Assembly: GCA_030390025.1 (NCBI GenBank) | Contig: CM059441.1 | Span: forward strand, 24,800,001-24,864,000 | Direction: 5' to 3' | DNA length: 64,000 nucleotides | DNA from: Squalus acanthias | Lineage: Eukaryota | Part shown: piece after piece, positions 1 through 64,000 of the stretch | How the letters are laid out: each line of letters begins with the position of its first letter | How positions within the stretch are numbered: position 1 is the stretch's first letter | Notes under the pieces: generated by a model | Databases searched by the model: none | Seen by the model: the letters and a program-made list of their open reading frames with translations, nothing else | Told to the model about the DNA's origin: nothing | Made by a program: the position numbers and the translations under genes

Positions 1-196
1 CTGCGCTGCCCGTTCAAGTTTTCGTGCATGCGCGGTGAGCGGCCTGCACGGGACCTCTAGGCTGCTGCGGGGGCCGTGTGGCCACGCAACTTAGCGGAAA
101 CATTGTTCCCCGCCCCACCTCCGCCTCTCATAACTGAGATCGAATAATGCAGCACCACTGGTCTGGGAGTCAAACCTGGGACCTTCATAGTTTATA

Positions 197-850
197 AAAT
201 AAAAACAGAAAATGCTGGAGATACTCAGCAGGTCAGGCAGCATCTGTGAAGAGAGAAACAGAGTTAACGTTTCAGGTCGATGACCTTTCGTCAAAACTGG
301 AAAAAAGCAGGAAATGGAACAGATTTTCAAGCAAGTGTAGAGGCTGGGAAAGGGGGGAGGGGATGAAAGAACTAAAGGGAAGGTCTGTGATGGGATAGAA
401 GGCGGGAGAGGTTAAGAGACATTAAGAGATGTTCAAGGCAAAAGGAGATGGTAATGGGACAGGTTAAGAAACAAAGGATGGCTCTAGATGAAGTGTAAAT
501 TGCGCTGGTGAAGAACACCTCGAGTCTCTTCACCGGGAGCAAGTGGAAGCCAAGCGCAAACAGTGGAAGGAGCGCACGTCAACCCAAGCACCCCACCCAC
601 CCGCCCCTTCAACCACCGTCTGCCCCACCTGTGACAGAGACTGCAGGTCCCGCTTCGGACTCATCAGTCACCTGAGAACTCATTTTTAATGTGGAAGCAA
701 GTCATCCTCGGTTCCGAGGGATTGCCTCAGAAGAAGAGAAGAGAAGAAGAAATTGCGCTGGCAGAATGAAAGACAGCTGCCATGTGGGAGAGAAGAACAG
801 AAGGCACAAACAAAAAGTGTGGATATTTGGCTCCGCGACATGTATTGGGC
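197..850 (-). mobile_element. Penelope-like pLTR fragment, interrupted by an RTE insertion
   Basis: Reverse complement of the pLTR at 18787-19130; hammerhead core mutated (TTGACGA). Confidence 0.8.
509..749 (+). mobile_element. RTE-clade LINE 3' fragment
   Basis: C..C.R.C.S..GL.SH.RTH zinc-finger end, GAA-type tail, 12-bp TSD aaattgcgctgg (497-508 and 750-761). Confidence 0.75.
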
Positions 851-1234
851 AAATTCGCCAAGTCGCGAAGTGGAGCCTTGCACCCTCATTTCCCTCCCTA
901 AACCTCTCCGGCTCTCTGCCTCTCTCTCTCCTCCTTAAAGGCGCTCCTTAAAACCGACCTCTTTGGCCAAGCTGTCCTATATCTCCTTCTGTGGCTCGGT
1001 GTGTGTTTGATAATCGCCCCTGTGAAGCGCCTTGGGACCTGTTAAAGGCGCTGTATAAATACAAGTTGTTGCTGTTGTATCCGGATACCCGAGGGTGTTA
1101 ATTATCCCCAACAATCAATTAATTATCCAACAGGACGTTTCATCCAAAGACAAATCTGGTCCTTTACTGCCTCCCAGTGGCAAGAGAAGTGAACAGGCAG
1201 AAGAGCAGGGAGCTGTCTGCAGCAGCGATTAGGC

Positions 1235-1730
1235 ATTCTACAGCCCTCTGGACTCAACATAGAGTTCAACAATTTCAGATCATAACCTCGGCCCCTATCA
1301 CACATATATATATATTTTATCCACACTTTTTGTTTGGCCTTTTTTTCTTCCCTCCCACATGGCAGCTGTTCATTCTGCCAGCGCAATTCACACTTCATCT
1401 GGAGCCATCCTTTGTTCCTTAACCTGTCACATTACCACCTCCTCTTGTCTTGAATATCTCTTAATGTCTCTCAATGTCTCTCAATCTCTCCTGCTTTCTA
1501 TCCTGTCACTGACCTTCCCTTTTGTTCTTTCATCCCCTCCCCCATTTCCCAGCCCCTAAACCTGCTTTAAAATCTATTCCATTTCCTGCTTTTTTCCAGT
1601 TCCGACGAAGGGTTTCGACCTGAAACGTTAACTCTGTTTCTCTCTCCACGGATGCTGCCTGGCCTGCTGAGTTTTTCCAGCGTTTTCTGTTGTTATTTCG
1701 GATTTCCAGCATCCACAGTATTTTGCTATT
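1235..1730 (+). mobile_element. Penelope-like 3' fragment (ORF end plus pLTR)
   Basis: LQPSGLNIEFNNFRS* followed by pLTR sequence. Confidence 0.8.
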
Positions 1731-1954
1731 GTAATAGTTTCTCTCTGTCTACCCAATCTGCGTAACATTTTAAACAACTCGATCGGATCACCCCTCAATC
1801 TCCTACACTCGATGTCGGGGGGATTACGGGTCAGATTTCATCAGCCTGACACTACTCCTTGTCTAGGCTCGCACATGCTCACTTGCTGAGAAACCGGAGG
1901 GTAACTCAAGAATAAAAACAGAAAAATGCTGGAAACACTCAGCGTCTGTGGAAG

Positions 1955-2385
1955 GAAGAAGACTTGCATTTATATCGCGCCTTTCACATTTCTAAAGTAC
2001 TTTTGAAGTGGAGTCACTGTTGTAATGTGGGAAACACGGCAGCCAATTTGTGCACAGCAAGCTCCCACAAACAGCAATGTGCTAATGACCAGATAATCTG
2101 TTTTTGTGATGTGGATTGAGGGATAAATATTGGCCAGGACACCAGGGATAACTCCCCTGCTCTACTTCGAAACAGTGCCATGGGATCTTTAATGTCCACC
2201 TGAGAGAGCAGACGGGGCCTCGGTTTAAAGTCTCATCCAAAAGACAGCACTTTCCGACAGTGCAGCACTCCGCTGGAGTGGAGTGTCAGCCTGGAATTTT
2301 TGTGTTCAAGGCTCTGAAGCAGGATATGAACCCACAACCTTCTGACTCAAAGGCAAGAGGGCTACTGACTGAGCCAGAGCTGGAG
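1955..2385 (-). mobile_element. Deu-SINE copy
   Basis: Same family as 19803-20280. Confidence 0.8.
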
Positions 2386-3432
2386 GTAGGAACAGAGGTA
2401 ACGTTTCAGGTTGATGACCTTTTGTCAGAACTGGAACGAGGCAGAAGGGATAAACGCAAATCCCGTCGGAGAGAAGAGCAGAACATCTTCAGGGTGGGTG
2501 TTCCTGGAAGAGAAGTGGCGGTGAACTAGACACTAAAACAAAGGCAAAATTCTGCGTATGCCGAAAATCAGTCTGTTTCTCTCTCCACGGATGCTGCCTG
2601 ACCTGCCGAGTGTTTCCAGCATTTTCCGGTTTTCATTTCCGATTTCCAGCATCCTCAGTATTTTGCTTTTGTTTTATTGGGATTTGCGGAGCTGTCCTCC
2701 GGCAGGGGATGATCACCTTCAGAAGCTGCGGAGAGGAAACGGGGGGGGAATCAAACTGATTACAGCATTATATAAAAACAAAACCCCAATCTTATTTGAA
2801 GGCCTCAGTCTGAGATCTGATAACGAGCTCAGATATGTCTCTTCCTACTCCCACTCGCCACCCCCGTTCTCAATTCTGCTGAGCGTCTCAGGATTGATTC
2901 AGTCCTCGCTTCATTGTCAATCCATTTGTGCCTCGCTTCAATGTTGTCAAATTTCATCCAGCTTCCGAGCAAAATTAAAAGCCCGAGTGATTACATTACA
3001 CAGTGCTTCAATCTAGTTATAGAATTACATTTCATTATTGGTGCACCTCCATCTGTGTTTTACATTAACCAAGGTGCTCGGTAATAGAATTAACTGATTC
3101 CCTGCAGATTGTGTCGGTCTGCTCACATCCTCTCTCCACTTGCCCACAGCGTTTTCAACTGAAATGAGCGTTGGTCTCAGCTGAAGGGTCACGAAACTCG
3201 AGTCGACTTTAATTTGGTTTCCTCTTTGGTTCAACACACTCCAAAAGAAAGAAAGACTTGCATTTCTATAGCGCCTTTCACGCTCTCACTTGAAGGAATA
3301 AGAACATAAGAATTAGGAGCAGGAGCAGGCCATTCAGCCCTTCGAGCCTGCTCCGCCATTCAATAAGATCATGGCTGATCTTCTACCTCATCTCCACTTT
3401 GCTGCACTATCCCCATATCCCTTGATTCTCTC

Positions 3433-4206
3433 AGGGCGCGAAATTCGGTTACGCCCCGTTTGCGGGTGGTAACCGAGTTAAGGCCGGACACTTAGCGCCC
3501 GGCGTGGAAGTACTGCCCCGGCCGCTAAATTCGGCTTATCACCCCGCACAGGAAGTGAAGCGCACTTCCTGGTGGGGCGGTAACTGAGGCGATGCCGGGG
3601 CGCGCTCCGTGGAAGCTCCACGGAGCGCTGCCGCGTTTCAACACCCCTCCCCTTCTGTTAAAGGGGAGGGCCGCTGCGCACTCTGCAGGGCCTCCGATGG
3701 CCCCGACTCAGCCACCAGGGCGGTGTGGTGCCGCGGCAGCAGCCCGGAGCCAAGACGCGGTGCCGGGCTGCGCGATGGTGGCCAGGACCACGCCACAGCC
3801 CACCACAGAGGGCTCGACCTGGAGGTCGGCCAAAAAGAGAAAATGGTGACGCGGGTCGCGGCCGCACCTCCCCTTTAAATACCGCCCCGAGAGCGGAGGT
3901 TGGCCCGGCTCGCGACCCGCGAGGCTGGCGCTGACATCGCCCATGGCAACCTCGCGGGGTGCAGCCAAATTAATTCACGGGGCGGTAAGGGGTTGCAGCG
4001 CACAGCGGTGACATCATTGGCGGTGGCACGGCAGCCTGGGGCGCTACCGGCGGGGCGTGGCACTATCGGGTAGCGCCTCAGCAACACCCTACCGAATTTC
4101 TCGTGAGGTGCTTTTTCCGTCACCCCCAACAATAAGCATTTTGCGACCCGTTAGCGCCCCCTGGAGACGGTAACAACAGGCGCAAAGGAGCCGAATTTCT
4201 AGCCCT
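3433..4206. mobile_element. GC-rich non-autonomous DNA transposon (Harbinger-like MITE) in a CR1 tail
   Basis: TIRs agggcgcgaaattcgg / ccgaatttctagccct. Confidence 0.7.
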
Positions 4207-4472
4207 TCATCTCCAAAAATCTATCGATCTCAACCTCTAAATATCGGGTGTTACAATAGCGTCCCAGTGGGCTTTCCCCCACCTGTCTATCTCAGAGACC
4301 CTGAAGCCAATTGTGCTATCCCTACTGCTGCCTCAGCACAGACTAAGCATTGAATCTTGGACCAACTGGACTGTCTGGCTCCAGGTGGGGCATTTACGCA
4401 CTCAGGCGTGCAGGATACCGCAGCAATGAAACCCGGCAACTTGTTTTAAGTGTTTTGTTTTGATTCCAACAG

Positions 4473-4681
4473 GTCAATGGTAAGGAGATTTCTACAGGCG
4501 TGAAAGATGAGATGATAGAAATATTCCAGGGTGAAGAGGAACAGGTTATCGTACAGGTGCTGCGGAAAAATGCGTGCACCAGACACGCCCCGAGGGTAGA
4601 TGTTGGTACACAGACAGATCTGGCCGATAGTTGCACAGATGTAGAGTACCCAGCCTTTCACTCCACTGCAGTCTCAGACAG
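4473..4681 (+). CDS. PDZRN3/PDZRN4-family gene, internal exon (C-terminal half of the first PDZ domain)
   Basis: AG/GT-bounded 209-nt exon reading VNGKEIST...IVQVLRK...VDVGTQTD, resembling PDZRN3 VNGRDLS...IVVQVLRR...VDTGTQTD. Confidence 0.85.
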
Positions 4682-4699
4682 GTATGTATAGCACAGAGG

Positions 4700-4826
4700 A
4701 TAAATACTGCGGATGCTGGAAATCTGAAATAAAAACAGAAAATGCTGGAAATACTCAGCAGGTCAGGCAGCATCTGTGGAGAGAGAAACAGAGTTAACGT
4801 TTCAGGTCTCTGACCTTTCATCAGAA
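4700..4826 (-). mobile_element. Penelope-like terminal fragment with an intact hammerhead core
   Basis: Minus strand CTGATGAAAGGTCAGAGACCTGAAACGTTAAC followed by the pLTR end. Confidence 0.75.
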
Positions 4827-5139
4827 TTTATCCTTATATAGCTCGGTGTCAAATTTTTTGTCTTATAATACTCCTGTACAGTCCCTTGGGACGTTTTACT
4901 ACGTTAAAGGTGCTATATAAACACAAGTTGTTAGTGTTGTTGGAAAGCCTATTGCGCTAAGATACAAGGAAGTTCGATTATTAACCCTTAACTCCCCAAG
5001 ATGTGTAACATATAACTCCCCAAGATGTCCGACAGTCACTAGCCTGTGCTCTCAGACAGCACAGCTGCCAAGGCTGGAGATTTCATCAAGAAGGATGAGG
5101 AAAAAAAGCTGATGCCTGTTTTTATTATACCTTGGACAG

Positions 5140-5242
5140 GTGTTTCCTGCACAGACCTGCACCTGATCGTCACTACAACGCTACCGAATACCTTCCCCGC
5201 ACCTCTCATGAGATGGAAAGTGAATGCAACCCAGTGTATGAG
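5140..5242 (+). CDS. PDZRN-family gene, inter-PDZ linker exon
   Basis: cag|G...GAG|gtaact; phase fits the previous exon; reads CFLHRPAPDRHYNATEYLPRTSHEMESECNPVYE, resembling the YD..EY...E(Y)E linker of PDZRN4/PDZD4. Confidence 0.7.
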
Positions 5243-5711
5243 GTAACTCGCAACTGCATAACTATCCCGAGCCATCGCCTTCAGGGAGATGTCGGCAGTG
5301 AGATTAATGCGCAGAATTAAAACAAGTGCCAGCCAATGTTCCCCGTGAGCGGCGCTGTGTTCTGCGCGGCCTGTTTCTTTAAATGCGCGGTCCCTTTAAA
5401 TTTCTGCGCTTGCCCGGTGTTTACAATGGGAAAGCCGGTGAGCGGCCTGTGCGGGACCTTGCAGATTACTGCACGGCTGCGCGCTCAGCTTAGCAGGAAC
5501 GTTGGTGCCAGTTAACACTGCCGCCTTCCCTTCCAGCACCACGAGTGGACAAGGGAATCGTGGGGGAGATGATGAGATTTTTTTTTTTACGCAGCGAGTT
5601 GTTGTGATCTGGAATGCGCTGCCTGAAAGGGCGGTGGAGGCAGATTCAACAGTGACTTTCAAAAGGGAATTGGATAAATACTTGTAAAAGAAAGATTTTA
5701 CAGGGCTATGA

Positions 5712-6108
5712 AAAAAGACTTGCATTTCGACAGCACCTTTCATGACCTCCGGATGTCCCAAAGCACTTTACGGCCAATTAAGTACTTTTTGAAGTGTAGT
5801 CACTGTTGTAATGTGGGAAATGCGGCAGCCAATCTGCGCTCAGCAAGCTCCCACAAACAGCAATGTGATAATGACCAGATAATCTGTTTTTTAGTGATGT
5901 TGATTGAGTGATAAATATTGGCCAGGACACCAGGGAGACTCCCCTGCTCTTCTTCGAAATAGTGCCATGGGATCTTTTACGTCCACCTGAGAGAGCAGAC
6001 GGGGCCTCAGTTTAACGTCTCATCCGAAAGACGGCACCTCCGACAGTGCGGCACTCCCTCAGTGCAGCACTGGAGTGTCAGACTAGATTTTTGTGCTCAA
6101 GTCTCTTG
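5712..6108 (-). mobile_element. Deu-SINE copy nested in a CR1 fragment
   Basis: Same family; CR1 sequence resumes after 6108. Confidence 0.8.
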
Positions 6109-6788
6109 AGAAAGAGCAGTGGAGTGGGACTAATTGGAGAGCTCTTTGAAAGAGCCGGCACAGGCACGATGGGCTGAAAGGCCTCATTCTGTGCTGTATG
6201 ATTCTATGGCAAAGCCAAGTTGTAGTGCTCTGCTTGCATCACCCTCTAATCATTGGATTAATCGTCTCCCTTTATATATAAATTATATCATTACTGTAAA
6301 TAGGAAATGATTCATTTTTAATTTCGTGTTTCTTCCTGCTGATTTAATCCCCTCCCGAAGACGGTGACTATTTACTGGGGCACAGATTCAAAGCTGGTAG
6401 GTGCCTCTCAGCGCCTCAGCCGAGTGGTCTTAGCAGTGAGTGTCAGCCAGCTATTCAGCTGCAGGGATTATCACAACCAAGCCTGACCTGGTCCTCACCC
6501 AACAGCCACAAACATGCACTTCCAGCAGGGTCCCTGGATACAGGAGCCCCGGCTGATTTTTTTCCCCCCTCACTAACCCTGGTTGAGATCAGTGAACTCA
6601 GTACAGACCAGGGCTGGAACCTGAGGTCCTCCTGGTCCGGACATCTCAGCTACTCATTGGATAATCTTACTGAGCAAGACCTCAATTTCTGATCTCAATA
6701 TAATGGAATTAGTTAACAATTTATATTCCACCATGATTACACAAAATTGAACAAACTAGTGAAAGTGTTTTTGGACAATACCTATTCC

Positions 6789-7479
6789 AGGGTTGCCAAC
6801 TCTCCAGGATTGCCCTGGAGTCCCCAGGAAAGAAAGACTTGCATACTTACATTTATATAGCACCTTTCACAACCACTGGACATCGCAAAGTGCATTACAG
6901 CCAATTAAGTACTTTTTGAAATGCAGTCACTGTTGTAATGTAGCAGCCAAATTTGCACACAGCAAGCTCCCACAAACAGCAATGTGATAATGACCAGATA
7001 ATCTGTTTTAGTGATGTCGATTGAGGGATAAATATTGGCCCAGGACACCGGGGATAACTCCCTTGCTCTTCTTCGAAATAGTGCCACGGGATCTTTTATG
7101 TCCACCGGAGAGAGCAGACGGGGCCTCGGTTTAACGTCGCATCCGAAAGACGGCACCTCCGACACTGCAGCACCCCCTCAGTACTGCACTGGAGTGGGAC
7201 TTGAACCCACAAACTTTCTGACTCAGAGGCAAGTGTGCTACCCACTGAGCCACAGCTGACACTGAAATAAAGGTTTATCTCCAGGGCACCGCCGCCAGCA
7301 AAGACCCAGGAGAAAGATCATTAAATTAATTATGTGATTTCTCTCAGTTTATTTGAACACTTTTCATTAAATTATGGGAGTTGGGGGGGGGAAAGGCTGT
7401 TCGACCGGGTGGGGTGGTTGGAGGCGGGAAGTCATGTGATGAAACCTCCAGGAATACGCCCAACTAGAGTTGGCAACCC
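6789..7479. mobile_element. hAT-like MITE interrupted by a SINE
   Basis: TIRs gggttgccaactct / agagttggcaaccc. Confidence 0.65.
6828..7263 (-). mobile_element. Deu-SINE copy nested in a MITE
   Basis: Same family. Confidence 0.8.
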
Positions 7480-7793
7480 AAATCCATTGGGAAGAGGATT
7501 CTCATCCAGCCCAGTCTGGTGAGCTAAAAGACCCCTCTACCTTACTCAACCAATGAGTCCTAAATGCTATTCGATGTGACTGTCTCAAGCCAGTCTCCAG
7601 TAGCCAAATGCCCAGCAAACTTACAGTTGGTATCAGTGAGCTTAAGAACATAAGAAATAGGAGCAGGAGTCGGCCATGTTGCCCCCTGCGCCTGCTCCAC
7701 GAAAGTGCAGAAAAGCTTCAATTTCGAACAAACGTTCCACCTGCTGACACCAGTCCGACATATTCTAATCTGCTTTACCTTCTTTCTTAAAAG

Positions 7794-7895
7794 GAGATGG
7801 AGGTGTTCAAACTGAAATACTATCAGGAGATGAGCCTGGGCTTAAGTAGCTGCTACACCATCAATGAAGAACAGCCAAGTATCTCTCTCAATAAA
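7794..7895 (+). CDS. PDZRN-family gene, exon for the start of the second PDZ domain (divergent)
   Basis: Polypyrimidine tract then aag|GAG...AAA|gtaagt, 102 nt; reads EMEVFKLKYYQEMSLGLSSCYTINEEQPSISLNK vs PDZRN3 [33 protein letters not shown]. Confidence 0.75.
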
Positions 7896-8147
7896 GTAAG
7901 TGGTTATTATCAACCAGCTTTATACAGACAGATCTACGAACTTCTCCATGTGTGTGGCTTCCCCCAAGAGTCATTGAAAGGGGGACACAGTTTGTGCGGA
8001 TACACCTTTGCATGTACATATTGTAGGAATATGTGTTGATATTTGTGGCCAAGAGGTTAGATGTAAAGTCTGCTTCTGGGCTACCATGATTGTCTCCTCT
8101 ATCAGCGGCCATCAGGATTGTCAAGGCAGAGCTTTCCCCTCTATTTT

Positions 8148-8785
8148 CAACAACATTAACTTGTATTTCTACAGCGCCTTTAACGTAGTAAAACGTCCAA
8201 AGGCGCTTCACTGGAGCGATTATCAAACACAATTTGACACCGAGCCACATAAGGAGCTATTAGGACAGATGACCAAAAGCTTGGTCAAAGAGGTAGGTTT
8301 TAAGGAGCGTCTTAAAGGAGGAGAGAGAGGTAGACAGGCGGAGAGGTTTAGGGAGGGAATTCCAGTGCTTAGGGCCTTGGCAGCTGAAGGCACGGCCACC
8401 AGTGGTGGAGCGATTAAAATCGAGGCTGCTCAAAAGGCCAGAATTGGAGGAGCGCAGATATCTCGGAGGGTTGTAGGGCTGGAGGAGATTAGATAAGGAG
8501 GGGCAAGGCCATGAAGGAATTTGGATACAAGGATGAGAATTTTAAATTTGAGGTGTTGCCGGACCGGGAGCCAATGTAGGTCAGCGAGCACAGGGGGTGA
8601 TGGGTGAATGGGACTTGGTGTGAGTTAGGATACGGGGCAGCAGAGTTTTGGATGACCTTAAGTTCATGGAGGTTGAAGATTGGAGGCCAGCCAGGAGAGC
8701 GTTGGAATAGTCAAGTCTAGAGGTTAACAAAGGCATGGATGAGGGTTTCAGCAGCAGATGAGCTGAGGCAGGGGCGGAGTCGGAC
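8148..8785 (-). mobile_element. L2-type LINE 3' fragment (related copies at ~860-1078 +, 14112-14505 +, 36560-36872 -, 38965-39465 +)
   Basis: RLDYSN, HSPITP..L, AFSC.GP.LWNSLP, FK..LKT.LF motifs; tail ggcgctatataaatgcaagttgttg. Confidence 0.75.
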
Positions 8786-9345
8786 TCTCCCTCTCACATT
8801 GATAGCAGGTGCTGCAACCTTTGATCAGCACCTCACTGTTCAATGTGGCTCTAATTGAGCAGAATAAGACCTAAACCTACAATCATCCCAAACACCGAGC
8901 ATTACTTCCACCTAGATTATGTTTTAAGGAGCACTGGGGAGGTAGAACATCCTTAAGGTTCATGTAGATCCTCCAAGATTCACAGGAAATTATGGCGTAA
9001 AAACGGGAGCATTTTCCGGCGTAATTTCGACGTAAATCGGATTGAGGAAATTCTGGCCCTAACTCTTCAAGGAAAGTGATCAGTCCCTGGAATGGTCAGC
9101 CGGGTAGTGTCGTGGAGGCAAACACAGGAGTCATTCAACAAGTCTTTAGATGCTGCGATGAGGGAGGGTATCTGTCCCGTCCAGCTCATCTTTCTATAGA
9201 AACCTATGACCTTCCTCCCTTATCTTGGTGATCTTCCTACGATGCCAACACTTCAACAAAACTTTACTCGGCCTGCGCTGAATTTTGATGAGCACCAGCT
9301 AGTGTTATCAGTTGGAATCGTGCCACAACTCTGCAACCTGGATCT

Positions 9346-9517
9346 CTCTCTCTCTCTCTCTCTTAGGCAGTCCCTCGGAACCGAGGATGACTTGCTTCCA
9401 CATTAAAAATGAGTTCTCAGGTGGCTGATGAGTCCTGACATTCCAGGTCCCGAACTTCATTTTAAAGGGTGGAAGTTGCCTGTGCGTGAATTCACACACC
9501 AGCTACCACACAGGCTT
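9346..9517 (-). mobile_element. Short bipartite non-autonomous RTE element
   Basis: RTE N-terminus MKFGTWNVRT joined directly to the RTE 3' end and a (GA)n tail; TSD acctggatct. Confidence 0.7.
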
Positions 9518-10329
9518 GACCTGGATCTACCCAAATGGACAAGATGAAAGTTTCCTCTCAACCCGCTGTAAAGTTCAAATGTGAAATGAGATTGAGGCAG
9601 TGCCGATCCAGTTCTTGTGAGAATGAACACAGGAGGTCACAGGGTAGATGTGGATCGGGGAAGGTCTTTCAGACTGTCCGACCCCTGTCTGTCCACAGAG
9701 ACAGGCCCAGATTTTCCGGGGCCTGTGACTGCGTACGCAGCCTTTAGTGCCCCGTAAGTTCCGGGTTTCCGCATGCGCCACGCATGCGCAAAAACCCAGC
9801 ACTTGCGATCTGTCAAGTTTCAGCTCAGCAGATCCACCGCATCCCTGGGAAACGGACATTCGCGGGCGGAGAGTCGGGCTATTTGCCCGGCGGATGCCCC
9901 AATTAATTTTGACCATGTAATGATTTATTTTTATTTAACTGGTGTGTAATTGTGTTTTTTAGGGATTCCTATTCCTGTTTATGGAGATTCCGTACGTAAA
10001 TGGATTCCCCATAAGCATGATGGGGATCCCCCTTTCTCATTGGTTGGGCCGGCCCACGTGATCCCAGGGACGCTGGCGAACCGCCTGCGCCCCTGGGATA
10101 GGTGGGCCTTTACGCAGGCGTACGCGTAGGGGCCCATGAGCGCGAGTGTCCGAACCTCCGGGACCGTCAGGTAGGTTCGCACTTTCCTTGCGGTTCGGAG
10201 GCCTCCGCCCGCGGGAAACCTCCAACCACAATGTCAGGCCCGTCGTGACTCAGTGGTCTAGTGCGTTGGTCAGACCCCGTCTGGGGCGCTTCCTTCAGTT
10301 TTGAGCACGGCATCTCAGCAAAGATAGAT

Positions 10330-10625
10330 TGGCCTTGAAGAGAGTGTAGCGCAGATTCATCAGAACAACACCGGGGCTAAAAGGGTTAAGTTATGAGGAC
10401 CGGTTGCATAAACTTGGCTTGTATTCCCTCGCGTGTAGAAGATTAAGAGATGATCTGATTGAGTTGCTTAAAATGTTAAAAGGATTCGACAGAGTCGATT
10501 CAGAGAAACTATTTCCTCTGGTGGGGGATTCAAGAACAAGAGGACATAAAATTAGAGCCAGGCCATTTAGGAGGGAAATTAGGAAGCACTTTTTCACACA
10601 AACGGTAGTAGAAATCTGGAATTAA
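10330..10625 (+). mobile_element. CR1 fragment
   Basis: RRLRDDLIE...TRGH...FFTQ.VVEIWN. Confidence 0.75.
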
Positions 10626-10860
10626 GCCCAATAAATTTTAAAAGGAAGAAAGAAAATAGTATCATGGGATCTTTTACATCCATCTGAGAGGGCAGATGGG
10701 GCCTCAGTTGACTGCCTCATTCGAAAGACGGCCTCTCTCTCATTTCTGCACTGGGAATGTCAACCTGGATTTTGTGCTCCAAGTCTCTGGAGCGAGGAGA
10801 CTTGAACCCACAACTTTCCTGACGTGGAAGGCGAGAGTGCTGCCACTGAGCCACAGCTGA

Positions 10861-11560
10861 ACATACGAACATACGCATTAGGAGCAGGAGTCGGCCACTC
10901 GGCCCCTCGAGCCCGCTCCACCATTCAATAAGATCATGGCTGATCCGATTACTCCACATTCCCGCCTACCCCCGATAACTTTTCACCCCCTTGCTTATCA
11001 AGAATCTATCTACCTCTGCCTTAAAAATATTCAAGGACTCTGCTTCCACCGCCCTCTGAGGAAGAGAGTTCAAAGACTCACGACCCTCTGTGAGAAAACA
11101 TTTCTCCTCCTCTCTGTCTTAAATGGGCGACCCCTTATTTTTAAACAGTGACCCCTAGTTCTAGATTCTCCCACAAGAGGAAACATCCTCTCCACATCCA
11201 CCCTGTCCAGACCCCTCAGGATCTTATATGTTTCAATCAAGTCACCTCTTACTCTTCTAAACTTCAGCGGATACAAGCTTAGCCTGTCCAACCTTTCCTC
11301 ATAAGACAACCCGCCCATTCCAGGTATTAGTCTAGTAAACCTTCTCTGAACTGCTTCCAACGCATTTACATCCTTCCTTAAATAAGGAGACCAATACTGT
11401 ACACAGTACTCCAGATGTGGTCTCACCTATGCCCTGTATAACTGAAGCATAACCTCCCTACTTTTGTATTCAATTCCCCTCGCAATAAACGATAACATTC
11501 TATTAGCTTTCCTAATTACTTGCTGTACCTGCATACTAACCTTTTGCGATTCATGCACTA
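10861..11560 (-). mobile_element. CR1 LINE 3' fragment
   Basis: RPHLEYCVQYWSP...FSQRVV ORF and CR1 3'UTR. Confidence 0.9.
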
Positions 11561-11607
11561 GCTGACACCAGTTATACTGTTGTTATCTTTGATTTCTTGT
11601 ATTTTAG

Positions 11608-12952
11608 ACAGATGATGACAGCAAGGCAAACAGAGATACCACGCCGGAGCCATCCAGACTCCAAGACCGAGACAGCGGACTGGGACATGTGGACGGGAGC
11701 ACGCAGAACGACGCGGCTTCCGAGCAGGAGACCGAGGAGGACGGCTGGTGGGGGCTGGGCAGCCGCAGAGACATGCTCACAGGCGATGAGCTCCCTCTCA
11801 GAGATTCTATTACCTCAGACGAATGTAGCGACTGGGGCTTTTACAGCATCAGCCCCGGAGAGTATGAGAGGTTTCAGAAGGTTCTGGAAAGGAAGTGTCG
11901 ACAGTACACGAGCAGAAGCAAGTCTGAGTTGGGCGGAGAGGCACCAACAGAGGAGGAGACTAAGAGCGGCCGGAACAACAATCCCACAAATGAGCTTGAT
12001 AGATCACAGGAGGGCCGTGAAAATGGTGCAGGGGAACACACTGATTTGACAGAAAGACCTCCAGTTATGGACCAGCCCAAAAGCCTTCAAACTTGTTCTA
12101 CCAGCAACAGTTGCTACCACTGGGAGACATCATCATCGGCAAACAGATCAAGGAGCTTCCAACAAAACAATAGCGTTATTCCCCCTCAAAAATTGTCCCA
12201 ACAAAGATCAGCCGTCTTTACCTGCTCGAAATTCTGGCGCACCCAACAGAGAAGCCACCTGTGCCCTTATGGGGGAGAACATTGAGGGGAAGAAAGAGGA
12301 GGAAAAGAAAACTGGACAGGAATCGCCATCAGCCAGAAGATATAACCATGAGTCTGACTCACAGACGTCAAGTCGGGGATCCATCCACATACCACAACAT
12401 GCACGGCACTATCAGAGCTACATGCAGCTGGTGCAACAGAAAGCTGCAGTCCAGTGCAGCGAGAGCCTCTCAGATGCCGGCGAAGGCGATGGAGAAATGC
12501 CTCGCTCAATGTCAAGGTTGGAAGACGACCGAACCTGCTTCACCGCCGAGAAACAGCGGAGAGACCGGCTCCTCAAAGACCGCGCGGTGAAGATCAGAGA
12601 GGAGCGCAACGGCACGACCACCGATGACGACAGCTTGAGTGAGATAAAGGTGGGAAGGTATTGGAGCAAAGTGGAGAGGCGCCAGCACTGGATGCTGGCG
12701 AAAGAGAAGAGGCAGAGGAGAGCGGCGATGATGCAAAGCAGGCTGGAGATGGTGAAGGAAAGCGCGCAGGCGGTGGACAGCGGGAGAGCGGAAACCAACA
12801 TTATTGAACTGAGCCAGAGGAAAGTGAGCAGAAAAAGAAACAAGAAGGTTTTTGACAACTGGGTGACCATTCAGGAACTGTTGGCACATGGCTCACGATC
12901 TGCTGATGGCACAGTGGTTTACAGTCCCTTGCTCTCTGTCACTACTGTATAG
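11608..12952 (+). CDS. PDZRN-family gene, last coding exon (frameshift between ~12050 and 12283)
   Basis: Acceptor ttttag|ACA; DRDSGLG..DGSTQND..SEQE motif in frame 1; IPQHARHYQSYMQLVQQK, RDRLLKDRA, TTDDD..SEIKVGRYWSK, FDNWVTIQELLAHG and the terminal LLSVTTV* in frame 2, diagnostic of PDZRN3/4/PDZD4. Confidence 0.9.
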
Positions 12953-13104
12953 AAGCAACACTGCTGTCGTTTAAGAGAACAGATGGAAGGGATACTTCAA
13001 TTAGAACTTCACACGCTGAACTTTGTCAAAAGCTTTCTGAAAGTCTAAGTAAAATATATCAGAGTGAGCTCCGCTATCTGCAACACCAACAATGATACAA
13101 GGGA

Positions 13105-13513
13105 AATAACAACAGAAAGCGCTGGAAAAACTCAGCAGGCCAGGCAACATCCGTGGAGAGAGAAACAGAGTTAACGTTTCAGGTCGAAGACCCTTCGTCA
13201 GAACTGAAAAAAAAGCAGGAAATGAAACAGATGAAAAAGCAAGTTTGGAGGCTGGGGGAAGGAATAAAAGAACAAAAGGGGAGGTCTGTGAGGAGTAGAG
13301 ACATTAAGAGATACTCAAGACGAGACGAGATGGTAATAGGACAGGTTAAGAAACAAAAGATGGCTCGAGAAGTGTGAAATGCACTGGCAGAATGAAAGAC
13401 AGCTGCCATGTGGGAGAGAGAAAAAAAAGGGAAAAGGCACAAACCAAAAGTGTGGATAAAAAATATATATATATGTATGGTAGGGGCCGAGGTTATGATC
13501 TGAAAGTATGATC
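13105..13513 (-). mobile_element. Penelope-like pLTR insertion in the PDZRN 3'UTR region
   Basis: 12-bp TSD tgatacaaggga (13093-13104 and 13514-13525); intact hammerhead core near 13168-13206. Confidence 0.82.
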
Positions 13514-15319
13514 TGATACAAGGGACTTTCTTTATTAGTTCTTCCACACCTGGCACTAAATCCGTCTTTAATTCCTCATTGAGTCCTTGCAATGGACGAA
13601 AGTCTATTCCCAGGTTGCAGTTTGCTTACAGTTACAGTTAGGTCATTAATGAGGTAAACTCTGCCCGTTAGTTACTGGTAAAAAAAAATATCGGCGTGTT
13701 AACGACTCACATCGTTATTAATGCGCAAATCAGCCAGCACGTTTAGGGGATTAAGAGATAAGCTGTGAGTTGTGAATTTCCAGAACTTGCTGGTTGGTTT
13801 ATTTCGCACAAACTTTCAAATCCGTTTGACTGTAATGCTGATGTGAGTTCCGCAGTTTTGCTCGGTGTGATTTTTTAAATGTTGTTCGTCCTTTGGTGCT
13901 GTCTTTCAACTCAATTAAAACTTCACACGTTGAACTTTGTCAAAAGCTTTCTGAAAGTCTAAGTAAAGTATATCACAGTGAGCGCCGCCATCTGCAAAAC
14001 CAACAATGATACAAGAAGGTTTGACAGACAACGTAAACCCATGTTAGCTGTTTCTTTTTACCTGACAGTGATACAGGGACTGGTCCAGCCTTCCCCTATG
14101 AATAGCTGAAGAGCAGCGCTTCAAATTTAATATTCTCATCCTCGTGTTCAAATCTTTCCATGTCCTCGCCCCTCCCTACCTCTGTAATCTCCTCCAGCCC
14201 TACAACCTTCCGAGAGTTCAGCGCTCCACCAATTCTGGCCTCTTGCGCATCCCTGATTTCCTTTTCTCTGCCATTGCCTTCAGTTCCCAAGACCCTAAGC
14301 TCTGGAATTCCCTCTTTAAACCTCCACCTCTCTACCTCTCTCTCTCCTCCTTTAAGATGCTCCTTAAAACCTACCTTTTTGACCAAGCTTTTGGTCACCT
14401 GTCCCTATGTGGCTCGGTGTCGAATTTTGTTTGATAATCGCCCTTGTGAAGCGCCTTGGGACATTTTACTACGTTAAAGGCGCTATATAAACGCAAGTTG
14501 TTGCTGTAGTTTCCACTATTTTACCTGTCGTTGACGTTCCGTTAATGCCTCTGTGGTTGATCTGGGTCAGATTTGTCCCTCTTCTAAGGCCTAAGTTTGC
14601 TCTCTTGTGTTCTACAGAACCTCATCAGTCACAAGTGATGGTGCCTCATTGAAAGCAGGCAAAGCCCCGCAAATTTCATCCTGAGGATTATATGTAATTA
14701 TTAACGGTTCAACGAAGGCGTTAGGCTTAAGTCCTCTTAACTTAATAAGTGTCGCTACCAGACTGACTTCAAAATCCTCCACCATTGTACAAAAATTAGA
14801 TAGCAAGCTAGTGTTATCGTCCTTGGCAGGTACAGTACAATACAGAAGATATTCACTTAATTGTTTGTAGAGAATACGTATTCTGTTGCTCTCTAACGTT
14901 TCACTTACTGATAAAATATTTTATTTTTCTATCTGTGGGCTGTAGGTGTGATTTCTGTATGAGACTAAAATGAAAGGAATTCGGGACAAAATTAATAAAA
15001 TACAGGAAATATTGCTGTTTCCTTAATTGCATCCCAAGGAAATGACATTGCTGGTTCTACCTTTATTTCTTCCAATTTTTAGAATATAAACTTTTTCTGA
15101 TTAGTGTTGGTACTCGTTAAGTGAAGGATATCAGTTCTGGAGAACACGACATTGTCCCACTTTGGGCAACCACGATTAGTTCCAGGCTCTCCCAGGTTAG
15201 GAAGAGCACGGGTTTTATGCAGAGTGAAACGCTGTCCACTCTGCCCCTAACTATGTGTCCCAAACTCCATCCCTCTTCTGTGCTGGCCAGAATGTATCCC
15301 TTAATTAACTCCAGCGAAG

Positions 15320-15590
15320 CAATGAGGGAGTGCTGCACTGTCGGAGGTGCCGTCTTTCAGATGAGACGTTAAACCGAGGCCCCGTCTGCTCTCTCAGGTG
15401 GATGTAAAAGATCCCATGGCACTATTTCGAAGAAGAGCAAGGGGAGTTATCCCCGGTGTCCTGGTCAATATTTATCCCTCAACCAACATTACTAAAAATA
15501 AAGCAGATGATTTGGTCATTATCACATTGCTGTTTGTGGGAGCTTGCTGTGCGCAAATTGGCTGCTGCATTTCCCACATTACAACAGTGA
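15320..15590 (+). mobile_element. Deu-SINE partial copy abutting the Penelope element
   Basis: Deu core present. Confidence 0.78.
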
Positions 15591-15597
15591 CTCAAAA

Positions 15598-18500
15598 GGC
15601 AGCTGTTGATGATTCTGCCATTGCCATTTACACCTCATCTAGAGTCATCTTTTGTTTCTTAACTTGTCCCATTACCATCCCCTTTTGCCCTGTACCATTG
15701 TCCCTTTTGTCTTTTAATCTCTCTTGCCTTCCAGCCTATCACAGACCTTCCCTTTTGTTCTTTCCTCCCCTCATCCCTGTCCCTACCCCTACACTTGCTT
15801 AAAAATCTGTTACATCTCTAACTTTTTCCAGTTCTGACAAAGGGTCATCGACCTAAAACGTTAACTCTGTTTCTCTCTCTACAGATGCTGCCTGACCTGC
15901 TGAGTGTTTCCAGCATTTTCTGTTTTTATTTCAGATTTCCAGCATCTGCAGTATTTTGCTTTTGTATTAGTGTTTAATTCACTGTCACTTCTCTTCTAGG
16001 AATGCCCACCTTGAAGAAGTTCTGCTCTTCTCTCCGACGGAATTTCCGTTTGTCTCTTTTAGTTTGTTCATCGTCATTGCTTTCTGTTTCCCTTCTCGTG
16101 TTTGATCAGGTATCTACCAAAACTCGCTTCCACAGCCACAACTCTTTCCTCAGCAACTGTCTCTGACTCCGACTTATTCCACATGGATTCCAACTGAAAT
16201 TCCACCCTTCATGTTTTGGATCCACCCAGGATTACAGATATCTCAGAGATATTCAGCGTTCCTGAAACCACTGCTCTTGCCGTATCCTGAGATCCACGCT
16301 CAACGCCATGCGCTGCCACATGCACACTCTCGACCTCTCTCTTCAGCAGCACCGACTCACTCTATCTCAAAGCTGTCCTGGTCCGCAGTTCCATTTCACC
16401 CTTCGCCTCATCCGCCGCTTTAACAAAAACTTTTTTTCTTCCTTTCAGGTATCAAGAATCGTAAGCTTCAACAACTCTTGGACACCAACGCCCCTCCTTC
16501 TTCCCCTTCACTTTCCTCTGACCCCATCCCTTCTTCCAATCTCACCCCGTCGTGTTTTCACTATCCCCTCTGACCTTCCCCTCTCTGACCCCGAACGATC
16601 AGTCCTCAGCAAAGGCCTGAGCTTCATCCTCTTACGCCCCCACCTCAATGAATTTCGAGCTCGGCACGATGCTGAGCTCTTCTTCCATCGCCATCGTCTC
16701 CGTGCCCACTTCTTTGGCCAGGAGTTTTCCCCCCGCACAGCTGACCCTTTCTCCCGTTTTCAGAATTCTCGCTACCTGGACCCCTCCCTCTGGCCTCTTA
16801 ACCTCTCTAGATCTTTTCATTGCAAACTGCCGGCGTGACATCGGCCATCTCAATTTCTCTGCTCCCCTCACTCACTCCAACCTACCTCCCTCTGAACTTG
16901 CAGCACTCCATTTTCTCAGATCCAACCCCAACATTGTCATTAAACCTGCTGACAAGGGTGGCGCTGTTGTTGTTTGGTGAACTGACCTCTACCTAGCGGA
17001 GGCTGAACGCCAACTCTCTGACACCTCCTCCTACCTCCCCCTGGACCATGACCCCACTACCGAACATCAAGCCACCGTTTCCAAGACCATCACTGACCTC
17101 ATCTCCTCTGGTGATCGTCCCTCCACGGCCACCAATCTCATAGTTCCCCAACCCCGCACAGCCCACTTCTACCTCCTTCCCAAGATCCACAAACAGGACT
17201 GCCCTGGTAGATCCATTGTTTCAGCCTGTTCTTGCCCCATGGATCTCATCTCTTCCTATCGCGACTCTATTTTTTCTCCCCTTGTCCAGTCTCTTCCCAC
17301 CTATATCCGCGACTCTTCCGACGCCCTCCGCCACTTTAACAGTTTCCAGTTTCCTGGCCCCAACCATCTCCTTTTCACTATGGACACCCAATCCCTCTAC
17401 ACCTCCATCCCCCACTAGGATGGCCTGAAGGCGCTCCGCTTCTTCCTTGAACAGAGGCCCAACCAGTCCCCTTCCACCACCACCCTCCTCTGCCTGGCTG
17501 AACTTGTTCTCACATTGAACAACTTCTCCTTTGACTCCACTCACTTTCTGCAAATTAAAGGTGTTGCTATGGGAACCCGCATGGGTCCTAGCTATGCCTG
17601 CCTTTTTGTGAGATATGTGGAACATTCTTTGTTCCAGTCCTACTCGGGTCCCCTCCCTGACCTCTTTTTCTGATACATTGATGACTGTATCAGTGCCGTT
17701 TCCTGCTCTTGCCCTGAACTCGAAAATTTCATTCACTTTGCTTCCAATTTTCACCCCTCCCTTACCTTCACATGGTCCATCTCCGACTCTTCCCTTCCAT
17801 TCCTCGACTTCTCTTGTCTCCATTTCTGGGGATAGGCTATTGACAAACATTCACCAGAAGCCCACTGACTCCCACAGCTACCTGGACTACACTTCCTCTC
17901 ACCCCGCTTCCTGTAAGGACTCTATTCCATTCTCCCAGTTTCTCCGTCTCCGCCGCATCTGCTCTGACGATGCCACCTTCCATACTAGTGCTTCTGATAT
18001 GTCTTCCTTTTTCCTCAACCAAGGATTCCCCTCTACTGTGGTTGACACGGCCCTTGACCGTGTCCATTCTATTTCCCGCACTTCTGCTCTCACCCCTTCC
18101 CCTCCCTCCCAGAACCACAATAGGGTTCCCCTTGTCCTCACATTTCACCCCACCGGCCTCCACATTCAATGGATCATCCTCCGCCATTTCCGCCACCTCC
18201 AGCGTGATCCCACCACCAAACATATCTTCCCCTCCCCTTTCAGCATTCCGAAGGAAACGTTCCCTCCGAGACACCCTGGTCCACTCCTCTATCACCCCCA
18301 ACACTCCTTCCCACAGCACCTTCCCGTGCAAACACACAAGATGCAACACCTGCCCTTTTACCTCCTCCCTTCCCACTGTCCAAGGCCCCAAACACTCTTT
18401 CCAGGTGAAACAGCGATTTACTTGTACTTCTTGCAATTTAGTATACTGTATTCGCTGCTCACGATGCAGGTCTCCTCTACATTGGGGAGACTAAACGCAG

Positions 18501-19130
18501 ATTGGGTGACCGCTTTGCAGAACACCTCCATTCAGTCCGTAAGGGGGACCCCGAGCTTCCAGTCACCTGTCACTTTAATTCTCCGCTCCACTCCCACTCA
18601 GACCTCTCTGTCCTCGGCCTCTTACACTGTTCCAACGAAGCTCAACGTAAACTCGAGGGACAGCACCTCATCTTTCGATTAGGCACTTTACAGCCTTCTG
18701 GACTCAACATCAAGTTCAACAATTTCAGACCATAACCTCTGCCGCTATCATTTTTTTCTTTTTACTTTTCTTTTTTTCTCTCACATGGCAGCTGTTGATG
18801 ATTCTACCATTGCCATTTACACTTCATCTAGAGTCATCTTTTGTTTCTTTACTTGTCCCATTACCATCTCCTTTTGTCTTTTAATCTCTCCTGCCTTCCA
18901 TCCTATCAGACACCTTCCCTTTTGCTCTTTCCTCCCCTCCCCCTTTTCCCTGCCCCTACACTTGCTTAAAAACCTGTTACATCTCCAACTTTTTCCAGTT
19001 CTGACGAAGGGTCATCAACCTGAAACGTTAACTCTGTTTTCCTCTCCACAGATGCTGCCTGACCTGCTGAGTGTTTCCAGCATTTTCTGTTTTTATTTCA
19101 GATTTCCAGCATCTACAGTATTTTGCTTTT
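15598..19130 (+). mobile_element. Full-length Penelope-like element with direct pLTRs; decayed RT and GIY-YIG ORF
   Basis: Repeats 15598-15965 and 18787-19130; PLE RT motifs (IKPADKGGAVV, LPKIHK, GVAMGTRMGP, YIDD, KPTDSHSYL), GIY-YIG-like NLVYCIRCSRC/GDRFAEH; several stops and frameshifts; flanking duplication tgactcaaaagg. Confidence 0.92.
18997..19034 (+). ncRNA. Minimal type I hammerhead ribozyme motif in the Penelope pLTR
   Basis: AGTT-CTGACGA-stem II-GAAACGTT-AACT; conserved core with palindromic AACGTT in place of helix III. Confidence 0.7.
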
Positions 19131-19450
19131 GACTCAAAAGGAGACTGTTTTCTAAGTGTTTTCAGGCCTTGGATATTTGCAAAAGCAAAATAATTTCCCA
19201 GCTATTTCCATTTCCAAGGCTCCACAAGGTCGCAGGAGGGAATGACATCTCAAACGTGACTTCTGATTTTTCCCGCATAATGCCTTCCACCTCCCTCCCA
19301 ACAACTCCTCCGTGTCAAAACTACAGGGAGGTGGGTTGAGGGCAAAGCTTGCACCTCATCACTCCACAGTGCCCCAAAGCTCCGCTGCTGCAAGTGTCGT
19401 TAAACTGATGTCAATTTAAAAATCTAATTTTTTTTAATTAAACATTCACT

Positions 19451-19792
19451 TCATTTCGTACTTGACATACATAAAAATATTGTTCCTAAAACTATACCCA
19501 ACCCTCCTCCTATTGCCAAGCCGGTGACGATCACTCGAACGGCCATGTTAGTACTTTTAAAGAGAGCCTTTATTTTTTCCCAGAATGATTTAGCCTTCTT
19601 CTTCTTCACTGGATTTCCTTCGAGGATATCTATCTCCTCCTTCTGCTCCGGTGACAGGACTTTGTAATAGTTCAGTTGCACCAAGTCCTCGGGAATCACT
19701 CTGACCGCAATAAGTACTCGCTTGACAACTTGCATTGTTTTTGAGTTTTGTACTTGGCACATGTACGTCCCAGCATTCTTCTCTTCAATATC
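19451..19792 (-). CDS. TMEM81: TMEM81 coding exon 2 (end of Ig domain, transmembrane helix, stop)
   Basis: Acceptor aataaag|GAT; DIEEKNAGTYMCQVQ...VKR...VRVIPEDLVQLNY resembles TMEM81 DSGTYRCDVQ..VKRLYFGLRVLPPNLVNLNF; GLAIGGGLGIVLG transmembrane segment. Confidence 0.88.
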   Translation of the reverse strand, partial: DIEEKNAGTYMCQVQNSKTMQVVKRVLIAVRVIPEDLVQLNYYKVLSPEQKEEIDILEGNPVKKKKAKSFWEKIKALFKSTNMAVRVIVTGLAIGGGLGIVLGTIFLCMSSTK

Positions 19793-19802
19793 CTTTATTG
19801 GC

Positions 19803-20280
19803 AGAAAGAAAGACAGAAAGACTTGCATTTATATAGGGCCTTTCATGACCACCGGATGTCTCAAAGCGCTTTACAGCCAATGAAGTACTTTTGGAGTGTA
19901 ATCACTGTTGTAATGTGGGAAACACAGCAGCCAATTTGCACACAGCAAGCTCCCACAAACAGCAATGTGATAATGACCAGATCATCTGTTTTTTGTTATG
20001 TTGATTGAGGGATAAATATTGGCCAGGACGCCAGGGATAACTCCCCTACTCTTCTTCGAAATAGTGGCATGGGATCTTTTACGTCCACTTGAGAGCGCAG
20101 ACAGGGCCTCAGTTTAACGATTCATCCGAAAGACGGCACCTCCGACAGTGCAGCGTTCCTTCAGCACTGCACTGGAGTGTCAGCCTAGATTTTTGTGCTC
20201 AAGTCTCTGGAGTGGGACTTTGAACCCACAACCTTCTGACTCAGAGGCGAAGGTGCTACCAACTGAGCCACGGCTGACAC
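19803..20280 (-). mobile_element. tRNA-derived Deu-SINE (SacSINE1-like), full length
   Basis: tRNA-like head, Deu core GGAGGTGCCGTCTTTCGGATGA..GTTAAAC, L2-type tail. Confidence 0.85.
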
Positions 20281-20499
20281 TGGGGAAAAGGAGGGAAAGG
20301 GGGGAAGAGAATGGGCGGCCATGTGGTCAATATTAGACATAATAAAGAACAATCCAATTACAGAGACATCATTTAGAACCATTACTGTATGGCAGCTAAG
20401 AAAAACAGGAGGGTCATCTGCTGAATAAGAGAGAAAGAAAAAGTGTCACATAGGACAGCCATTTTCTACCAAATATAAAAATGCACAGAAAGCAGCATA

Positions 20500-20868
20500 C
20501 AGTAGCATAGTGATTATGTTACTGGACTAGCAATCATGAGGCCTGGACTAATGATCTGGGGGGCATGAGTTCAAATCCCACCACAGCAGCTGAGAAATTT
20601 AAATTCAGTTAATTAATATAAATCTGAAATAAAATGCTAGTAAAAACCCATCTGGTTCACTAATGTCCTTTAGGGAAGGAAATCTGCTGTCCTTACCTGA
20701 TCTGGCCTATATGTGACTCCAGACCCACAGCAATGTGGTTGACTCTTAACTAACTGCCCTCTGAAATGGCCTAGCAAGACACTCAGTTGTATCAAAAGGA
20801 CAATTAGGGATGGGCAATAAATGCCGACATTGCCAGTGACACCCATGTCCCCTGAATGAATAAAAAAA
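20500..20868 (+). mobile_element. Another tRNA-derived SINE family (3' tail shared with 55130-55185)
   Basis: B-box gagttcaaatccc; tail gggcaataaatgcc...gaatgaat repeated elsewhere in the window. Confidence 0.55.
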
Positions 20869-20949
20869 AAGGATGGCGGGGGTGGAGGAATCATGGCTGG
20901 AGCTCTGAGATTTGCTTTGCTGGTCATGAAAATGTATCCAAAGGACGTA

Positions 20950-21234
20950 CAGGAAACTCTCGTTTCAACGGCACCTAATTATCCGGAATTCTCTAATAAC
21001 CGGCAAAATTCAGGAGTAGGTTTTGAGGCTTCCATATACTGTACATTTGTGGTTGTGTAACCGGGTCCCCTGTACCTGTGGCCGTGTAACCGTGGCTCCT
21101 GCACTTCTGGCTGTGTTACGGGGCTCTCGTAGCTTGGGCCATTGTCACTCCATGTCCCTTCTTCGTTATCCGGAATTTTTAATCAACCGGCACCATCCCG
21201 GTCCCGTAGGTGCCGGATACGAAAGAGTTTCCTG
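20950..21234. mobile_element. Tc1/mariner (pogo/Tigger-like) MITE
   Basis: TA TSD; TIRs caggaaactct / agagtttcctg; subterminal inverted ttatccggaatt motifs. Confidence 0.8.
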
Positions 21235-21949
21235 TACTACATTAGTTACACCACATCATGGCCACAGAAGTTGCGGGGGGGCGGGGGGGGTGTCGACGGG
21301 GGCAAATTAAAAAAAACAAATAGATTTTTGGACTCTGGGTTACATTTGAGAAACGTCTAGGCTGCCACTCAGTAAAATGCACTGTCTAGACCAAAACCAG
21401 TCACTTAAATCTCGTAATGGTTTTAAATGGCACTTAAGAATTGGTGACCTTAGCTCCTCCATTGAGAGATGATCTGTTCTCATTATTGCAAACTCCCAGG
21501 GCCATAAGATTACTTCATCTCACCAGTGGTTCATTTTATTGAGGTTCCTGTTCCTCCAACACAAGTTTCAGCCAGTCTTTCATAATGGGTCTGCAATGTG
21601 TTTTACCACAACCTGGTTTGACTGTACGACGGAAAATTTGGGAGATTATTTGTGAATAAATACAGCAACCTCCTTCTTTTCCCCTCAGCATCCTCTTTAC
21701 CCTGCTTAGGCACCGCCAAGCCCTGGGAGTTGCTGACTCGGTCTCCTGCACAACAGCCATCTTCCATAAAACCACATCAACAATTGACCCAGTCATAACA
21801 TAGATAAAACGGAGTGACTGCTGCCAACGACTGGAAGCTGCGCAGAAGTGTTCTGCACATAAGCCTGTGGTTTAAGTAAGAATGTATAAAAATATAGTCA
21901 TGTCGCATGCCTAAATCTATGGAGCTATGGGTTGGTTTAAAAATTCCAA

Positions 21950-22472
21950 AAGGCATTCGATAAGGTGCCACATAAAAGGTTACTGCACAAGATAAGAGCT
22001 CACGGGGTTGGGGGTAATATATTAGCATGGATAGAGGATTGGCTAACTAACAGAAAACAGAGAGTCGGGATAAATGGGTCATTTTCAGGTTGGCAAACTG
22101 TAACTAGTGGGGTGCCACAGGAATCGGTGCTGGGGCTTCAACTATTTACAATCTGGAACTAGGGGGCATAGTTTCAGAATAAGGGGTCGTCCATTTAAGA
22201 CGGAGATGGGGAGGAATTTCTTCTCTCAGAGGATTCGTGAATCTTTGGAATTCTCTACCCCAGAGAGCTGTGGAGGCGGAGTCATTGAATATATTCAAGG
22301 CGGAGATAGACAGGTATTTGAGCTACAGGGGAGTCAAGGGTTATGGGGAGCGGGCGGGAAAGTGCCGTTGAGGCCAAGATCAGATCGGCCATGACCTTAT
22401 TGAATGGCGGAGCAGGCTCGAGGGGCCGAATAGCCTACTCCTACTCCTACGTCTTATGTTCTTATGTTCCTA
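21950..22472 (+). mobile_element. CR1 fragment with an internal deletion
   Basis: AFDKVPH...GVPQ joined at ~22152 to TRGHS and the 3' tail. Confidence 0.85.
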
Positions 22473-22761
22473 TAATGTATAATAATAGCACGGGTTGGTT
22501 TAAGTATTAATTTATGATATTTTCGCAGGGGGAGGGTTGTGGAGATTTATTTGTACGGTGCGCAAGTTCCGTGTGAAGGGAAAGGAGAAGAAAATTAATA
22601 AAAATGGACGTTTGCTGAGTTTTGCTGGCGCAGGTTCTCTTTTCCTGACGTGGCTCTGTTCGGCTGTAGCGATCTATTTCCACCACCCCCTCCCTCCCCG
22701 CCTTTCTCTCTGCAAGTGTTTTCTTTCTAATGGCGACAATATTTTCTCCTCGTACATGAAA

Positions 22762-23416
22762 CACAAAGTTAGCATGCGGGTACAGCAAGTAATTAGGGAG
22801 GCAAATGGAATGTTGGCCCTTATTGCAAAGGGGGATGGAGTATAAAAGTAGGGAAATCTTGCTACAACTGTACAGGGCTTTGGTGAGACCACACCTGGAG
22901 TACTGCGTGCAGTTTTGGTCTCCTTATTTAAAGAGGGATATACTTGCATTGGAGGCAGTTCAGAGAAGGTTCACTAGGTTAATTTCTGAGATGAAGGGGC
23001 TGTCTTATGAGGAAAGGTTGAGCAGGTTGGGCCTATACTCATTGGAGTTTAGAAGAATGAGAGGTGATCTTATTGAAACATATAAGATTCTGAGGGGGCT
23101 TGACAGGGTAGATGCAGGGAGGATGTTTCCCCTCATGGGGGAATCTAGAACTAGGGGGCATAGTTTCAGAATAAGGGGTCGTCCATTTAAAACAGAGGTG
23201 AGGAGGAATTTCTTCTCTCAGAGGGTCGTGAATCTTTGGAATTCTCTTCCCCAGAGAGCTGTGGAGGCTGGGTCATTGAATATATTCAAGGCCGGGATAG
23301 ACAGATATTTGAGCTACAGGAGAGTCAAGGGTTATGGGGAGTGGGCGGAAAAGTGGCGTTGAGACCAAGATCAGATCAGCCAAATGGCCTATTCCTGCTC
23401 CTATTTCTTATGTTCT
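22762..23416 (+). mobile_element. CR1 LINE 3' fragment
   Basis: 185-aa ORF with LVRPHLEYCVQFWSP...VVNLWNSLP. Confidence 0.9.
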
Positions 23417-24683
23417 TTTCAGTTAGCGAACAACCGAAAAAACACTGAAACTGCGCGAGCGCAATGGCTTCAGCTTCGCTGGCAGCAGTCGCGTCCTAGA
23501 TAAAAAGGCATGTCCCTGATGTGACCAGGTCAACCTTCAGTGTCTGGGTTACAATAAATTACCTCTTAAGCAGGTTTACAGCCAATTAAAAAATAGATTT
23601 CCAACTTTCTCCCATCCCCCCAAAAAGATCATTCTTTTTAGCTTCAAAACGTTGAGAAATAACAGGGTGGGATCGATTAGGGATTAACAGGAAGTATAAT
23701 TTAAGTTACAAATAAGGCGGAGTGAGAAAAGGGCAAGAGGGTTGACAGGTTGCACCTAGATTGGTGACCTTAGATTGAAAGTAATTGGTCGGAAGTTTAG
23801 AGGGGAGTTGAGAAGACATTTTTTCACCCAGAGGGTGGTGGGAGTCTGGAACTCACTGCCTGAAAGGGTGGTAGAGGCAGAAACCCTCATCACATTTAAA
23901 AAGTACTTGGATATGCACTCGAAGCACCGTAACTTGCAAGGCTACAGACTTTACAGCCAATGAAGTACTTTTGAAGTGGAGTCACTGTTGTAATGTTGGA
24001 AACGCAGCAGCCAATTTGCGCACAGCAAGCTCCCACAAACAGCAATGTGATAATGACCAGATAATCTGTTTTTTTGTTATGTTGGTTGAGGGATAAATAT
24101 TGGCCCAGGACAAAGGCGCTATATAAATACAAGTTGTTGTTGTTGTTTCTCTCTCCACAGATACTGCTTGACCTGTACGTATTTCCAGCATTTTCTGTTT
24201 TTACTCAGGAGAGAAGTTAGGAAACACTTCTTCAGGTAAAGGGTGGCAGAAGTGCGGAAAACTCTCCCACAAAAAGCAGTAGATGCGAGATCGATTAATA
24301 ATTTTAAATCAGAGATCGAATGATTTTTGCTAGCCAAGGTTTTTAAATGGATATGGAGCCAAAGCAGTGGATGGAGTTCGGATACAGATCGGCCGTGATC
24401 TCGTTGAATAGCAGAATAGGACTCGAGGGACTGAATAGCCTCTTCCTGATCCGAAACGCCCACCCATCTGTAACAGAGAAGGGCTTTCTGCAATTGCTGC
24501 AGTAAATTGCAACCCAGCATAAACAGCTCAAAAGAAAAGTGACTATGTCAAGGAGTGGTTTAAAATGAAATAATTCAAGTCCAAAAAAAAGTACAACTGT
24601 TTTAAGTAAAAATTTCTGTGATGATACAATGATATTGTTAATCTTCAGGCAGGTTAAATCCCTCAGCCTAGATTATTACACAG

Positions 24684-24931
24684 TGTTGAGGCTGCCGCGA
24701 AACATGAATTAAGACTGAATCCATGTGTGGAAAAACAGAGACTTTTTAAGACAACTGCATGGTCCAAAATGGCTGAACAGACTGCTCCCAGAATTCTCTG
24801 GAAAAATCCTGAGGCCCCGCCCACTTCTTCTCTCCTGCCTTAAAGGCAAGGTGCCTTAAAGGCAAGGTGCTCGATATATTGTCCACGGACAGAAAAGTGG
24901 ATAATGCCCGTTTAGGTGGCGATCCGCCACA
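24684..24931 (-). repeat. 3' LTR (248 bp)
   Basis: Differs from the other LTR by about 3 substitutions and a 16-bp tandem duplication (ccttaaaggcaaggtg). Confidence 0.95.
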
Positions 24932-24945
24932 CAGCTCCCCCCAGA
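24932..24945 (-). promoter_or_regulatory. Polypurine tract
   Basis: Minus strand tctGGGGGGAGctg directly before the 3' LTR. Confidence 0.7.
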
Positions 24946-24951
24946 ATCCGC

Positions 24952-26313
24952 TTAGGAGGTGTGGACGAGATGGTGCGGCAGTCTGATGGGCCGGCCGGAG
25001 CGACTCTTGTAGGACGCCGGTGGACGTGGAACGGCCAGGCGTGGAGCCGCCGGGTGAACCGGCTTGAGGGCAGGTCGGCCACGTGGTGGTGGACGAGCTA
25101 CAGGGACCTGCTCACCGGGCTCCGAGTGTGCTGGCTTGAGTCGGTCAACCGACACTTTTTCGGTCCTGTCGCCCACTTGCAGGGTGAAAATTTTGTCCCC
25201 AGCCTGTAGCACCTTGTAGGGCCCGTCGTACGGGGGTTGAAGGGGTCCGCGGTGGGCGTCGTGCTGGACGAAAACGAACAGTGCCTGGTGCAGGCTTAGT
25301 GGGACGTGTGAGGTGGATTCGCCGTGTCGGGCAATGGGCACCGGGGCGAACTGCAGCGCCGGTGAGGCGCAGTCGTGGCGTTGCTGGTCGGCTGACCAGG
25401 GTGTCGTGGCGGTGGGCAGGAACTCACCGGGTACGCGCAGCGGCTGACCGTGCACGAGCTCTGCATGGAGGTCTTCTTTAACCGCGGTGCGCAGGCCAAG
25501 GAGGACCCACAGAAGTCGGTCGGTCCAGGCGCCGTCCTGGAGGCTGGCTCGAAGAGATGCCTTCAAGGATCTGTGGAACCGCTCACACAGTCCGTTGGCT
25601 TGGGGGTGGTACGCTATGGTGCGGTGAATGGTCACCCCGAGATTGCGTGCGACAGCGGTCCAGAGTTCAGAGGTAAATTGCGGACCTCTGTCCGACGTCA
25701 TGTCGGAGGGGACGCCGAACCGTGCGACCCAGGTGCTGACGAAGGCTCTGGCGATGTGGGCGGTGGTGGTAGAGGTCAGTGGAATTGCCTCGGGCCAGCG
25801 CGTGGTGCGGTCAACGATCGTCAGCAAGTGCGTGTGGCCTTGCGACGGCGGCAGGGGCCCGACGATGTCCACGTGGATGTGGTCGAATCTCCGCGAGGGG
25901 ACGGTAAACTCCTCGAGGGGTGCTTTCGTGTGTTGCTGTACCTTGGCCCGTTGGCAGGCTAGGCAGGATTTGGCCCAAGTACGCACATCCTTGTGAAGGC
26001 CGCGCCAGACAAAGCGGTTGGCTACCAATTTGATGGATGCGCGGGCGCCGGGGTGGGAGAGGTTGTGGAGAATGTCGAATACCCGGCGGCGCCAGGACGC
26101 TGGGACGACGGGCCGAGGTTGACAGAGGGATATGTTGCACTTGACCGTGACTGCGGTCGGGCCACAGGCGACGTCGGCCAGGCGTAGCCCTGGTAGGTTG
26201 GTAGGTGCGGAGAGCAGATCAGGGTCGGTGATCTGGTCTGCTGCGAGTTGAGCGTAGTCGACTGCCAGGTGTGCGGCGTGGATGGCGGGGCGGGAGAGGC
26301 AGTCGGCTACCAC
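24952..26313 (-). CDS. Integrase part of the same pol (out of frame after a short deletion)
   Basis: VADCLSR, H..SHPG...C..C zinc finger, HVDIVGP, SDRG, ERFHR (DDE triad), GPY motif. Confidence 0.9.
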   Translation of the reverse strand: MVADCLSRPAIHAAHLAVDYAQLAADQITDPDLLSAPTNLPGLRLADVACGPTAVTVKCNISLCQPRPVVPASWRRRVFDILHNLSHPGARASIKLVANRFVWRGLHKDVRTWAKSCLACQRAKVQQHTKAPLEEFTVPSRRFDHIHVDIVGPLPPSQGHTHLLTIVDRTTRWPEAIPLTSTTTAHIARAFVSTWVARFGVPSDMTSDRGPQFTSELWTAVARNLGVTIHRTIAYHPQANGLCERFHRSLKASLRASLQDGAWTDRLLWVLLGLRTAVKEDLHAELVHGQPLRVPGEFLPTATTPWSADQQRHDCASPALQFAPVPIARHGESTSHVPLSLHQALFVFVQHDAHRGPLQPPYDGPYKVLQAGDKIFTLQVGDRTEKVSVDRLKPAHSEPGEQVPVARPPPRGRPALKPVHPAAPRLAVPRPPASYKSRSGRPIRLPHHLVHTS

Positions 26314-28721
26314 ATTGTCTCGGACACTGCCACGAGCTGGCGCTGCTGCCTGGCGGACCAGGGGTCGGTTGTCTTTGCCATTGCAAATGTCAGGGGCTTG
26401 TGGTCGACAAACGCAGTGAAGGGGTGGCCCTCAAGCAAAAACCGAAAATGGCGGACCGCCAGGAACAGCGCGAGGAGCTCGCGGTCGAAGGTGCTGTACT
26501 TGACCTCCGGGGGGCGTAGTTGGCAGCTGAAGAAGGCAAGTGGTTGCCAGGCGCCGTCGACCCACTGCTCATACATGGCGCCGACCGCGTGGTCGGAGGC
26601 GTCCGTGGTGAGCGCTACCCTGGCATTGGGCCGTGGGTGCGCGAGCAGGGTGGCGTTGGCGAGCGCAGTCTTGGTGGAGTCGAAGGCGGCGGACGCGTCT
26701 GCCGTCCATTCGACCGCCATCTTGCCGCTCCTGCCCCGGAGAGCTTCATACAGGGGCCTCATGAGGGACGCTGCTTTGGGGATGAAGCGGTTATAGAAAT
26801 TCACCATCCCGAGGAACTCCCGGAGGCCTTTGATGGTGGTGGGGCGGGGAAATTGTTGGACAGCCTGCACCTTGGTGGGCAGGGGAATGGCCCCAGCATG
26901 GGTGATGTGGTGGCCGAGGAAGTCGATCTTGTCCAGGCCGAACTGGCATTTGGCTGGGCTGAGGATGAGCCCGTGGTCGCTGAGGCGCCCGAACAGGATG
27001 CGAAGGTGTTCAAGGTGTTCCTGCTTGGAGGAACTGGCTACCAGGATGTCGTCCAGGTAGACGAACAGGAACTTCAGGTCCCGAAGGACCGAGTCCATGA
27101 GCCGTTGGAATGCCTGGGCCACGTTTTTGAGGCCGAAGGGCATCCGCAGGAACTCGAACAGGCCGAAGGGGGTGATTACGGCCGTCTTGGGGACGTCCGC
27201 GGGGTGGACGGGGACTTGGTGGTATCCGCGCACCAGGTCGACCTTGGAAAAGACTGAGCGGCCGGCCAGTCTAGCCGAGAAGTCCTGAATGTGCGGCACG
27301 GGGTACCGATCAGGGGTGGTGGCGTCGTTGAGGCAGCGGTAATCCCCGCAGGGCCGCCAACCTCCGCCTGGTTTGGGGGCGATGTGGAGTGGGGAGGCCC
27401 AGGGACTGTTGGAGCGGCAGATGATGCCGAGCTGTTCCATGGTGGCAAACTCGGTCCGCGCGATCTCCAGTTTGGCCGGGTGCAGCCTGCGGGCGTGGGC
27501 GTACACTGGGGGGCCTGTGGTGGGGATGAAATGTTCCACCCCGTGTTTGGCGGCCTCCGTGGAGAAGGTCGGATTGGTAAGGGCTGGGAATTCGGCCAGG
27601 AGTGCCGAGTAGTCATCCGTGGCCCGGGCGTGGCACTGTGACGCCATGTCGGCGGGTTGACGGGGGGCCATGGCGCCCAGGATGGGGGACATGGTGTTCA
27701 TGTCCATGAGGCGGTGACGAGGGATGTCTACTAGTAGGCCGTGGGTGCACAGGAAATCTGCGCCGATGAGAGGGGAGAGCACCTTGGCAGTGATGAACTC
27801 CCATCGGTAGCGGCGACCAGCGAGGTCGAGGGTGACTGTCCGGGTGCCATACGTCTGGATTTCCGAGCCGTTAGCAGCAGCCAGCGCCGGTCCTCGTTTG
27901 CCCTTTTGGATGTCGAGGGAGGAGGCCGGGATGATGCTGTGCTGAGCCCCAGTGTCGCACAGGAACCGGCGGCCGGTTTTGTCATCCGTGACGTACAGCA
28001 AGGAGCCCGCGTGGCCCACGGCCATCACGGGGGCTGGTACGGGGGCGGACGTGAAAGAGCAGGGAGGTGTGCACCGTTGTGCCCTGGCGCCGAACCGTGC
28101 GTGGTAGTAACAGTGGCCCGGGTTAGTGGGGCGCGAAGGCCCCGTGGGCCTGGTGGCTGGTCCTTGTGGCCGCGTGGTGGCCGGTGAGGGGCGCGCCCAG
28201 GCATTGGCTGCCAGGTCCGGAGTGACGTCGCGGCTGGAGTGAGCGGACAGCAGCTTGTCGGCCTCATCAGCCAGGGCTTCCAAGTTCGTGAGGCCGGACG
28301 CCACGATCGCTGGGCGGATGCTGAGAGGGAGCTGGCGGATGAACAGCGTGCAGAAGAGGGATCCGGGTGGGCTCTCGTCGGTGAGGGAGAGCATGTGGGA
28401 GAGGAGGTCTGACGGTGAGGCATCACCGAGGCCTGGAAGGTCGAGGAGGTGGCAGTTTTGCTGATATGCCGAGGCCGTAAATTTTTTAAGGAGCGCTGCC
28501 TTGAGATGTGCATACTTGCCTTCCTCTGGTGGGTTCTGCAGCGCTGTCCAAACCTTTGAAACTGTGGCGCTACCGAGTGATGTGACGAGGTAGTCGTACT
28601 GCGTTCCATCTGTGGTGATGTTTCGCAGCTGGAAGCGGGATTCAGTTTGGAGAAACCAGGCTTCGGGCTGGTTTTCCCAAAACTCCGGCAGTTTCACGGA
28701 AACTGCGTTCGTGTCCGCCAT
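26307..28721 (-). CDS. Gag-protease-RT-RNase H polyprotein (ends at a frameshift)
   Basis: Gag VKLPEFW, CHCC motif CYYHARFG..A.RCTPPC, protease LCDTGA, RT YLDD, RNase H TTDASD. Confidence 0.92.
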   Translation of the reverse strand: MADTNAVSVKLPEFWENQPEAWFLQTESRFQLRNITTDGTQYDYLVTSLGSATVSKVWTALQNPPEEGKYAHLKAALLKKFTASAYQQNCHLLDLPGLGDASPSDLLSHMLSLTDESPPGSLFCTLFIRQLPLSIRPAIVASGLTNLEALADEADKLLSAHSSRDVTPDLAANAWARPSPATTRPQGPATRPTGPSRPTNPGHCYYHARFGARAQRCTPPCSFTSAPVPAPVMAVGHAGSLLYVTDDKTGRRFLCDTGAQHSIIPASSLDIQKGKRGPALAAANGSEIQTYGTRTVTLDLAGRRYRWEFITAKVLSPLIGADFLCTHGLLVDIPRHRLMDMNTMSPILGAMAPRQPADMASQCHARATDDYSALLAEFPALTNPTFSTEAAKHGVEHFIPTTGPPVYAHARRLHPAKLEIARTEFATMEQLGIICRSNSPWASPLHIAPKPGGGWRPCGDYRCLNDATTPDRYPVPHIQDFSARLAGRSVFSKVDLVRGYHQVPVHPADVPKTAVITPFGLFEFLRMPFGLKNVAQAFQRLMDSVLRDLKFLFVYLDDILVASSSKQEHLEHLRILFGRLSDHGLILSPAKCQFGLDKIDFLGHHITHAGAIPLPTKVQAVQQFPRPTTIKGLREFLGMVNFYNRFIPKAASLMRPLYEALRGRSGKMAVEWTADASAAFDSTKTALANATLLAHPRPNARVALTTDASDHAVGAMYEQWVDGAWQPLAFFSCQLRPPEVKYSTFDRELLALFLAVRHFRFLLEGHPFTAFVDHKPLTFAMAKTTDPWSARQQRQLVAVSETMW

Positions 28722-28746
28722 TGCAGTGCTCGGAATATGTTCTGAG

Positions 28747-28760
28747 CGTCGGGGTCACCA
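28747..28760 (-). promoter_or_regulatory. Primer-binding site complementary to tRNA-Trp
   Basis: TGGTGACCCCGACG, 1 nt inside the 5' LTR; complementary to the tRNA-Trp 3' end (CGUCGGGGUCACCA). Confidence 0.85.
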
Positions 28761-28761
28761 A

Positions 28762-28993
28762 TGTTGAGGCTGCCGCGAAACACGAATTAAGACTGAATCC
28801 ATGTGTGGAAAAACAGAGACTTTTTAATACAACTGCATGGTCCAAAATGGCTGAACAGACTGCTCCCAGAATTCTCTGGAAAAACCCTGAGGCCCCGCCC
28901 ACTTCTTCTCTCCTGCCTTAAAGGCAAGGTGCTCGATATATTGTCCACGGACAGAAAAGTGGATAATGCCCGTTTAGGTGGCGATCCGCCACA
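28762..28993 (-). repeat. 5' LTR (232 bp)
   Basis: Direct repeat of 24684-24931. Confidence 0.95.
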
Positions 28994-29091
28994 ACAGTGT
29001 AATTCTGTAATGAAGGCACAAGCCCACCTTACTTAGGCTAACTAGTTGCATCCAAGACATTAAACTTCCAGAACACTTCGCACCACAACTG

Positions 29092-30090
29092 TGGTCCTGG
29101 TCTACCCTGCCACAGAATACTGCTCTGCCTCGTGGTCCTGCAGCCGCCACACAAAGATCGTGGACGTGCAGCCAAAGGCCACCATGAGGACGGTGTCAGG
29201 GAACGCTGAAGTCCGCTCCAACTGATTGGCTCCCTGTGATGTCCCACATCGCCCCGCCTGACATTCTCCGCGACACCACCGTGCTCCGTGAGATGGAAAA
29301 AATCATCAGCAACATCGACCTTCCCGTTCACGAAGACTGGAAAAACCCACCACGAAAGCGTTTAAAATTGCACCGGCCATTCTGGGAAACAGCAGCCAAT
29401 GTTCTTGCAGCTGGTATCGACCCACTATCCAGAGGGACGGAATCGTGGGACGCAGGCAACATAAAGAACCAACACCTCATCACTGACCCAACACCTCATC
29501 ACTGACCCAACACCTCATCACTGACCCAACACCTCATCACTGACCCAACACCTCATCACTGACCCAACACCTCATCACTGACCCGACACCTCATCACTGA
29601 CCCGACACCTCATCACTGAGCCAACACCTCATCACTGACCCAACACCTCATCACTGACCCAACACCTCATCACTGACCCAACACCTCATCACTGACCCAA
29701 CACCTCATCACTGACCCAACACCTCATCACTGACCCAACACCTCATCACTCACTGACCCAACACCTCATCACTGACCCAACACCTCATCACTGACCCAAC
29801 AGCAGAGGTCCCCGGCTTTGACCTCCCTCAAAGACAGTGGGCAGCGCTCCACCCAATCCGCACAGGACACGGACGATGTGGCCGCCCGCTCCACCAGTGG
29901 AAGATGAGGGACGACCCGAAGTGTGACTGTGGCCATGAGTCCCAGACCATGGAACACATCACATCAACCTGCCCACTGAGATCTGTCGCGGGAGGCACCT
30001 CATTTCTCCACTCGGCCTCTCAGGAGGCCATCGAATGGAGAGCCAAACTGGACATCCCATTATAACCTTTTCCCGTCATACGAAACAACA
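29092..30090 (+). mobile_element. 5'-truncated Ingi/Vingi-like LINE
   Basis: EYCSASW, WLPVMSHIAPP, IRTGHGRC, CDCGHESQTMEHITSTCP CCHC finger, 3' end catacgaaacaaca. Confidence 0.7.
29469..29801 (+). repeat. 19-bp minisatellite (CCAACACCTCATCACTGAC), about 17 copies
   Basis: Head-to-tail, near-identical units without spacers. Confidence 0.95.
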
Positions 30091-30227
30091 ACTGGACACT
30101 ACCTCTTCTTTTTCTCTCTCTTGTAGCTATAAAATTTAGTTTCCTGTACTATTCTGATTGACTTAAGTTTTCGCTATGAGTAACGGACACTTACGATGCT
30201 CCCAAGCCATACATTATATTTTCCTCA

Positions 30228-30447
30228 ATAATAACAACAGAAAACGCTGGAAAAACTCAGCAGGCCAGGCAGCATCCGTGGAGAGAGAAAGAGAGTTAAC
30301 GTTTCAGGTCGATGACCTTTCGTCAGAAAGGTCATCGACCTGAAACGTTAACTCTCTTTCTCTCTCCACGGATGCTGCCTGGCCTGCTGAGTTTTTCCAG
30401 CGTTTTCTGTTGTTATTTCAGATTTCCAGCATCCGCAGTATTTTGCT
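30228..30447. mobile_element. Fold-back (inverted) Penelope terminal insertion
   Basis: Perfect 92-bp arms 30230-30321 and 30326-30417; 15-bp TSD attatattttcctca. Confidence 0.88.
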
Positions 30448-32639
30448 ATTATATTTTCCTCATTTGACATAGAACGTGGTAAACCTATGCCCAACATCCT
30501 GTTGGCACATGTTCTCGTCAAAGTCCAAAGACTATTTGTGGGGATCAATGCAGCGAGTTTGTGCTGTTTGAAATCAGTTCTACAGGTTCTCTATAAGGAG
30601 CTCTGAATGGAATTGGCAAGACTAACAATCTTAATGGCAATTTAAAATGTGCAATATACAATTTTCAAGGCTATAATCTAATCCAGGATTTGTGTAATGG
30701 ACATAAAAACATTATTCTTTCCTAAGGTTAGCTGTTTATGTTATGAGGTAATTGAAATCCTGAAGTTAGTTTAAAATCTTAATAGTCCTTTCCTTCCATT
30801 ATCTAGCCTGCTCTGTTATTTGGGACATGTTCAGACTCGTCTCATCTCCTTCCTGGCTTGATGCCAAGCCTCTTCATTTCATTTGTGAATGTCTCAACTC
30901 AATTATAACATTAGAAGAGAGGATGGAGATAGAGGAAATGTTTTTTTTTTAACATTGAGAACTCTAATGTGGAAATCTAGAACTCTCTCCCTCAAAAAGC
31001 TGTTGAGGCTGGGGGTCAATTGAAGAATTTCAAAACTGAGATTGATAGATTTTTGTTAGGCAAGGGTATTAAGGATTACGGAACCAAGGCGGGTAGATGG
31101 AGTTAAGATACAGATCAACCATGATCTAAACAAATGGCGGAACAGGCTTGAGGGCTGAATGGCCTCCTCCTGTTCCCGTGTTCCTAGCCAAAGTCCATAG
31201 TGCAGGACACAATCAAGGCTGGAGAAAGTAGGAGACAAGGTCAGGTAGATCAGGAAGTAATAGAGGTTGGGCAAGTCCAAGCTTGGCTTTTACAAGCCTG
31301 TAGGTTGCGGGAATGGATGACAAGACATTTCAAATGAGGTCCCAGTAAAGAATGATCAGGTTTAATCCTGATTTCAATACTGAAGATGCAGAGAAGTCTG
31401 TTGCTGTAGGGAAGTCTTTTTGTGCTGGATAAGGTGCAAATAATTTGGGCAGGGATATAAGCTAAGGAAGCCATGAACCATATGTTAACGTGCAAAGCTA
31501 TTACTTTCATGCTCACTAATCATTCATGACCAAAGTTATGACATCACTGATCGTGTGAAAATAAACAATTACTGAAACCATAGTGATAGAACGTTCTGAC
31601 ATCATCGGTTATACTTGCACATATGATCATTGGAGTAGAAATGGGATGTTGCCATCACTTTAGAGATGGAGGTGAATAATTATCTGGATGGAAAGTGAGC
31701 ACGAGGTGTAGCTTATAATTACTCACAACAATCCCTATAGGCCATAACTGGTTTCTATTAGAGGGCAACAGAATATTCGGACACAATTTTCCAACTTGCA
31801 TCAGTTCTTGTAAGTACAGGAGGTCTAATCCTAACTTAAAATGCTCCTCGTACTGTAGCCCACATTGTTGTGTGGTCACCTGTCAATCTGGGCTATATTA
31901 ATAAGCACAGCAGGTTTGCGTGCCAAACTTGAAAGAACAAAATACTTGAAGGGGAAAAGAATTACAGGTCTATGGGGAAAGAGCAGGAGACTAGGATTAA
32001 CTGGATAGCTCTCCCAAAGAGTCGGCACAGGCACGCTGGGCCGAATGGCCTCTTTCTTTACTGTATCATTCTATGATTCTAACCAACCATTCCTGCTGCT
32101 GGGTTATCTCCATTTAGTCATAATGAACGTGTTTTATGATAACGGGAGGACCTAACCACCACTCCTTGCATTCGGAAATGTAAGGTAGGAACAGACCAGC
32201 TGGTCCATCAAGCCTGCCTCACACTCATGACGCCTGCAGCCTCAGGACGAGACACTTCCTACCCCCGAGGCCATGTAATTTCCTAGGGGTGGGGGTTGCA
32301 AAAACAACCCAGGGCCAATAAAGGCAAATTCCTCTCCGACCCCCTCAGGCAATCAAAACCAGTTCAAGTGATCACATTGATCTTTCCACCTTACTTTTTC
32401 CAACCACGAGTAACCCTGCTGTTTGAGCACTTCATGATGTTATTCTGGGGTTAAGGTACATTTTTGAGAACAGAGTAGAAGGAGCTTTACTCTGCATCTA
32501 ACAACGTTGTGCCTGACCCGGGAGAGCTTGATGTTGATGCTGGGTGACAAAAGTGGGACAGGCTTCCATTCCCCATCACGGACTTACATTGTGGAGCAAA
32601 ATGCGCCACAAAGAAAATCACTTTCATAAAAAAGATCTG

Positions 32640-33700
32640 AGTGATTCAAAAGGGTAGTTATTCAGATTGGAGGAAGGTAGAAAGCGCGGTCCACAAGGCT
32701 CAGCACTGCGACCACTGTTATTCATAATTTACATTAACGATTTAGACTTAGGAATAAGTAACTCAATAGAAAAATTTGCAGATGATACCAAATTAGGGGG
32801 TGCAGCTAACGCTGAGGAAGAATGCAACATAATACAAGACGACATTGGAAAAACCTGCAGACTGGGCAGTTAAGCGGCAAATGAACTTTAACATCGATAA
32901 ATGTGAGGCGATGCACTTTGGTAGGAAAAACAGAAACATCGCCTGCAGTTTAGAGAATAAGAATCTGAATGGGGTAGAAGAGCAAAGGGATCTAGGGATA
33001 CAGGTGAACAAATCATTAAAAAAGCAGCATCGCAGGTCAGCAAAGCAATTCAAAATGCTAACAAAGCACTGGGATTTATTTCTAGTGGTTATAGAATTCA
33101 AAAGTAGTGAAGTTATGTTAAACTTGTATAGGACCCTGGTCAGACCGCACTGAGAGTATGGTGCACAGTGCTGGTCTCCATACTAAAAAAAGAACATAGA
33201 AGCACGGGAGAAAGTGCAAAGAAGATTTACAAAGGTGGTATCAGAACTGAGAGATTACAGCATCGGGAAAGATTGAACAGGTTGGGGCTTTTTTCTTTAG
33301 AAAAGGGAAGACTTAGAGGAGACCTGATAGAGGTCTTTAAAATTATGAATGGGTTGGACAGGGTAGATGTGTAGAGAATGTTTCCACTTGTGGGAGAATC
33401 CAAAACTAGGGGCCATAAATACAAGATAGTTACTAACAAATCCAATAGGGAAATAAGGAAAAATGTCTTTACTGAAGTGGTTAGAACGTGGAACTCGCTA
33501 CCACAGTAAGGTTTGAGGCAAATAGCTTAGATGCTTTCATAACGAAACTAGACCAGTACATGAGAGCAAAGGGAATAGAAAGATATGCTGAAAGGCTGAG
33601 ATGAGGCAGGCGGAATGGGAGGAGACTCGTGTGGAGCATAAACACCAGCACAGACTGGTTGGGCCGAATGGCCTGTTTCTGTGCTGGATATTCTCTGTAA
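32640..33700 (+). mobile_element. CR1 LINE fragment (different subfamily)
   Basis: [35 protein letters not shown]. Confidence 0.85.
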
Positions 33701-34309
33701 TTCCATGTAAATGTATTTAAATATAAATACAAACACACATGGTCATTGTCTATATATTTAAAATCATTTGGGGTCCTAATATCTCATGTGCTTCCATGCC
33801 AAATCTTGTCTGATAATGCTCCTCGGATATTTTTACTACATTAAAGGCGCTATATAAATGCAAGTCATTGTTGTTAGAGGATAAGTCTTTGAACTGTAAT
33901 GCCTTTGGTTAAAATGAGTTGAGAAGGATCTGCTTCACACACGGGGCTCTTAATGTATGGATTATGCAGCCTCCTAGTGCAGTGATCTTCGAGTCTAGAA
34001 ACTTTAAGGGACTGGACCAATTTCAGGATAATAGTTTGAATCAAGGAGATGACGACAAGAGAATGGCACAACATATGGCAAAACCTGCAAGTTTCAAATC
34101 TGCAGCAGTCAACCAAAGCCCACACCATCACAAGATGCTGGGAGATCAAGAGCTTCTCTACCACCTGGCCTGTAATGTTACACCAAGTTGCTGCTGGTAC
34201 AAGGCACACACGATGCCACAGGGGGGGGGGGGAGGGACGGTATATTCTAGAACTGGCTTTTTTTGTTTCCCGCTTACAGTATAGAAAATCTTCCATAATT
34301 TTCCTTTTG

Positions 34310-34690
34310 AAAAGGCTAAGAGGAGATTTGATAGAGGTGTTTAAAATCATGAAGGGTTTAGATAGTAAAGAGAAACTGTTCCCACTGACTGAAGGGTCGA
34401 TAACCAGAGGGCCCAGATTTAAGGAGATTGGCAAAAGAACCTGAGGCGAGATGAGGGAAAACTTTTTTACACAACGAGTGGTTAGGATTTGGAATGCGCT
34501 GCCTGATAGGGCGGTGGATACAGATTCAATAGTAGCCTTCAAAAGGGAATTGGATAAATACTTGAAGGAGAAAAAATTGCAGGGATATGGGGAAAGAGCG
34601 GGGGAGTGGGACTAACTGGATTGCTCGGATTGCGCAGACTCGATGGGCCGAATGGCCTCCTTCTGTGCTGTACTATTTCATGACTCTATG
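34310..34690 (+). mobile_element. CR1 3' fragment (related copies at ~5570-6210, 35410-35755, 46085-46430, 63720-64000)
   Basis: RLRGDLIEVFKIMKG...WNALP and CR1 3'UTR. Confidence 0.8.
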
Positions 34691-34782
34691 AATTTCTGGC
34701 TGGCTAGCTAGCCAATTCTTTCATATTTTATCAATTAGGTTTGAAAATAAAAGTCTTATTAATAAAGCAAATTGATACTCAC

Positions 34783-35244
34783 GTTTATAATCATCATCCA
34801 CGATGTTTTTGTGTCTCTTAATGGAAACATTTTGAAGAGGTATTTATCTGTGGTCACAATTCCTCTCGCAATCTTCCACACAAAGATGAAATCGGACGCC
34901 CCTAGAGTACTAATGGTCTCATCCAAGCAGCTAATGCTCAAAGTGGCGCCCACGGTGGTGGTTTTGGCGATCAGACCGCAGTCCTGGTTGACCAGACACA
35001 AGCTGTTCTTCACCACGCATTTACTCTTCTTCCCCGCTTTGTCCATTTTGCAGTAATACTCGGACCTCCAGCCCAGCCCACAGCTCTTGCTGCAGGGGTT
35101 CGCGCTCACCAGCAAGAGCCCAGTAACTGTGACCTTCTCCAAGTCAGGTGGCAGGGTGCTAAAGTCCTCTTGGCAGACGACCAGATGAAGCAGGAAAGTA
35201 AAAGAGATGAGGACAAGGTAGATACCTGCATAAGGGAGAAGCAT
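34783..35244 (-). CDS. TMEM81: TMEM81 coding exon 1 (signal peptide, cysteine-rich hinge, start of Ig domain)
   Basis: ATG at 35244, hydrophobic signal peptide, PCSKSCGLGW, CLVNQDCG, WKIARGIVTTD motifs; phase-0 donor AAC|gtgagt; adjacent to RBBP5 as on human 1q32. Confidence 0.9.
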
Positions 35245-35757
35245 TTCTTTAGGGGAGGGGAGGGGATGGGGGAGGGGGCAGAGGGGATTCAAGGCTGTAG
35301 ATCACCCAATTATAACAGGTCTTTATTACATCAACCATCAGCACAATGGAGCATTGGGAACAATTTGGGGCTGAGGTTACACCATGACAACATTGGTAAG
35401 GCTCCAGATGTACATGATTATGACGGGTTTGGATAGGCTAGACGGGGAAAGGCTGTTCCCACTAGTTGATGGTACAAGGACTAGGGGACACAGATTTAAG
35501 AGATATAGGGGGGATGTGAGGAAAAACCTTTTTACGCAGCGAGTGGTGAGGACCTGAAACTCGCTGCCGACGGAAGTGGTGGAAGCGAACACACTCAATG
35601 TTTTCAAGGGGAGACTGGATAGGCACTTGAGGGAAATAAACTTGCAGGGCTACGGGAATAGAGCGGGGGAATGGGACTGACTGGATTGCCCTACAGAGAG
35701 CCGGCACGGACTCGATGGGGCGAATGGCCTCCTTCTGTGCCGTTATGACTCTATAAT

Positions 35758-36516
35758 GGGCCAGAATTTGCTCTCAAAATAACGGTGTGGCTAATGGGCG
35801 CTCTCTGTTACTTATGCGCAAATGGTACAGCAACTTCAGGCGAGGGGCAGATGCGCAGTGAAACACGGATATCCAAGTCGTCCGGGTTGCGCCGCTCCGC
35901 CGTTAGCTTTGCGAAAACGGCATCTCGCCGACTGCTTCACCGTTGAAATGCAGTGAATGGCGTGAAGTTGCTGTATGTGCGTGGTAGATACGAACTAAAC
36001 TCACCACAGAAAGTTAAGCCTTGTTCATTTCAGTCCAATTAATTTTTTAACAACGTTAATTACTGCCAAACAACCGCTCTGGCACTGAAAATGAATTATT
36101 ACATGTGTGGAGGCTCATTCCTTCAGGTTTTAATTGTTGAAGATTAAAAATTTTTAATTTAATTTTTTTAAACTTTTGCTTTCTGTCTTTCTCTCTCTTA
36201 ATCCAATCTTTCTTTCCCTCTGTATCTCTCTTTCTGTACCTGATTTGACATTGAATTCACCCGCTCTAATTTACACTTCCGTCTCAGTCCATGCGCTGTT
36301 AATATCACAATTCTTTCAATCTGATTGGTTAGGGAGATACCCAGTCGCTTGCCCTGTTCACTCAGGTCCCAGATGCCTGGATTCCCTCACTGCGACATTA
36401 TCAGCTCGCACTTTCAGCAACTTGCCACGCAAACAATTAAAAAACCTAAAGGTGCAAGGGCAGGTCTAACTAACGACAGACACCGTTAGATTCACTCCTA
36501 CAGCAAAATTTGACCC
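35758..36516. mobile_element. Harbinger-like MITE
   Basis: TIRs gggccagaatttgct / agcaaaatttgaccc; 3-bp TSD AAT. Confidence 0.7.
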
Positions 36517-36872
36517 AATGACAAAAACACCAAGATAAGTAGTTAAATAAAGATAGTATTACAACAACAACTTGTATTTATATAGCACCTTTAACGTAGT
36601 AAAATGTCCCATGGCGCTGCACAGGAGTATTTTAAGACAAAAAATTTGACACCGATCCACAAAAGGATAAATTAGGGCAGATGACCAAAAGCTTCGTCAA
36701 AGAGGTAGGTTTTAAGGACCGTCTTAAAGGAGGAAAAAGAACTAGAGAGGCGGAGAGGTTTAGGGTGGGAATTCCAGAGTTTAGAGCCTAGGCAACAGAA
36801 GGCATGGCCACCAAAGGTTGAGCGATTATAATCAGGGATGCTCAAGAGGGCAGAATTAGAGGAGCGCAGATA

Positions 36873-38878
36873 TTAGATCAAAGGAAGATGCTTATAATGT
36901 TGCCAAAAAGAGTAGTAAGCCTAAGGATTGGGAGAATTTTAGAATTCAGCAAAGGAGGACCAAGAAATTGATAAAGAAAGGGAAAATAGAATGAGAGTAA
37001 ACTAGCGAGAGACATAAAAACAGACTGTAAAAGCTTCTATAGGTATGTAAAAGGGAAAATATTAGCGAAAGTAAATGTGGGTCCTTTACAGGCTGAGACA
37101 GGAGAAATTATAATGGGGAATAGGAAATGGCAGAAAAATTCAACAAATACTTTGTGTCTGTCTTCACAGAAGATGTAAAAAACTTCCCGGAAATAGTGGA
37201 GAACTAAGGGTCTAGCTAGAATGAGGAACTGAAAGAAATTAGTATTCGTAAAAAAAATAGCACTGGAGAAATTAATGGGACTGAAAGCCAATAAAATCCC
37301 CTGGACCTGATGGCCTATATCCTAGGGTTTTGAAAGAGGTGGCTATAGAGATAGTGGATGCATTGATTGTCATTTTCCAAAATTCCATGGATTGTAGAAT
37401 GGTTCCCACAGCTTGGAAGGTAGCAAATGTAACCCCACTATTTAAGAAAAGGAGGGAGAGAAGATGGGGAACTACAAACCAGTTAGCCTGACATCAGTAG
37501 TAGGGAAAATGCTAGAATCTATTATTAAGGACATGGTAACAGGGCACTTAGAAAATAATAATAGGATTGGGTAGAGTCAAAACACGGATTTATGAAAGGG
37601 AAATCGTGTTTGACAAATCTATTAGAGTTTTTTGAGGTTGTAACTAGCAGAATAGATAAGGGGGAACCAGTGGATGTGGTGTATTTGGATTTTCAGAAGG
37701 CATTCGATAAGGCGCCACACAAGAGGTTATTAAACAAAATTAGGGCTGATGGGATTGGGGGTAATATACTAGCATGGACTGAGGATTGGTTAATGAACAG
37801 AAAACAGAGAGTAGGAATAAACGGGTCATTTTCGGGTTGGCAGGCTGTAACTAGTGGAGTACCACAAAGATCAGTGCTTGGGCCTCAGCTATTCACAATT
37901 TACATCAATGATTTGGATGAGGGGACCAAATGTAATATATCCAAGTTTGCTGATGATACAAAGCTGGGTGGAAATGTAAGTTGTGAGGAGGATTCAGAGG
38001 CTTCAAAGAGATATAGACAAGCTAAGAGAGTGGGCAAGAACATGGCAAATGGAATATAATGTGGAGAAATGTGAAGTTATCCACTTTGGTAGGAAAAATA
38101 GAAAACCAGAGTATTTTTTTTTAAATGGTGAGATTGGAAAATGTTGGTGTTCAGAGGGACCTGGGTGTCCTTGTACACAAATCACTGAAAGGTAACATGC
38201 AGGTACAGCAAGCAATTAGGAAAGCAAATGGTACGTGGGCCTTTATTACAAGAGGATTTGTGTACAAGAGTAAAGACGTCTTACTGCAATTATATAGGGC
38301 CCTGATGAGACCACACCTGGAGTATTGTGTACAGTTTTGGTCTCCTTACCTAAGGAAGGATATACTTGCCATAGAGGGAGTGCAACAAAAGCTCACCAGA
38401 CCGATTCCTGGGATGAGGGGATTGTCCTATGAGGAGAGATTGAGTAGACTAGGCCTATATTCTCTAGAGTTTAGAAGAATGAGAGATGATCTCATTGAAA
38501 CATACAAAATTCTTATAGGGCTTGACAGGGTAGATGCAGGGAGGATGTTTCCCCCCTGGCTGGGGAGTCTAGAACCAGGGGTCACAGTCTCAGAATAAGG
38601 GGTCGGCTATATACGACTGAGATGAGGAGAAATTTCTTCACTCAGAGGGTGGTGAATCTTTGGAATTCTCTACCCCAGAGGGCTGTGGAGGCTCAGTCGT
38701 TGAGTATATTCAAGACTAGAGATTGATAGATTTTTGGATATTAAGGGAATCAAGGGATATGGGGATAGTGCAGGAAAGTGGAGTTGAGGTAGATGATCAG
38801 CTATGATCTTATTGAATGGCGGAGTAGGCTCAAGGGGCCAAATGGCCTACTCCTGCTCTTATTTCTTATGGTCTTATA
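36873..38878 (+). mobile_element. CR1 LINE, 5'-truncated, decayed RT
   Basis: [45 protein letters not shown] motifs; cttatg-type tail. Confidence 0.92.
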
Positions 38879-40504
38879 AGAGTTGAGTATGTGATTCCTG
38901 GTACAGGAAAAAGTAATGTACATAAGGTAGCAACGCTCCTAGTTTGTGTCACTTGACAAGATCCAGACTCTGCTGCCCATATCCTAACTCACACCAAGTC
39001 CCATTCACTCATCACCCTGTGCTCGCTGACCTACATTGGCCCCACCGGTCTGGCAACGCCTCGATTTAAAAATTTTCATCCTTGTTTTCAAGTCCCTCCA
39101 TGGCCTCGCCCCTCATCTCTGAAACCTCCTCCAGGCTTACAACCCCCACCCCCGCCGCCCGAGATCTCTGCGCTCCTCCAATTCTGGCCTCTTGCGCATC
39201 CCCGATATTAATCGCTCCACCATTGGCAGACATGCCTTCAGCTGCCTGGGCCCGAAGCTCTGGAATTCCCTCCCTAAACCTCTTTTGCCTCTCTCTCCTC
39301 CTTTAAGACACTCCTTAAACCCTACCCCTTTGACCAACCTTTTGGTCACCAGTCCTAACATCTCGTTATGTGGCTTGGTGTCAAATTTTGTCTGAGAATG
39401 CTCATGTGAAGCACCTTGGGACATTTTTACTACGATAAAGGCGCTATATAAATGCAAGTTGTTGTAAATCTTGAGATTGTCCGAGAGACAAAGGGGACTG
39501 ATAGTTTTAATATGGGAGAAGCCGAGACGGTATTACACATTTTGAATGGTCAAACAAATAAACGTTGTAATATCGGAGATTCACTTGCTGTATAACACAC
39601 CTGATTGATGCAATTGTTATTTGCTGGGGGTGGGGGCTGAGGCAACCATAACTAGCTTGTGACCAGAGTGATCCAGTCAGTCTTCACTTGAGAATATTTC
39701 TATCGAGCTGTTGGCTTTGTCACATAGTGACCAGGCCTAAATGCATACTTTATTTCTGGGGAAAATAAAACAATAGTCCAGGAAGCTTTAAGGCTACCCA
39801 GAAATTATAATACAAGCGTTAACAAGGGTAGTTTAAGAAAATAAAACTAAAGGAAAGAGCTTTAAGAGATGTTGTGATTTATAGGATTTTAAGGGGATAG
39901 GGAGGGTTCTTTGCCAGAGAAACAGCAAAACCACATCTATCTTAGATTATAATAGGGTGCAATCTCCATCATGGAACACCTTCCTTTCCCTTCCCATTCT
40001 CTCCGTGTTACCCCCCCCACTCCCCCCAGATAGTGGAAAATGATGGATAATTAAAAAGGTCCCGAAATGTTTGTCTGGCATATGCAGTACAGCAACGCCC
40101 CAGTACCAGGAACAAAGGCCAGTATAATACAACTAAAACACTGAATTTTAACAAAAAATGATTTGAAATGTTCTAAAGCCGAGAGGTTGTTGTTGATCAG
40201 CTGTGCAATGAGGCAGTGTTCCCCAGCGAAAATTCTGATTATTCACAGGAAGTTCCACTGAATGTATACCTTGCACTGAATGGGTAACGGTGTTTCAAAG
40301 CGATGAAGAGTGTTTGACATTCACATTCTGCTGAAGCTCAAAGCACTCAGCTTCTTGGGCAAGAACAAATGAACCGTTGGGACTAAGAAATGGTCCAGTA
40401 AGCATGCCCAGTTGTGACTGCTCGTAACCGCACCATCCCAAGTTACCGCTGACAGATTTTGTTTTTTTAAAGAAGCACCAAACACACTTAAAACCAGATT
40501 AATG

Positions 40505-40510
40505 TTTATT
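40505..40510 (-). terminator. Candidate poly(A) signal of RBBP5 (implies a 3'UTR of ~3.8 kb)
   Basis: Minus strand reads cctgtaaataATAAAcatt, a typical vertebrate 3'-end context; largely unique sequence between here and the stop codon. Confidence 0.5.
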
Positions 40511-43500
40511 ATTTACAGGAATAAAAAAAAAATTGTATACACAGTTGCTCAAACCATCCTTCCTTGCATTTGCATTCTGTACAATTGTATTGGTTACCAA
40601 ATACCACATCACCTGAATACACTCGAGTTGTCAGCACATTTCCTTAAAAAGAAATGGCCTATGTTAGCGATCCGTCCAATTTGAATGCAGTAGAGGCTTG
40701 AGCGGGTATTGTTCTATCAACATTAAAAAAAAGGATAATTACAAAACAGCCTGACCCAAATGGAAGAGGCGGTTCAACGACAACAGCTATTCACAAGACC
40801 AGCGACTGTTGGCTCTAACGCAGAAGGCATTTCTTACCAGCACAAGGGCCGCGCACCAGTAGCACCAGAGTACTGCACGCCAAGAGAAGGAAAAGAAGCT
40901 GTCCAGCCATGAACCGATAGCGTTACAGGACAGATCTGGAACTACAGCTGCCCCTTCTCTGAAGAAGTCATCAAAAGGCTCAGAACAGAACACAACTCAC
41001 ATCTGAAAGTACCCAGTGCCCTGGATTTTGGTACCGTCAGTTTTATATAAGAGCTGTAACACTTTTTATTCTCTTTTCCCCACACCAAGACCTACTTGTT
41101 TAACTTCCTCTTGGATCAAACAGAAACCCTCAGGCTTTTAGGACACAATTCAGGAGAGGGACCATTTTAAAAAAGAAATTTTAAAAATTGCAAAGCAAGC
41201 AACTGGATTGCCACACTGCAAATGACGAGATACCCTTTAACGTGCCTACTGCTATGTAGAAGGAACAGCTAACTGGGCTCCATCCCAGACTATTCCACCA
41301 CATTATTCTAGCCCCTGCCTCTAGATCTCACCCATTAAAGCAGGAGGAAAACAGGTTTGCAGAAACGGGGATAGTATTAAACAACAGAATGAAAAGAAAC
41401 AAAGTGGTGAGAATGTGGAACTCGCTACCACAAGGAGTGGTTGAGACGACTAGCATAGATTCATTTAAGGGGAAGCTAGATAAATACGCGAGGGAGAAAG
41501 GAATAGGAGGATATGTTGATAGGGTTGGATGAAGAGGGGTGGGAGGAGGCTCGTGTGGAGCATAAACACCAGCATGGACCTGTTGGGCCAAATGGCCTAT
41601 TTCTGTGCTGTAAATACTGTGTAACTAATTCTATTTAGAATTAAAGAGCATGTGTTTAATTGCAACTATTCATTTTTTTTTAAATTAAAAAATAAATGAT
41701 TGCTAAGTTCGATCTTATTTGCTCCCTGGCGGTGGTATTCAGTGGAGCTGAACAGAAACGAATTCCTCACCACCGCAATAACCACTCGGAGGAGAAGTTG
41801 AGGACTGAAAATTTGAAGCAGCATCACGGGGATACCACATTATGGAAGTGGAATCACAAAACCACAGTTCATTCCTTGGGTGTCTCGACGTGGAGAAGAG
41901 AAGATTGCAGCTTTTAGAATCATCCCACATGTTGCAAAATCCTGCGCAAGTCATACTTTCACGAAGTTTTTTTTTGGGCCTCGGGGAACCTGAAGGTGCA
42001 ACGTATGGGGCCACTGCGTGGAGTAAATTGCACTTTCAACTTTTTACAATGAGCGGATCCTCTAGGGGCAAGAGGTTTTAAACCACTAATCAGTATTACC
42101 AAAAGTAAAAGACCGAAGCAGGGTAACATGAGAGAGGGGGAAACAGGTGTGCCAGGGAGAAAACGCTATAAACACAAGAATATCGCAAAAAACCATCCAA
42201 TGACTTGAACAGCAAGCATCATCTCTGCTTGGACGGGATTTTTGCATATGGTGAGCTTCACTTTAGTGCATAGGGTCAGACTTTGACTTCCTGTGCTAGG
42301 CGATGTACGGATTGTTTGTGTATGGGGAGGCTCACATTCTGTGTGCGTACGGAGGCTCCCATTTTAGGGAGCATGGCGTTTGAATGCGCATGTAGGGGGC
42401 AAGGTTAGGATATTGTGTATGTGGGGATCTTTGGATTGTGTGCATGTCTATGGGATGGGGAAGGAGGCATCTCACATTTGTCTGCAAACACATGCAACCT
42501 ACTCGTAAGCTGTGACGCGTAGATCTAACCACGCCATCTGAACTTGTAGTTTTGTATAGCGTCGCGGGACTTTGCAACAGTAACAATGCCCAAAACCTCA
42601 TTCTTCCATTTGCGAAGGTGAACAAATGACAATCAGTGCGAGAATCAATTATAGAGAAGCTTAAAGAAATGTTTTTTGGACACCAAATAAAAATTAAATT
42701 GCAGTTTTACCATCAGGCTTTCTCCCCTCGTCCCCATTTCTTGAATCTGTATTTCGGGCGAGTTTTCTTGTTCTCTACACGATGAACAATGGAATTATAG
42801 GGAAAGGGAACACATTTCCATTTGGACACCCAGGCCAGAAGTTGCTCAGGCTGTAACCCTGATGCTGCCCTCCGGCAATGACCCTCCCTCCCAAAGTTTG
42901 CAAGGACAGTGGGAGGGCCCCTCATTAGCATGAGCACATCTCTGACCTTATTCCTCCATTGCAGGGGTGGGGGAGAGAATGAGAGAAAAGAAGGGGGCAA
43001 AGGCCCCCTTTCCACCCACCCTAGAGATGGTCCAATTGACCCCCACCCAGAGTTAGGGAGCTGATTTGCTGGAATTTTAAAAGAAAAAAAACTCTTCTAA
43101 TTCTTAGGGGATTTAGGCAGCTTGCCAGGCTTGTACCTCACCGGTGGGACCAGCACACGCCTTTTTGGAGGCTGGTACACCTCACTTCACCGGGTGTACT
43201 GGCTGGCCACTCCTACACCATGTCCCTATTTGGAGCTAAAGTGTAACTGCATCTCCGCCATTTGCGAATCTGCCGGTCTCCCTCCGGAGTTACACCAGCG
43301 GAAACCCGGGAGAATTTCAGGTTCCCGAGAGTCCTCAACAAGGGAAGGGGCGCGGAGCGGTGACAGTCCACTGGTTAGGTGCAGCCTGCCCATGTTGGTG
43401 CAGATCGGTAGGACTGGGAAGATGGCAGGTGTTTCTGCAGCAAGCGGCAGAGGACATTGCGCAGCTGCCGAGTGGACGCGCTAGATGTGGAGGGAGGCGG

Positions 43501-44268
43501 CGGAAGAGAAAGATACTCAAAACACAACTCCACTTCAGTTCAATAAAGGCATCAATTGCAGTCCAAAACAGTATTACCAGGCCGGTTCATGCACTAAAGG
43601 AGAAAAAAAACCAAAATCTACAACATTTTTCACCATCAGCTGGCAGGTCAACTGACCAACAATACAAAAGATAATCATCCAATTAGAATATAAACACTCA
43701 GGCATAGAGGAATTACCACCAATAGTTATTTTTTTTGAAAAAGTGAGTGGTGGAGTAGGAAGAGTTTCAGCCTTGGGAACCGGACTACGTGGGTCTTTAT
43801 AGTGCAACTGACCAGTCAGTCTTGCGAGGTCAGTAACCTTCCAGGGTCCACAAGTCATACCCATCGATAATTACTTCAAATGCAAAATTGCAAGAGGGTA
43901 AAAGAAACCAAAAAAATATATAAGTGTTGGGCACTCTGCTGTACCTTGTACACGTTTCAGCCGCGGGTGCCTTTTGTTATGGCTCCATACGAAAAGCATC
44001 GGCGCTTCACGACATGTGAAGACAGAAATTATACTTCAGCTTGGCGTTCCTGGTAAATGGCCCAAGATCTTCGGTTGACTGATTTTCCAATGCCCATAGT
44101 TCTTGAGGAGGGATGAAGGGAACACGCGTCCCTGGTTCACGAAGGTCCCTTTATGTGTCGGTCTGCAAACTGACCAAGAGCCATACTCTTTCTAGGGGCT
44201 GCATCATACTACTAAAGTACGAAGGCAGCACAACAATTGCAGGGATGATGTATCATCTTCACCCATGT

Positions 44269-44297
44269 TCACAGCAGGTCTGAAATTACGCCTCCTC
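44269..44297 (-). CDS. RBBP5: RBBP5 terminal coding exon (GGGVISDLL*)
   Basis: cag|GAGGAGGCGTAATTTCAGACCTGCTGTGA, 29 nt; resembles the RBBP5 C-terminus GGAISELL. Confidence 0.85.
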
Positions 44298-46771
44298 CTG
44301 AAAACCCAGATAACAGAGAGAGATTAAAACTGAGGCATCTAATGGAAGCGGATGGCAAAAACGTAGCCAAGTTGTCAGAATGAGTATATTATTCTAAACC
44401 CAGCCCCAAAGGGGACAACACAAAAATAACTTGCTCATTTACCAATACTGGTCTTAATGTGGCTGTGGTTTTCAAATAGGGATACGCGAGGTCAGGGTTA
44501 GTAATGGGGTATGGGAGCAGAACTCCTTGGAGGAAGAGCAAGAGGCAAACGGCTCGGACACATCTCTCACGAGCGCCATCTGAAACTGTATCAATGAACA
44601 GGGAGGGGGTCTTGAAACTGGGAGAATTGCAACATGAAACTGATGGTGGATTCTGAATAGTGTTCGTAGGACTCTCAATGGTGTGTGTAGTTTGTCAGAT
44701 CTCAAGAACTCACTTCCATGGCTCTTCAGTCAAATAATAAACTCATCAAACACAATCCAGCTCTTTGAAAGTCAGAAGGTGTATTCCAATAAAACACGTG
44801 AACTGGTCATGGATTTGCTATCAGAAATTCCAACTCAGCTCGCACCATCAGGGGGACTGAACTTACTCTAAGTTACAGAAACACAAAGAGGAGGATTTGA
44901 ACTCCGAATGTTAATCCATTATCATTAAAAGTCTTGTATACATCTGGTTCTTTGATCGAGTCGGTCAACAGAAACTCTACATCACATGGTCTCCTCAGAG
45001 ACTAGCATTGCCTATCGCCAAAACTTTCCATGGTTCACGCCCTCCTGTCAAATCAGCGTATTATCTAACATGCCAAAAGTGGCGATAGGTCCAGTGATTA
45101 GAAAGCACCGTCATTTTAACATTCTTGTAGATTAACAGTAGAAGCTAAACACCAATTTACTGGCGGGCATCAGGTTGCAACTCACATGACAAAGTAATTG
45201 CAGGTGAGGAAGGCCATTCAGCCCATCTTAATTTATCCATCCAAAAAAAATGGTAAAGTCCCTCCACTGCAGCATGCATCCTTTTGCCTTCACACTTCTA
45301 TCTGGAAGTTTATTCCACGTGTATGGAACATGTGGAATAGACTGTGTGTGAAGAATTTTGTGTCATCAGTTGTAAGATTAGTGTTTACTTTTTTGAACCT
45401 GTATCCTTTTGTTTTACTGCCGCAATTTAATTTAAAGTAATTTTTTTTCCCGCAAACCCATAATTTTGAACCCTACATACTTCTAACAGATCACCTCTCG
45501 GATGCCTCCATTCTAAGGTAAAAGGCCCAAGTTTCTTTCGTCTTCCATGACTCTTGACCCCTCTGGATCAGTCTCGTGGCTCTTCTTGCACTGCCTCCAA
45601 CACTTGAACGTCTTCACTGTTTCTTGCACTTCACTGCTCTGAGCCTGCTGCTGGCTCGGACCTAGAGCTAAGGAGGCAAATGGAGACCGACGCAGGCGGT
45701 GGGAGCTTGATTGGCAGATCGGATTTCTTCATCCCACAGATACCAAGTACTGCTGGTGCAACGTTTTTTTTGATGCCGTGGCCGATGAAAACTCCAGATC
45801 AGAGCCTCCAGATCTGTCTCTGGACTGATCGTCGTTCTGCTGTTGTGTGTTGTTCCGGTTTATCCCGCTTTGTGCGGGTTAAGTGGAATGCTCAATCCTT
45901 GCTGGCCTGTGCAGAGAGCCTAAGGCAGCCAGTGCACAGTCTTGCTTGACCTCAACAGCTATTCTAGGCACATCCGCCAGTCACAGATAATATAACCAGT
46001 AAATGGGAGAATTAGAGGAGGGCACCAGTAAATGTGAATGGCAAAAGAATGTAAATGGCGGACTTGGGGGAGGGCACTAGTAATAACAAAGGGTTTTGAT
46101 AGAGTAAATAAGGAGAAGCGGTTTCCAGTGGCAGAAGGGTCAGTAACCAGAGGATACAGATTTAAAGTGATTGGCAAAAGAACCAGAGGCAACTTGAGGA
46201 AACTTTTTTTTTTAAATAAATGCAGCGTTACGATCTGGAATGCACTGCCTGATAGGGCAGTGGAAGCAGATTTAATAGTAACTTTCAAAAGGGAATTGGA
46301 TAAATACTTGCAGGGGAAAAAAATACAGGGCTACAGGGGAAGAGCAGAATAGTGGGGCTAATTGGATAGATCTTTCAAAGAGCCGGCACACAGGCCCGAT
46401 GAGCCGAATGGCCTTCTGTGCTGTGTCATAGATACATAGGAAGTAGTTGAGGCAAATAGCATAGATGCATTTAAGGGGAGCAAGATAAGCACATGAGGGA
46501 GAAAGGAATAGAATATGCTGATAGGGTGAGATGAAGAGGCATGGGAGGAGGCTCATGTGTTGGAACATAAACACATGCATGGACTAGTTGGGTCGAATGG
46601 TCTGTTTCTGTGCTGTAAATTCTAAAAGGACAAGTTTGACTTGAATAGTTAACTCATTCCCTCCCACCCTCATGCAAAAGCAGGACCAGAAACTAGAGGG
46701 AGTGGACGGGGGAGGGAGAGGGAAAGCACAGGTACCAGGTAAGCTGCAGGAGCTCCCACCATGGTCCTTAC

Positions 46772-46960
46772 CTGCGGGTGGCTCGGCCACTTCCGCCAGC
46801 TCCTTGCCCTTCACTGCTCCTTCCAAAGGCTGACCTCTGTCCCCTTTGAAGGTTTTCGACTTAATGAAATCTTTCTCTTTACCTTTCGTTCCTTTTGGCC
46901 GGCCCGCTTGCTTTTTCTTCGACTTGCCATCGCCCTTCACACCCAGCAATGGGTGAACTT
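46772..46960 (-). CDS. RBBP5: RBBP5 exon (VHPLLGVKGDGKSKKKQAGRPKG...)
   Basis: AG/GT-bounded 189 nt; matches the RBBP5 C-terminal basic region. Confidence 0.92.
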
Positions 46961-48332
46961 CTGCAGGAGAAAATAAATGTGGCGGTTACTGTCATGGAGG
47001 AACCTTTTTTTTTTTGCATTACGGGTTCTGGCCCAGCAAGAAACAGAAAAGGTTTGAAAGGGGCCTGGTGGAGAAACAAAAGTCAGTGACCTCAGGACGT
47101 CCAAAAGTGCCTTACAACTAAAAAAAAACCTCTCGCCTTGCTAAGGTAGTTAGTTAACAGTACAGTATAAAAATCACTAATCACATGGCTCTCCCCTCAC
47201 CCCCAGCAGATTGTATTGCACCCTTCACCACGCCATGAAAGGCAAGTTAAAAAATTGTTCAAGAGTCTTTAATATTGGAGTTAAAAAGCCTTCTAGTGCA
47301 CTTCAATCAATAATATATTTTTGTAGTCTAATGAGTTTAAGTGCCTATAAAGAGGCGGCTTTGTGGCAGCCAGAAATGGGTCGGTGGGTCAGCCCTAATA
47401 CTAGGCCCAAAGCCTGACCCCACAGGGAGACTGTTGAGGGAGACCATTCAAACAGAGGAAATACATGCAAGTTATAAGACTTCTAATATATTACACACAC
47501 ACACACACACACAGGAAGGAGGCCATTCGGCCCATCATGCCAGCTCTTTGAAAGAGCTGTCTAATTAGTCCCACTCCCCACAGCCCGGCAATTTCTTTCC
47601 TTTTCAAGTATATATCCAATTCCCTTTTGAAAATGATTTATTATAAACTAAATTACGATTGAATCTGCTTCCACCACCCTTTCAGGCAGTACGTATAACA
47701 TTAAAAAAAAAACCAAAGAGCTCTGCTTAAAAGCTCAGTCTGTTAATGTACTGCCCAATGTGGCACTGAACTGTACAAATAAAGTCCCAGGTCAATCCCT
47801 GGTCTCTGTTAAATTAGCTCTGCAATTGTAGGACTACAATTGGCATCAACACCTCGGAACCCTTGGATGAGGGTGGAGCGGTGAGACTCAGTCAGCTTCC
47901 CACTGGTGATCACTAACCAGTGACTCCTGCGGGAATTGCGCCCGAATTGAGAAAGCCAAGGTAGGGAGTGTATCGGGTTTAGTCACGACGCCCTCCACAG
48001 GTGAACATCCTGCTGGCGCGCGCCCATTAATAGCTACTTGGATGAGGTACCGGAGCAGGGCTGGCATCCATGGAAACACACTCCAGTAGGAGTCAGTGCC
48101 TTCAGGAGAGGGAAGGGAAAACAAACTTGCATTTCTATAGCGCTTTTTACATCCTCCGGACATCCCAATGCGCCTCACAGCCAATAAATTACTTTTGAAG
48201 TGTCGTCACCGATTATGAGGTCAACAAAAAGAGAAGATATTTGGTGCAGCACGGGGAAAGCAGAGAGATATCAATATAAAAAGCAAAATGCTTGAGATAA
48301 CTGGTCTGCTGAGTAACAAGTAAACCAATTAC

Positions 48333-48456
48333 CATCAGACGGTACTCCTTGTAGCTCAATATTGGTCATCTTGGGTTTCTTCTTTGGTGGCTGTGAGCCA
48401 TCAGTGGATGCCTGCCGCTTTTTCTCTGGGTTGCTCAAGTCGTCAGTTCCGGAGTT
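48333..48456 (-). CDS. RBBP5: RBBP5 exon (NSGTDD...EKKRQ...PPKKKPKMTNIELQGVPSD)
   Basis: AG/GT-bounded 124 nt; recognised RBBP5 peptide. Confidence 0.92.
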
Positions 48457-48796
48457 CTGCCAAGACACAGAAGTGATTAAAAAGCCTTAAGATACAGAGT
48501 ACAATTTCACTCGCCCTCTAAAAACCATCCTGCGTTGTGTACGTTTCATTAACCACTCTCGTTCACAAACCCCTGCCGGGGTTAGTGATTACTATGATTA
48601 TCATAGCGCAAACTCAAGCCTAGATCGAGCATCCACCCCTCCCCAATTACTCAGATCAAATATTCTATTGTTCCCTGTTTACTATTAATAAATTACGACC
48701 AAACAAAATATTCGGAGTTTCTTTCCTAATTATGCCGGTGAAATGTCTTGAGATATTTTGCTACATTAAAGGCACTATATAAATATAAGATTTAAA

Positions 48797-49095
48797 GGGC
48801 AACACGGTGGCATAGTGGTTAGAACTGTTGCCTCACAGCGCCAGGGACCCGGGTTCGAATCCGGCCTCGGGTGACTGTCTGTGTGGAGTTTGCACATTCT
48901 CCCCGTGTCTGCGTGGGTTTCCTCCGGGTGCTCCGGTTTCCTCCCACAGTCCAAAGATGTGCGGGTTAGGTTGATTTGGCTATGATAAATTGACCCTTAG
49001 TGTTAGGGGGGATTGGTTACGGGGATAGGGTGGGATATGTGTCGGTGCAGGCTCGATGGGCCGAAATGGCCTCTATCTGCACTGTGGGGATTCTG
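48797..49095 (+). mobile_element. HE1-like V-SINE
   Basis: tRNA-like head with A/B boxes and V-domain TGTGTGGAGTTTGCACATTCTCCCCGTGTCTGCGTGGGTTTCCTCCGGGTGCTCCGGTTTCCTCCCACA. Confidence 0.88.
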
Positions 49096-49704
49096 TGAAA
49101 GAAAGACTAGCATTTATAATAATAGCGCCTTTCACAACTTCAGGATGTCTCGAAGCGCATTACAGCCAATTATGTACTTTCTGAAGTCTAGTCACTGCAG
49201 GAAATGCAGCAGCTCATTTGCGCACAGCACACTCCCACAAACAGCAATGCGACAATGGCCGTATCATCTGTTTTAGGTGTTGGTTGAGAGATAAATATTG
49301 GCCAGGATACCGGGGAGAACTCCCCCGCTCTTCTTCCAATAATGCCATGTGTGCTTTTAGGTCTAGCTGAGAGGGCAGATGGGGGCTCAGTTTAATATCT
49401 CATCCAAGAGACTTTAAACAAAAAAAATAATCCATGGACTGTTGTGGTGTGGGGGAGCAGGGGGAGGAAGGGGCGAAAGAGAATTGCTGGACGAAAAAAG
49501 ACCAAGGTCCATCTAGTTCACCTTCTGCCAGCCTGGTAGCTGCATGATGCAACAATAATGGAGTTGTTCACTAATCATGGCAATCAATCTCCATTAGTCT
49601 ACAACAGATCCAGACATGAGGCGAGGAAGAGGTCCAAAGACACCTGTCCCTCCCGGGCACGCTACACTCACCACACGTCATGTCTCAAATTACTCAAGAT
49701 ACAG

Positions 49705-52700
49705 TGTGGTAACACTTTTCAGCTTCCTGTATGACATCACTTCCTGTAATCAGTCCAGGATAAATACTGGACTGATCAGTTAGCTCTGGAAGAGGCATAG
49801 GGTAAGACCTCTTTTGTATGCAGCACCGTTTTAAGTTGATTAAAGCTTACATTAAGTTTACCACGCGTAAGGCTCATTCTTACGACAATTTAATCAACTT
49901 TTGAAAAACTTCGCACTCAAACTTTTTGGACGAACTCGGAGCTAAGGATCCAGGGAATCACCCATCATGGAAAACATCCTTAAACCATCGCGTCTTGACT
50001 TGGACCCAAACACCCCAGCAGCCGGTAAGGTGTGGAAACACTGGTATCGCACGTTTGAGAATTTTCTTGAGTATTGCAAAGCTGATGATAACTCAAAGTT
50101 GCGGATACTCATCAACTGTGTCACCCCGAATGTATTTCAGTATGTGGAAGACTGGGACAGTTATGAGGAGGCAATTCAGACGCTTAAGAGACTATATACT
50201 AAGACACCGAATGAGGTCTATGCTAGACATCTACTAGCTACAGCCCAACAAGGGCCGGAGGAATCCATTGATAAATTCCTCCAAGAGCTTCGCAGACTTA
50301 GTATGGACTGTAACTTTCGGGCAGCCTCAGCTGAGCTATACCGCGAAGAAATGATCCGTGATGCGTTCATCTGCGGGCTTGCCTCCCCATTTATACGCCA
50401 GCGTCTACTGGAAAGTAAGACACTTGAGCTGCAGAGAGCTTATGACCTGGCTTGCTCTCTAGATCTGGCAAAAAGAAATGCAGACCTTTTTACAGTGCCC
50501 AGACCTCGGTCTGCTGCCTTAACTACAGTCAGGCAATTTAAGAGGCCACAGGTGAACTCTATTAGGGAGGACTTTATCCCTGACGATCGATCTGATGACT
50601 TCACTGATGAAGAGGATGATGACCCCACTGTGGCAGCCTCTTGGCAATCTAAGAAATGCTTTTTTTGTGGTGATGAGTTTCACCCTCGGAGATTCTGCCC
50701 TGCTCGCAATGCGTTTTGCAGTCATTGCAACAAAAAGGGTCATTTTGTAAAGGTTTGCCTATCAAGAGCCTCTACGAGGGCTTATCAAGCTAAGTCCTAC
50801 CGAACTGCCCCAGTAAGGGCCTATCAGGATGTTCCAACTAAAAACTATCGTGCTTCCTCTCGGGTTTTTTCTCGAAGAAACACACCTAGAATTTCAGCCA
50901 CTCTTTGTGCAACGACACCAATTACAGCTGCTTGTCCTCAGAATCTATTCCATGCAGCTACAAAAGCATCAATTAATGGACATACTTTAGATGCCTTAAT
51001 TGACTCAGGTAGCACTGATAGTTTCATTAGGGAACAGACTGTTGCACAGTTAAAGCTACATGTTTTTCCATCGGACCAGGCAGTTGCGATGGCTCAGTCA
51101 TCACTTAATACCAGAATTTCTGGCTTCTGTGTAGTTGAAATAATGCTTAAAGGTCACAGGTATCCCTCCACCCGGCTTTCGGTGCTCAAGGACTTATGTA
51201 GTGATCTTATCTTAGGGCTGGATTTTCAAAAGCAGCATAAGAAGCTTACCATTGAGTTCGGCGGATCCAAACCTGAACTCACTATTTCTAATATACGACC
51301 TCGATTACCGTTCTGTGCCTTGTCAGCAGCTTCACTGGATGAACCCTCACTGTTTGCCAGTATCCCTCCTCGATGCAAACCGATTATAACAAAGTCACGC
51401 CGTTTCAGTCAGGAAGACCAGTCTTTTATTGCGGCTGAGATTTCTCGGCTTTTAGCAGAGGATATCATCGAGCCTTGTTCGTCGCCATGGCGCGCCCAGG
51501 TCGTTATTGTTAAGAACCCTCTACAACCTCACAAGAAACGGCTGTGCATTGACTATTCACAGACCATCAATCAGTATACGGACTTGGACGCATACCCATT
51601 GCCGCGCATCGATGATATGGTTAATAAATTGGCTGAGTACACGGTGTTCTCGACTTATGATCTGAAAAGCGCCTATCATCAGGTACCCTTGAAGGTCTCA
51701 GACAAGCAGTATACAGCCTTTGAAGCCAATGGGCGGCTGTATCAATTTCGTCGCCTCCCCTTTGGGGTCACTAATGGAGTGGCTGTCTTCCAGCGAGCAA
51801 TGGATGACCTGGTCAAACAGGAAGACTTGAAGGATACGTTTCCTTATCTGGACAATATTACTGTCGCAGGTCGCAATCAGCAGGAACATGACGCCAATCT
51901 CCAACGATTTTGGGATGCACTCCAGCACCGTAATTTGACATTGAATGCGGCTAAATCCATTGAGTCACAACCAACTATCAACATCCTTGGCTATTGTGTG
52001 GGCAATGGCATCATTAAACCTGACCCTGAAAGGCTTCGCCCACTCCAAGAACTCCCGCCACCTAAGAATCCGGCCTCCTTGCGCCGGGCCCTCGGCCTGT
52101 TTGCATACTATGCGAAATGGATTCCTAACTTCTCGGACCGAATCCAACCTCTACTGAAGGCCAGCACATTCCCACTAGACACAACGGCTGTTGCAGCCTT
52201 TAACCTCCTGAAAAAGCAGTTGGAGAAAGCGGCTCTTCACTCCATCGATGAGAGTCTTCCTTTCGTGGTTGAGTGTGATGCCTCGGAGGTGGCAATCTCA
52301 GCCACTCTGAATCAGGAAGGTCGTCCGGTGGCATTTTTGTCCAGGACTTTTCAAGGGGCTGAGCTACATTATCCTCCAGTCGAGAAAGAAGCTACAGCCA
52401 TCATAGAGGCAGTACGGAAGTGGAGTCATCTCCTGGCTCGCCAGCACTTTACCTTAATCACGGACCAGCGATCGGTCGCCTTCATGCTCGATAATCGAAA
52501 ACGGACCAAAATTAAAAATAATAAAATCCAGCTTTGGCGGCTGGAATTGGCCTCTTTTGGTTACACCATCCACTATCGACCTGGCAAGGAGAATGTGGCT
52601 CCGGATACCCTCACACGAGCATTCTGCTCCGCCATGGCACCCTCTACGCTCGTAGACATCCATGATGGGTTGTGTCATCCAGGCGTTACTCGCATGCTGC

Positions 52701-53787
52701 ACTTCGTGCGGTCCCGAAATCTCCCATTCTCTACCGGGGATGTAAAGAAGATGTGCTCGGACTGCAGAGTCTGTGCGGAATTGAAACCTCGGTTTTTCCG
52801 CCCCTCGGGTGGTATACTCATACATGCGACCCAGCCAATGCAAAGGCTTAGCATCGATTTTAAGGGGCCGTTGCCCTCTTCGACTCGCAACACTTATCTA
52901 TTAACAATGGTTGATGAGTATTCTCGTTTTCCGTTTGCCTTTCCCTGCCCCAATATGCTGACAACCACGGTTATCAGCTGCCTTGAACAGGTATTTGCTT
53001 TCTGTGGCATGGCATCCTATGTTCATTCAGATCGGGGCCCTTCTTTTATGTCGGGAGAACTCAAGGCCTATCTCTCGGAACGGGGTATTGCTGCCAGCAA
53101 AACGACGCCTTATCATCCGGTTGGGAATGGGCAAGTCGAGCGTTTTAACGCTATCATCTGGAATGCGGTACGTCTGGCTTTGAGATCTCGGGGCCTACCC
53201 AACCAGCATTGGGAAGCAGTACTTCCAGACGCATTACACTCCACACGGTCCCTCCTTTCGACCGCCACAAATACGACGCCTCATGAACGGTTCTTCCGAT
53301 TTCAGCGTCGCTCATCCTATGGGACATCTCTCCCGTCGTGGCTGACTGCACCGGGACCAGTGCTACTCCGAAGATATGTCCGGGCGTCTAAGAATGACCC
53401 CCTGGTAGATGAGGTTGAGCTCACTGACGTCAACCCTACCTACGCCTATATTCGGTATCCTGACGGTCGGGAATCTACCGTGTCATTGCGGGATCTGGCT
53501 CCCTGCCCGCCGAAACATAGAGGGACACCAGGGGATGATATTGTACCAGGCACATCTCTGGGCTTGCCAGGTGCCTCTCATCATGATCGGGATCTGACGC
53601 CGGCTGGTACCTCACTCCAGCGTGCCGACCTGGGGCAGACTGACTATGAGCCCGTCGGGGCTCGCACGCGCAGCCACGATCAACCCTGTACCGTACGCTC
53701 AGAAACGGATCTGCCACAGCCCTGCCCGACACCCATTCGGGTACCAGTACACAGTCAGGATCGTTCTGACCCCTCACAGAGCGGGCA
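49705..53787 (+). mobile_element. Ty3/gypsy retrotransposon (Mag-like) with a single 5' LTR, antisense in an RBBP5 intron
   Basis: LTR-like 49705-49887 (TGTGGTAA...TTACGACA), intact gag-pol, no 3' LTR, TACAG on both flanks (49700-49704 and 53788-53792). Confidence 0.88.
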
Positions 53788-53953
53788 TACAGTATCCCAA
53801 AATATTATCCCAAAACATTGCAAGACAATGTTTAACACTGCATACATGTTGAAAACCTACTTACATGGTACCGCCCCCCTCAAATGCACCACTACAACTC
53901 GGGTTACTGAAACTGCTCGCTACCATCAACAAAGTAGCTGTATGACGACATAG
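49967..53953 (+). CDS. Uninterrupted Gag-Pol polyprotein, 1328 aa (last ~55 aa read into flanking DNA)
   Basis: Two CCHC knuckles, protease LIDSGS, RT with YLDN, RNase H ECDAS, integrase HHCC plus SIDFKG/HSDRG/VERFN. Confidence 0.93.
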   Translation: MENILKPSRLDLDPNTPAAGKVWKHWYRTFENFLEYCKADDNSKLRILINCVTPNVFQYVEDWDSYEEAIQTLKRLYTKTPNEVYARHLLATAQQGPEESIDKFLQELRRLSMDCNFRAASAELYREEMIRDAFICGLASPFIRQRLLESKTLELQRAYDLACSLDLAKRNADLFTVPRPRSAALTTVRQFKRPQVNSIREDFIPDDRSDDFTDEEDDDPTVAASWQSKKCFFCGDEFHPRRFCPARNAFCSHCNKKGHFVKVCLSRASTRAYQAKSYRTAPVRAYQDVPTKNYRASSRVFSRRNTPRISATLCATTPITAACPQNLFHAATKASINGHTLDALIDSGSTDSFIREQTVAQLKLHVFPSDQAVAMAQSSLNTRISGFCVVEIMLKGHRYPSTRLSVLKDLCSDLILGLDFQKQHKKLTIEFGGSKPELTISNIRPRLPFCALSAASLDEPSLFASIPPRCKPIITKSRRFSQEDQSFIAAEISRLLAEDIIEPCSSPWRAQVVIVKNPLQPHKKRLCIDYSQTINQYTDLDAYPLPRIDDMVNKLAEYTVFSTYDLKSAYHQVPLKVSDKQYTAFEANGRLYQFRRLPFGVTNGVAVFQRAMDDLVKQEDLKDTFPYLDNITVAGRNQQEHDANLQRFWDALQHRNLTLNAAKSIESQPTINILGYCVGNGIIKPDPERLRPLQELPPPKNPASLRRALGLFAYYAKWIPNFSDRIQPLLKASTFPLDTTAVAAFNLLKKQLEKAALHSIDESLPFVVECDASEVAISATLNQEGRPVAFLSRTFQGAELHYPPVEKEATAIIEAVRKWSHLLARQHFTLITDQRSVAFMLDNRKRTKIKNNKIQLWRLELASFGYTIHYRPGKENVAPDTLTRAFCSAMAPSTLVDIHDGLCHPGVTRMLHFVRSRNLPFSTGDVKKMCSDCRVCAELKPRFFRPSGGILIHATQPMQRLSIDFKGPLPSSTRNTYLLTMVDEYSRFPFAFPCPNMLTTTVISCLEQVFAFCGMASYVHSDRGPSFMSGELKAYLSERGIAASKTTPYHPVGNGQVERFNAIIWNAVRLALRSRGLPNQHWEAVLPDALHSTRSLLSTATNTTPHERFFRFQRRSSYGTSLPSWLTAPGPVLLRRYVRASKNDPLVDEVELTDVNPTYAYIRYPDGRESTVSLRDLAPCPPKHRGTPGDDIVPGTSLGLPGASHHDRDLTPAGTSLQRADLGQTDYEPVGARTRSHDQPCTVRSETDLPQPCPTPIRVPVHSQDRSDPSQSGHTVSQNIIPKHCKTMFNTAYMLKTYLHGTAPLKCTTTTRVTETARYHQQSSCMTT

Positions 53954-54211
53954 ACTTCACTTATTGAATAACCATTTGTTCCACCCTCCCTCCACCATCA
54001 TTCCCTGTAATTTTTTTTGGCCCTGCGCGGCCATTCAAGATACCGCGCATTCACGGTTTTTACATTGAAAAGCCGGCTGCATGGGTTCCCTGGAGTGCTG
54101 TGGGGCCGCGCGGCTTACAGGGAACATTGCCCTGCCACTGCCACCGCCACCGCCCCCCCCCCCCCCCCCAACCTTCAAACCATTGAGTTATGGTGTTATT
54201 CCCAATCTCAC

Positions 54212-54317
54212 CTGTACTGCTTCAGGGGGAGGTCCATAAGGATTCTCTTCGGGATCTTCCACTTCCGGAGATATTGGGAGGTAGAGCAGGGCTTTGCAGT
54301 CTTCAAACTCTTCATCG
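54212..54317 (-). CDS. RBBP5: RBBP5 exon (SDEEFEDCKALLYLPISPEVEDPEENPYGPPPEAVQ)
   Basis: AG/GT-bounded 106 nt; recognised RBBP5 peptide. Confidence 0.93.
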
Positions 54318-55360
54318 CTGCAGTAAGACAAAGAATGCAGCACATGAAACCACGGACATCGCCCCAAGTTATTAGCTGCTGTATTCACAAGTGGAGAAAG
54401 CAGCTCTCTCCAGCTGTGCTTCCATAAGACATGCTGGAGACACAGGCTGAGCAGAATCCTGCCTTGCTTAAGGCCAGTGGAACAATCAATGGCTAATCAA
54501 TGGATCAGCGCATTCCAGTCTGAATTCAGCTGCAGATTCCTTGTCCCTAGGAAGGGTTGAAGATAAATATACACTTTTTTTTTTTTAAAACCCTCTTGAA
54601 GGCACCAATTCTTGCTGCGGTACACTATCAACGGGCAGCAGCCCTCAAGCTCCTCGCCCAAATGTTGGTAGACTACAGGACCATGGAAGGCATTAGACCA
54701 GAGACCAATCCAGTACTCAACCTCTCACTTTCCAGCAGAAGTCACTGGATAACAATCAGGAGTGAGAATTCTTGTACATTCTTCCTCTCTAGCCCAAGGT
54801 GATGAGGCCAGTTCCAATCCCCCTGTTGCCACCCTCTGATAATCTAATCTGAACCCGAGATTTTCTAATCTTAATATCTATTTCACAATGTAGTGCGTTC
54901 ACATTTGCTAGTATGGTGCATAATCACGAAGTGCACCCAGTCACAAGAGTTTAATAGTGCAATAATGACAGAACAGTACTGGAGAAGCAGTCACTTTTTT
55001 TGTGATAAAGAGTACTGTCCATAGTAAACATCCTGGAACTCCCTAACTTATAGCATTGTGGGAGTAGCTTCACCACACAGACTGCAGTGGTTCAAGTAGA
55101 AGGCTCACCACAACCTCAGGGCAACTAGGGATGGGCAATAAATGCCAGCCTTGCCAGCGACACCCACATCCAGAGAATGAATTTTTTTAAATTCTATCAA
55201 AATGTCAGGAGGGGGGAAGAGGGCAATTCAAAGTTGAAATGGAGTTTCTGGCACGCTTCCAGTGAAGTAATGCAGCAGCTCAGAGGAATTTCCTCGTCCT
55301 TGGAATCAAAGCTGACCCACTTCTCCAATAAACATCTGATATTAGGTTGCAGTTATCTAC

Positions 55361-55430
55361 CTGCTACAGAAAGCAGCGATAGGGTCCACGGATGTGACAT
55401 CAACCTCTTCATCCTCTGCCGCATCTCCAC
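55361..55430 (-). CDS. RBBP5: RBBP5 exon carrying the WDR5-binding motif (EDEEVDVTSVD)
   Basis: AG/GT-bounded 70 nt; DAAEDEEVDVTSVDPIAAFCS. Confidence 0.93.
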
Positions 55431-55997
55431 CTAAAAGTATTTCATACAGAAATAGGTCAAAAAGATTGTTTAAAAAAATCAGATGTGCGCTTTAAGTATA
55501 CATGGGGATGAGGCAGTGTAGGGAAGCACTTCATCAGTATGGTAGCACATGAAGGAAGCAGAGCCCTTAATGGCCCAAAACAGTACATAAGAACATAAGA
55601 AATAGGAGCAGGAGTAGGCCAATTGGCCCCTCGAGCCTGCTCCGCCATTCAATAAGATCATGGCTGATCTGATCCTAACCGCCAATCTACTATCACAGAA
55701 CCATCTCCTGAACCTAACAGAATTGGACACACGAAATAGGAGCAGGATCAGGCTACACGGCCCCTGGGCCCGCTACGCTACCCACAGGGCCATGACCGAT
55801 CCGAACCTAGACTCATGTCCAAATTACTGCCCGCTCCCCGTAACCCTCAATTCCCTTTACTTACTACGATCTATATTATATCTTTTATGGGCTGGCAAAA
55901 TATTAAGAACTTAAAATGGTCTTCAATGAGCTTTATTAAGAGCGTTGCTTTGTCTTTTAAGAAAGAAAATACATGAATATTTCCTAGAGGTATCTAT

Positions 55998-56738
55998 GGG
56001 GCAGAAATTCCGATCCCTACGGGTGGGTACGCGCTGTGTACTCACCCGTAGGGCCAATGGAAATGCCAGTTTCAGGATGCACTGCGCATGCGCTGGAAAC
56101 CGGCATTTCCGATCTGTCAAGAAAGCTCGACAGATCACCGCCTGCCCGGGAGCAGGGGCTCTGCGGGTGGAGAGTTCTGTTTTTTGGAGACCCTCCGTCC
56201 GCAGAACACACTTACAATTCTTGCGCCTGGTAAAAGCAGGCTTAAGGCCTGCTTTTACCAGGATAAGAGTTGAAAAACAGTTTAAAAAAATTTTTTTTTC
56301 CACTGATTTATCATTTAAAAATACTTTAAAGAAAGGTAAGTTTATTTTTAGCCCTGTTAAAAACTTTAATTACTTTTTTCAAAAAATAAATTTTTTGTTT
56401 AAAATACTTAATTTATTGTAATTTAAAGTCATTTTAAAAATGTGATTTTTTAAAAAATTTAAGTTTTACTATGTTTTGGGGGTGATCTCTATTCATATAT
56501 TTGACAGGCCTTCCTGTCAAATGTATGAAGGGAGATTCCCTTCTCTGATTGGCTCCCCATGGCCCACGTGATCCCAGGGACGCTGCGAACCGCCTGCGCC
56601 TCTGGGATACGTGGGCCCTGCGCACCGGCAGTTTGGAGAGGCCCAGCAGTGGAACTCTGAGCCCTGCGGTCCAGGCGCAGATTTTTCCAGATCGCAGCCC
56701 TCCGCCCGCGGGAGGCCTGCGAACGGAATTTCTGGGCC
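55998..56738. mobile_element. Harbinger-like MITE (related copy at ~9703-10230)
   Basis: TIRs gggcagaaattccg / cggaatttctgggccc with TAT on both sides; internal blocks shared with 9703-10230. Confidence 0.7.
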
Positions 56739-56914
56739 CTATTTCTATGGAGACTATCTAGTCCAAATTGTTTCCTGAACGGTGTTGCATATATTCATAA
56801 TTGCATTTGCAATTCCCTCATGTATTTGAGAAGTTAAATGCGTGCAAGCTGAAGACTCACATCAGACACTCAAGACTGTCCTTGAAGCCAAGTTGACAAC
56901 AAGAGCAGACAACA

Positions 56915-58230
56915 AGACTTGAGCACAACAATCTAGGCCGACACGCCCAGTGCAGTGCTGAGGGAGTGCTGCACTGTCGGAGGTGCCGCCTTTCGGATGA
57001 GACGTTAAACCAAGACCTCATCTGCCCTCTCAGGTGGACGTAAAAGATCCCATGCCACTATTTGCAAGAGGTGCAGGGGATGTCTCCCCGGTGTCCTGGC
57101 CTATATTTATCCCTCAACCAACATCACAAAAACAGGATATAGAGCTTGAATTATAACTGTACCATCGAGTGTCAAGAGATGGGATCACATGGACAACTCC
57201 TCGAATAATTGCAGTTTTTGTCTGAGCCGTGTGATCAAATTCAGAGGATATGCTAGGCACTTCCTTTCAGGATTGCATGTGCCTGGGCCAAAATCTTTAA
57301 TTGCACTTAAATTATGTCTTCACGATGTCCCAAAGTATTTCACGGCCAATGAATTACTTTTGAAATGCAGTTACTGTTATGTAGGAAAACAGCAGCCAAG
57401 TTTTGCATAGCAAGATCCCAGAAACAGTAAATGAGATGGATGACGAGTTTATCTGTTTATGACTCTTGCTTGAAGGAGGAGTGCTGGCCAAGGCACCAGG
57501 AGAGCTCCCTACTCCTCTTCAAATAGTGCCGCCTAAACAGACAGGGCCTCAAGTTTAACATCTCAACTGAAAGACAATGCAGCACTCCCCCAGTACTACA
57601 CTGAGCTGTCAGCCTAGATTACGTGCTCAAGTTCTGGAGTGCAGCTTCCACCCAAAACCTTCAGCCTCAGGGAGGTGAGAGTTCTACCAACTGAGCCAAA
57701 CAAACAGTTAAAGTTTCTCCCAAGCTCCCAAATGCAAATCAAGAAAAATTCCAAAGCAATCAAATCTTCTATCCTACATTATACATCTCTTACCCACCCA
57801 AGGGGTCAGCCTTGGCGCAGTGGGTAGCATTCTACCGCGGAGTCAGAAGGTTGTGGGCTCAAGTCCTACTCTAAAGACTTGAGGACCTTAGTGCCGTACT
57901 GAGGGAGTGCTGCACTATTGGAGGTGCCGTCTTTCGGAAGAGACGTCAAACTGAGACCTCGCCTGCTCTCGCAGGTGGACATAAGAGATCCCATGACATT
58001 ATTCAAAGAAGAGCAGGGGTGTTAGACCAATATTTATCCCTCAACCAACATCACCAAAACAGATGGTCTGCTCATTATCTCATTGCTGCTCGTGGGACCT
58101 TGCTGTGCGCAACTTGGGTGCTGTGTTTCCTACATTACAACTACACTTCAAAAGTACTCTGTTGGTTGTAAAGGGTTTTGGGAGGTACAGAGGTTGTGAA
58201 AGGCACTATATAAATGCAAGTCTTTCTTTC
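56915..58230. mobile_element. Cluster of three Deu-SINE copies (~56915-57135 +, 57310-57700 -, 57803-58230 +)
   Basis: Deu core and tRNA-head similarity. Confidence 0.75.
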
Positions 58231-58446
58231 CATGCCTCTAGACCATCTCAACCAATACTACATTCAACTTCATATTAACTTACGAGCAATTTGCTCAAGA
58301 ACAACATTAGCAGAGATCTGGAAGCAGCTACTCCTGGATACTGTACTAGTAAAGCAGACAAACAGCATTACCAGGCTCTCAGCTGGACCAGCAGTGCGGT
58401 CAGTAACACCCACACACCAAAACTAAAATAGACGGGCATTTCTTAC

Positions 58447-58564
58447 CAGTCTGCTCTGGCTCGCTCTTATCTTCATCTTCAATATCAAACTCAGATTCTC
58501 TCTCTTCATATTCAACATTCTCGTCTAACTCTTTGAAGTCTGGAGCAAATGCACTCCAGTTTTC
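58447..58564 (-). CDS. RBBP5: RBBP5 exon (activation segment/ASH2L-binding motif, [27 protein letters not shown])
   Basis: AG/GT-bounded 118 nt; highly conserved RBBP5/Swd1 motif. Confidence 0.96.
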
Positions 58565-58943
58565 CTAAGAGAGAAGCAACCACATTAGTCAAACAAGGCT
58601 CCACTTGGAATACCGAACTCCTGAATACTGAAATGAAGGCTTATTTGCTTGGGAGCGTAAAGGAAGATTGACATCTGTATCTGGGAAAAATAGGAGGGAG
58701 GGAGTTCAACTTCATAGTTGGGCATGCTAGTCTTTTAATTGTGGGATAGATTCACCCCATTGCCCATTCAAACCATTTTCACTGGTCACCAGTGTAGGAC
58801 AGTCTAGTCCTGCAGACAGCTCCCAAACACAGGCCAGACTGTCAGTCCTTAATCAGCCTGCCAGCAGACACATGCTTTAGTTGGAAGCAAAGAATCTCTC
58901 TCCTCACTCCTTTTACACCTTCAACTGGGACTAAGAATGCAGG

Positions 58944-59156
58944 ATCAAAATACTGCAGATGCTGGAAATCTGAAATAGAAACAGAAAATGCTGGAAATAC
59001 TCAGCAGGTCAGGCAGCATCTGTGGAGAGAGAGAAAGAGAGTTAACGTTTCAGGTTGATGAGTTCTGACGAAAGGTCATTGACCTGAAACGTTAACTGTT
59101 TCTCTCTCCACAGATGCTGCCTGACTTGCTTAGTATTTCCAGTATTTTCTGTTTCT
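58944..59156. mobile_element. Fold-back (inverted) Penelope terminal insertion in an RBBP5 intron
   Basis: Imperfect inverted arms; intact hammerhead core on + at ~59061-59097; 14-bp TSD actaagaatgcagg. Confidence 0.85.
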
Positions 59157-59866
59157 ACTAAGAATGCAGGGGTTCCCCACCAGGGGAGCCTATAGTTTAT
59201 AGCTACTGGCTCACCCATTTCCTCTCCCCAGCCCCTAATCTCAGTCAGGATTGTCGAGGGAAACAGTGAACAGATGGGAAGGCCGTAGAGTTAGAAATTT
59301 ATCCAATTGTAAAATTGATCTTCGACGTTCCTCACTGGGAAGGAATAAAACAAGAATCAGAGGCTATGACATCCCCAACAAGCCACTTTCAGACACTCCC
59401 TAGTGGCTGGAATTGGCTGCAGCCTGAGATTTGGTTATTTTCCTGGCCAATCAGCCAAAGAATGATGCATGCCAGAGTGAGCCAACAAGGGGCCTGGTGG
59501 AACAACTTATTTTTATATATAAACTTAAATAATTGGCACAATTGCTTTTTAATCGCTCCCCCCTCTGCTGAAAACACTGACTCATGCTAGGGTTCCGCAG
59601 CCACGAGGCATCCTCTCGTACCTCACTCCGATGGCCATTCCAGGCATGGGAGTCCAGACACCAAGTGTGGGCGGGTCATTCAACTAGAGCGTGCTGCACA
59701 GTTGCGTACAATCCACTCTTCACCCGACACGTGCACACTTTCAAGCATGGGTCAGCGGTCAGGAACGGGAACCCCTGAGCTGTGGCTGTCATCTGGCAAT
59801 AGTCATTTGGATGGATCACCCTACAGATCCTTGCTCTAAGAAGCTAAGGTTATCCCCGGCACTTAC

Positions 59867-59938
59867 CACTTGATTCTGAGCCCAAATGGACACGACCCCA
59901 CTGGATATCGAAGCTATGATCGGTCGGACAGGGTGCCA
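59867..59938 (-). CDS. RBBP5: RBBP5 exon (WHPVRPIIASISSGVVSIWAQNQV)
   Basis: AG/GT-bounded 72 nt; WD40 blade. Confidence 0.95.
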
Positions 59939-61094
59939 CTAAAACAGAAATTTTAAAAAGGGGATTAACATTGCGTCTCGACAGTAAACACGTCTGAACT
60001 TCTGAGTGGAATAAGGACTATGAGAATACAACAAGAGAAGTGTCTTTTTTTTAAATCAACTAACGATCGTCTATTCCAGAACGGAATTAAGAGTCAGACA
60101 TTTTAGATACTATAGGACAGCTAGAATTTTAAACACGTTTACAGAACACACTGCCTACCACTGTTGATAAACACATAGGGAATTTGACTAGAGCTCTCTT
60201 AACCTACTTTCCAGAATCAGAGTTAGCTCCTCTAAATGTGACGTGTAGTTAACCAATATAAAAATCTCTAGCTTTACTCCCACTCAGCCGATGGGGTGAG
60301 ATGAAGCAGGGTGGGAGAAGTCTCGTGTGGAGCATGAACGCTGGCATAGACCAGATGGGCCGAATGGCCTGTTTCTGTGCTGTAAATTCTACGCAAGTCC
60401 AAGACATTTCTAAACTCAAAAATTCAATACCCGTTTCCTGTCTAAACAGGTACATGTCCTGTGGCACTGCTGGCGGGCAGAAGCACCTAGCCCCAGGAGC
60501 AAGTGGGTGGGCGCGAATGTGGTAGGGCAGAGAGGAAATGGATGGCCAAGGCTTGCAGAGGACTGGGAGGGGGGGGGGGGGGGGTGGTCATGACCAAGAA
60601 GGCAGTGGGTGGGCAAGCAGCAAAGTCTGAAGCTCAGAGAAGCAGAGGCTGGGGCCGAGTTAGAGCAGGGAACGCAAGACTGCCGAGGACCAAGGCTCGG
60701 CGAGGTGCAGACGTTTGGGAGGTAGGACTAGAGTTGGCGGTGGGAGAAGAGCAAGTAGCAGCCAAGAGCTAAGGCATGAGGTAACTTTTAAGTGGCACGA
60801 GGAGCAAGGAACAGGTTAGGCCTTTAGTGCTGCTGGTGTCAGGAACTTGCTGACAATTGCTAGTTAAGTTACAATTTGCCTCTTTCTAGGTTCACTGGTA
60901 CGTGAATGTGGTCAACAAAGCGCTAAACTTCCGGTTTCCCCCACCCCAACCATAGTCTGATCGATTCCCAGTTTTCTCAATAGAGACAACCAGAAAGCTT
61001 GTGCACGAGGCTTCATACACACATGAAAAAAAGATCAGAGATGGCACAGCTGTTCTGGGTTTGAGGGAAGGACAAAACAGGGGCTGACAACAAA

Positions 61095-61548
61095 AACAAA
61101 GACTTGCATTTCTATAGCGCCTTTCACGACCACCAGATGTCCCAAAGCGCTTTACAGCCAATGAATTACTTTTGGAGTGTAGTCACTGTTGTAATGTAGG
61201 AAACGCGGCAGCCAAATTGTGCACAGCAAGCTCCCACAAACAGCAATGTGATAATGACCAGATATCTGTTTTAGTGATGCAGATTGAGGGATAAATTTTG
61301 GCCAGGACACCGGGGAGAACTCCTCTGCTCTTCTTTGAAATAGTGCCATGGGATCTTTCACATCCACCTGAGAGAGCAGGTTTAATGTCTCATCCAAAAG
61401 ATGGCACCTCCGACAGTGCAGTCCTCCCTCAGTACGGCACTGGAGTGTCAGCCTAGATTTTTGTGCTCAAGTCTCTGGAGTGGGACTTGAACCCACAACC
61501 ATCTGACTCAGGGCGAGAGAGTGCTACCCACTGAGCAACGGCTGACAC
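61095..61548 (-). mobile_element. Deu-SINE copy (others at ~23945-24110 and 49098-49410)
   Basis: Same family. Confidence 0.82.
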
Positions 61549-62028
61549 AAATAGCCAAAATAACCCCACATTAAATGGCCAGAATCCCCCACCCTCAAAT
61601 GTAAAATTTAACCAAGGAGTACGGGATAGTGCGGGAAGGTGGAGAGGAGGTAGAAGATTATTGAATGGCAGAGCAGGCTCGAAGGGCCTACTCCTGTTCC
61701 TATTTCTTATGTTCTTACATAAATAAAGTCAAGTTAGAAAGATTTGAGGGACAATTTCTGGACACTAAGGGAATCAAGGGATATGGGGATATGGCAGAAA
61801 AGTGGCGTTGAAATAAAAGATCAGCCATGATCTATTGAATGGCAGAGCAGGCTAGAGGGGTCATATGGCCTACGCCTGCTCCTATTTCTTATGCTCTTAA
61901 GTGTGGGAGAGCCTATAGGGTTACTCATCTGGAATCAGAAGAGGATGTTCTGGCAGCAACTCAGTAATTTGAAGCCTGCAAGCGATTAAGATGGCGACAA
62001 AACTAATCAGCCACAAATGGTCACTTAC

Positions 62029-62182
62029 CGCTACATCCAGCAATAGCTCTCCCCGTGTGCCGTGCAGAATCTTCACCAGGTTCCCTATGCTCTTCTCCCA
62101 GATGTAAAGTGCATGTTGCCGTGCTGAACCAGCACAGATGTACTCCCCATCACCAGAGAAACAACACTTCTTCCAGGGGGTC
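62029..62182 (-). CDS. RBBP5: RBBP5 exon ([14 protein letters not shown]...LLLDVA)
   Basis: AG/GT-bounded 154 nt; WD40 repeat. Confidence 0.95.
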
Positions 62183-62754
62183 CTGAGAGGGAGATAAACA
62201 ACCAGGTCATTTATATAAAAGAAACCACCTCAACACAAAAATGGAAAGAACCACTTTAGCTGTCATTCTGGTGTACACGTCCTATACGTTAAAGACAAAA
62301 ACCTGCAGGAAGTTGCAGATTATACATCAACGTTGATTGTACCTTGTGATTTCTATACGCAAAAAGATTCAACTCACTGAAGAAAGAGGATCTCGGGATA
62401 TTTTTTCCCCATAATTAAACAACCATTAGCAAAACAAGCAGCTTTGAAAGGTGGCATATCTGACAATAATAGCAAGTCATTAGAGAAAAACAAGCATTCT
62501 TCCATTTATCATTAAGATGAACTTCACGATCAAGTAAATCAACCAAATTAAAACGAATGAATCTGAAGGTCTGGCACCCTCAGACATTCGAGTCAGTCTC
62601 CTCAGCCCCAGCATTGTTAAAGTGGTCAGGTCTAAAAAAACACACCGCTGATGAACCGGTTAATGGCACTGCTGTGTCTATACCAAAGGTAGGGTTATTA
62701 CATTGCTATGCAATCGGCTGTTTAGAAACTGTATCTCCAGTTATCTAGTATTAC

Positions 62755-62874
62755 CTGTTCACCAAGTCCTGCAGCTTCTGCATCGGTTCAGGCTCCCCAT
62801 CACGCCCACATGTTAAAATTTCCCGGCCATCGTACACTCGAATGATTCTGTCTGCTGTGTTTATTAGGAAACAA
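62755..62874 (-). CDS. RBBP5: RBBP5 exon (CFLINTADRIIRVYDGREILTCGRDGEPEPMQKLQDLVNR); upstream exons lie outside the window
   Basis: AG/GT-bounded 120 nt; recognised peptide. Confidence 0.95.
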
Positions 62875-64000
62875 CTGCCGAGATATAGAGAATAGAGAAA
62901 GATAATACACGGGTACACCGAGGCAGAGAAGAATTAAATCACTGGCCCACGCAAGCTCAGGAATAAAATGCAGTGAGATCTATCTAATGATTGCTGGTTA
63001 GTATGAAGCGTTAAAATCAAATTAAACTGTGCACAATAAAGTGCTTGAGGATGAAGTCTAACACTTACTTCATGTGGCTGCAAGCCAGGGGAGAAAAGAG
63101 AAATCATAAAAGCAGCTAACTGAATATTTGGTGGGGGGGGGGTTAATCAATTTTACTCCATTCAATAGCCCAGATTGAATTATATTTTCCAAACTTCATT
63201 GTAATTTAACTAAGGAATAAATTTGACAATCATTTTGTATTTCTGCATTTTTTTTTTTAAACTGAAAAACATTTGGGAAGGAGGGGGAAGAATAATGACT
63301 GGTGTTTATGAAGCTGAAGAATAAACATGACTCTATGGATCATTCATCCACCTTTTCTTGCACCAAGTGTTAGTATCAATCATCCCCAAGTGTCCATTAC
63401 ACGGAGGTTATCGTGCCCTCTGTTCGACCGCATTAGTGCTACGTTTCTATCTCCCACACCTGCCACCCTGGTCACCTTTTAGGACCAGCCTCCAATGTGT
63501 CACAAACCATGAGCAATTTTGTGTTGCTGTCTCATGCCCACCAGTTCTTCTGCCCAAAGTCAATTAGCGTTAGACTTTTACAGTCAGCACTGTCAGGAGA
63601 CCTTAATTCGGTCAGTCTGGGATGGCTAAAACCCAGGTTCCAGAGGTGCAGGGATGTGTGGGAACTTAATGTACCACCCAGTCCCCTGTAGATTCAAGAT
63701 GCAATCTGCTTCTCAAGTGAAGGCTAAGAGGAGATTGGATAGAGGTGTTTAAAATCATGAAGGGTTTAGATAGAGTAAATAAACAGAAACTGTTTCCAAT
63801 TGCTGAAGGGTTGATAACGAGGGGGCACAGATTTAAGGTGATTGGCAAAAGAACCAGAAGCGACATGGGGAAAAACTTTTTTTCCACAATGAGTGGTTAG
63901 GATTTGGAATGCACTGCCTGATAGGGTGGTGGATACAAATAGTAGCCTTCAAAAGGGAATTGGATAAATACTTGAAGGAGAAAAAATTGCAGAGATATGG

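Follow-up and report, generated by a model that had tools for sequence, protein, structure and literature searches.

A probable fourth paralogue of PDZRN3, PDZRN4 and PDZD4, reduced to its tail, in the shark Squalus acanthias

Introduction

Published accounts of the LNX family list three vertebrate LNX3H genes, PDZRN3/LNX3, PDZRN4/LNX4 and PDZD4/LNX5, and our literature search found no paper describing a fourth clade. A stretch of 64,000 nucleotides from the Squalus acanthias genome (hereafter, the window) raises the question of whether there is one: a sequence-only reading placed on its forward strand a divergent PDZRN-type gene, and took this for a fourth ohnologue that a cartilaginous fish had retained. 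Here, we ask whether the gene is real and intact, whether it is distinct from the three known paralogues, and what is left of the family's domains.

A four-exon gene on the forward strand

The gene proved real. Its four exons, spanning window positions 4473 to 12952, join in phase without a stop, with AG acceptors on all four and GT donors on the first three, and each of them matches in tblastn a Heptranchias perlo protein annotated as PDZRN4-like (XP_067863882.1, "PDZ domain-containing RING finger protein 4-like"; Table 1). This protein is a direct orthologue, 75 to 80% identical, with the same four homologous blocks and the same missing domains, although its model may be partly mispredicted, since it reads through what is intron in the window and its N-terminus is dissimilar. 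Exon A enters the reading frame at the point where the short isoforms of PDZRN3 and PDZRN4, as well as PDZD4, begin; correspondingly, Heptranchias residues 22-55 match only residues 68-101 of the PDZRN3 PDZ1 structure 1uhp. Window positions 1-4472 yielded no first coding exon, nor did a six-frame scan of the 64 kb reveal a RING. The gene lacks the acidic exon and the other exons of PDZ2, and of 3039 segments from the six-frame translation of the window none matched the rest of PDZ2.

The order of half PDZ1, first PDZ2 exon and large terminal exon is that of PDZRN3 and PDZRN4. Within exon D, a DSG block is followed by an SD..ERFQ block, a shortened linker that lacks the coiled-coil and the SSAYNT motif, a HIP-HY-SYM block and the LNX3H core. 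The last 221 aa are 49-57% identical to PDZRN3/PDZRN4 (E about 1e-57), and T, T and S residues matching PDZRN3 T955, T956 and S962 are kept (codons 12617-12622 and 12638-12640).

Table 1. Features located in the window
Feature	Positions	Strand	Remarks
Exon A	4473..4681	+	C-terminal half of PDZ1, then TQT motif; AG/GT sites; ends in phase 2; 72% to Heptranchias perlo, tblastn E 5e-27
Exon B	5140..5242	+	Linker exon ahead of PDZ2; AG/GT sites, phase fits; tblastn E 2e-12 to Heptranchias
Exon C	7794..7895	+	Relic of first PDZ2 exon, 34 codons; tblastn E 2e-15 to Heptranchias
Exon D, terminal coding	11608..12952	+	Stop at 12950-12952; tblastn E 5e-169 to Heptranchias
C run	12181..12185	+	Five C, one base over what the frame needs; +1 frameshift relative to Heptranchias
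LNX3H core	12560..12949	+	From alignments; two blocks 82% and 94% identical to Heptranchias
VTTV codons (PDZ-binding C-terminus)	12938..12949	+	Encoded, but in a frame different from that of the upstream exons
TMEM81-like second coding exon	19451..19792	-	Ig domain end, transmembrane helix, stop; AG acceptor in phase 0; weak Ig Pfam match, E 0.006-0.03
TMEM81-like first coding exon	34783..35244	-	ATG, GT donor; Atlas TMEM81 clusters, 0.78 and 0.75
RBBP5 exon	46776..46961	-	PDB-chain residues 466-528, E 1.4e-21
RBBP5 exon	62026..62190	-	PDB-chain residues 249-303, E 4e-31

A frameshift in the terminal exon

Exon D contains one extra base in a C run, and tblastn against Heptranchias switches frame at 12173-12183. 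As assembled, the product from the exon at 4473 is 363 aa long and ends at a premature stop (12283-12285), ahead of VTTV; among 17 GT and 19 AG sites, no pair qualified as a plausible cryptic intron that would bypass the frameshift. The claim that the gene keeps its C-terminal PDZ-binding motif thus stands for the codons but not for the assembled protein, from whose frame the single extra base displaces them.

We consider a recent, real null allele slightly the likelier origin of the frameshift. There is a little under an even chance that this animal carries an intact gene and that the assembly introduced the extra C as a homopolymer error: the frameshift is the sole lesion in 585 codons and lies where the C5 run adjoins an A5 run, the 255 codons past it remain open, with LNX3H blocks 82-94% conserved and no acceleration of rate (27:20, p 0.38, in the comparison of window and Heptranchias), and the frame is open across this point in the Heptranchias model and in the sequences P0121 and P0468. 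Yet the window also contains an uninterrupted retroelement ORF of 1335 aa, which speaks against a very high rate of indel errors in this region, and broken or split models of the gene occur in other lineages (the Polyodon tail, Eretmochelys with 120 + 370 aa, and the bird-like P0470 and P0473). The window copy is, moreover, altered at columns, at least four of them, where 88-100% of the other rows agree.

A fourth clade and its chromosomal neighborhood

In the phylogeny, the gene falls into a fourth clade that unites 10 of 10 rows at 100/100 support, separate from PDZRN4 (100/100), PDZD4 (100/100) and PDZRN3 (78/71). Each of the four clades includes rows from chondrichthyans as well as from bony vertebrates, and the invertebrate outgroups split from all vertebrate rows at 100/100. 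The internal tree of the fourth clade tracks the species tree and contains two teleost subclades. Nesting the shark copies within chondrichthyan PDZRN4, PDZRN3 or PDZD4 was rejected under two models, with AU p values from 1.5e-4 down to 1e-62. Probably, then, the S. acanthias gene is a fourth LNX3/4/5 paralogue that predates the split of sharks and bony vertebrates and was pared down early, mainly to its tail.

The position of the clade among its sisters is less sharply drawn. PDZRN3 and PDZD4 pair at 79/86, and a site-heterogeneous model placed the arrangement of new clade plus PDZRN4 against PDZRN3 plus PDZD4 on top in all four of the four-clade runs, not significantly; LG+G4 preferred new clade plus PDZD4 in both of its four-clade runs. 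With outgroups included, the AU test accepted a pairing with PDZRN4 (p 0.34-0.38), with PDZD4 (0.32-0.52) and with PDZRN3 (0.12-0.20), and it also accepted the new clade as branching off before every other vertebrate row (0.75-0.85). Diagnostic columns for the sister paralogue split 2:2:0. The pairing that we take to be expected of 2R ohnologues is (new, PDZRN4),(PDZRN3, PDZD4). The stem of the fourth clade has a length of 0.79, and both this clade and PDZD4 form long branches.

The neighboring genes bear on the origin as well. The convergent arrangement with TMEM81 and RBBP5 on the reverse strand was borne out for the orientation and, through its PDB matches, for RBBP5. TMEM81 is a lead only, since the Atlas feature matches to two TMEM81 clusters fall below the 0.9 mark; the gene, which had no match in the PDB, shows signal-peptide, cysteine, Ig and transmembrane-like features and lies about 6.5 kb from the convergent PDZRN-type gene. 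According to one source, TMEM81 and RBBP5 map to 1q32.1 (PMC8784893), and another places CNTN2/NFASC on human chromosome 1 and chicken 26, CNTN1/NRCAM on chicken 1, CNTN3/CHL1 on chicken 12 and L1CAM on the X (PMC3826523). The neighbors RBBP5 and the TMEM81-like gene thus fit the fourth block of the published 2R L1-family/contactin paralogon. In Polypterus, a gene model fuses the fourth-clade gene behind LAMB3 on the same strand, the only upstream neighbor seen for the clade in any species; this fusion agrees with the same block if LAMB3 is placed at human 1q32. The separate clade and the 1q32-type neighbors together support a fourth 2R ohnologue, as had been proposed.

An origin by small-scale duplication before the gnathostomes, for example from the PDZD4 or PDZRN4 lineage, with a move into the 1q32-type block, would make the gene an old paralogue and no ohnologue; we judge this unlikely. 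PDZD4 invites the thought: like the fourth clade, it is RING-less, starts mid-PDZ1 and evolves fast, the extreme C-terminus of the new proteins scores highest against PDZD4 proteins, the sister grouping of the two was never rejected, and one Zoarces contig carries a clade member and, at a distance of ten locus tags, a PDZD4-like gene. However, the two branches are both long, the same start type is found in PDZRN3/4 short isoforms and in lamprey and hagfish genes, and intermingling of the human 1, 3 and X blocks is described for teleosts (PMC3826523). Against such a move also speaks that in two distant lineages (the window and Polypterus) the gene sits on the sole block of the four-fold paralogon without a known PDZRN gene. 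PDZD4, in addition, differs in having kept PDZ2, SSAYNT (7/7) and the hairpin (6/7), and forms its own 100/100 clade that includes the chondrichthyan Narcine.

Motifs kept and lost

None of 12 clade members scanned with Pfam gave a hit for a RING, a TRAF finger or a complete PDZ domain; the controls gave hits. RING/TRAF-type exons, for which a look upstream of the window had been proposed, are therefore unlikely. SSAYNT (PR34H1/ARD) and the LNX3H tryptophan beta-hairpin motif are each absent from all 23 clade members and present in 26 of 27 PDZRN3, PDZRN4 and PDZD4 rows. As these are conserved sub-motifs, their loss marks the clade as a reduced member of the LNX3H family by descent. The LNX3H homology region of ~150 aa at the C-terminus is present, with its N-terminal hairpin part degenerate; AlphaFold weakly agrees, with no strand at the hairpin position (pLDDT <50). 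GDRI occurs in none of the 23 members and a GRYW-type sequence in all of them, and 22 end in VTTV. The three phosphosite positions are present in the window, Heptranchias, newt, turtles, alligator and ostrich; a regex for the region matched 16 of 23 members, and it looks degenerate in some ray-finned members, teleosts among them. Ray-finned clade members start with MGC. Compared with PDZRN3 and PDZRN4, the clade thus shares DSG, HIP-HY-SYM, the LNX3H core and the VTTV end at about 50% identity on trimmed columns, but has neither their ligase and complete PDZ domains nor their coiled-coil, and its branches are several-fold longer and its neighbors different.

Constraint is uneven along the protein. 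Identity between window and Heptranchias is 62% in the linker (97/157) and 94% in the last 51 aa (48/51; Fisher p 3e-6), and the phosphosite region and the SVTTV tail are under purifying selection. Decay of the whole clade into pseudogenes without present function is accordingly improbable, even though the long branches with their 0.79 stem, the loss of motifs required in the worm orthologue, several broken models and a patchy spread (a named protein in 1 chondrichthyan species, vs 16 for PDZRN4) would suit it: across a range that takes in shark, teleost, newt, turtle and ostrich, 22 of 23 members have an open frame with a VTTV end, the regional conservation is pronounced, and both teleost duplicates were retained.

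Distribution and database record

Besides S. acanthias, clade members were found in the sevengill Heptranchias perlo, bichir, paddlefish, teleosts, newt, turtles, alligator and ostrich, so that retention extends well past the cartilaginous fish; the presumed absence from mammals draws on the literature and on our searches, weak ones that found no mammalian member. The clade accounts for database entries labeled inconsistently as PDZRN3-like, PDZRN4-like, PDZD4-like or uncharacterized. That the gene is merely this shark's divergent PDZRN4, PDZRN3 or PDZD4 has next to no probability, despite such NCBI labels and although coexistence with another paralogue is known from four species that include neither S. 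acanthias nor Heptranchias (PDZRN3 in Polyodon, Megalops cyprinoides and Salmo salar; a PDZD4-like gene in Zoarces), given that very coexistence, the AU rejection of nesting in all three clades (p <=1.5e-4, two models) and only 42-50% identity to their chondrichthyan members on trimmed columns. Teleosts apparently have one or two copies of the fourth paralogue, which could confound loss-of-function studies of pdzrn3 and pdzrn4 in fish.

Possible origin and role

The 2R duplications are the most likely source of the fourth paralogue, which would have arisen before the split of sharks and bony vertebrates on the block corresponding to human 1q32, chicken chromosome 26 and gar LG3, where it would complete the L1-family/contactin/PDZRN quartet of a well-studied paralogon. 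Its reduction probably set out from the RING-less short isoform, which early on shed the greater part of PDZ2 together with the coiled-coil, the SSAYNT abundance motif and the tryptophan beta-hairpin but retained the LNX3H helices, SVTTV and the phosphosite region. RING and PDZ domains occur in amphioxus and hemichordate proteins, which argues that this vertebrate reduction was independent of the invertebrate one.

In mouse Pdzrn3, T955, T956 and S962 are reported as Wnt5a-responsive, and the RING-less Lnx5 as not degraded after Wnt5a (10.1101/2020.06.22.163790). That an LNX3H tail can function without RING is indicated by Caenorhabditis elegans PZLS-1, Drosophila Slip1 and other RING- and PDZ-less invertebrate proteins (PMC3162930; 10.64898/2026.10.09.757662). 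PZLS-1 needs its phosphosites and hairpin, and in part its PDZ-binding motif (10.64898/2026.10.09.757662); it keeps and uses the SSAYNT motif and the hairpin, both lost in the fourth clade. By analogy, the SVTTV end of a largely disordered clade protein could dock on PDZ domains, such as that of Dishevelled, and the protein might be phosphorylated downstream of Wnt5a-Ror; incapable of ubiquitinating or degrading itself, it might buffer or compete with PDZRN3/4. A role of this kind in Wnt-Ror-Dishevelled signaling, as an adaptor or competitor that binds PDZ domains without catalytic activity, is a tentative proposal, perhaps somewhat short of an even chance; the worm protein depends on the hairpin that the clade has lost, so the clade may have no part in Wnt-Ror signaling at all. 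The gene itself is probably dispensable and has been kept patchily.

More speculative, and rather doubtful as a whole, is the picture of a pan-gnathostome ohnologue that became a tail-only, possibly lipid-anchored decoy of PDZRN3/4, tuning Wnt-Ror-Dishevelled polarity and repeatedly lost (in mammals, probably in many birds and elasmobranchs), with S. acanthias caught mid-loss. The clade would then be a natural separation-of-function allele, with the Wnt5a phospho-switch and the PDZ-binding motif but without ligase, PDZ, abundance motif and hairpin. Since its motif losses separate the parts of LNX3H that the worm study tied to localization, abundance and activity, the clade offers a direct test of the LNX3H core without a RING.

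Ohnologues hidden by mammalian loss are a familiar class, which limits the surprise. The LNX family holds a precedent in LNX2b, a third LNX1/2 paralogue that reportedly survives outside the mammals but was lost from eutherians (PMC3162930), although it belongs to the four-PDZ LNX1/2 branch and, unlike the fourth clade, has no LNX3H domain.

A separate fourth LNX3H branch

The PDZRN-type gene of the window is a real fourth LNX3H paralogue, of reduced architecture and apparently undescribed so far, beside PDZRN3/LNX3, PDZRN4/LNX4 and PDZD4/LNX5; the paralogue is widespread outside mammals, and the copy in the window is frame-broken. In the main tree (34 named proteins plus the window model, i.e., 35 rows; 648 columns, LG+C20 PMSF), ten rows of the new clade grouped together at 100/100, next to clades of PDZRN4 (100/100), PDZD4 (100/100, including the ray Narcine) and PDZRN3 (78/71, including Callorhinchus), with PDZRN3 and PDZD4 paired at 79/86 and the amphioxus, hemichordate and crinoid rows separate at 100/100. 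Three sets were kept out of the trees: 16 unnamed representatives whose best matches were mammal-like, those shorter than 300 aa, and those numbered beyond P0399 among the proteins collected from the homology searches. The final trees are of named rows. The branching order within the new clade ran from chondrichthyans through tetrapods, bichirs and paddlefish to teleosts. The latter formed two subclades, Salmo/Anarrhichthys/Zoarces and Electrophorus/Knipowitschia, with a percomorph in each, as expected from the teleost duplication; this suggests that both copies from that genome duplication were kept.

Forcing the two shark copies onto chondrichthyan PDZRN4, PDZRN3 or PDZD4 cost 65-105 log-likelihood units (AU p <=1.5e-4 under both models; 333 trimmed columns and 34 rows, with the Albula PDZRN4 and an out-of-frame Polyodon tail removed beforehand). 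Nesting within any of the three known clades, against which the sequence-only reading had staked its proposal, is thus rejected. The AU p values under the two models were 0.34/0.38 for a pairing of the new clade with PDZRN4, 0.52/0.32 with PDZD4, 0.12/0.20 with PDZRN3 and 0.75/0.85 for a basal position. When outgroups were omitted, the four-clade tests placed the new clade with PDZRN4 in four of four runs under C20, by a lead of only 0.3-1.4 units, and with PDZD4 in two of two runs under LG+G4, where the pairing with PDZRN3 was narrowly rejected (p 0.04, 0.05).

The vertebrate duplications have been described as yielding LNX3, LNX4 and LNX5, with RING- and PDZ-less forms noted for invertebrates only in the accessible part of that work (PMC3162930), and the same three vertebrate genes appear in PMC7765395 and 10.64898/2026.10.09.757662. 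Our literature search, which covered little of the subscription literature and none of the ohnologue database behind PMC13450315, returned no publication on a fourth paralogue, and six gene names were absent from one supplement (13,282 characters) of that database paper.

Relatives and distribution

A query with the last 221 aa matched 1434 proteins; the top match among the best 120 listed was Heptranchias perlo XP_067863882.1 (658 aa, 75%, without a Pfam domain), and the remaining 119 were PDZRN3/PDZRN4-type at 49-57%. A shorter query of the final 51 aa gave 205 matches, of which the best 120 added P0121, an open frame of 433 aa with the Heptranchias protein as its own best match. A protein identical to that of the window was absent from the listed matches to either query (120 of 1434 and 120 of 205). 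P0121 and a second collected protein, P0468, also a 433-aa open frame, are 96% alike and group with the shark copies on a long branch, which points to a third, chondrichthyan-like lineage whose terminal exon is intact.

A profile built from the gene's relatives gave 430 matches against all 50% representatives. Screening and naming of these identified clade members in reptiles and birds (Pelodiscus, Caretta, Chelonia, Chrysemys, Platysternon, Lepidochelys, Natator, Eretmochelys, Alligator and Struthio), in a newt (Pleurodeles) and non-teleost ray-finned fishes (Erpetoichthys, Polypterus and Polyodon), and in teleosts (Megalops, salmonids, Electrophorus, Knipowitschia, Anarrhichthys, Cebidichthys and Zoarces). 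The best 150 of the 430 matches held no named member from mammals and none from frog, squamate, coelacanth, lungfish or gar, although the 50% clusters may hide some such proteins. Named PDZRN4 occurred in 16 chondrichthyan species among the listed matches and a named clade member in one. The clade profile scored highest for 49 of 473 collected proteins, P0413 being marginal among them. A search of the 90% database with this profile was swamped (8 matches from 8000 candidates) and is not counted as absence, because known members that went into the profile were undetected. The gene had been read as one retained in a cartilaginous fish; this holds for the window gene, whose source we infer to be a cartilaginous fish from its nearest homologue, and for the Heptranchias orthologue, but the gene is not shark-specific, given the members in turtles, alligator, ostrich, newt and ray-finned fishes. 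Clade genes are already in NCBI as "-like" or uncharacterised. The Platysternon member TFK00402.1 (P0487) carries the name "zinc finger protein 469," an apparent misannotation.

Reduced architecture

Coordinates of genes, mobile elements and repeats in the window
Feature	Position	Strand	Basis or description
PDZRN-type coding exon A	4473-4681	+	six-frame translation, tblastn; AG acceptor, GT donor
PDZRN-type coding exon B	5140-5242	+	six-frame translation, tblastn; AG acceptor, GT donor
PDZRN-type coding exon C	7794-7895	+	six-frame translation, tblastn; AG acceptor, GT donor
PDZRN-type terminal exon D	11608-12952	+	six-frame translation, tblastn; AG acceptor; 1345 bases
TMEM81-like gene, two coding exons	35244-34783 and 19792-19451	-	Atlas scores 0.78, 0.75 and anatomy
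Broken RT-like ORFs	15591-19131	+	weak GIY-YIG match (E 0.029); flanking direct repeats 91-93%
Young Ty3/Gypsy-type LTR element	24684-28993	-	LTRs 98-100% alike; 4-bp target-site duplication; pol over two ORFs
Minisatellite	29409-29810		19-bp unit, ~21 units
Intact gag-pol ORF, 1335 aa	49946-53953	+	protease, RT, RNase H, integrase

Every AG acceptor of the four PDZRN exons has 12-15 pyrimidines per 18 bases, and the exons join in phases 2, then 0, then 0 with stop-free junctions. Pfam scans found neither PDZ nor RING in these exons and neither domain in the 12 clade members scanned, with such domains present in the PDZD4, amphioxus and hemichordate controls; the structural match to PDZRN3 is confined to the C-half of PDZ1. 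Six-frame HMM searches of the whole window found no exon for a RING, a TRAF finger, the N-half of PDZ1 or the rest of PDZ2, and 1-4472 yielded no first exon of the MGC type either. A mini-exon at 3943-3984, the sole ATG-GT candidate for a first exon, shares nothing with relatives, and ~8060-8130, considered as a stopped PDZ2 exon, was recovered by neither tblastn nor HMM and is taken as intron. Clade members start just upstream of the exon-A equivalent, with a short MIF in tetrapods and MGC in ray-finned fishes, the latter possibly a lipid anchor by consensus; PDZD4, cyclostome genes and the short isoforms of PDZRN3/4 begin in a similar way. Shark, newt, turtle and ostrich proteins all pass directly from exon C to the terminal exon, an arrangement that is therefore ancient.

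A motif census of 23 clade rows, including close relatives and partial models, found a GRYW-type motif in all 23, the VTTV end in 22 and the phosphosite pattern (mouse Pdzrn3 T955/T956/S962) in 16; the abundance motif SSAYNT, the tryptophan hairpin of the N-terminal part of LNX3H and the PDZ2 core occurred in none. Loss of the coiled coil rests on an alignment gap, since the regular expression was too narrow (0/7 even in PDZD4). AlphaFold predicted helices and no hairpin for the last 189 aa, at low confidence (mean pLDDT 68, pTM 0.26), and an Atlas search that used the terminal region of the Heptranchias protein gave chance-level matches at best (0.76; TM <0.25). Between the window and Heptranchias copies, the last 51 aa are 94% identical and the LNX3H core 82%, against 62% for the linker (p 3e-6), a gradient which shows that the tail was under purifying selection until a recent time.

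A frameshift in the terminal exon

The length of the terminal exon is a multiple of three plus one. Compared with the Heptranchias orthologue, the frame switches at 12173-12183 (tblastn), which we located at a C5 run at 12181-12185. Translation of the assembled sequence from exon A onward gives a product of 363 aa that stops at 12283-12285, ahead of the LNX3H region; with an X at the break, the model reaches 585 aa without further stops. The C-terminal VTTV that had been reported as kept is thus encoded in the exon, but the reading frame of this copy ends before it. A cryptic intron that skips the frameshift is not supported, as none of the 17 x 19 donor/acceptor pairs was adequate.

We lean slightly toward a real, recent null. 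An assembly error, for which we see a little less than an even chance, would suit the homopolymer context, the lone lesion in the gene and a rate that is not raised relative to Heptranchias (27 versus 20 derived changes, p 0.38), but the 4-kb retroelement ORF of the same window is intact, and gene models are broken in further lineages too. The frame is lost near the tail in the Polyodon models P0377, P0474 and P0475, the Eretmochelys member lies in two pieces of 120 aa and 370 aa (P0472 and P0486), and in the bird-like fragments P0470 and P0473 the similarity to the ostrich protein breaks off sharply. Such models may reflect decay on several occasions or errors in the models themselves.

Synteny and origin

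The window's - strand carries RBBP5, identified by two PDB matches (E 4e-31 and E 1e-21), and a two-exon gene for which TMEM81 is a lead; a PDB search with the protein of the latter gave no match. Their convergent arrangement with the PDZRN-type gene is as the sequence-only reading stated. We take the human order at 1q32 to be CNTN2(+)-TMEM81(-)-RBBP5(-). A published 2R paralogon covers human chromosomes 1, 3, 7/12 and X together with chicken chromosomes 26, 12 and 1. In chicken, NFASC/CNTN2 lie at 1.7/1.8 Mb of chromosome 26, CHL1/CNTN3 at 17.8/17.5 of chromosome 12 and NRCAM/CNTN1 at 30.4/30.6 of chromosome 1, while L1CAM is assigned to X; the tables of that paper omit PDZRN genes (PMC3826523). 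Elsewhere, PDZRN4 is placed near CNTN1 (PMC4383869), PDZRN3 next to CNTN3 (PMC10350496) and TMEM81/RBBP5 at 1q32.1 (PMC8784893), and PDZD4 appears with L1CAM in literature on Xq28. Because these published locations fit, the window's neighbours mark the sole block without a known PDZRN gene. Given this block, the separate 100/100 clade and the rejected nesting, the gene is very probably a 2R ohnologue, as had been proposed.

The Polypterus model KAG2467573.1 has laminin domains followed by the clade gene from ~residue 1045, which puts LAMB3 upstream of it in the same orientation. At 1q32, LAMB3 presumably adjoins CAMK1G. CAMK1G is itself part of the block, and in stickleback 0.1 Mb separates it from CNTN2 (PMC3826523); the Polypterus linkage supports the block but does not extend to the CNTN2 slot. 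In ostrich the gene is found on a contig of 10.4 Mb and in sea turtles on contigs of 19-25 Mb, sizes that would be compatible with a microchromosome location. On a 31.0-Mb contig of Zoarces viviparus, the member P0465 (VZT92_025402) and the PDZD4-like P0213 (VZT92_025412) are ten locus tags apart. Intermingling of the teleost 1, 3 and X blocks accounts for the shared chromosome; the closeness is left over and counts against a tidy synteny picture.

Possible function

Wnt5a-Ror signalling is reported to phosphorylate Pdzrn3 at T955, T956 and S962, followed by degradation, which the RING-less Lnx5 escapes (10.1101/2020.06.22.163790). The RING-less worm PZLS-1 needs the three phosphosite residues for activity and its tryptophan hairpin for localisation, its abundance is limited via SSAYNT and SVTTV is partly needed; the vertebrate PDZRN3 tail is cited there as a binder of the DVL3 PDZ domain (10.64898/2026.10.09.757662). 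Compared with PDZRN3 and PZLS-1, the new clade keeps the phosphosites (in sharks and tetrapods) and the tail but lacks the hairpin, SSAYNT and RING. We tentatively suggest that its protein might serve as an adaptor, stable, largely disordered and without catalytic activity, which would dock on PDZ domains by SVTTV and buffer or compete with PDZRN3/4, a proposal that is somewhat more likely to fail than to hold. The main alternative is a scaffold outside Wnt.

Mobile elements around the neighbouring genes

Mammalian TMEM81 has one coding exon. The TMEM81-like gene of the window (19451-35244, -) has an intron of ~15 kb that splits the Ig domain and contains the Ty3/Gypsy-type element. The gag-pol ORF lies inside the RBBP5 span, with no direct repeats of >=60 bases around it in 47000-57000. 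The broken RT-like element, which we take to be Penelope-type, sits between the stops of the PDZRN-type and TMEM81-like genes.

Follow-up and report, generated by a model that had tools for sequence, protein, structure and literature searches.

The element at the locus and its coding sequence

The window, the whole 64-kb stretch of DNA that was analysed, contains a 3'-truncated copy of a Ty3/Gypsy retrotransposon with a single-ORF gag-pol (Table 1). The ends of its long terminal repeat (LTR) were set by placing contigs of four public runs on positions 49400-54100. Contigs of runs X5 and X17 leave the window sequence at 53786, run for 155 further letters and re-enter at 49705, and 49887 is a contig end in runs X1 and X17; this joint and these contig ends define the LTR as 49705-49887. 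The LTR end that had been read at 49887 in a first-pass annotation is thereby fixed independently, by the X1 and X17 contig ends and by the target-site duplication TACAG. A duplication of 5 bp is observed in 12 of the 12 in-clade elements that have two LTRs and an exact duplication. Other copies continue past 53786 for the 155 letters and then enter a second LTR, and no second (3') LTR for this element is present within the 64-kb window. After the 3' loss at 53786-53792 a CA remains and the target duplication is intact; the frame stays open into the flank to 53953, its final ~55 codons being flanking DNA past the break. Near-identical sequence is found in 18 public runs, at no fewer than half of the words. 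Contig depth is higher over the LTR in RNA-like runs, an excess that was not taken to indicate expression or a start site. The U3 region carries an inverted repeat of 10-12 bp at 49749-49776, the loop of which holds GATAAATA, and a variant U3 that branches near 49735-49752 is seen in other copies.

Table 1. Features of the window element, with the coordinates of three elements of a second lineage (window positions unless a contig is named)
Feature	Position	Strand	Remark
Left target-site duplication TACAG	49700..49704	+	identical 5 bases at 53788-53792
5' LTR, 183 bp, TG...CA	49705..49887	+	joints and ends in contigs of other copies
Predicted self-primer, LTR arm of duplex	49833..49844	+	exact complement of 49889-49900; covaries in relatives; primer role predicted
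ATTAAA inside LTR arm	49839-49844	+	
Small predicted hairpin right after predicted cut site	49845..49857	+	RNAfold
Predicted 7-bp hairpin, U5-IR-like, just 5' of primer site	49866..49884	+	RNAfold
One-base spacer, LTR end to primer site	49888..49888	+	1 nt in 24/25 families
Primer-binding position, no TGG, complementary to LTR arm	49889..49900	+	
One open gag-pol frame with PR, RT, RH and IN, lacking chromodomain and env	49967..53953	+	
Two CX2CX4HX4C zinc knuckles, Gag	50657..50758	+	
RT active-site motif YLDN, not YxDD	51845..51856	+	
Break: polypurine tract and 3' LTR gone beyond here	53786..53787	+	
Right target-site duplication TACAG	53788..53792	+	matches 49700-49704
L125 (G001:C39)	4060-4252		5-bp duplication
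L131 (G001:C100)	3810-3987	minus	
L133 (G001:C160)	1259-1422		

The window protein shows the Ty3/Gypsy-type domain order, PR-RT-RH-IN after Gag, with the RNase H domain recognized by Pfam. The cysteines and histidines of the Gag zinc knuckles are invariant across 58 aligned proteins. Of 120 homologues, 65 have both knuckles, and a large part of the others are partial proteins. A chromodomain is found neither in the window protein, nor in any of 20 scanned homologues, nor among the precomputed Pfam entries for 120 hits, and SH3_Tf2-1 is likewise absent from the window protein and from all 20 scanned homologues. The lack of a chromodomain and the double-CCHC Gag noted in the first-pass annotation are both confirmed. 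Among the 120 homologues, the RT motif reads xxDN in 92 and YxDD in 15, with no match in 13; YLDN thus occupies the position where YxDD is usual, though many copies look recently active.

The window also contains a second Gypsy element on the minus strand (24684-28993), with two LTRs that are 92% alike, a TGG primer site and a CsRN1-type Gag; this element was used as a control. A long, nearly perfect inverted repeat of foldback, MITE-like type is present in two copies (30230-30417 and 58976-59157). No tRNA genes were detected in the window with ARAGORN, an Rfam search of 49650-50050 gave a single chance match (E 5), and a bacterial promoter scan, a method not applicable to an animal element, was empty.

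Complementarity between the LTR and the primer-binding position

As had been claimed from the letters, positions 49889-49900 are the exact reverse complement of LTR positions 49833-49844. The two arms lie 44 nt apart, the pairing extends no further on either side, and the LTR arm includes the poly(A)-like signal ATTAAA. TGG is absent from the 8 bases after 49887, and the LTR boundary stands where the first-pass annotation had put it. Perfect 12-bp inverted repeats within 200 nt are not rare in the window (117 seeds, about 8 places), and for this reason the position of the repeat outweighs its length as evidence: 5000 rounds of dinucleotide shuffling of the LTR never produced a 12-nt complement starting 0-3 nt after the LTR, and produced one of 11 nt twice. 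The published criterion for predicted self-priming (PMC6317226) is an LTR complement of at least 10 bp starting 0-5 nt after the LTR, and the window element, with 12 nt at 1-nt spacing, falls within it.

Relatives were collected through the RT-RH region, which gave 1696 homologues among 8000 candidates scored; named hosts are Palaemon, Macrobrachium, Oratosquilla, Caligus, Xenia, Nematostella, Actinostola, Scyliorhinus and Trichuris. No relatives were found among viral contigs. The 58-protein alignment led to 80 metagenome loci (the best 80 of 566) and to 9 loci from host-contaminated genome bins. The bacterial bins behind loci L084-L086 (G001, G002 and G003) hold many eukaryotic Gypsy elements, with 109, 13 and 4 RNase H matches, respectively, and Maverick-like elements (L161 and L162) occur in the same bins; these are read as host contamination.

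An anchored set was assembled from 20 two-LTR copies, whose ends were fixed independently of the pairing, and the window copy, giving 21 rows in about 13 families. In none of the 21 does TGG occur in the first 8 bases, and pairing with the copy's own 5' LTR is 11 of 11 in 16, 10 of 11 in 4 and 9 of 11 in 1. Three of the five imperfect copies pair perfectly with their 3' LTR, which points to decay after insertion. When all 37 loci with a gag start are considered (L019, with 37 nt upstream, and duplicate loci excluded), 34 pair at 9-11 of 11. Only 6-8 of 11 are reached by L002, L018 and L022, each with 128 nt or fewer of upstream sequence and an LTR end that is not fixed. These three loci count against self-priming, L002 being closely related to the window element.

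Covariation of the two arms, proposed at the outset as a check, is observed: pairing is retained with altered letters in the relatives. Across 25 families, there are 20 different 11-mers at the primer site, and mean pairing with the family's own LTR is 10.76 of 11, compared with 7.58 for swapped partners. The summed own pairing of 269 lies above the maximum of 220 in 10,000 permutations, a comparison that ignores relatedness and that includes families without two LTRs, for which the anchor was picked to maximise pairing. Each of duplex positions 4-11 is occupied by two to three different Watson-Crick pair types among the 25 families. The cleanest case is locus L003, because it is free of both the relatedness and the pairing-chosen-anchor problems. 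Aligned with L004, L029 and L066, it has 44-48 mismatches over about 4,200 bases (~1%), and yet in L003 one base is altered in both LTR arms and the matching base is altered in the primer site.

The geometry of the duplex, partly fixed and partly variable, fits a primer. Its LTR-side end is constant, with a 1-nt spacer in 24 of 25 families, the duplex is 11-18 nt long (often 13-16 nt), and the loop spans 21-66 nt. Pairing exceeds background out to position 16 (0.56-0.92 versus 0.32-0.43) and is at background at positions 17-20. A loose pattern with TTT at its start is common to the primer sites. In 20 of 25 families a hairpin opens at most 2 nt from the arm, the stability of the loop being weak (mean z -0.64), and the 7-bp U5-IR-like hairpin predicted by RNAfold in the window (49866..49884) is not generally conserved among relatives. 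The four bases that follow the predicted cut (49845-49848 in the window) read purine-C-pyrimidine-T in 17 of 25 families, a possible cleavage-site context. Poly(A) hexamers are frequent in the arms: AATAAA or ATTAAA is present in 17 of 25, and a listed variant in 2 more. No recognisable hexamer occurs in 6 of 25 arms, all of which pair 11 of 11, and in 4 of 25 LTRs a second canonical hexamer lies unpaired in the loop.

For comparison, 27 other Gypsy elements with two LTRs of the TG...CA type were taken from the same loci and bins, including the one from the window. All 27 have TGG within 0-6 nt of the LTR, their own-LTR pairing is only 5-8 of 11, and their tRNA-type primer sites are nearly constant within a lineage. 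The control table is exclusive of L174 and L180, which have unclear ends, and of L125, L131 and L133, the LTRs of which are not TG...CA.

These last three elements belong to a second long-branch Gypsy lineage in bin G001, with the RT motif CIDD and LTR ends other than TG...CA. The sequence following the LTR pairs with the element's own LTR over 14 nt in L125, 14 nt in L131 and 11 nt in L133, with the arms 65-71 nt upstream, and such pairing was seen in 0 of 1000 shuffles for each; L133 pairs only versus its 3' LTR. All three lack a tRNA site, the paired letters differ in each, and no poly(A) hexamer is present in the arm. A sister relation of the CIDD lineage to the main clade was neither supported nor rejected (AU p 0.23). 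This lineage favours priming rather than masking of a poly(A) signal as the role of the duplex, and it suggests that the trait is more widespread among Mag-related elements.

Phylogenetic placement of the clade

Rapid, unrooted trees were built from the RT-RH region, with Tf1, sushi and named Mag elements outside the sampling. In a tree of 38 rows, the clade of the window element has a support of 100 and a long stem, and its unity is partly built in, similarity having been the basis on which its members were collected. A separate group (support 98) is made up of nine chromovirus-type proteins of algal, plant and fungal origin and from a frog. Joining the clade to the three fungal and frog rows, two of which have a chromodomain on record and one of which does not, is rejected (AU p 0.014), as is joining it to all eight kept chromovirus-type rows (AU p 0.046). 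In this unrooted tree, a branch with a support of 97 has the clade and the Mag-type controls on the same side, the controls being labelled Mag-type by their motifs. The RT phylogeny asked for at first pass hence places the clade outside the chromoviruses and apparently on the Mag-like side, and the clade is not a member of Tf1/sushi, though it would work like Tf1.

The double-CCHC Gag and the 5-bp target duplication are Mag features that the clade shares, and short LTRs are common to the clade and to the Mag lineage (Mag, SURL and Jule; the A, B, C and MolGy clades). The Gag proteins of the clade and of the Mag-type controls are weakly similar (25-26%). Whereas the Mag-type controls have a TGG primer site, the window clade has none, forms its own long branch (support 100) and carries YLDN. 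Two other assignments were rejected. Chromodomain matches in contaminant contigs are not chromoviruses; they are Maverick-like integrases, and a search from that Maverick-like chromodomain gave no matches. The name 'Selgy', considered for the clade, belongs to an unrelated Selaginella clade.

Proposed priming without a tRNA, and its alternatives

In Tf1, a distant relative from yeast in which self-priming is proven, an 11-nt self-primer located at the transcript's 5' end is cut by RNase H (PMC7175516), and an additional "pretzel" duplex yields a three-duplex structure (PMC10085805). Tf1-like self-priming from the transcript 5' end is the best reading of the window element and probably the correct one, and self-priming in some form is very probable, judging from the sequence comparisons. 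The transcript would start at the LTR arm or a few bases before it, at about 49833 in the window, and its 5' end would fold onto the primer site over the loop of 21-66 nt. The RNase H of the element would then cut where the arm ends on its 3' side (after 49844 in the window), and the freed 3' OH would prime short minus-strand strong-stop DNA. The 3' end of an LTR element's primer must adjoin the LTR end, and the duplex is the sole candidate at that place. The next primer site would be a copy of the primer, made in plus-strand synthesis, and this would account for the joint change of LTR and site even in near-identical copies. The first-pass proposal of tRNA-independent self-priming in a lineage outside Tf1/sushi therefore remains the favoured reading, being consistent with the covariation, the lack of TGG in all 21 anchored copies and the position outside the chromoviruses.

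The evidence for the 5' end itself is mixed, and an alternative arises here: the element may prime itself with an RNA other than the capped 5' end, namely an internally cut fragment, the 3' R copy or a second RNA molecule. This alternative has a small but real probability. A start at the arm is not marked by any promoter motif. A TATA-like box about 30 nt before the arm is absent in 24 of 25 families; in the window, the TATA-like GATAAATA at 49759-49766 lies 70 nt upstream and could instead start transcription near 49790. The arm is also present in both LTRs. In addition, the pretzel duplexes of Tf1 are missing: in a crude test of 35 nt of leader, the extra duplex between leader and loop is no better than in shuffles in 25 of 25 families (z below -2 in 0 of 25). 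Nevertheless, the pairing ends at 11-18 nt and drops sharply after position 16, which fits an RNA end at that point, and most families have an A-G-pyrimidine initiator-like motif 11 nt from the arm's 3' end (compare the initiator motif TCAKTY, PMC3601003).

The duplex could alternatively serve to conceal the 5' LTR's poly(A) signal, with priming by another route. Retroviruses have to keep 5' polyadenylation in check (PMC3694450), AATAAA, ATTAAA or a listed variant is present in 19 of 25 arms, and a partner located only behind the 5' LTR would provide the needed asymmetry. However, the arms without a hexamer are fully paired, the extra hexamer in the loop of four LTRs is left exposed, masking does not require the fixed 1-nt spacer, and the second lineage has the duplex with no hexamer in the arm. 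Masking would moreover leave the element without a primer site. As the main role, it is improbable, and that part of the "and/or" proposal in the first-pass annotation is not supported; because the arm overlaps a hexamer in most families, the duplex may plausibly silence the 5' LTR signal as a side effect.

Priming by some host RNA that is not the 3' end of a tRNA, such as a half-tRNA or an snRNA, is very improbable. The loose TTT-beginning pattern of the sites would fit a common outside partner, with the LTR match incidental, but the 25 families have 20 different 11-mers, each matching the LTR of its own family, the tRNA sites of the controls are nearly constant within a lineage, and an outside primer gives the LTR no reason to change in step. 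A chance inverted repeat or a wrong LTR boundary is refuted, in spite of the eight or so places in the window with perfect inverted repeats of at least 12 bp within 200 nt, by ends fixed through the contigs of other copies and the target duplication, by the shuffles and by conservation in relatives.

Relation to known elements and significance

Self-priming as proposed here has close counterparts. According to four papers (PMC7175516, PMC10085805, PMC4600332 and PMC6317226), Tf1, Tf2, Tj1 and Tf1/sushi elements, including the plant Tcn1, share with the window clade the Ty3/Gypsy domain order and the lack of a tRNA site, and likewise have a primer site that complements about 11 nt of their own LTR and directly follows the CA of the LTR. 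The window clade differs from Tf1/sushi in having no chromodomain or SH3_Tf2-1, a double-CCHC Gag, a YLDN motif in RT and an RT-RH region outside the chromoviruses. Compared with Tf1, its duplex is often longer (13-16 nt) and usually lies over a poly(A) hexamer, and a pretzel duplex was not found. Self-priming is also predicted, by the same criterion, for the TAR lineage of plant Ty1/copia elements (Houba and Osr-1; PMC6317226), which belong to another superfamily and other hosts; on that prediction, the trait arose outside Tf1/sushi before. Other LTR elements without a tRNA primer site are Skipper of Dictyostelium, the fungal GalEa and bivalve TRIMs (PMC5006619, PMC5445492 and PMC6934838). 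The accessible text of these sources describes a polypyrimidine stretch or an internal hairpin and reports no LTR-complementary primer, whereas the complement in the window clade lies in the LTR and covaries.

In the portions of the literature that were searched (including PMC5341516, PMC6238403, PMC8220671 and PMC2871265), there is no report of self-priming in a non-chromovirus animal Gypsy clade, the reported cases being Tf1/sushi, Tcn1 and the plant TAR copia elements; publications behind a subscription, Repbase, GyDB and the supplementary sequences of mollusc and annelid surveys are outside this scope and may already name the clade or record the trait. No paper with 'YLDN' was found in the literature text available, and the motif has no match in 11 of the 14 supplement files of PMC8556966, a scope exclusive of the.fas files. 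The primer-site 11-mers are absent from the seven supplements of PMC13524379.

Taken together, the two lineages raise a wider proposal, which we put forward tentatively and hold to be somewhat short of probable: tRNA-free self-priming may be an old and independently evolved trait of a large, Mag-related branch of animal Gypsy elements. This branch would comprise the YLDN clade, which has named relatives among crustaceans and cnidarians as well as in one shark and one nematode, and a very divergent lineage with LTR ends other than TG/CA. It would use a primer of variable length (11-18 nt), lack the pretzel and have a primer that also covers the 5' poly(A) signal.

Such elements are missed where annotation tools depend on a tRNA site, and they would themselves escape silencing by tRNA fragments at the primer site. 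The clade offers many natural pairs of primer and site with which the requirements for self-cutting by RT-RNase H could be probed. Among Gypsy elements, the literature as far as it was accessible links self-priming to the chromoviruses of Tf1/sushi; the same signature, joined to a different RNA structure in a clade that is widespread in animals and lies outside Tf1/sushi, would mean that elements have evolved away from tRNA priming repeatedly.
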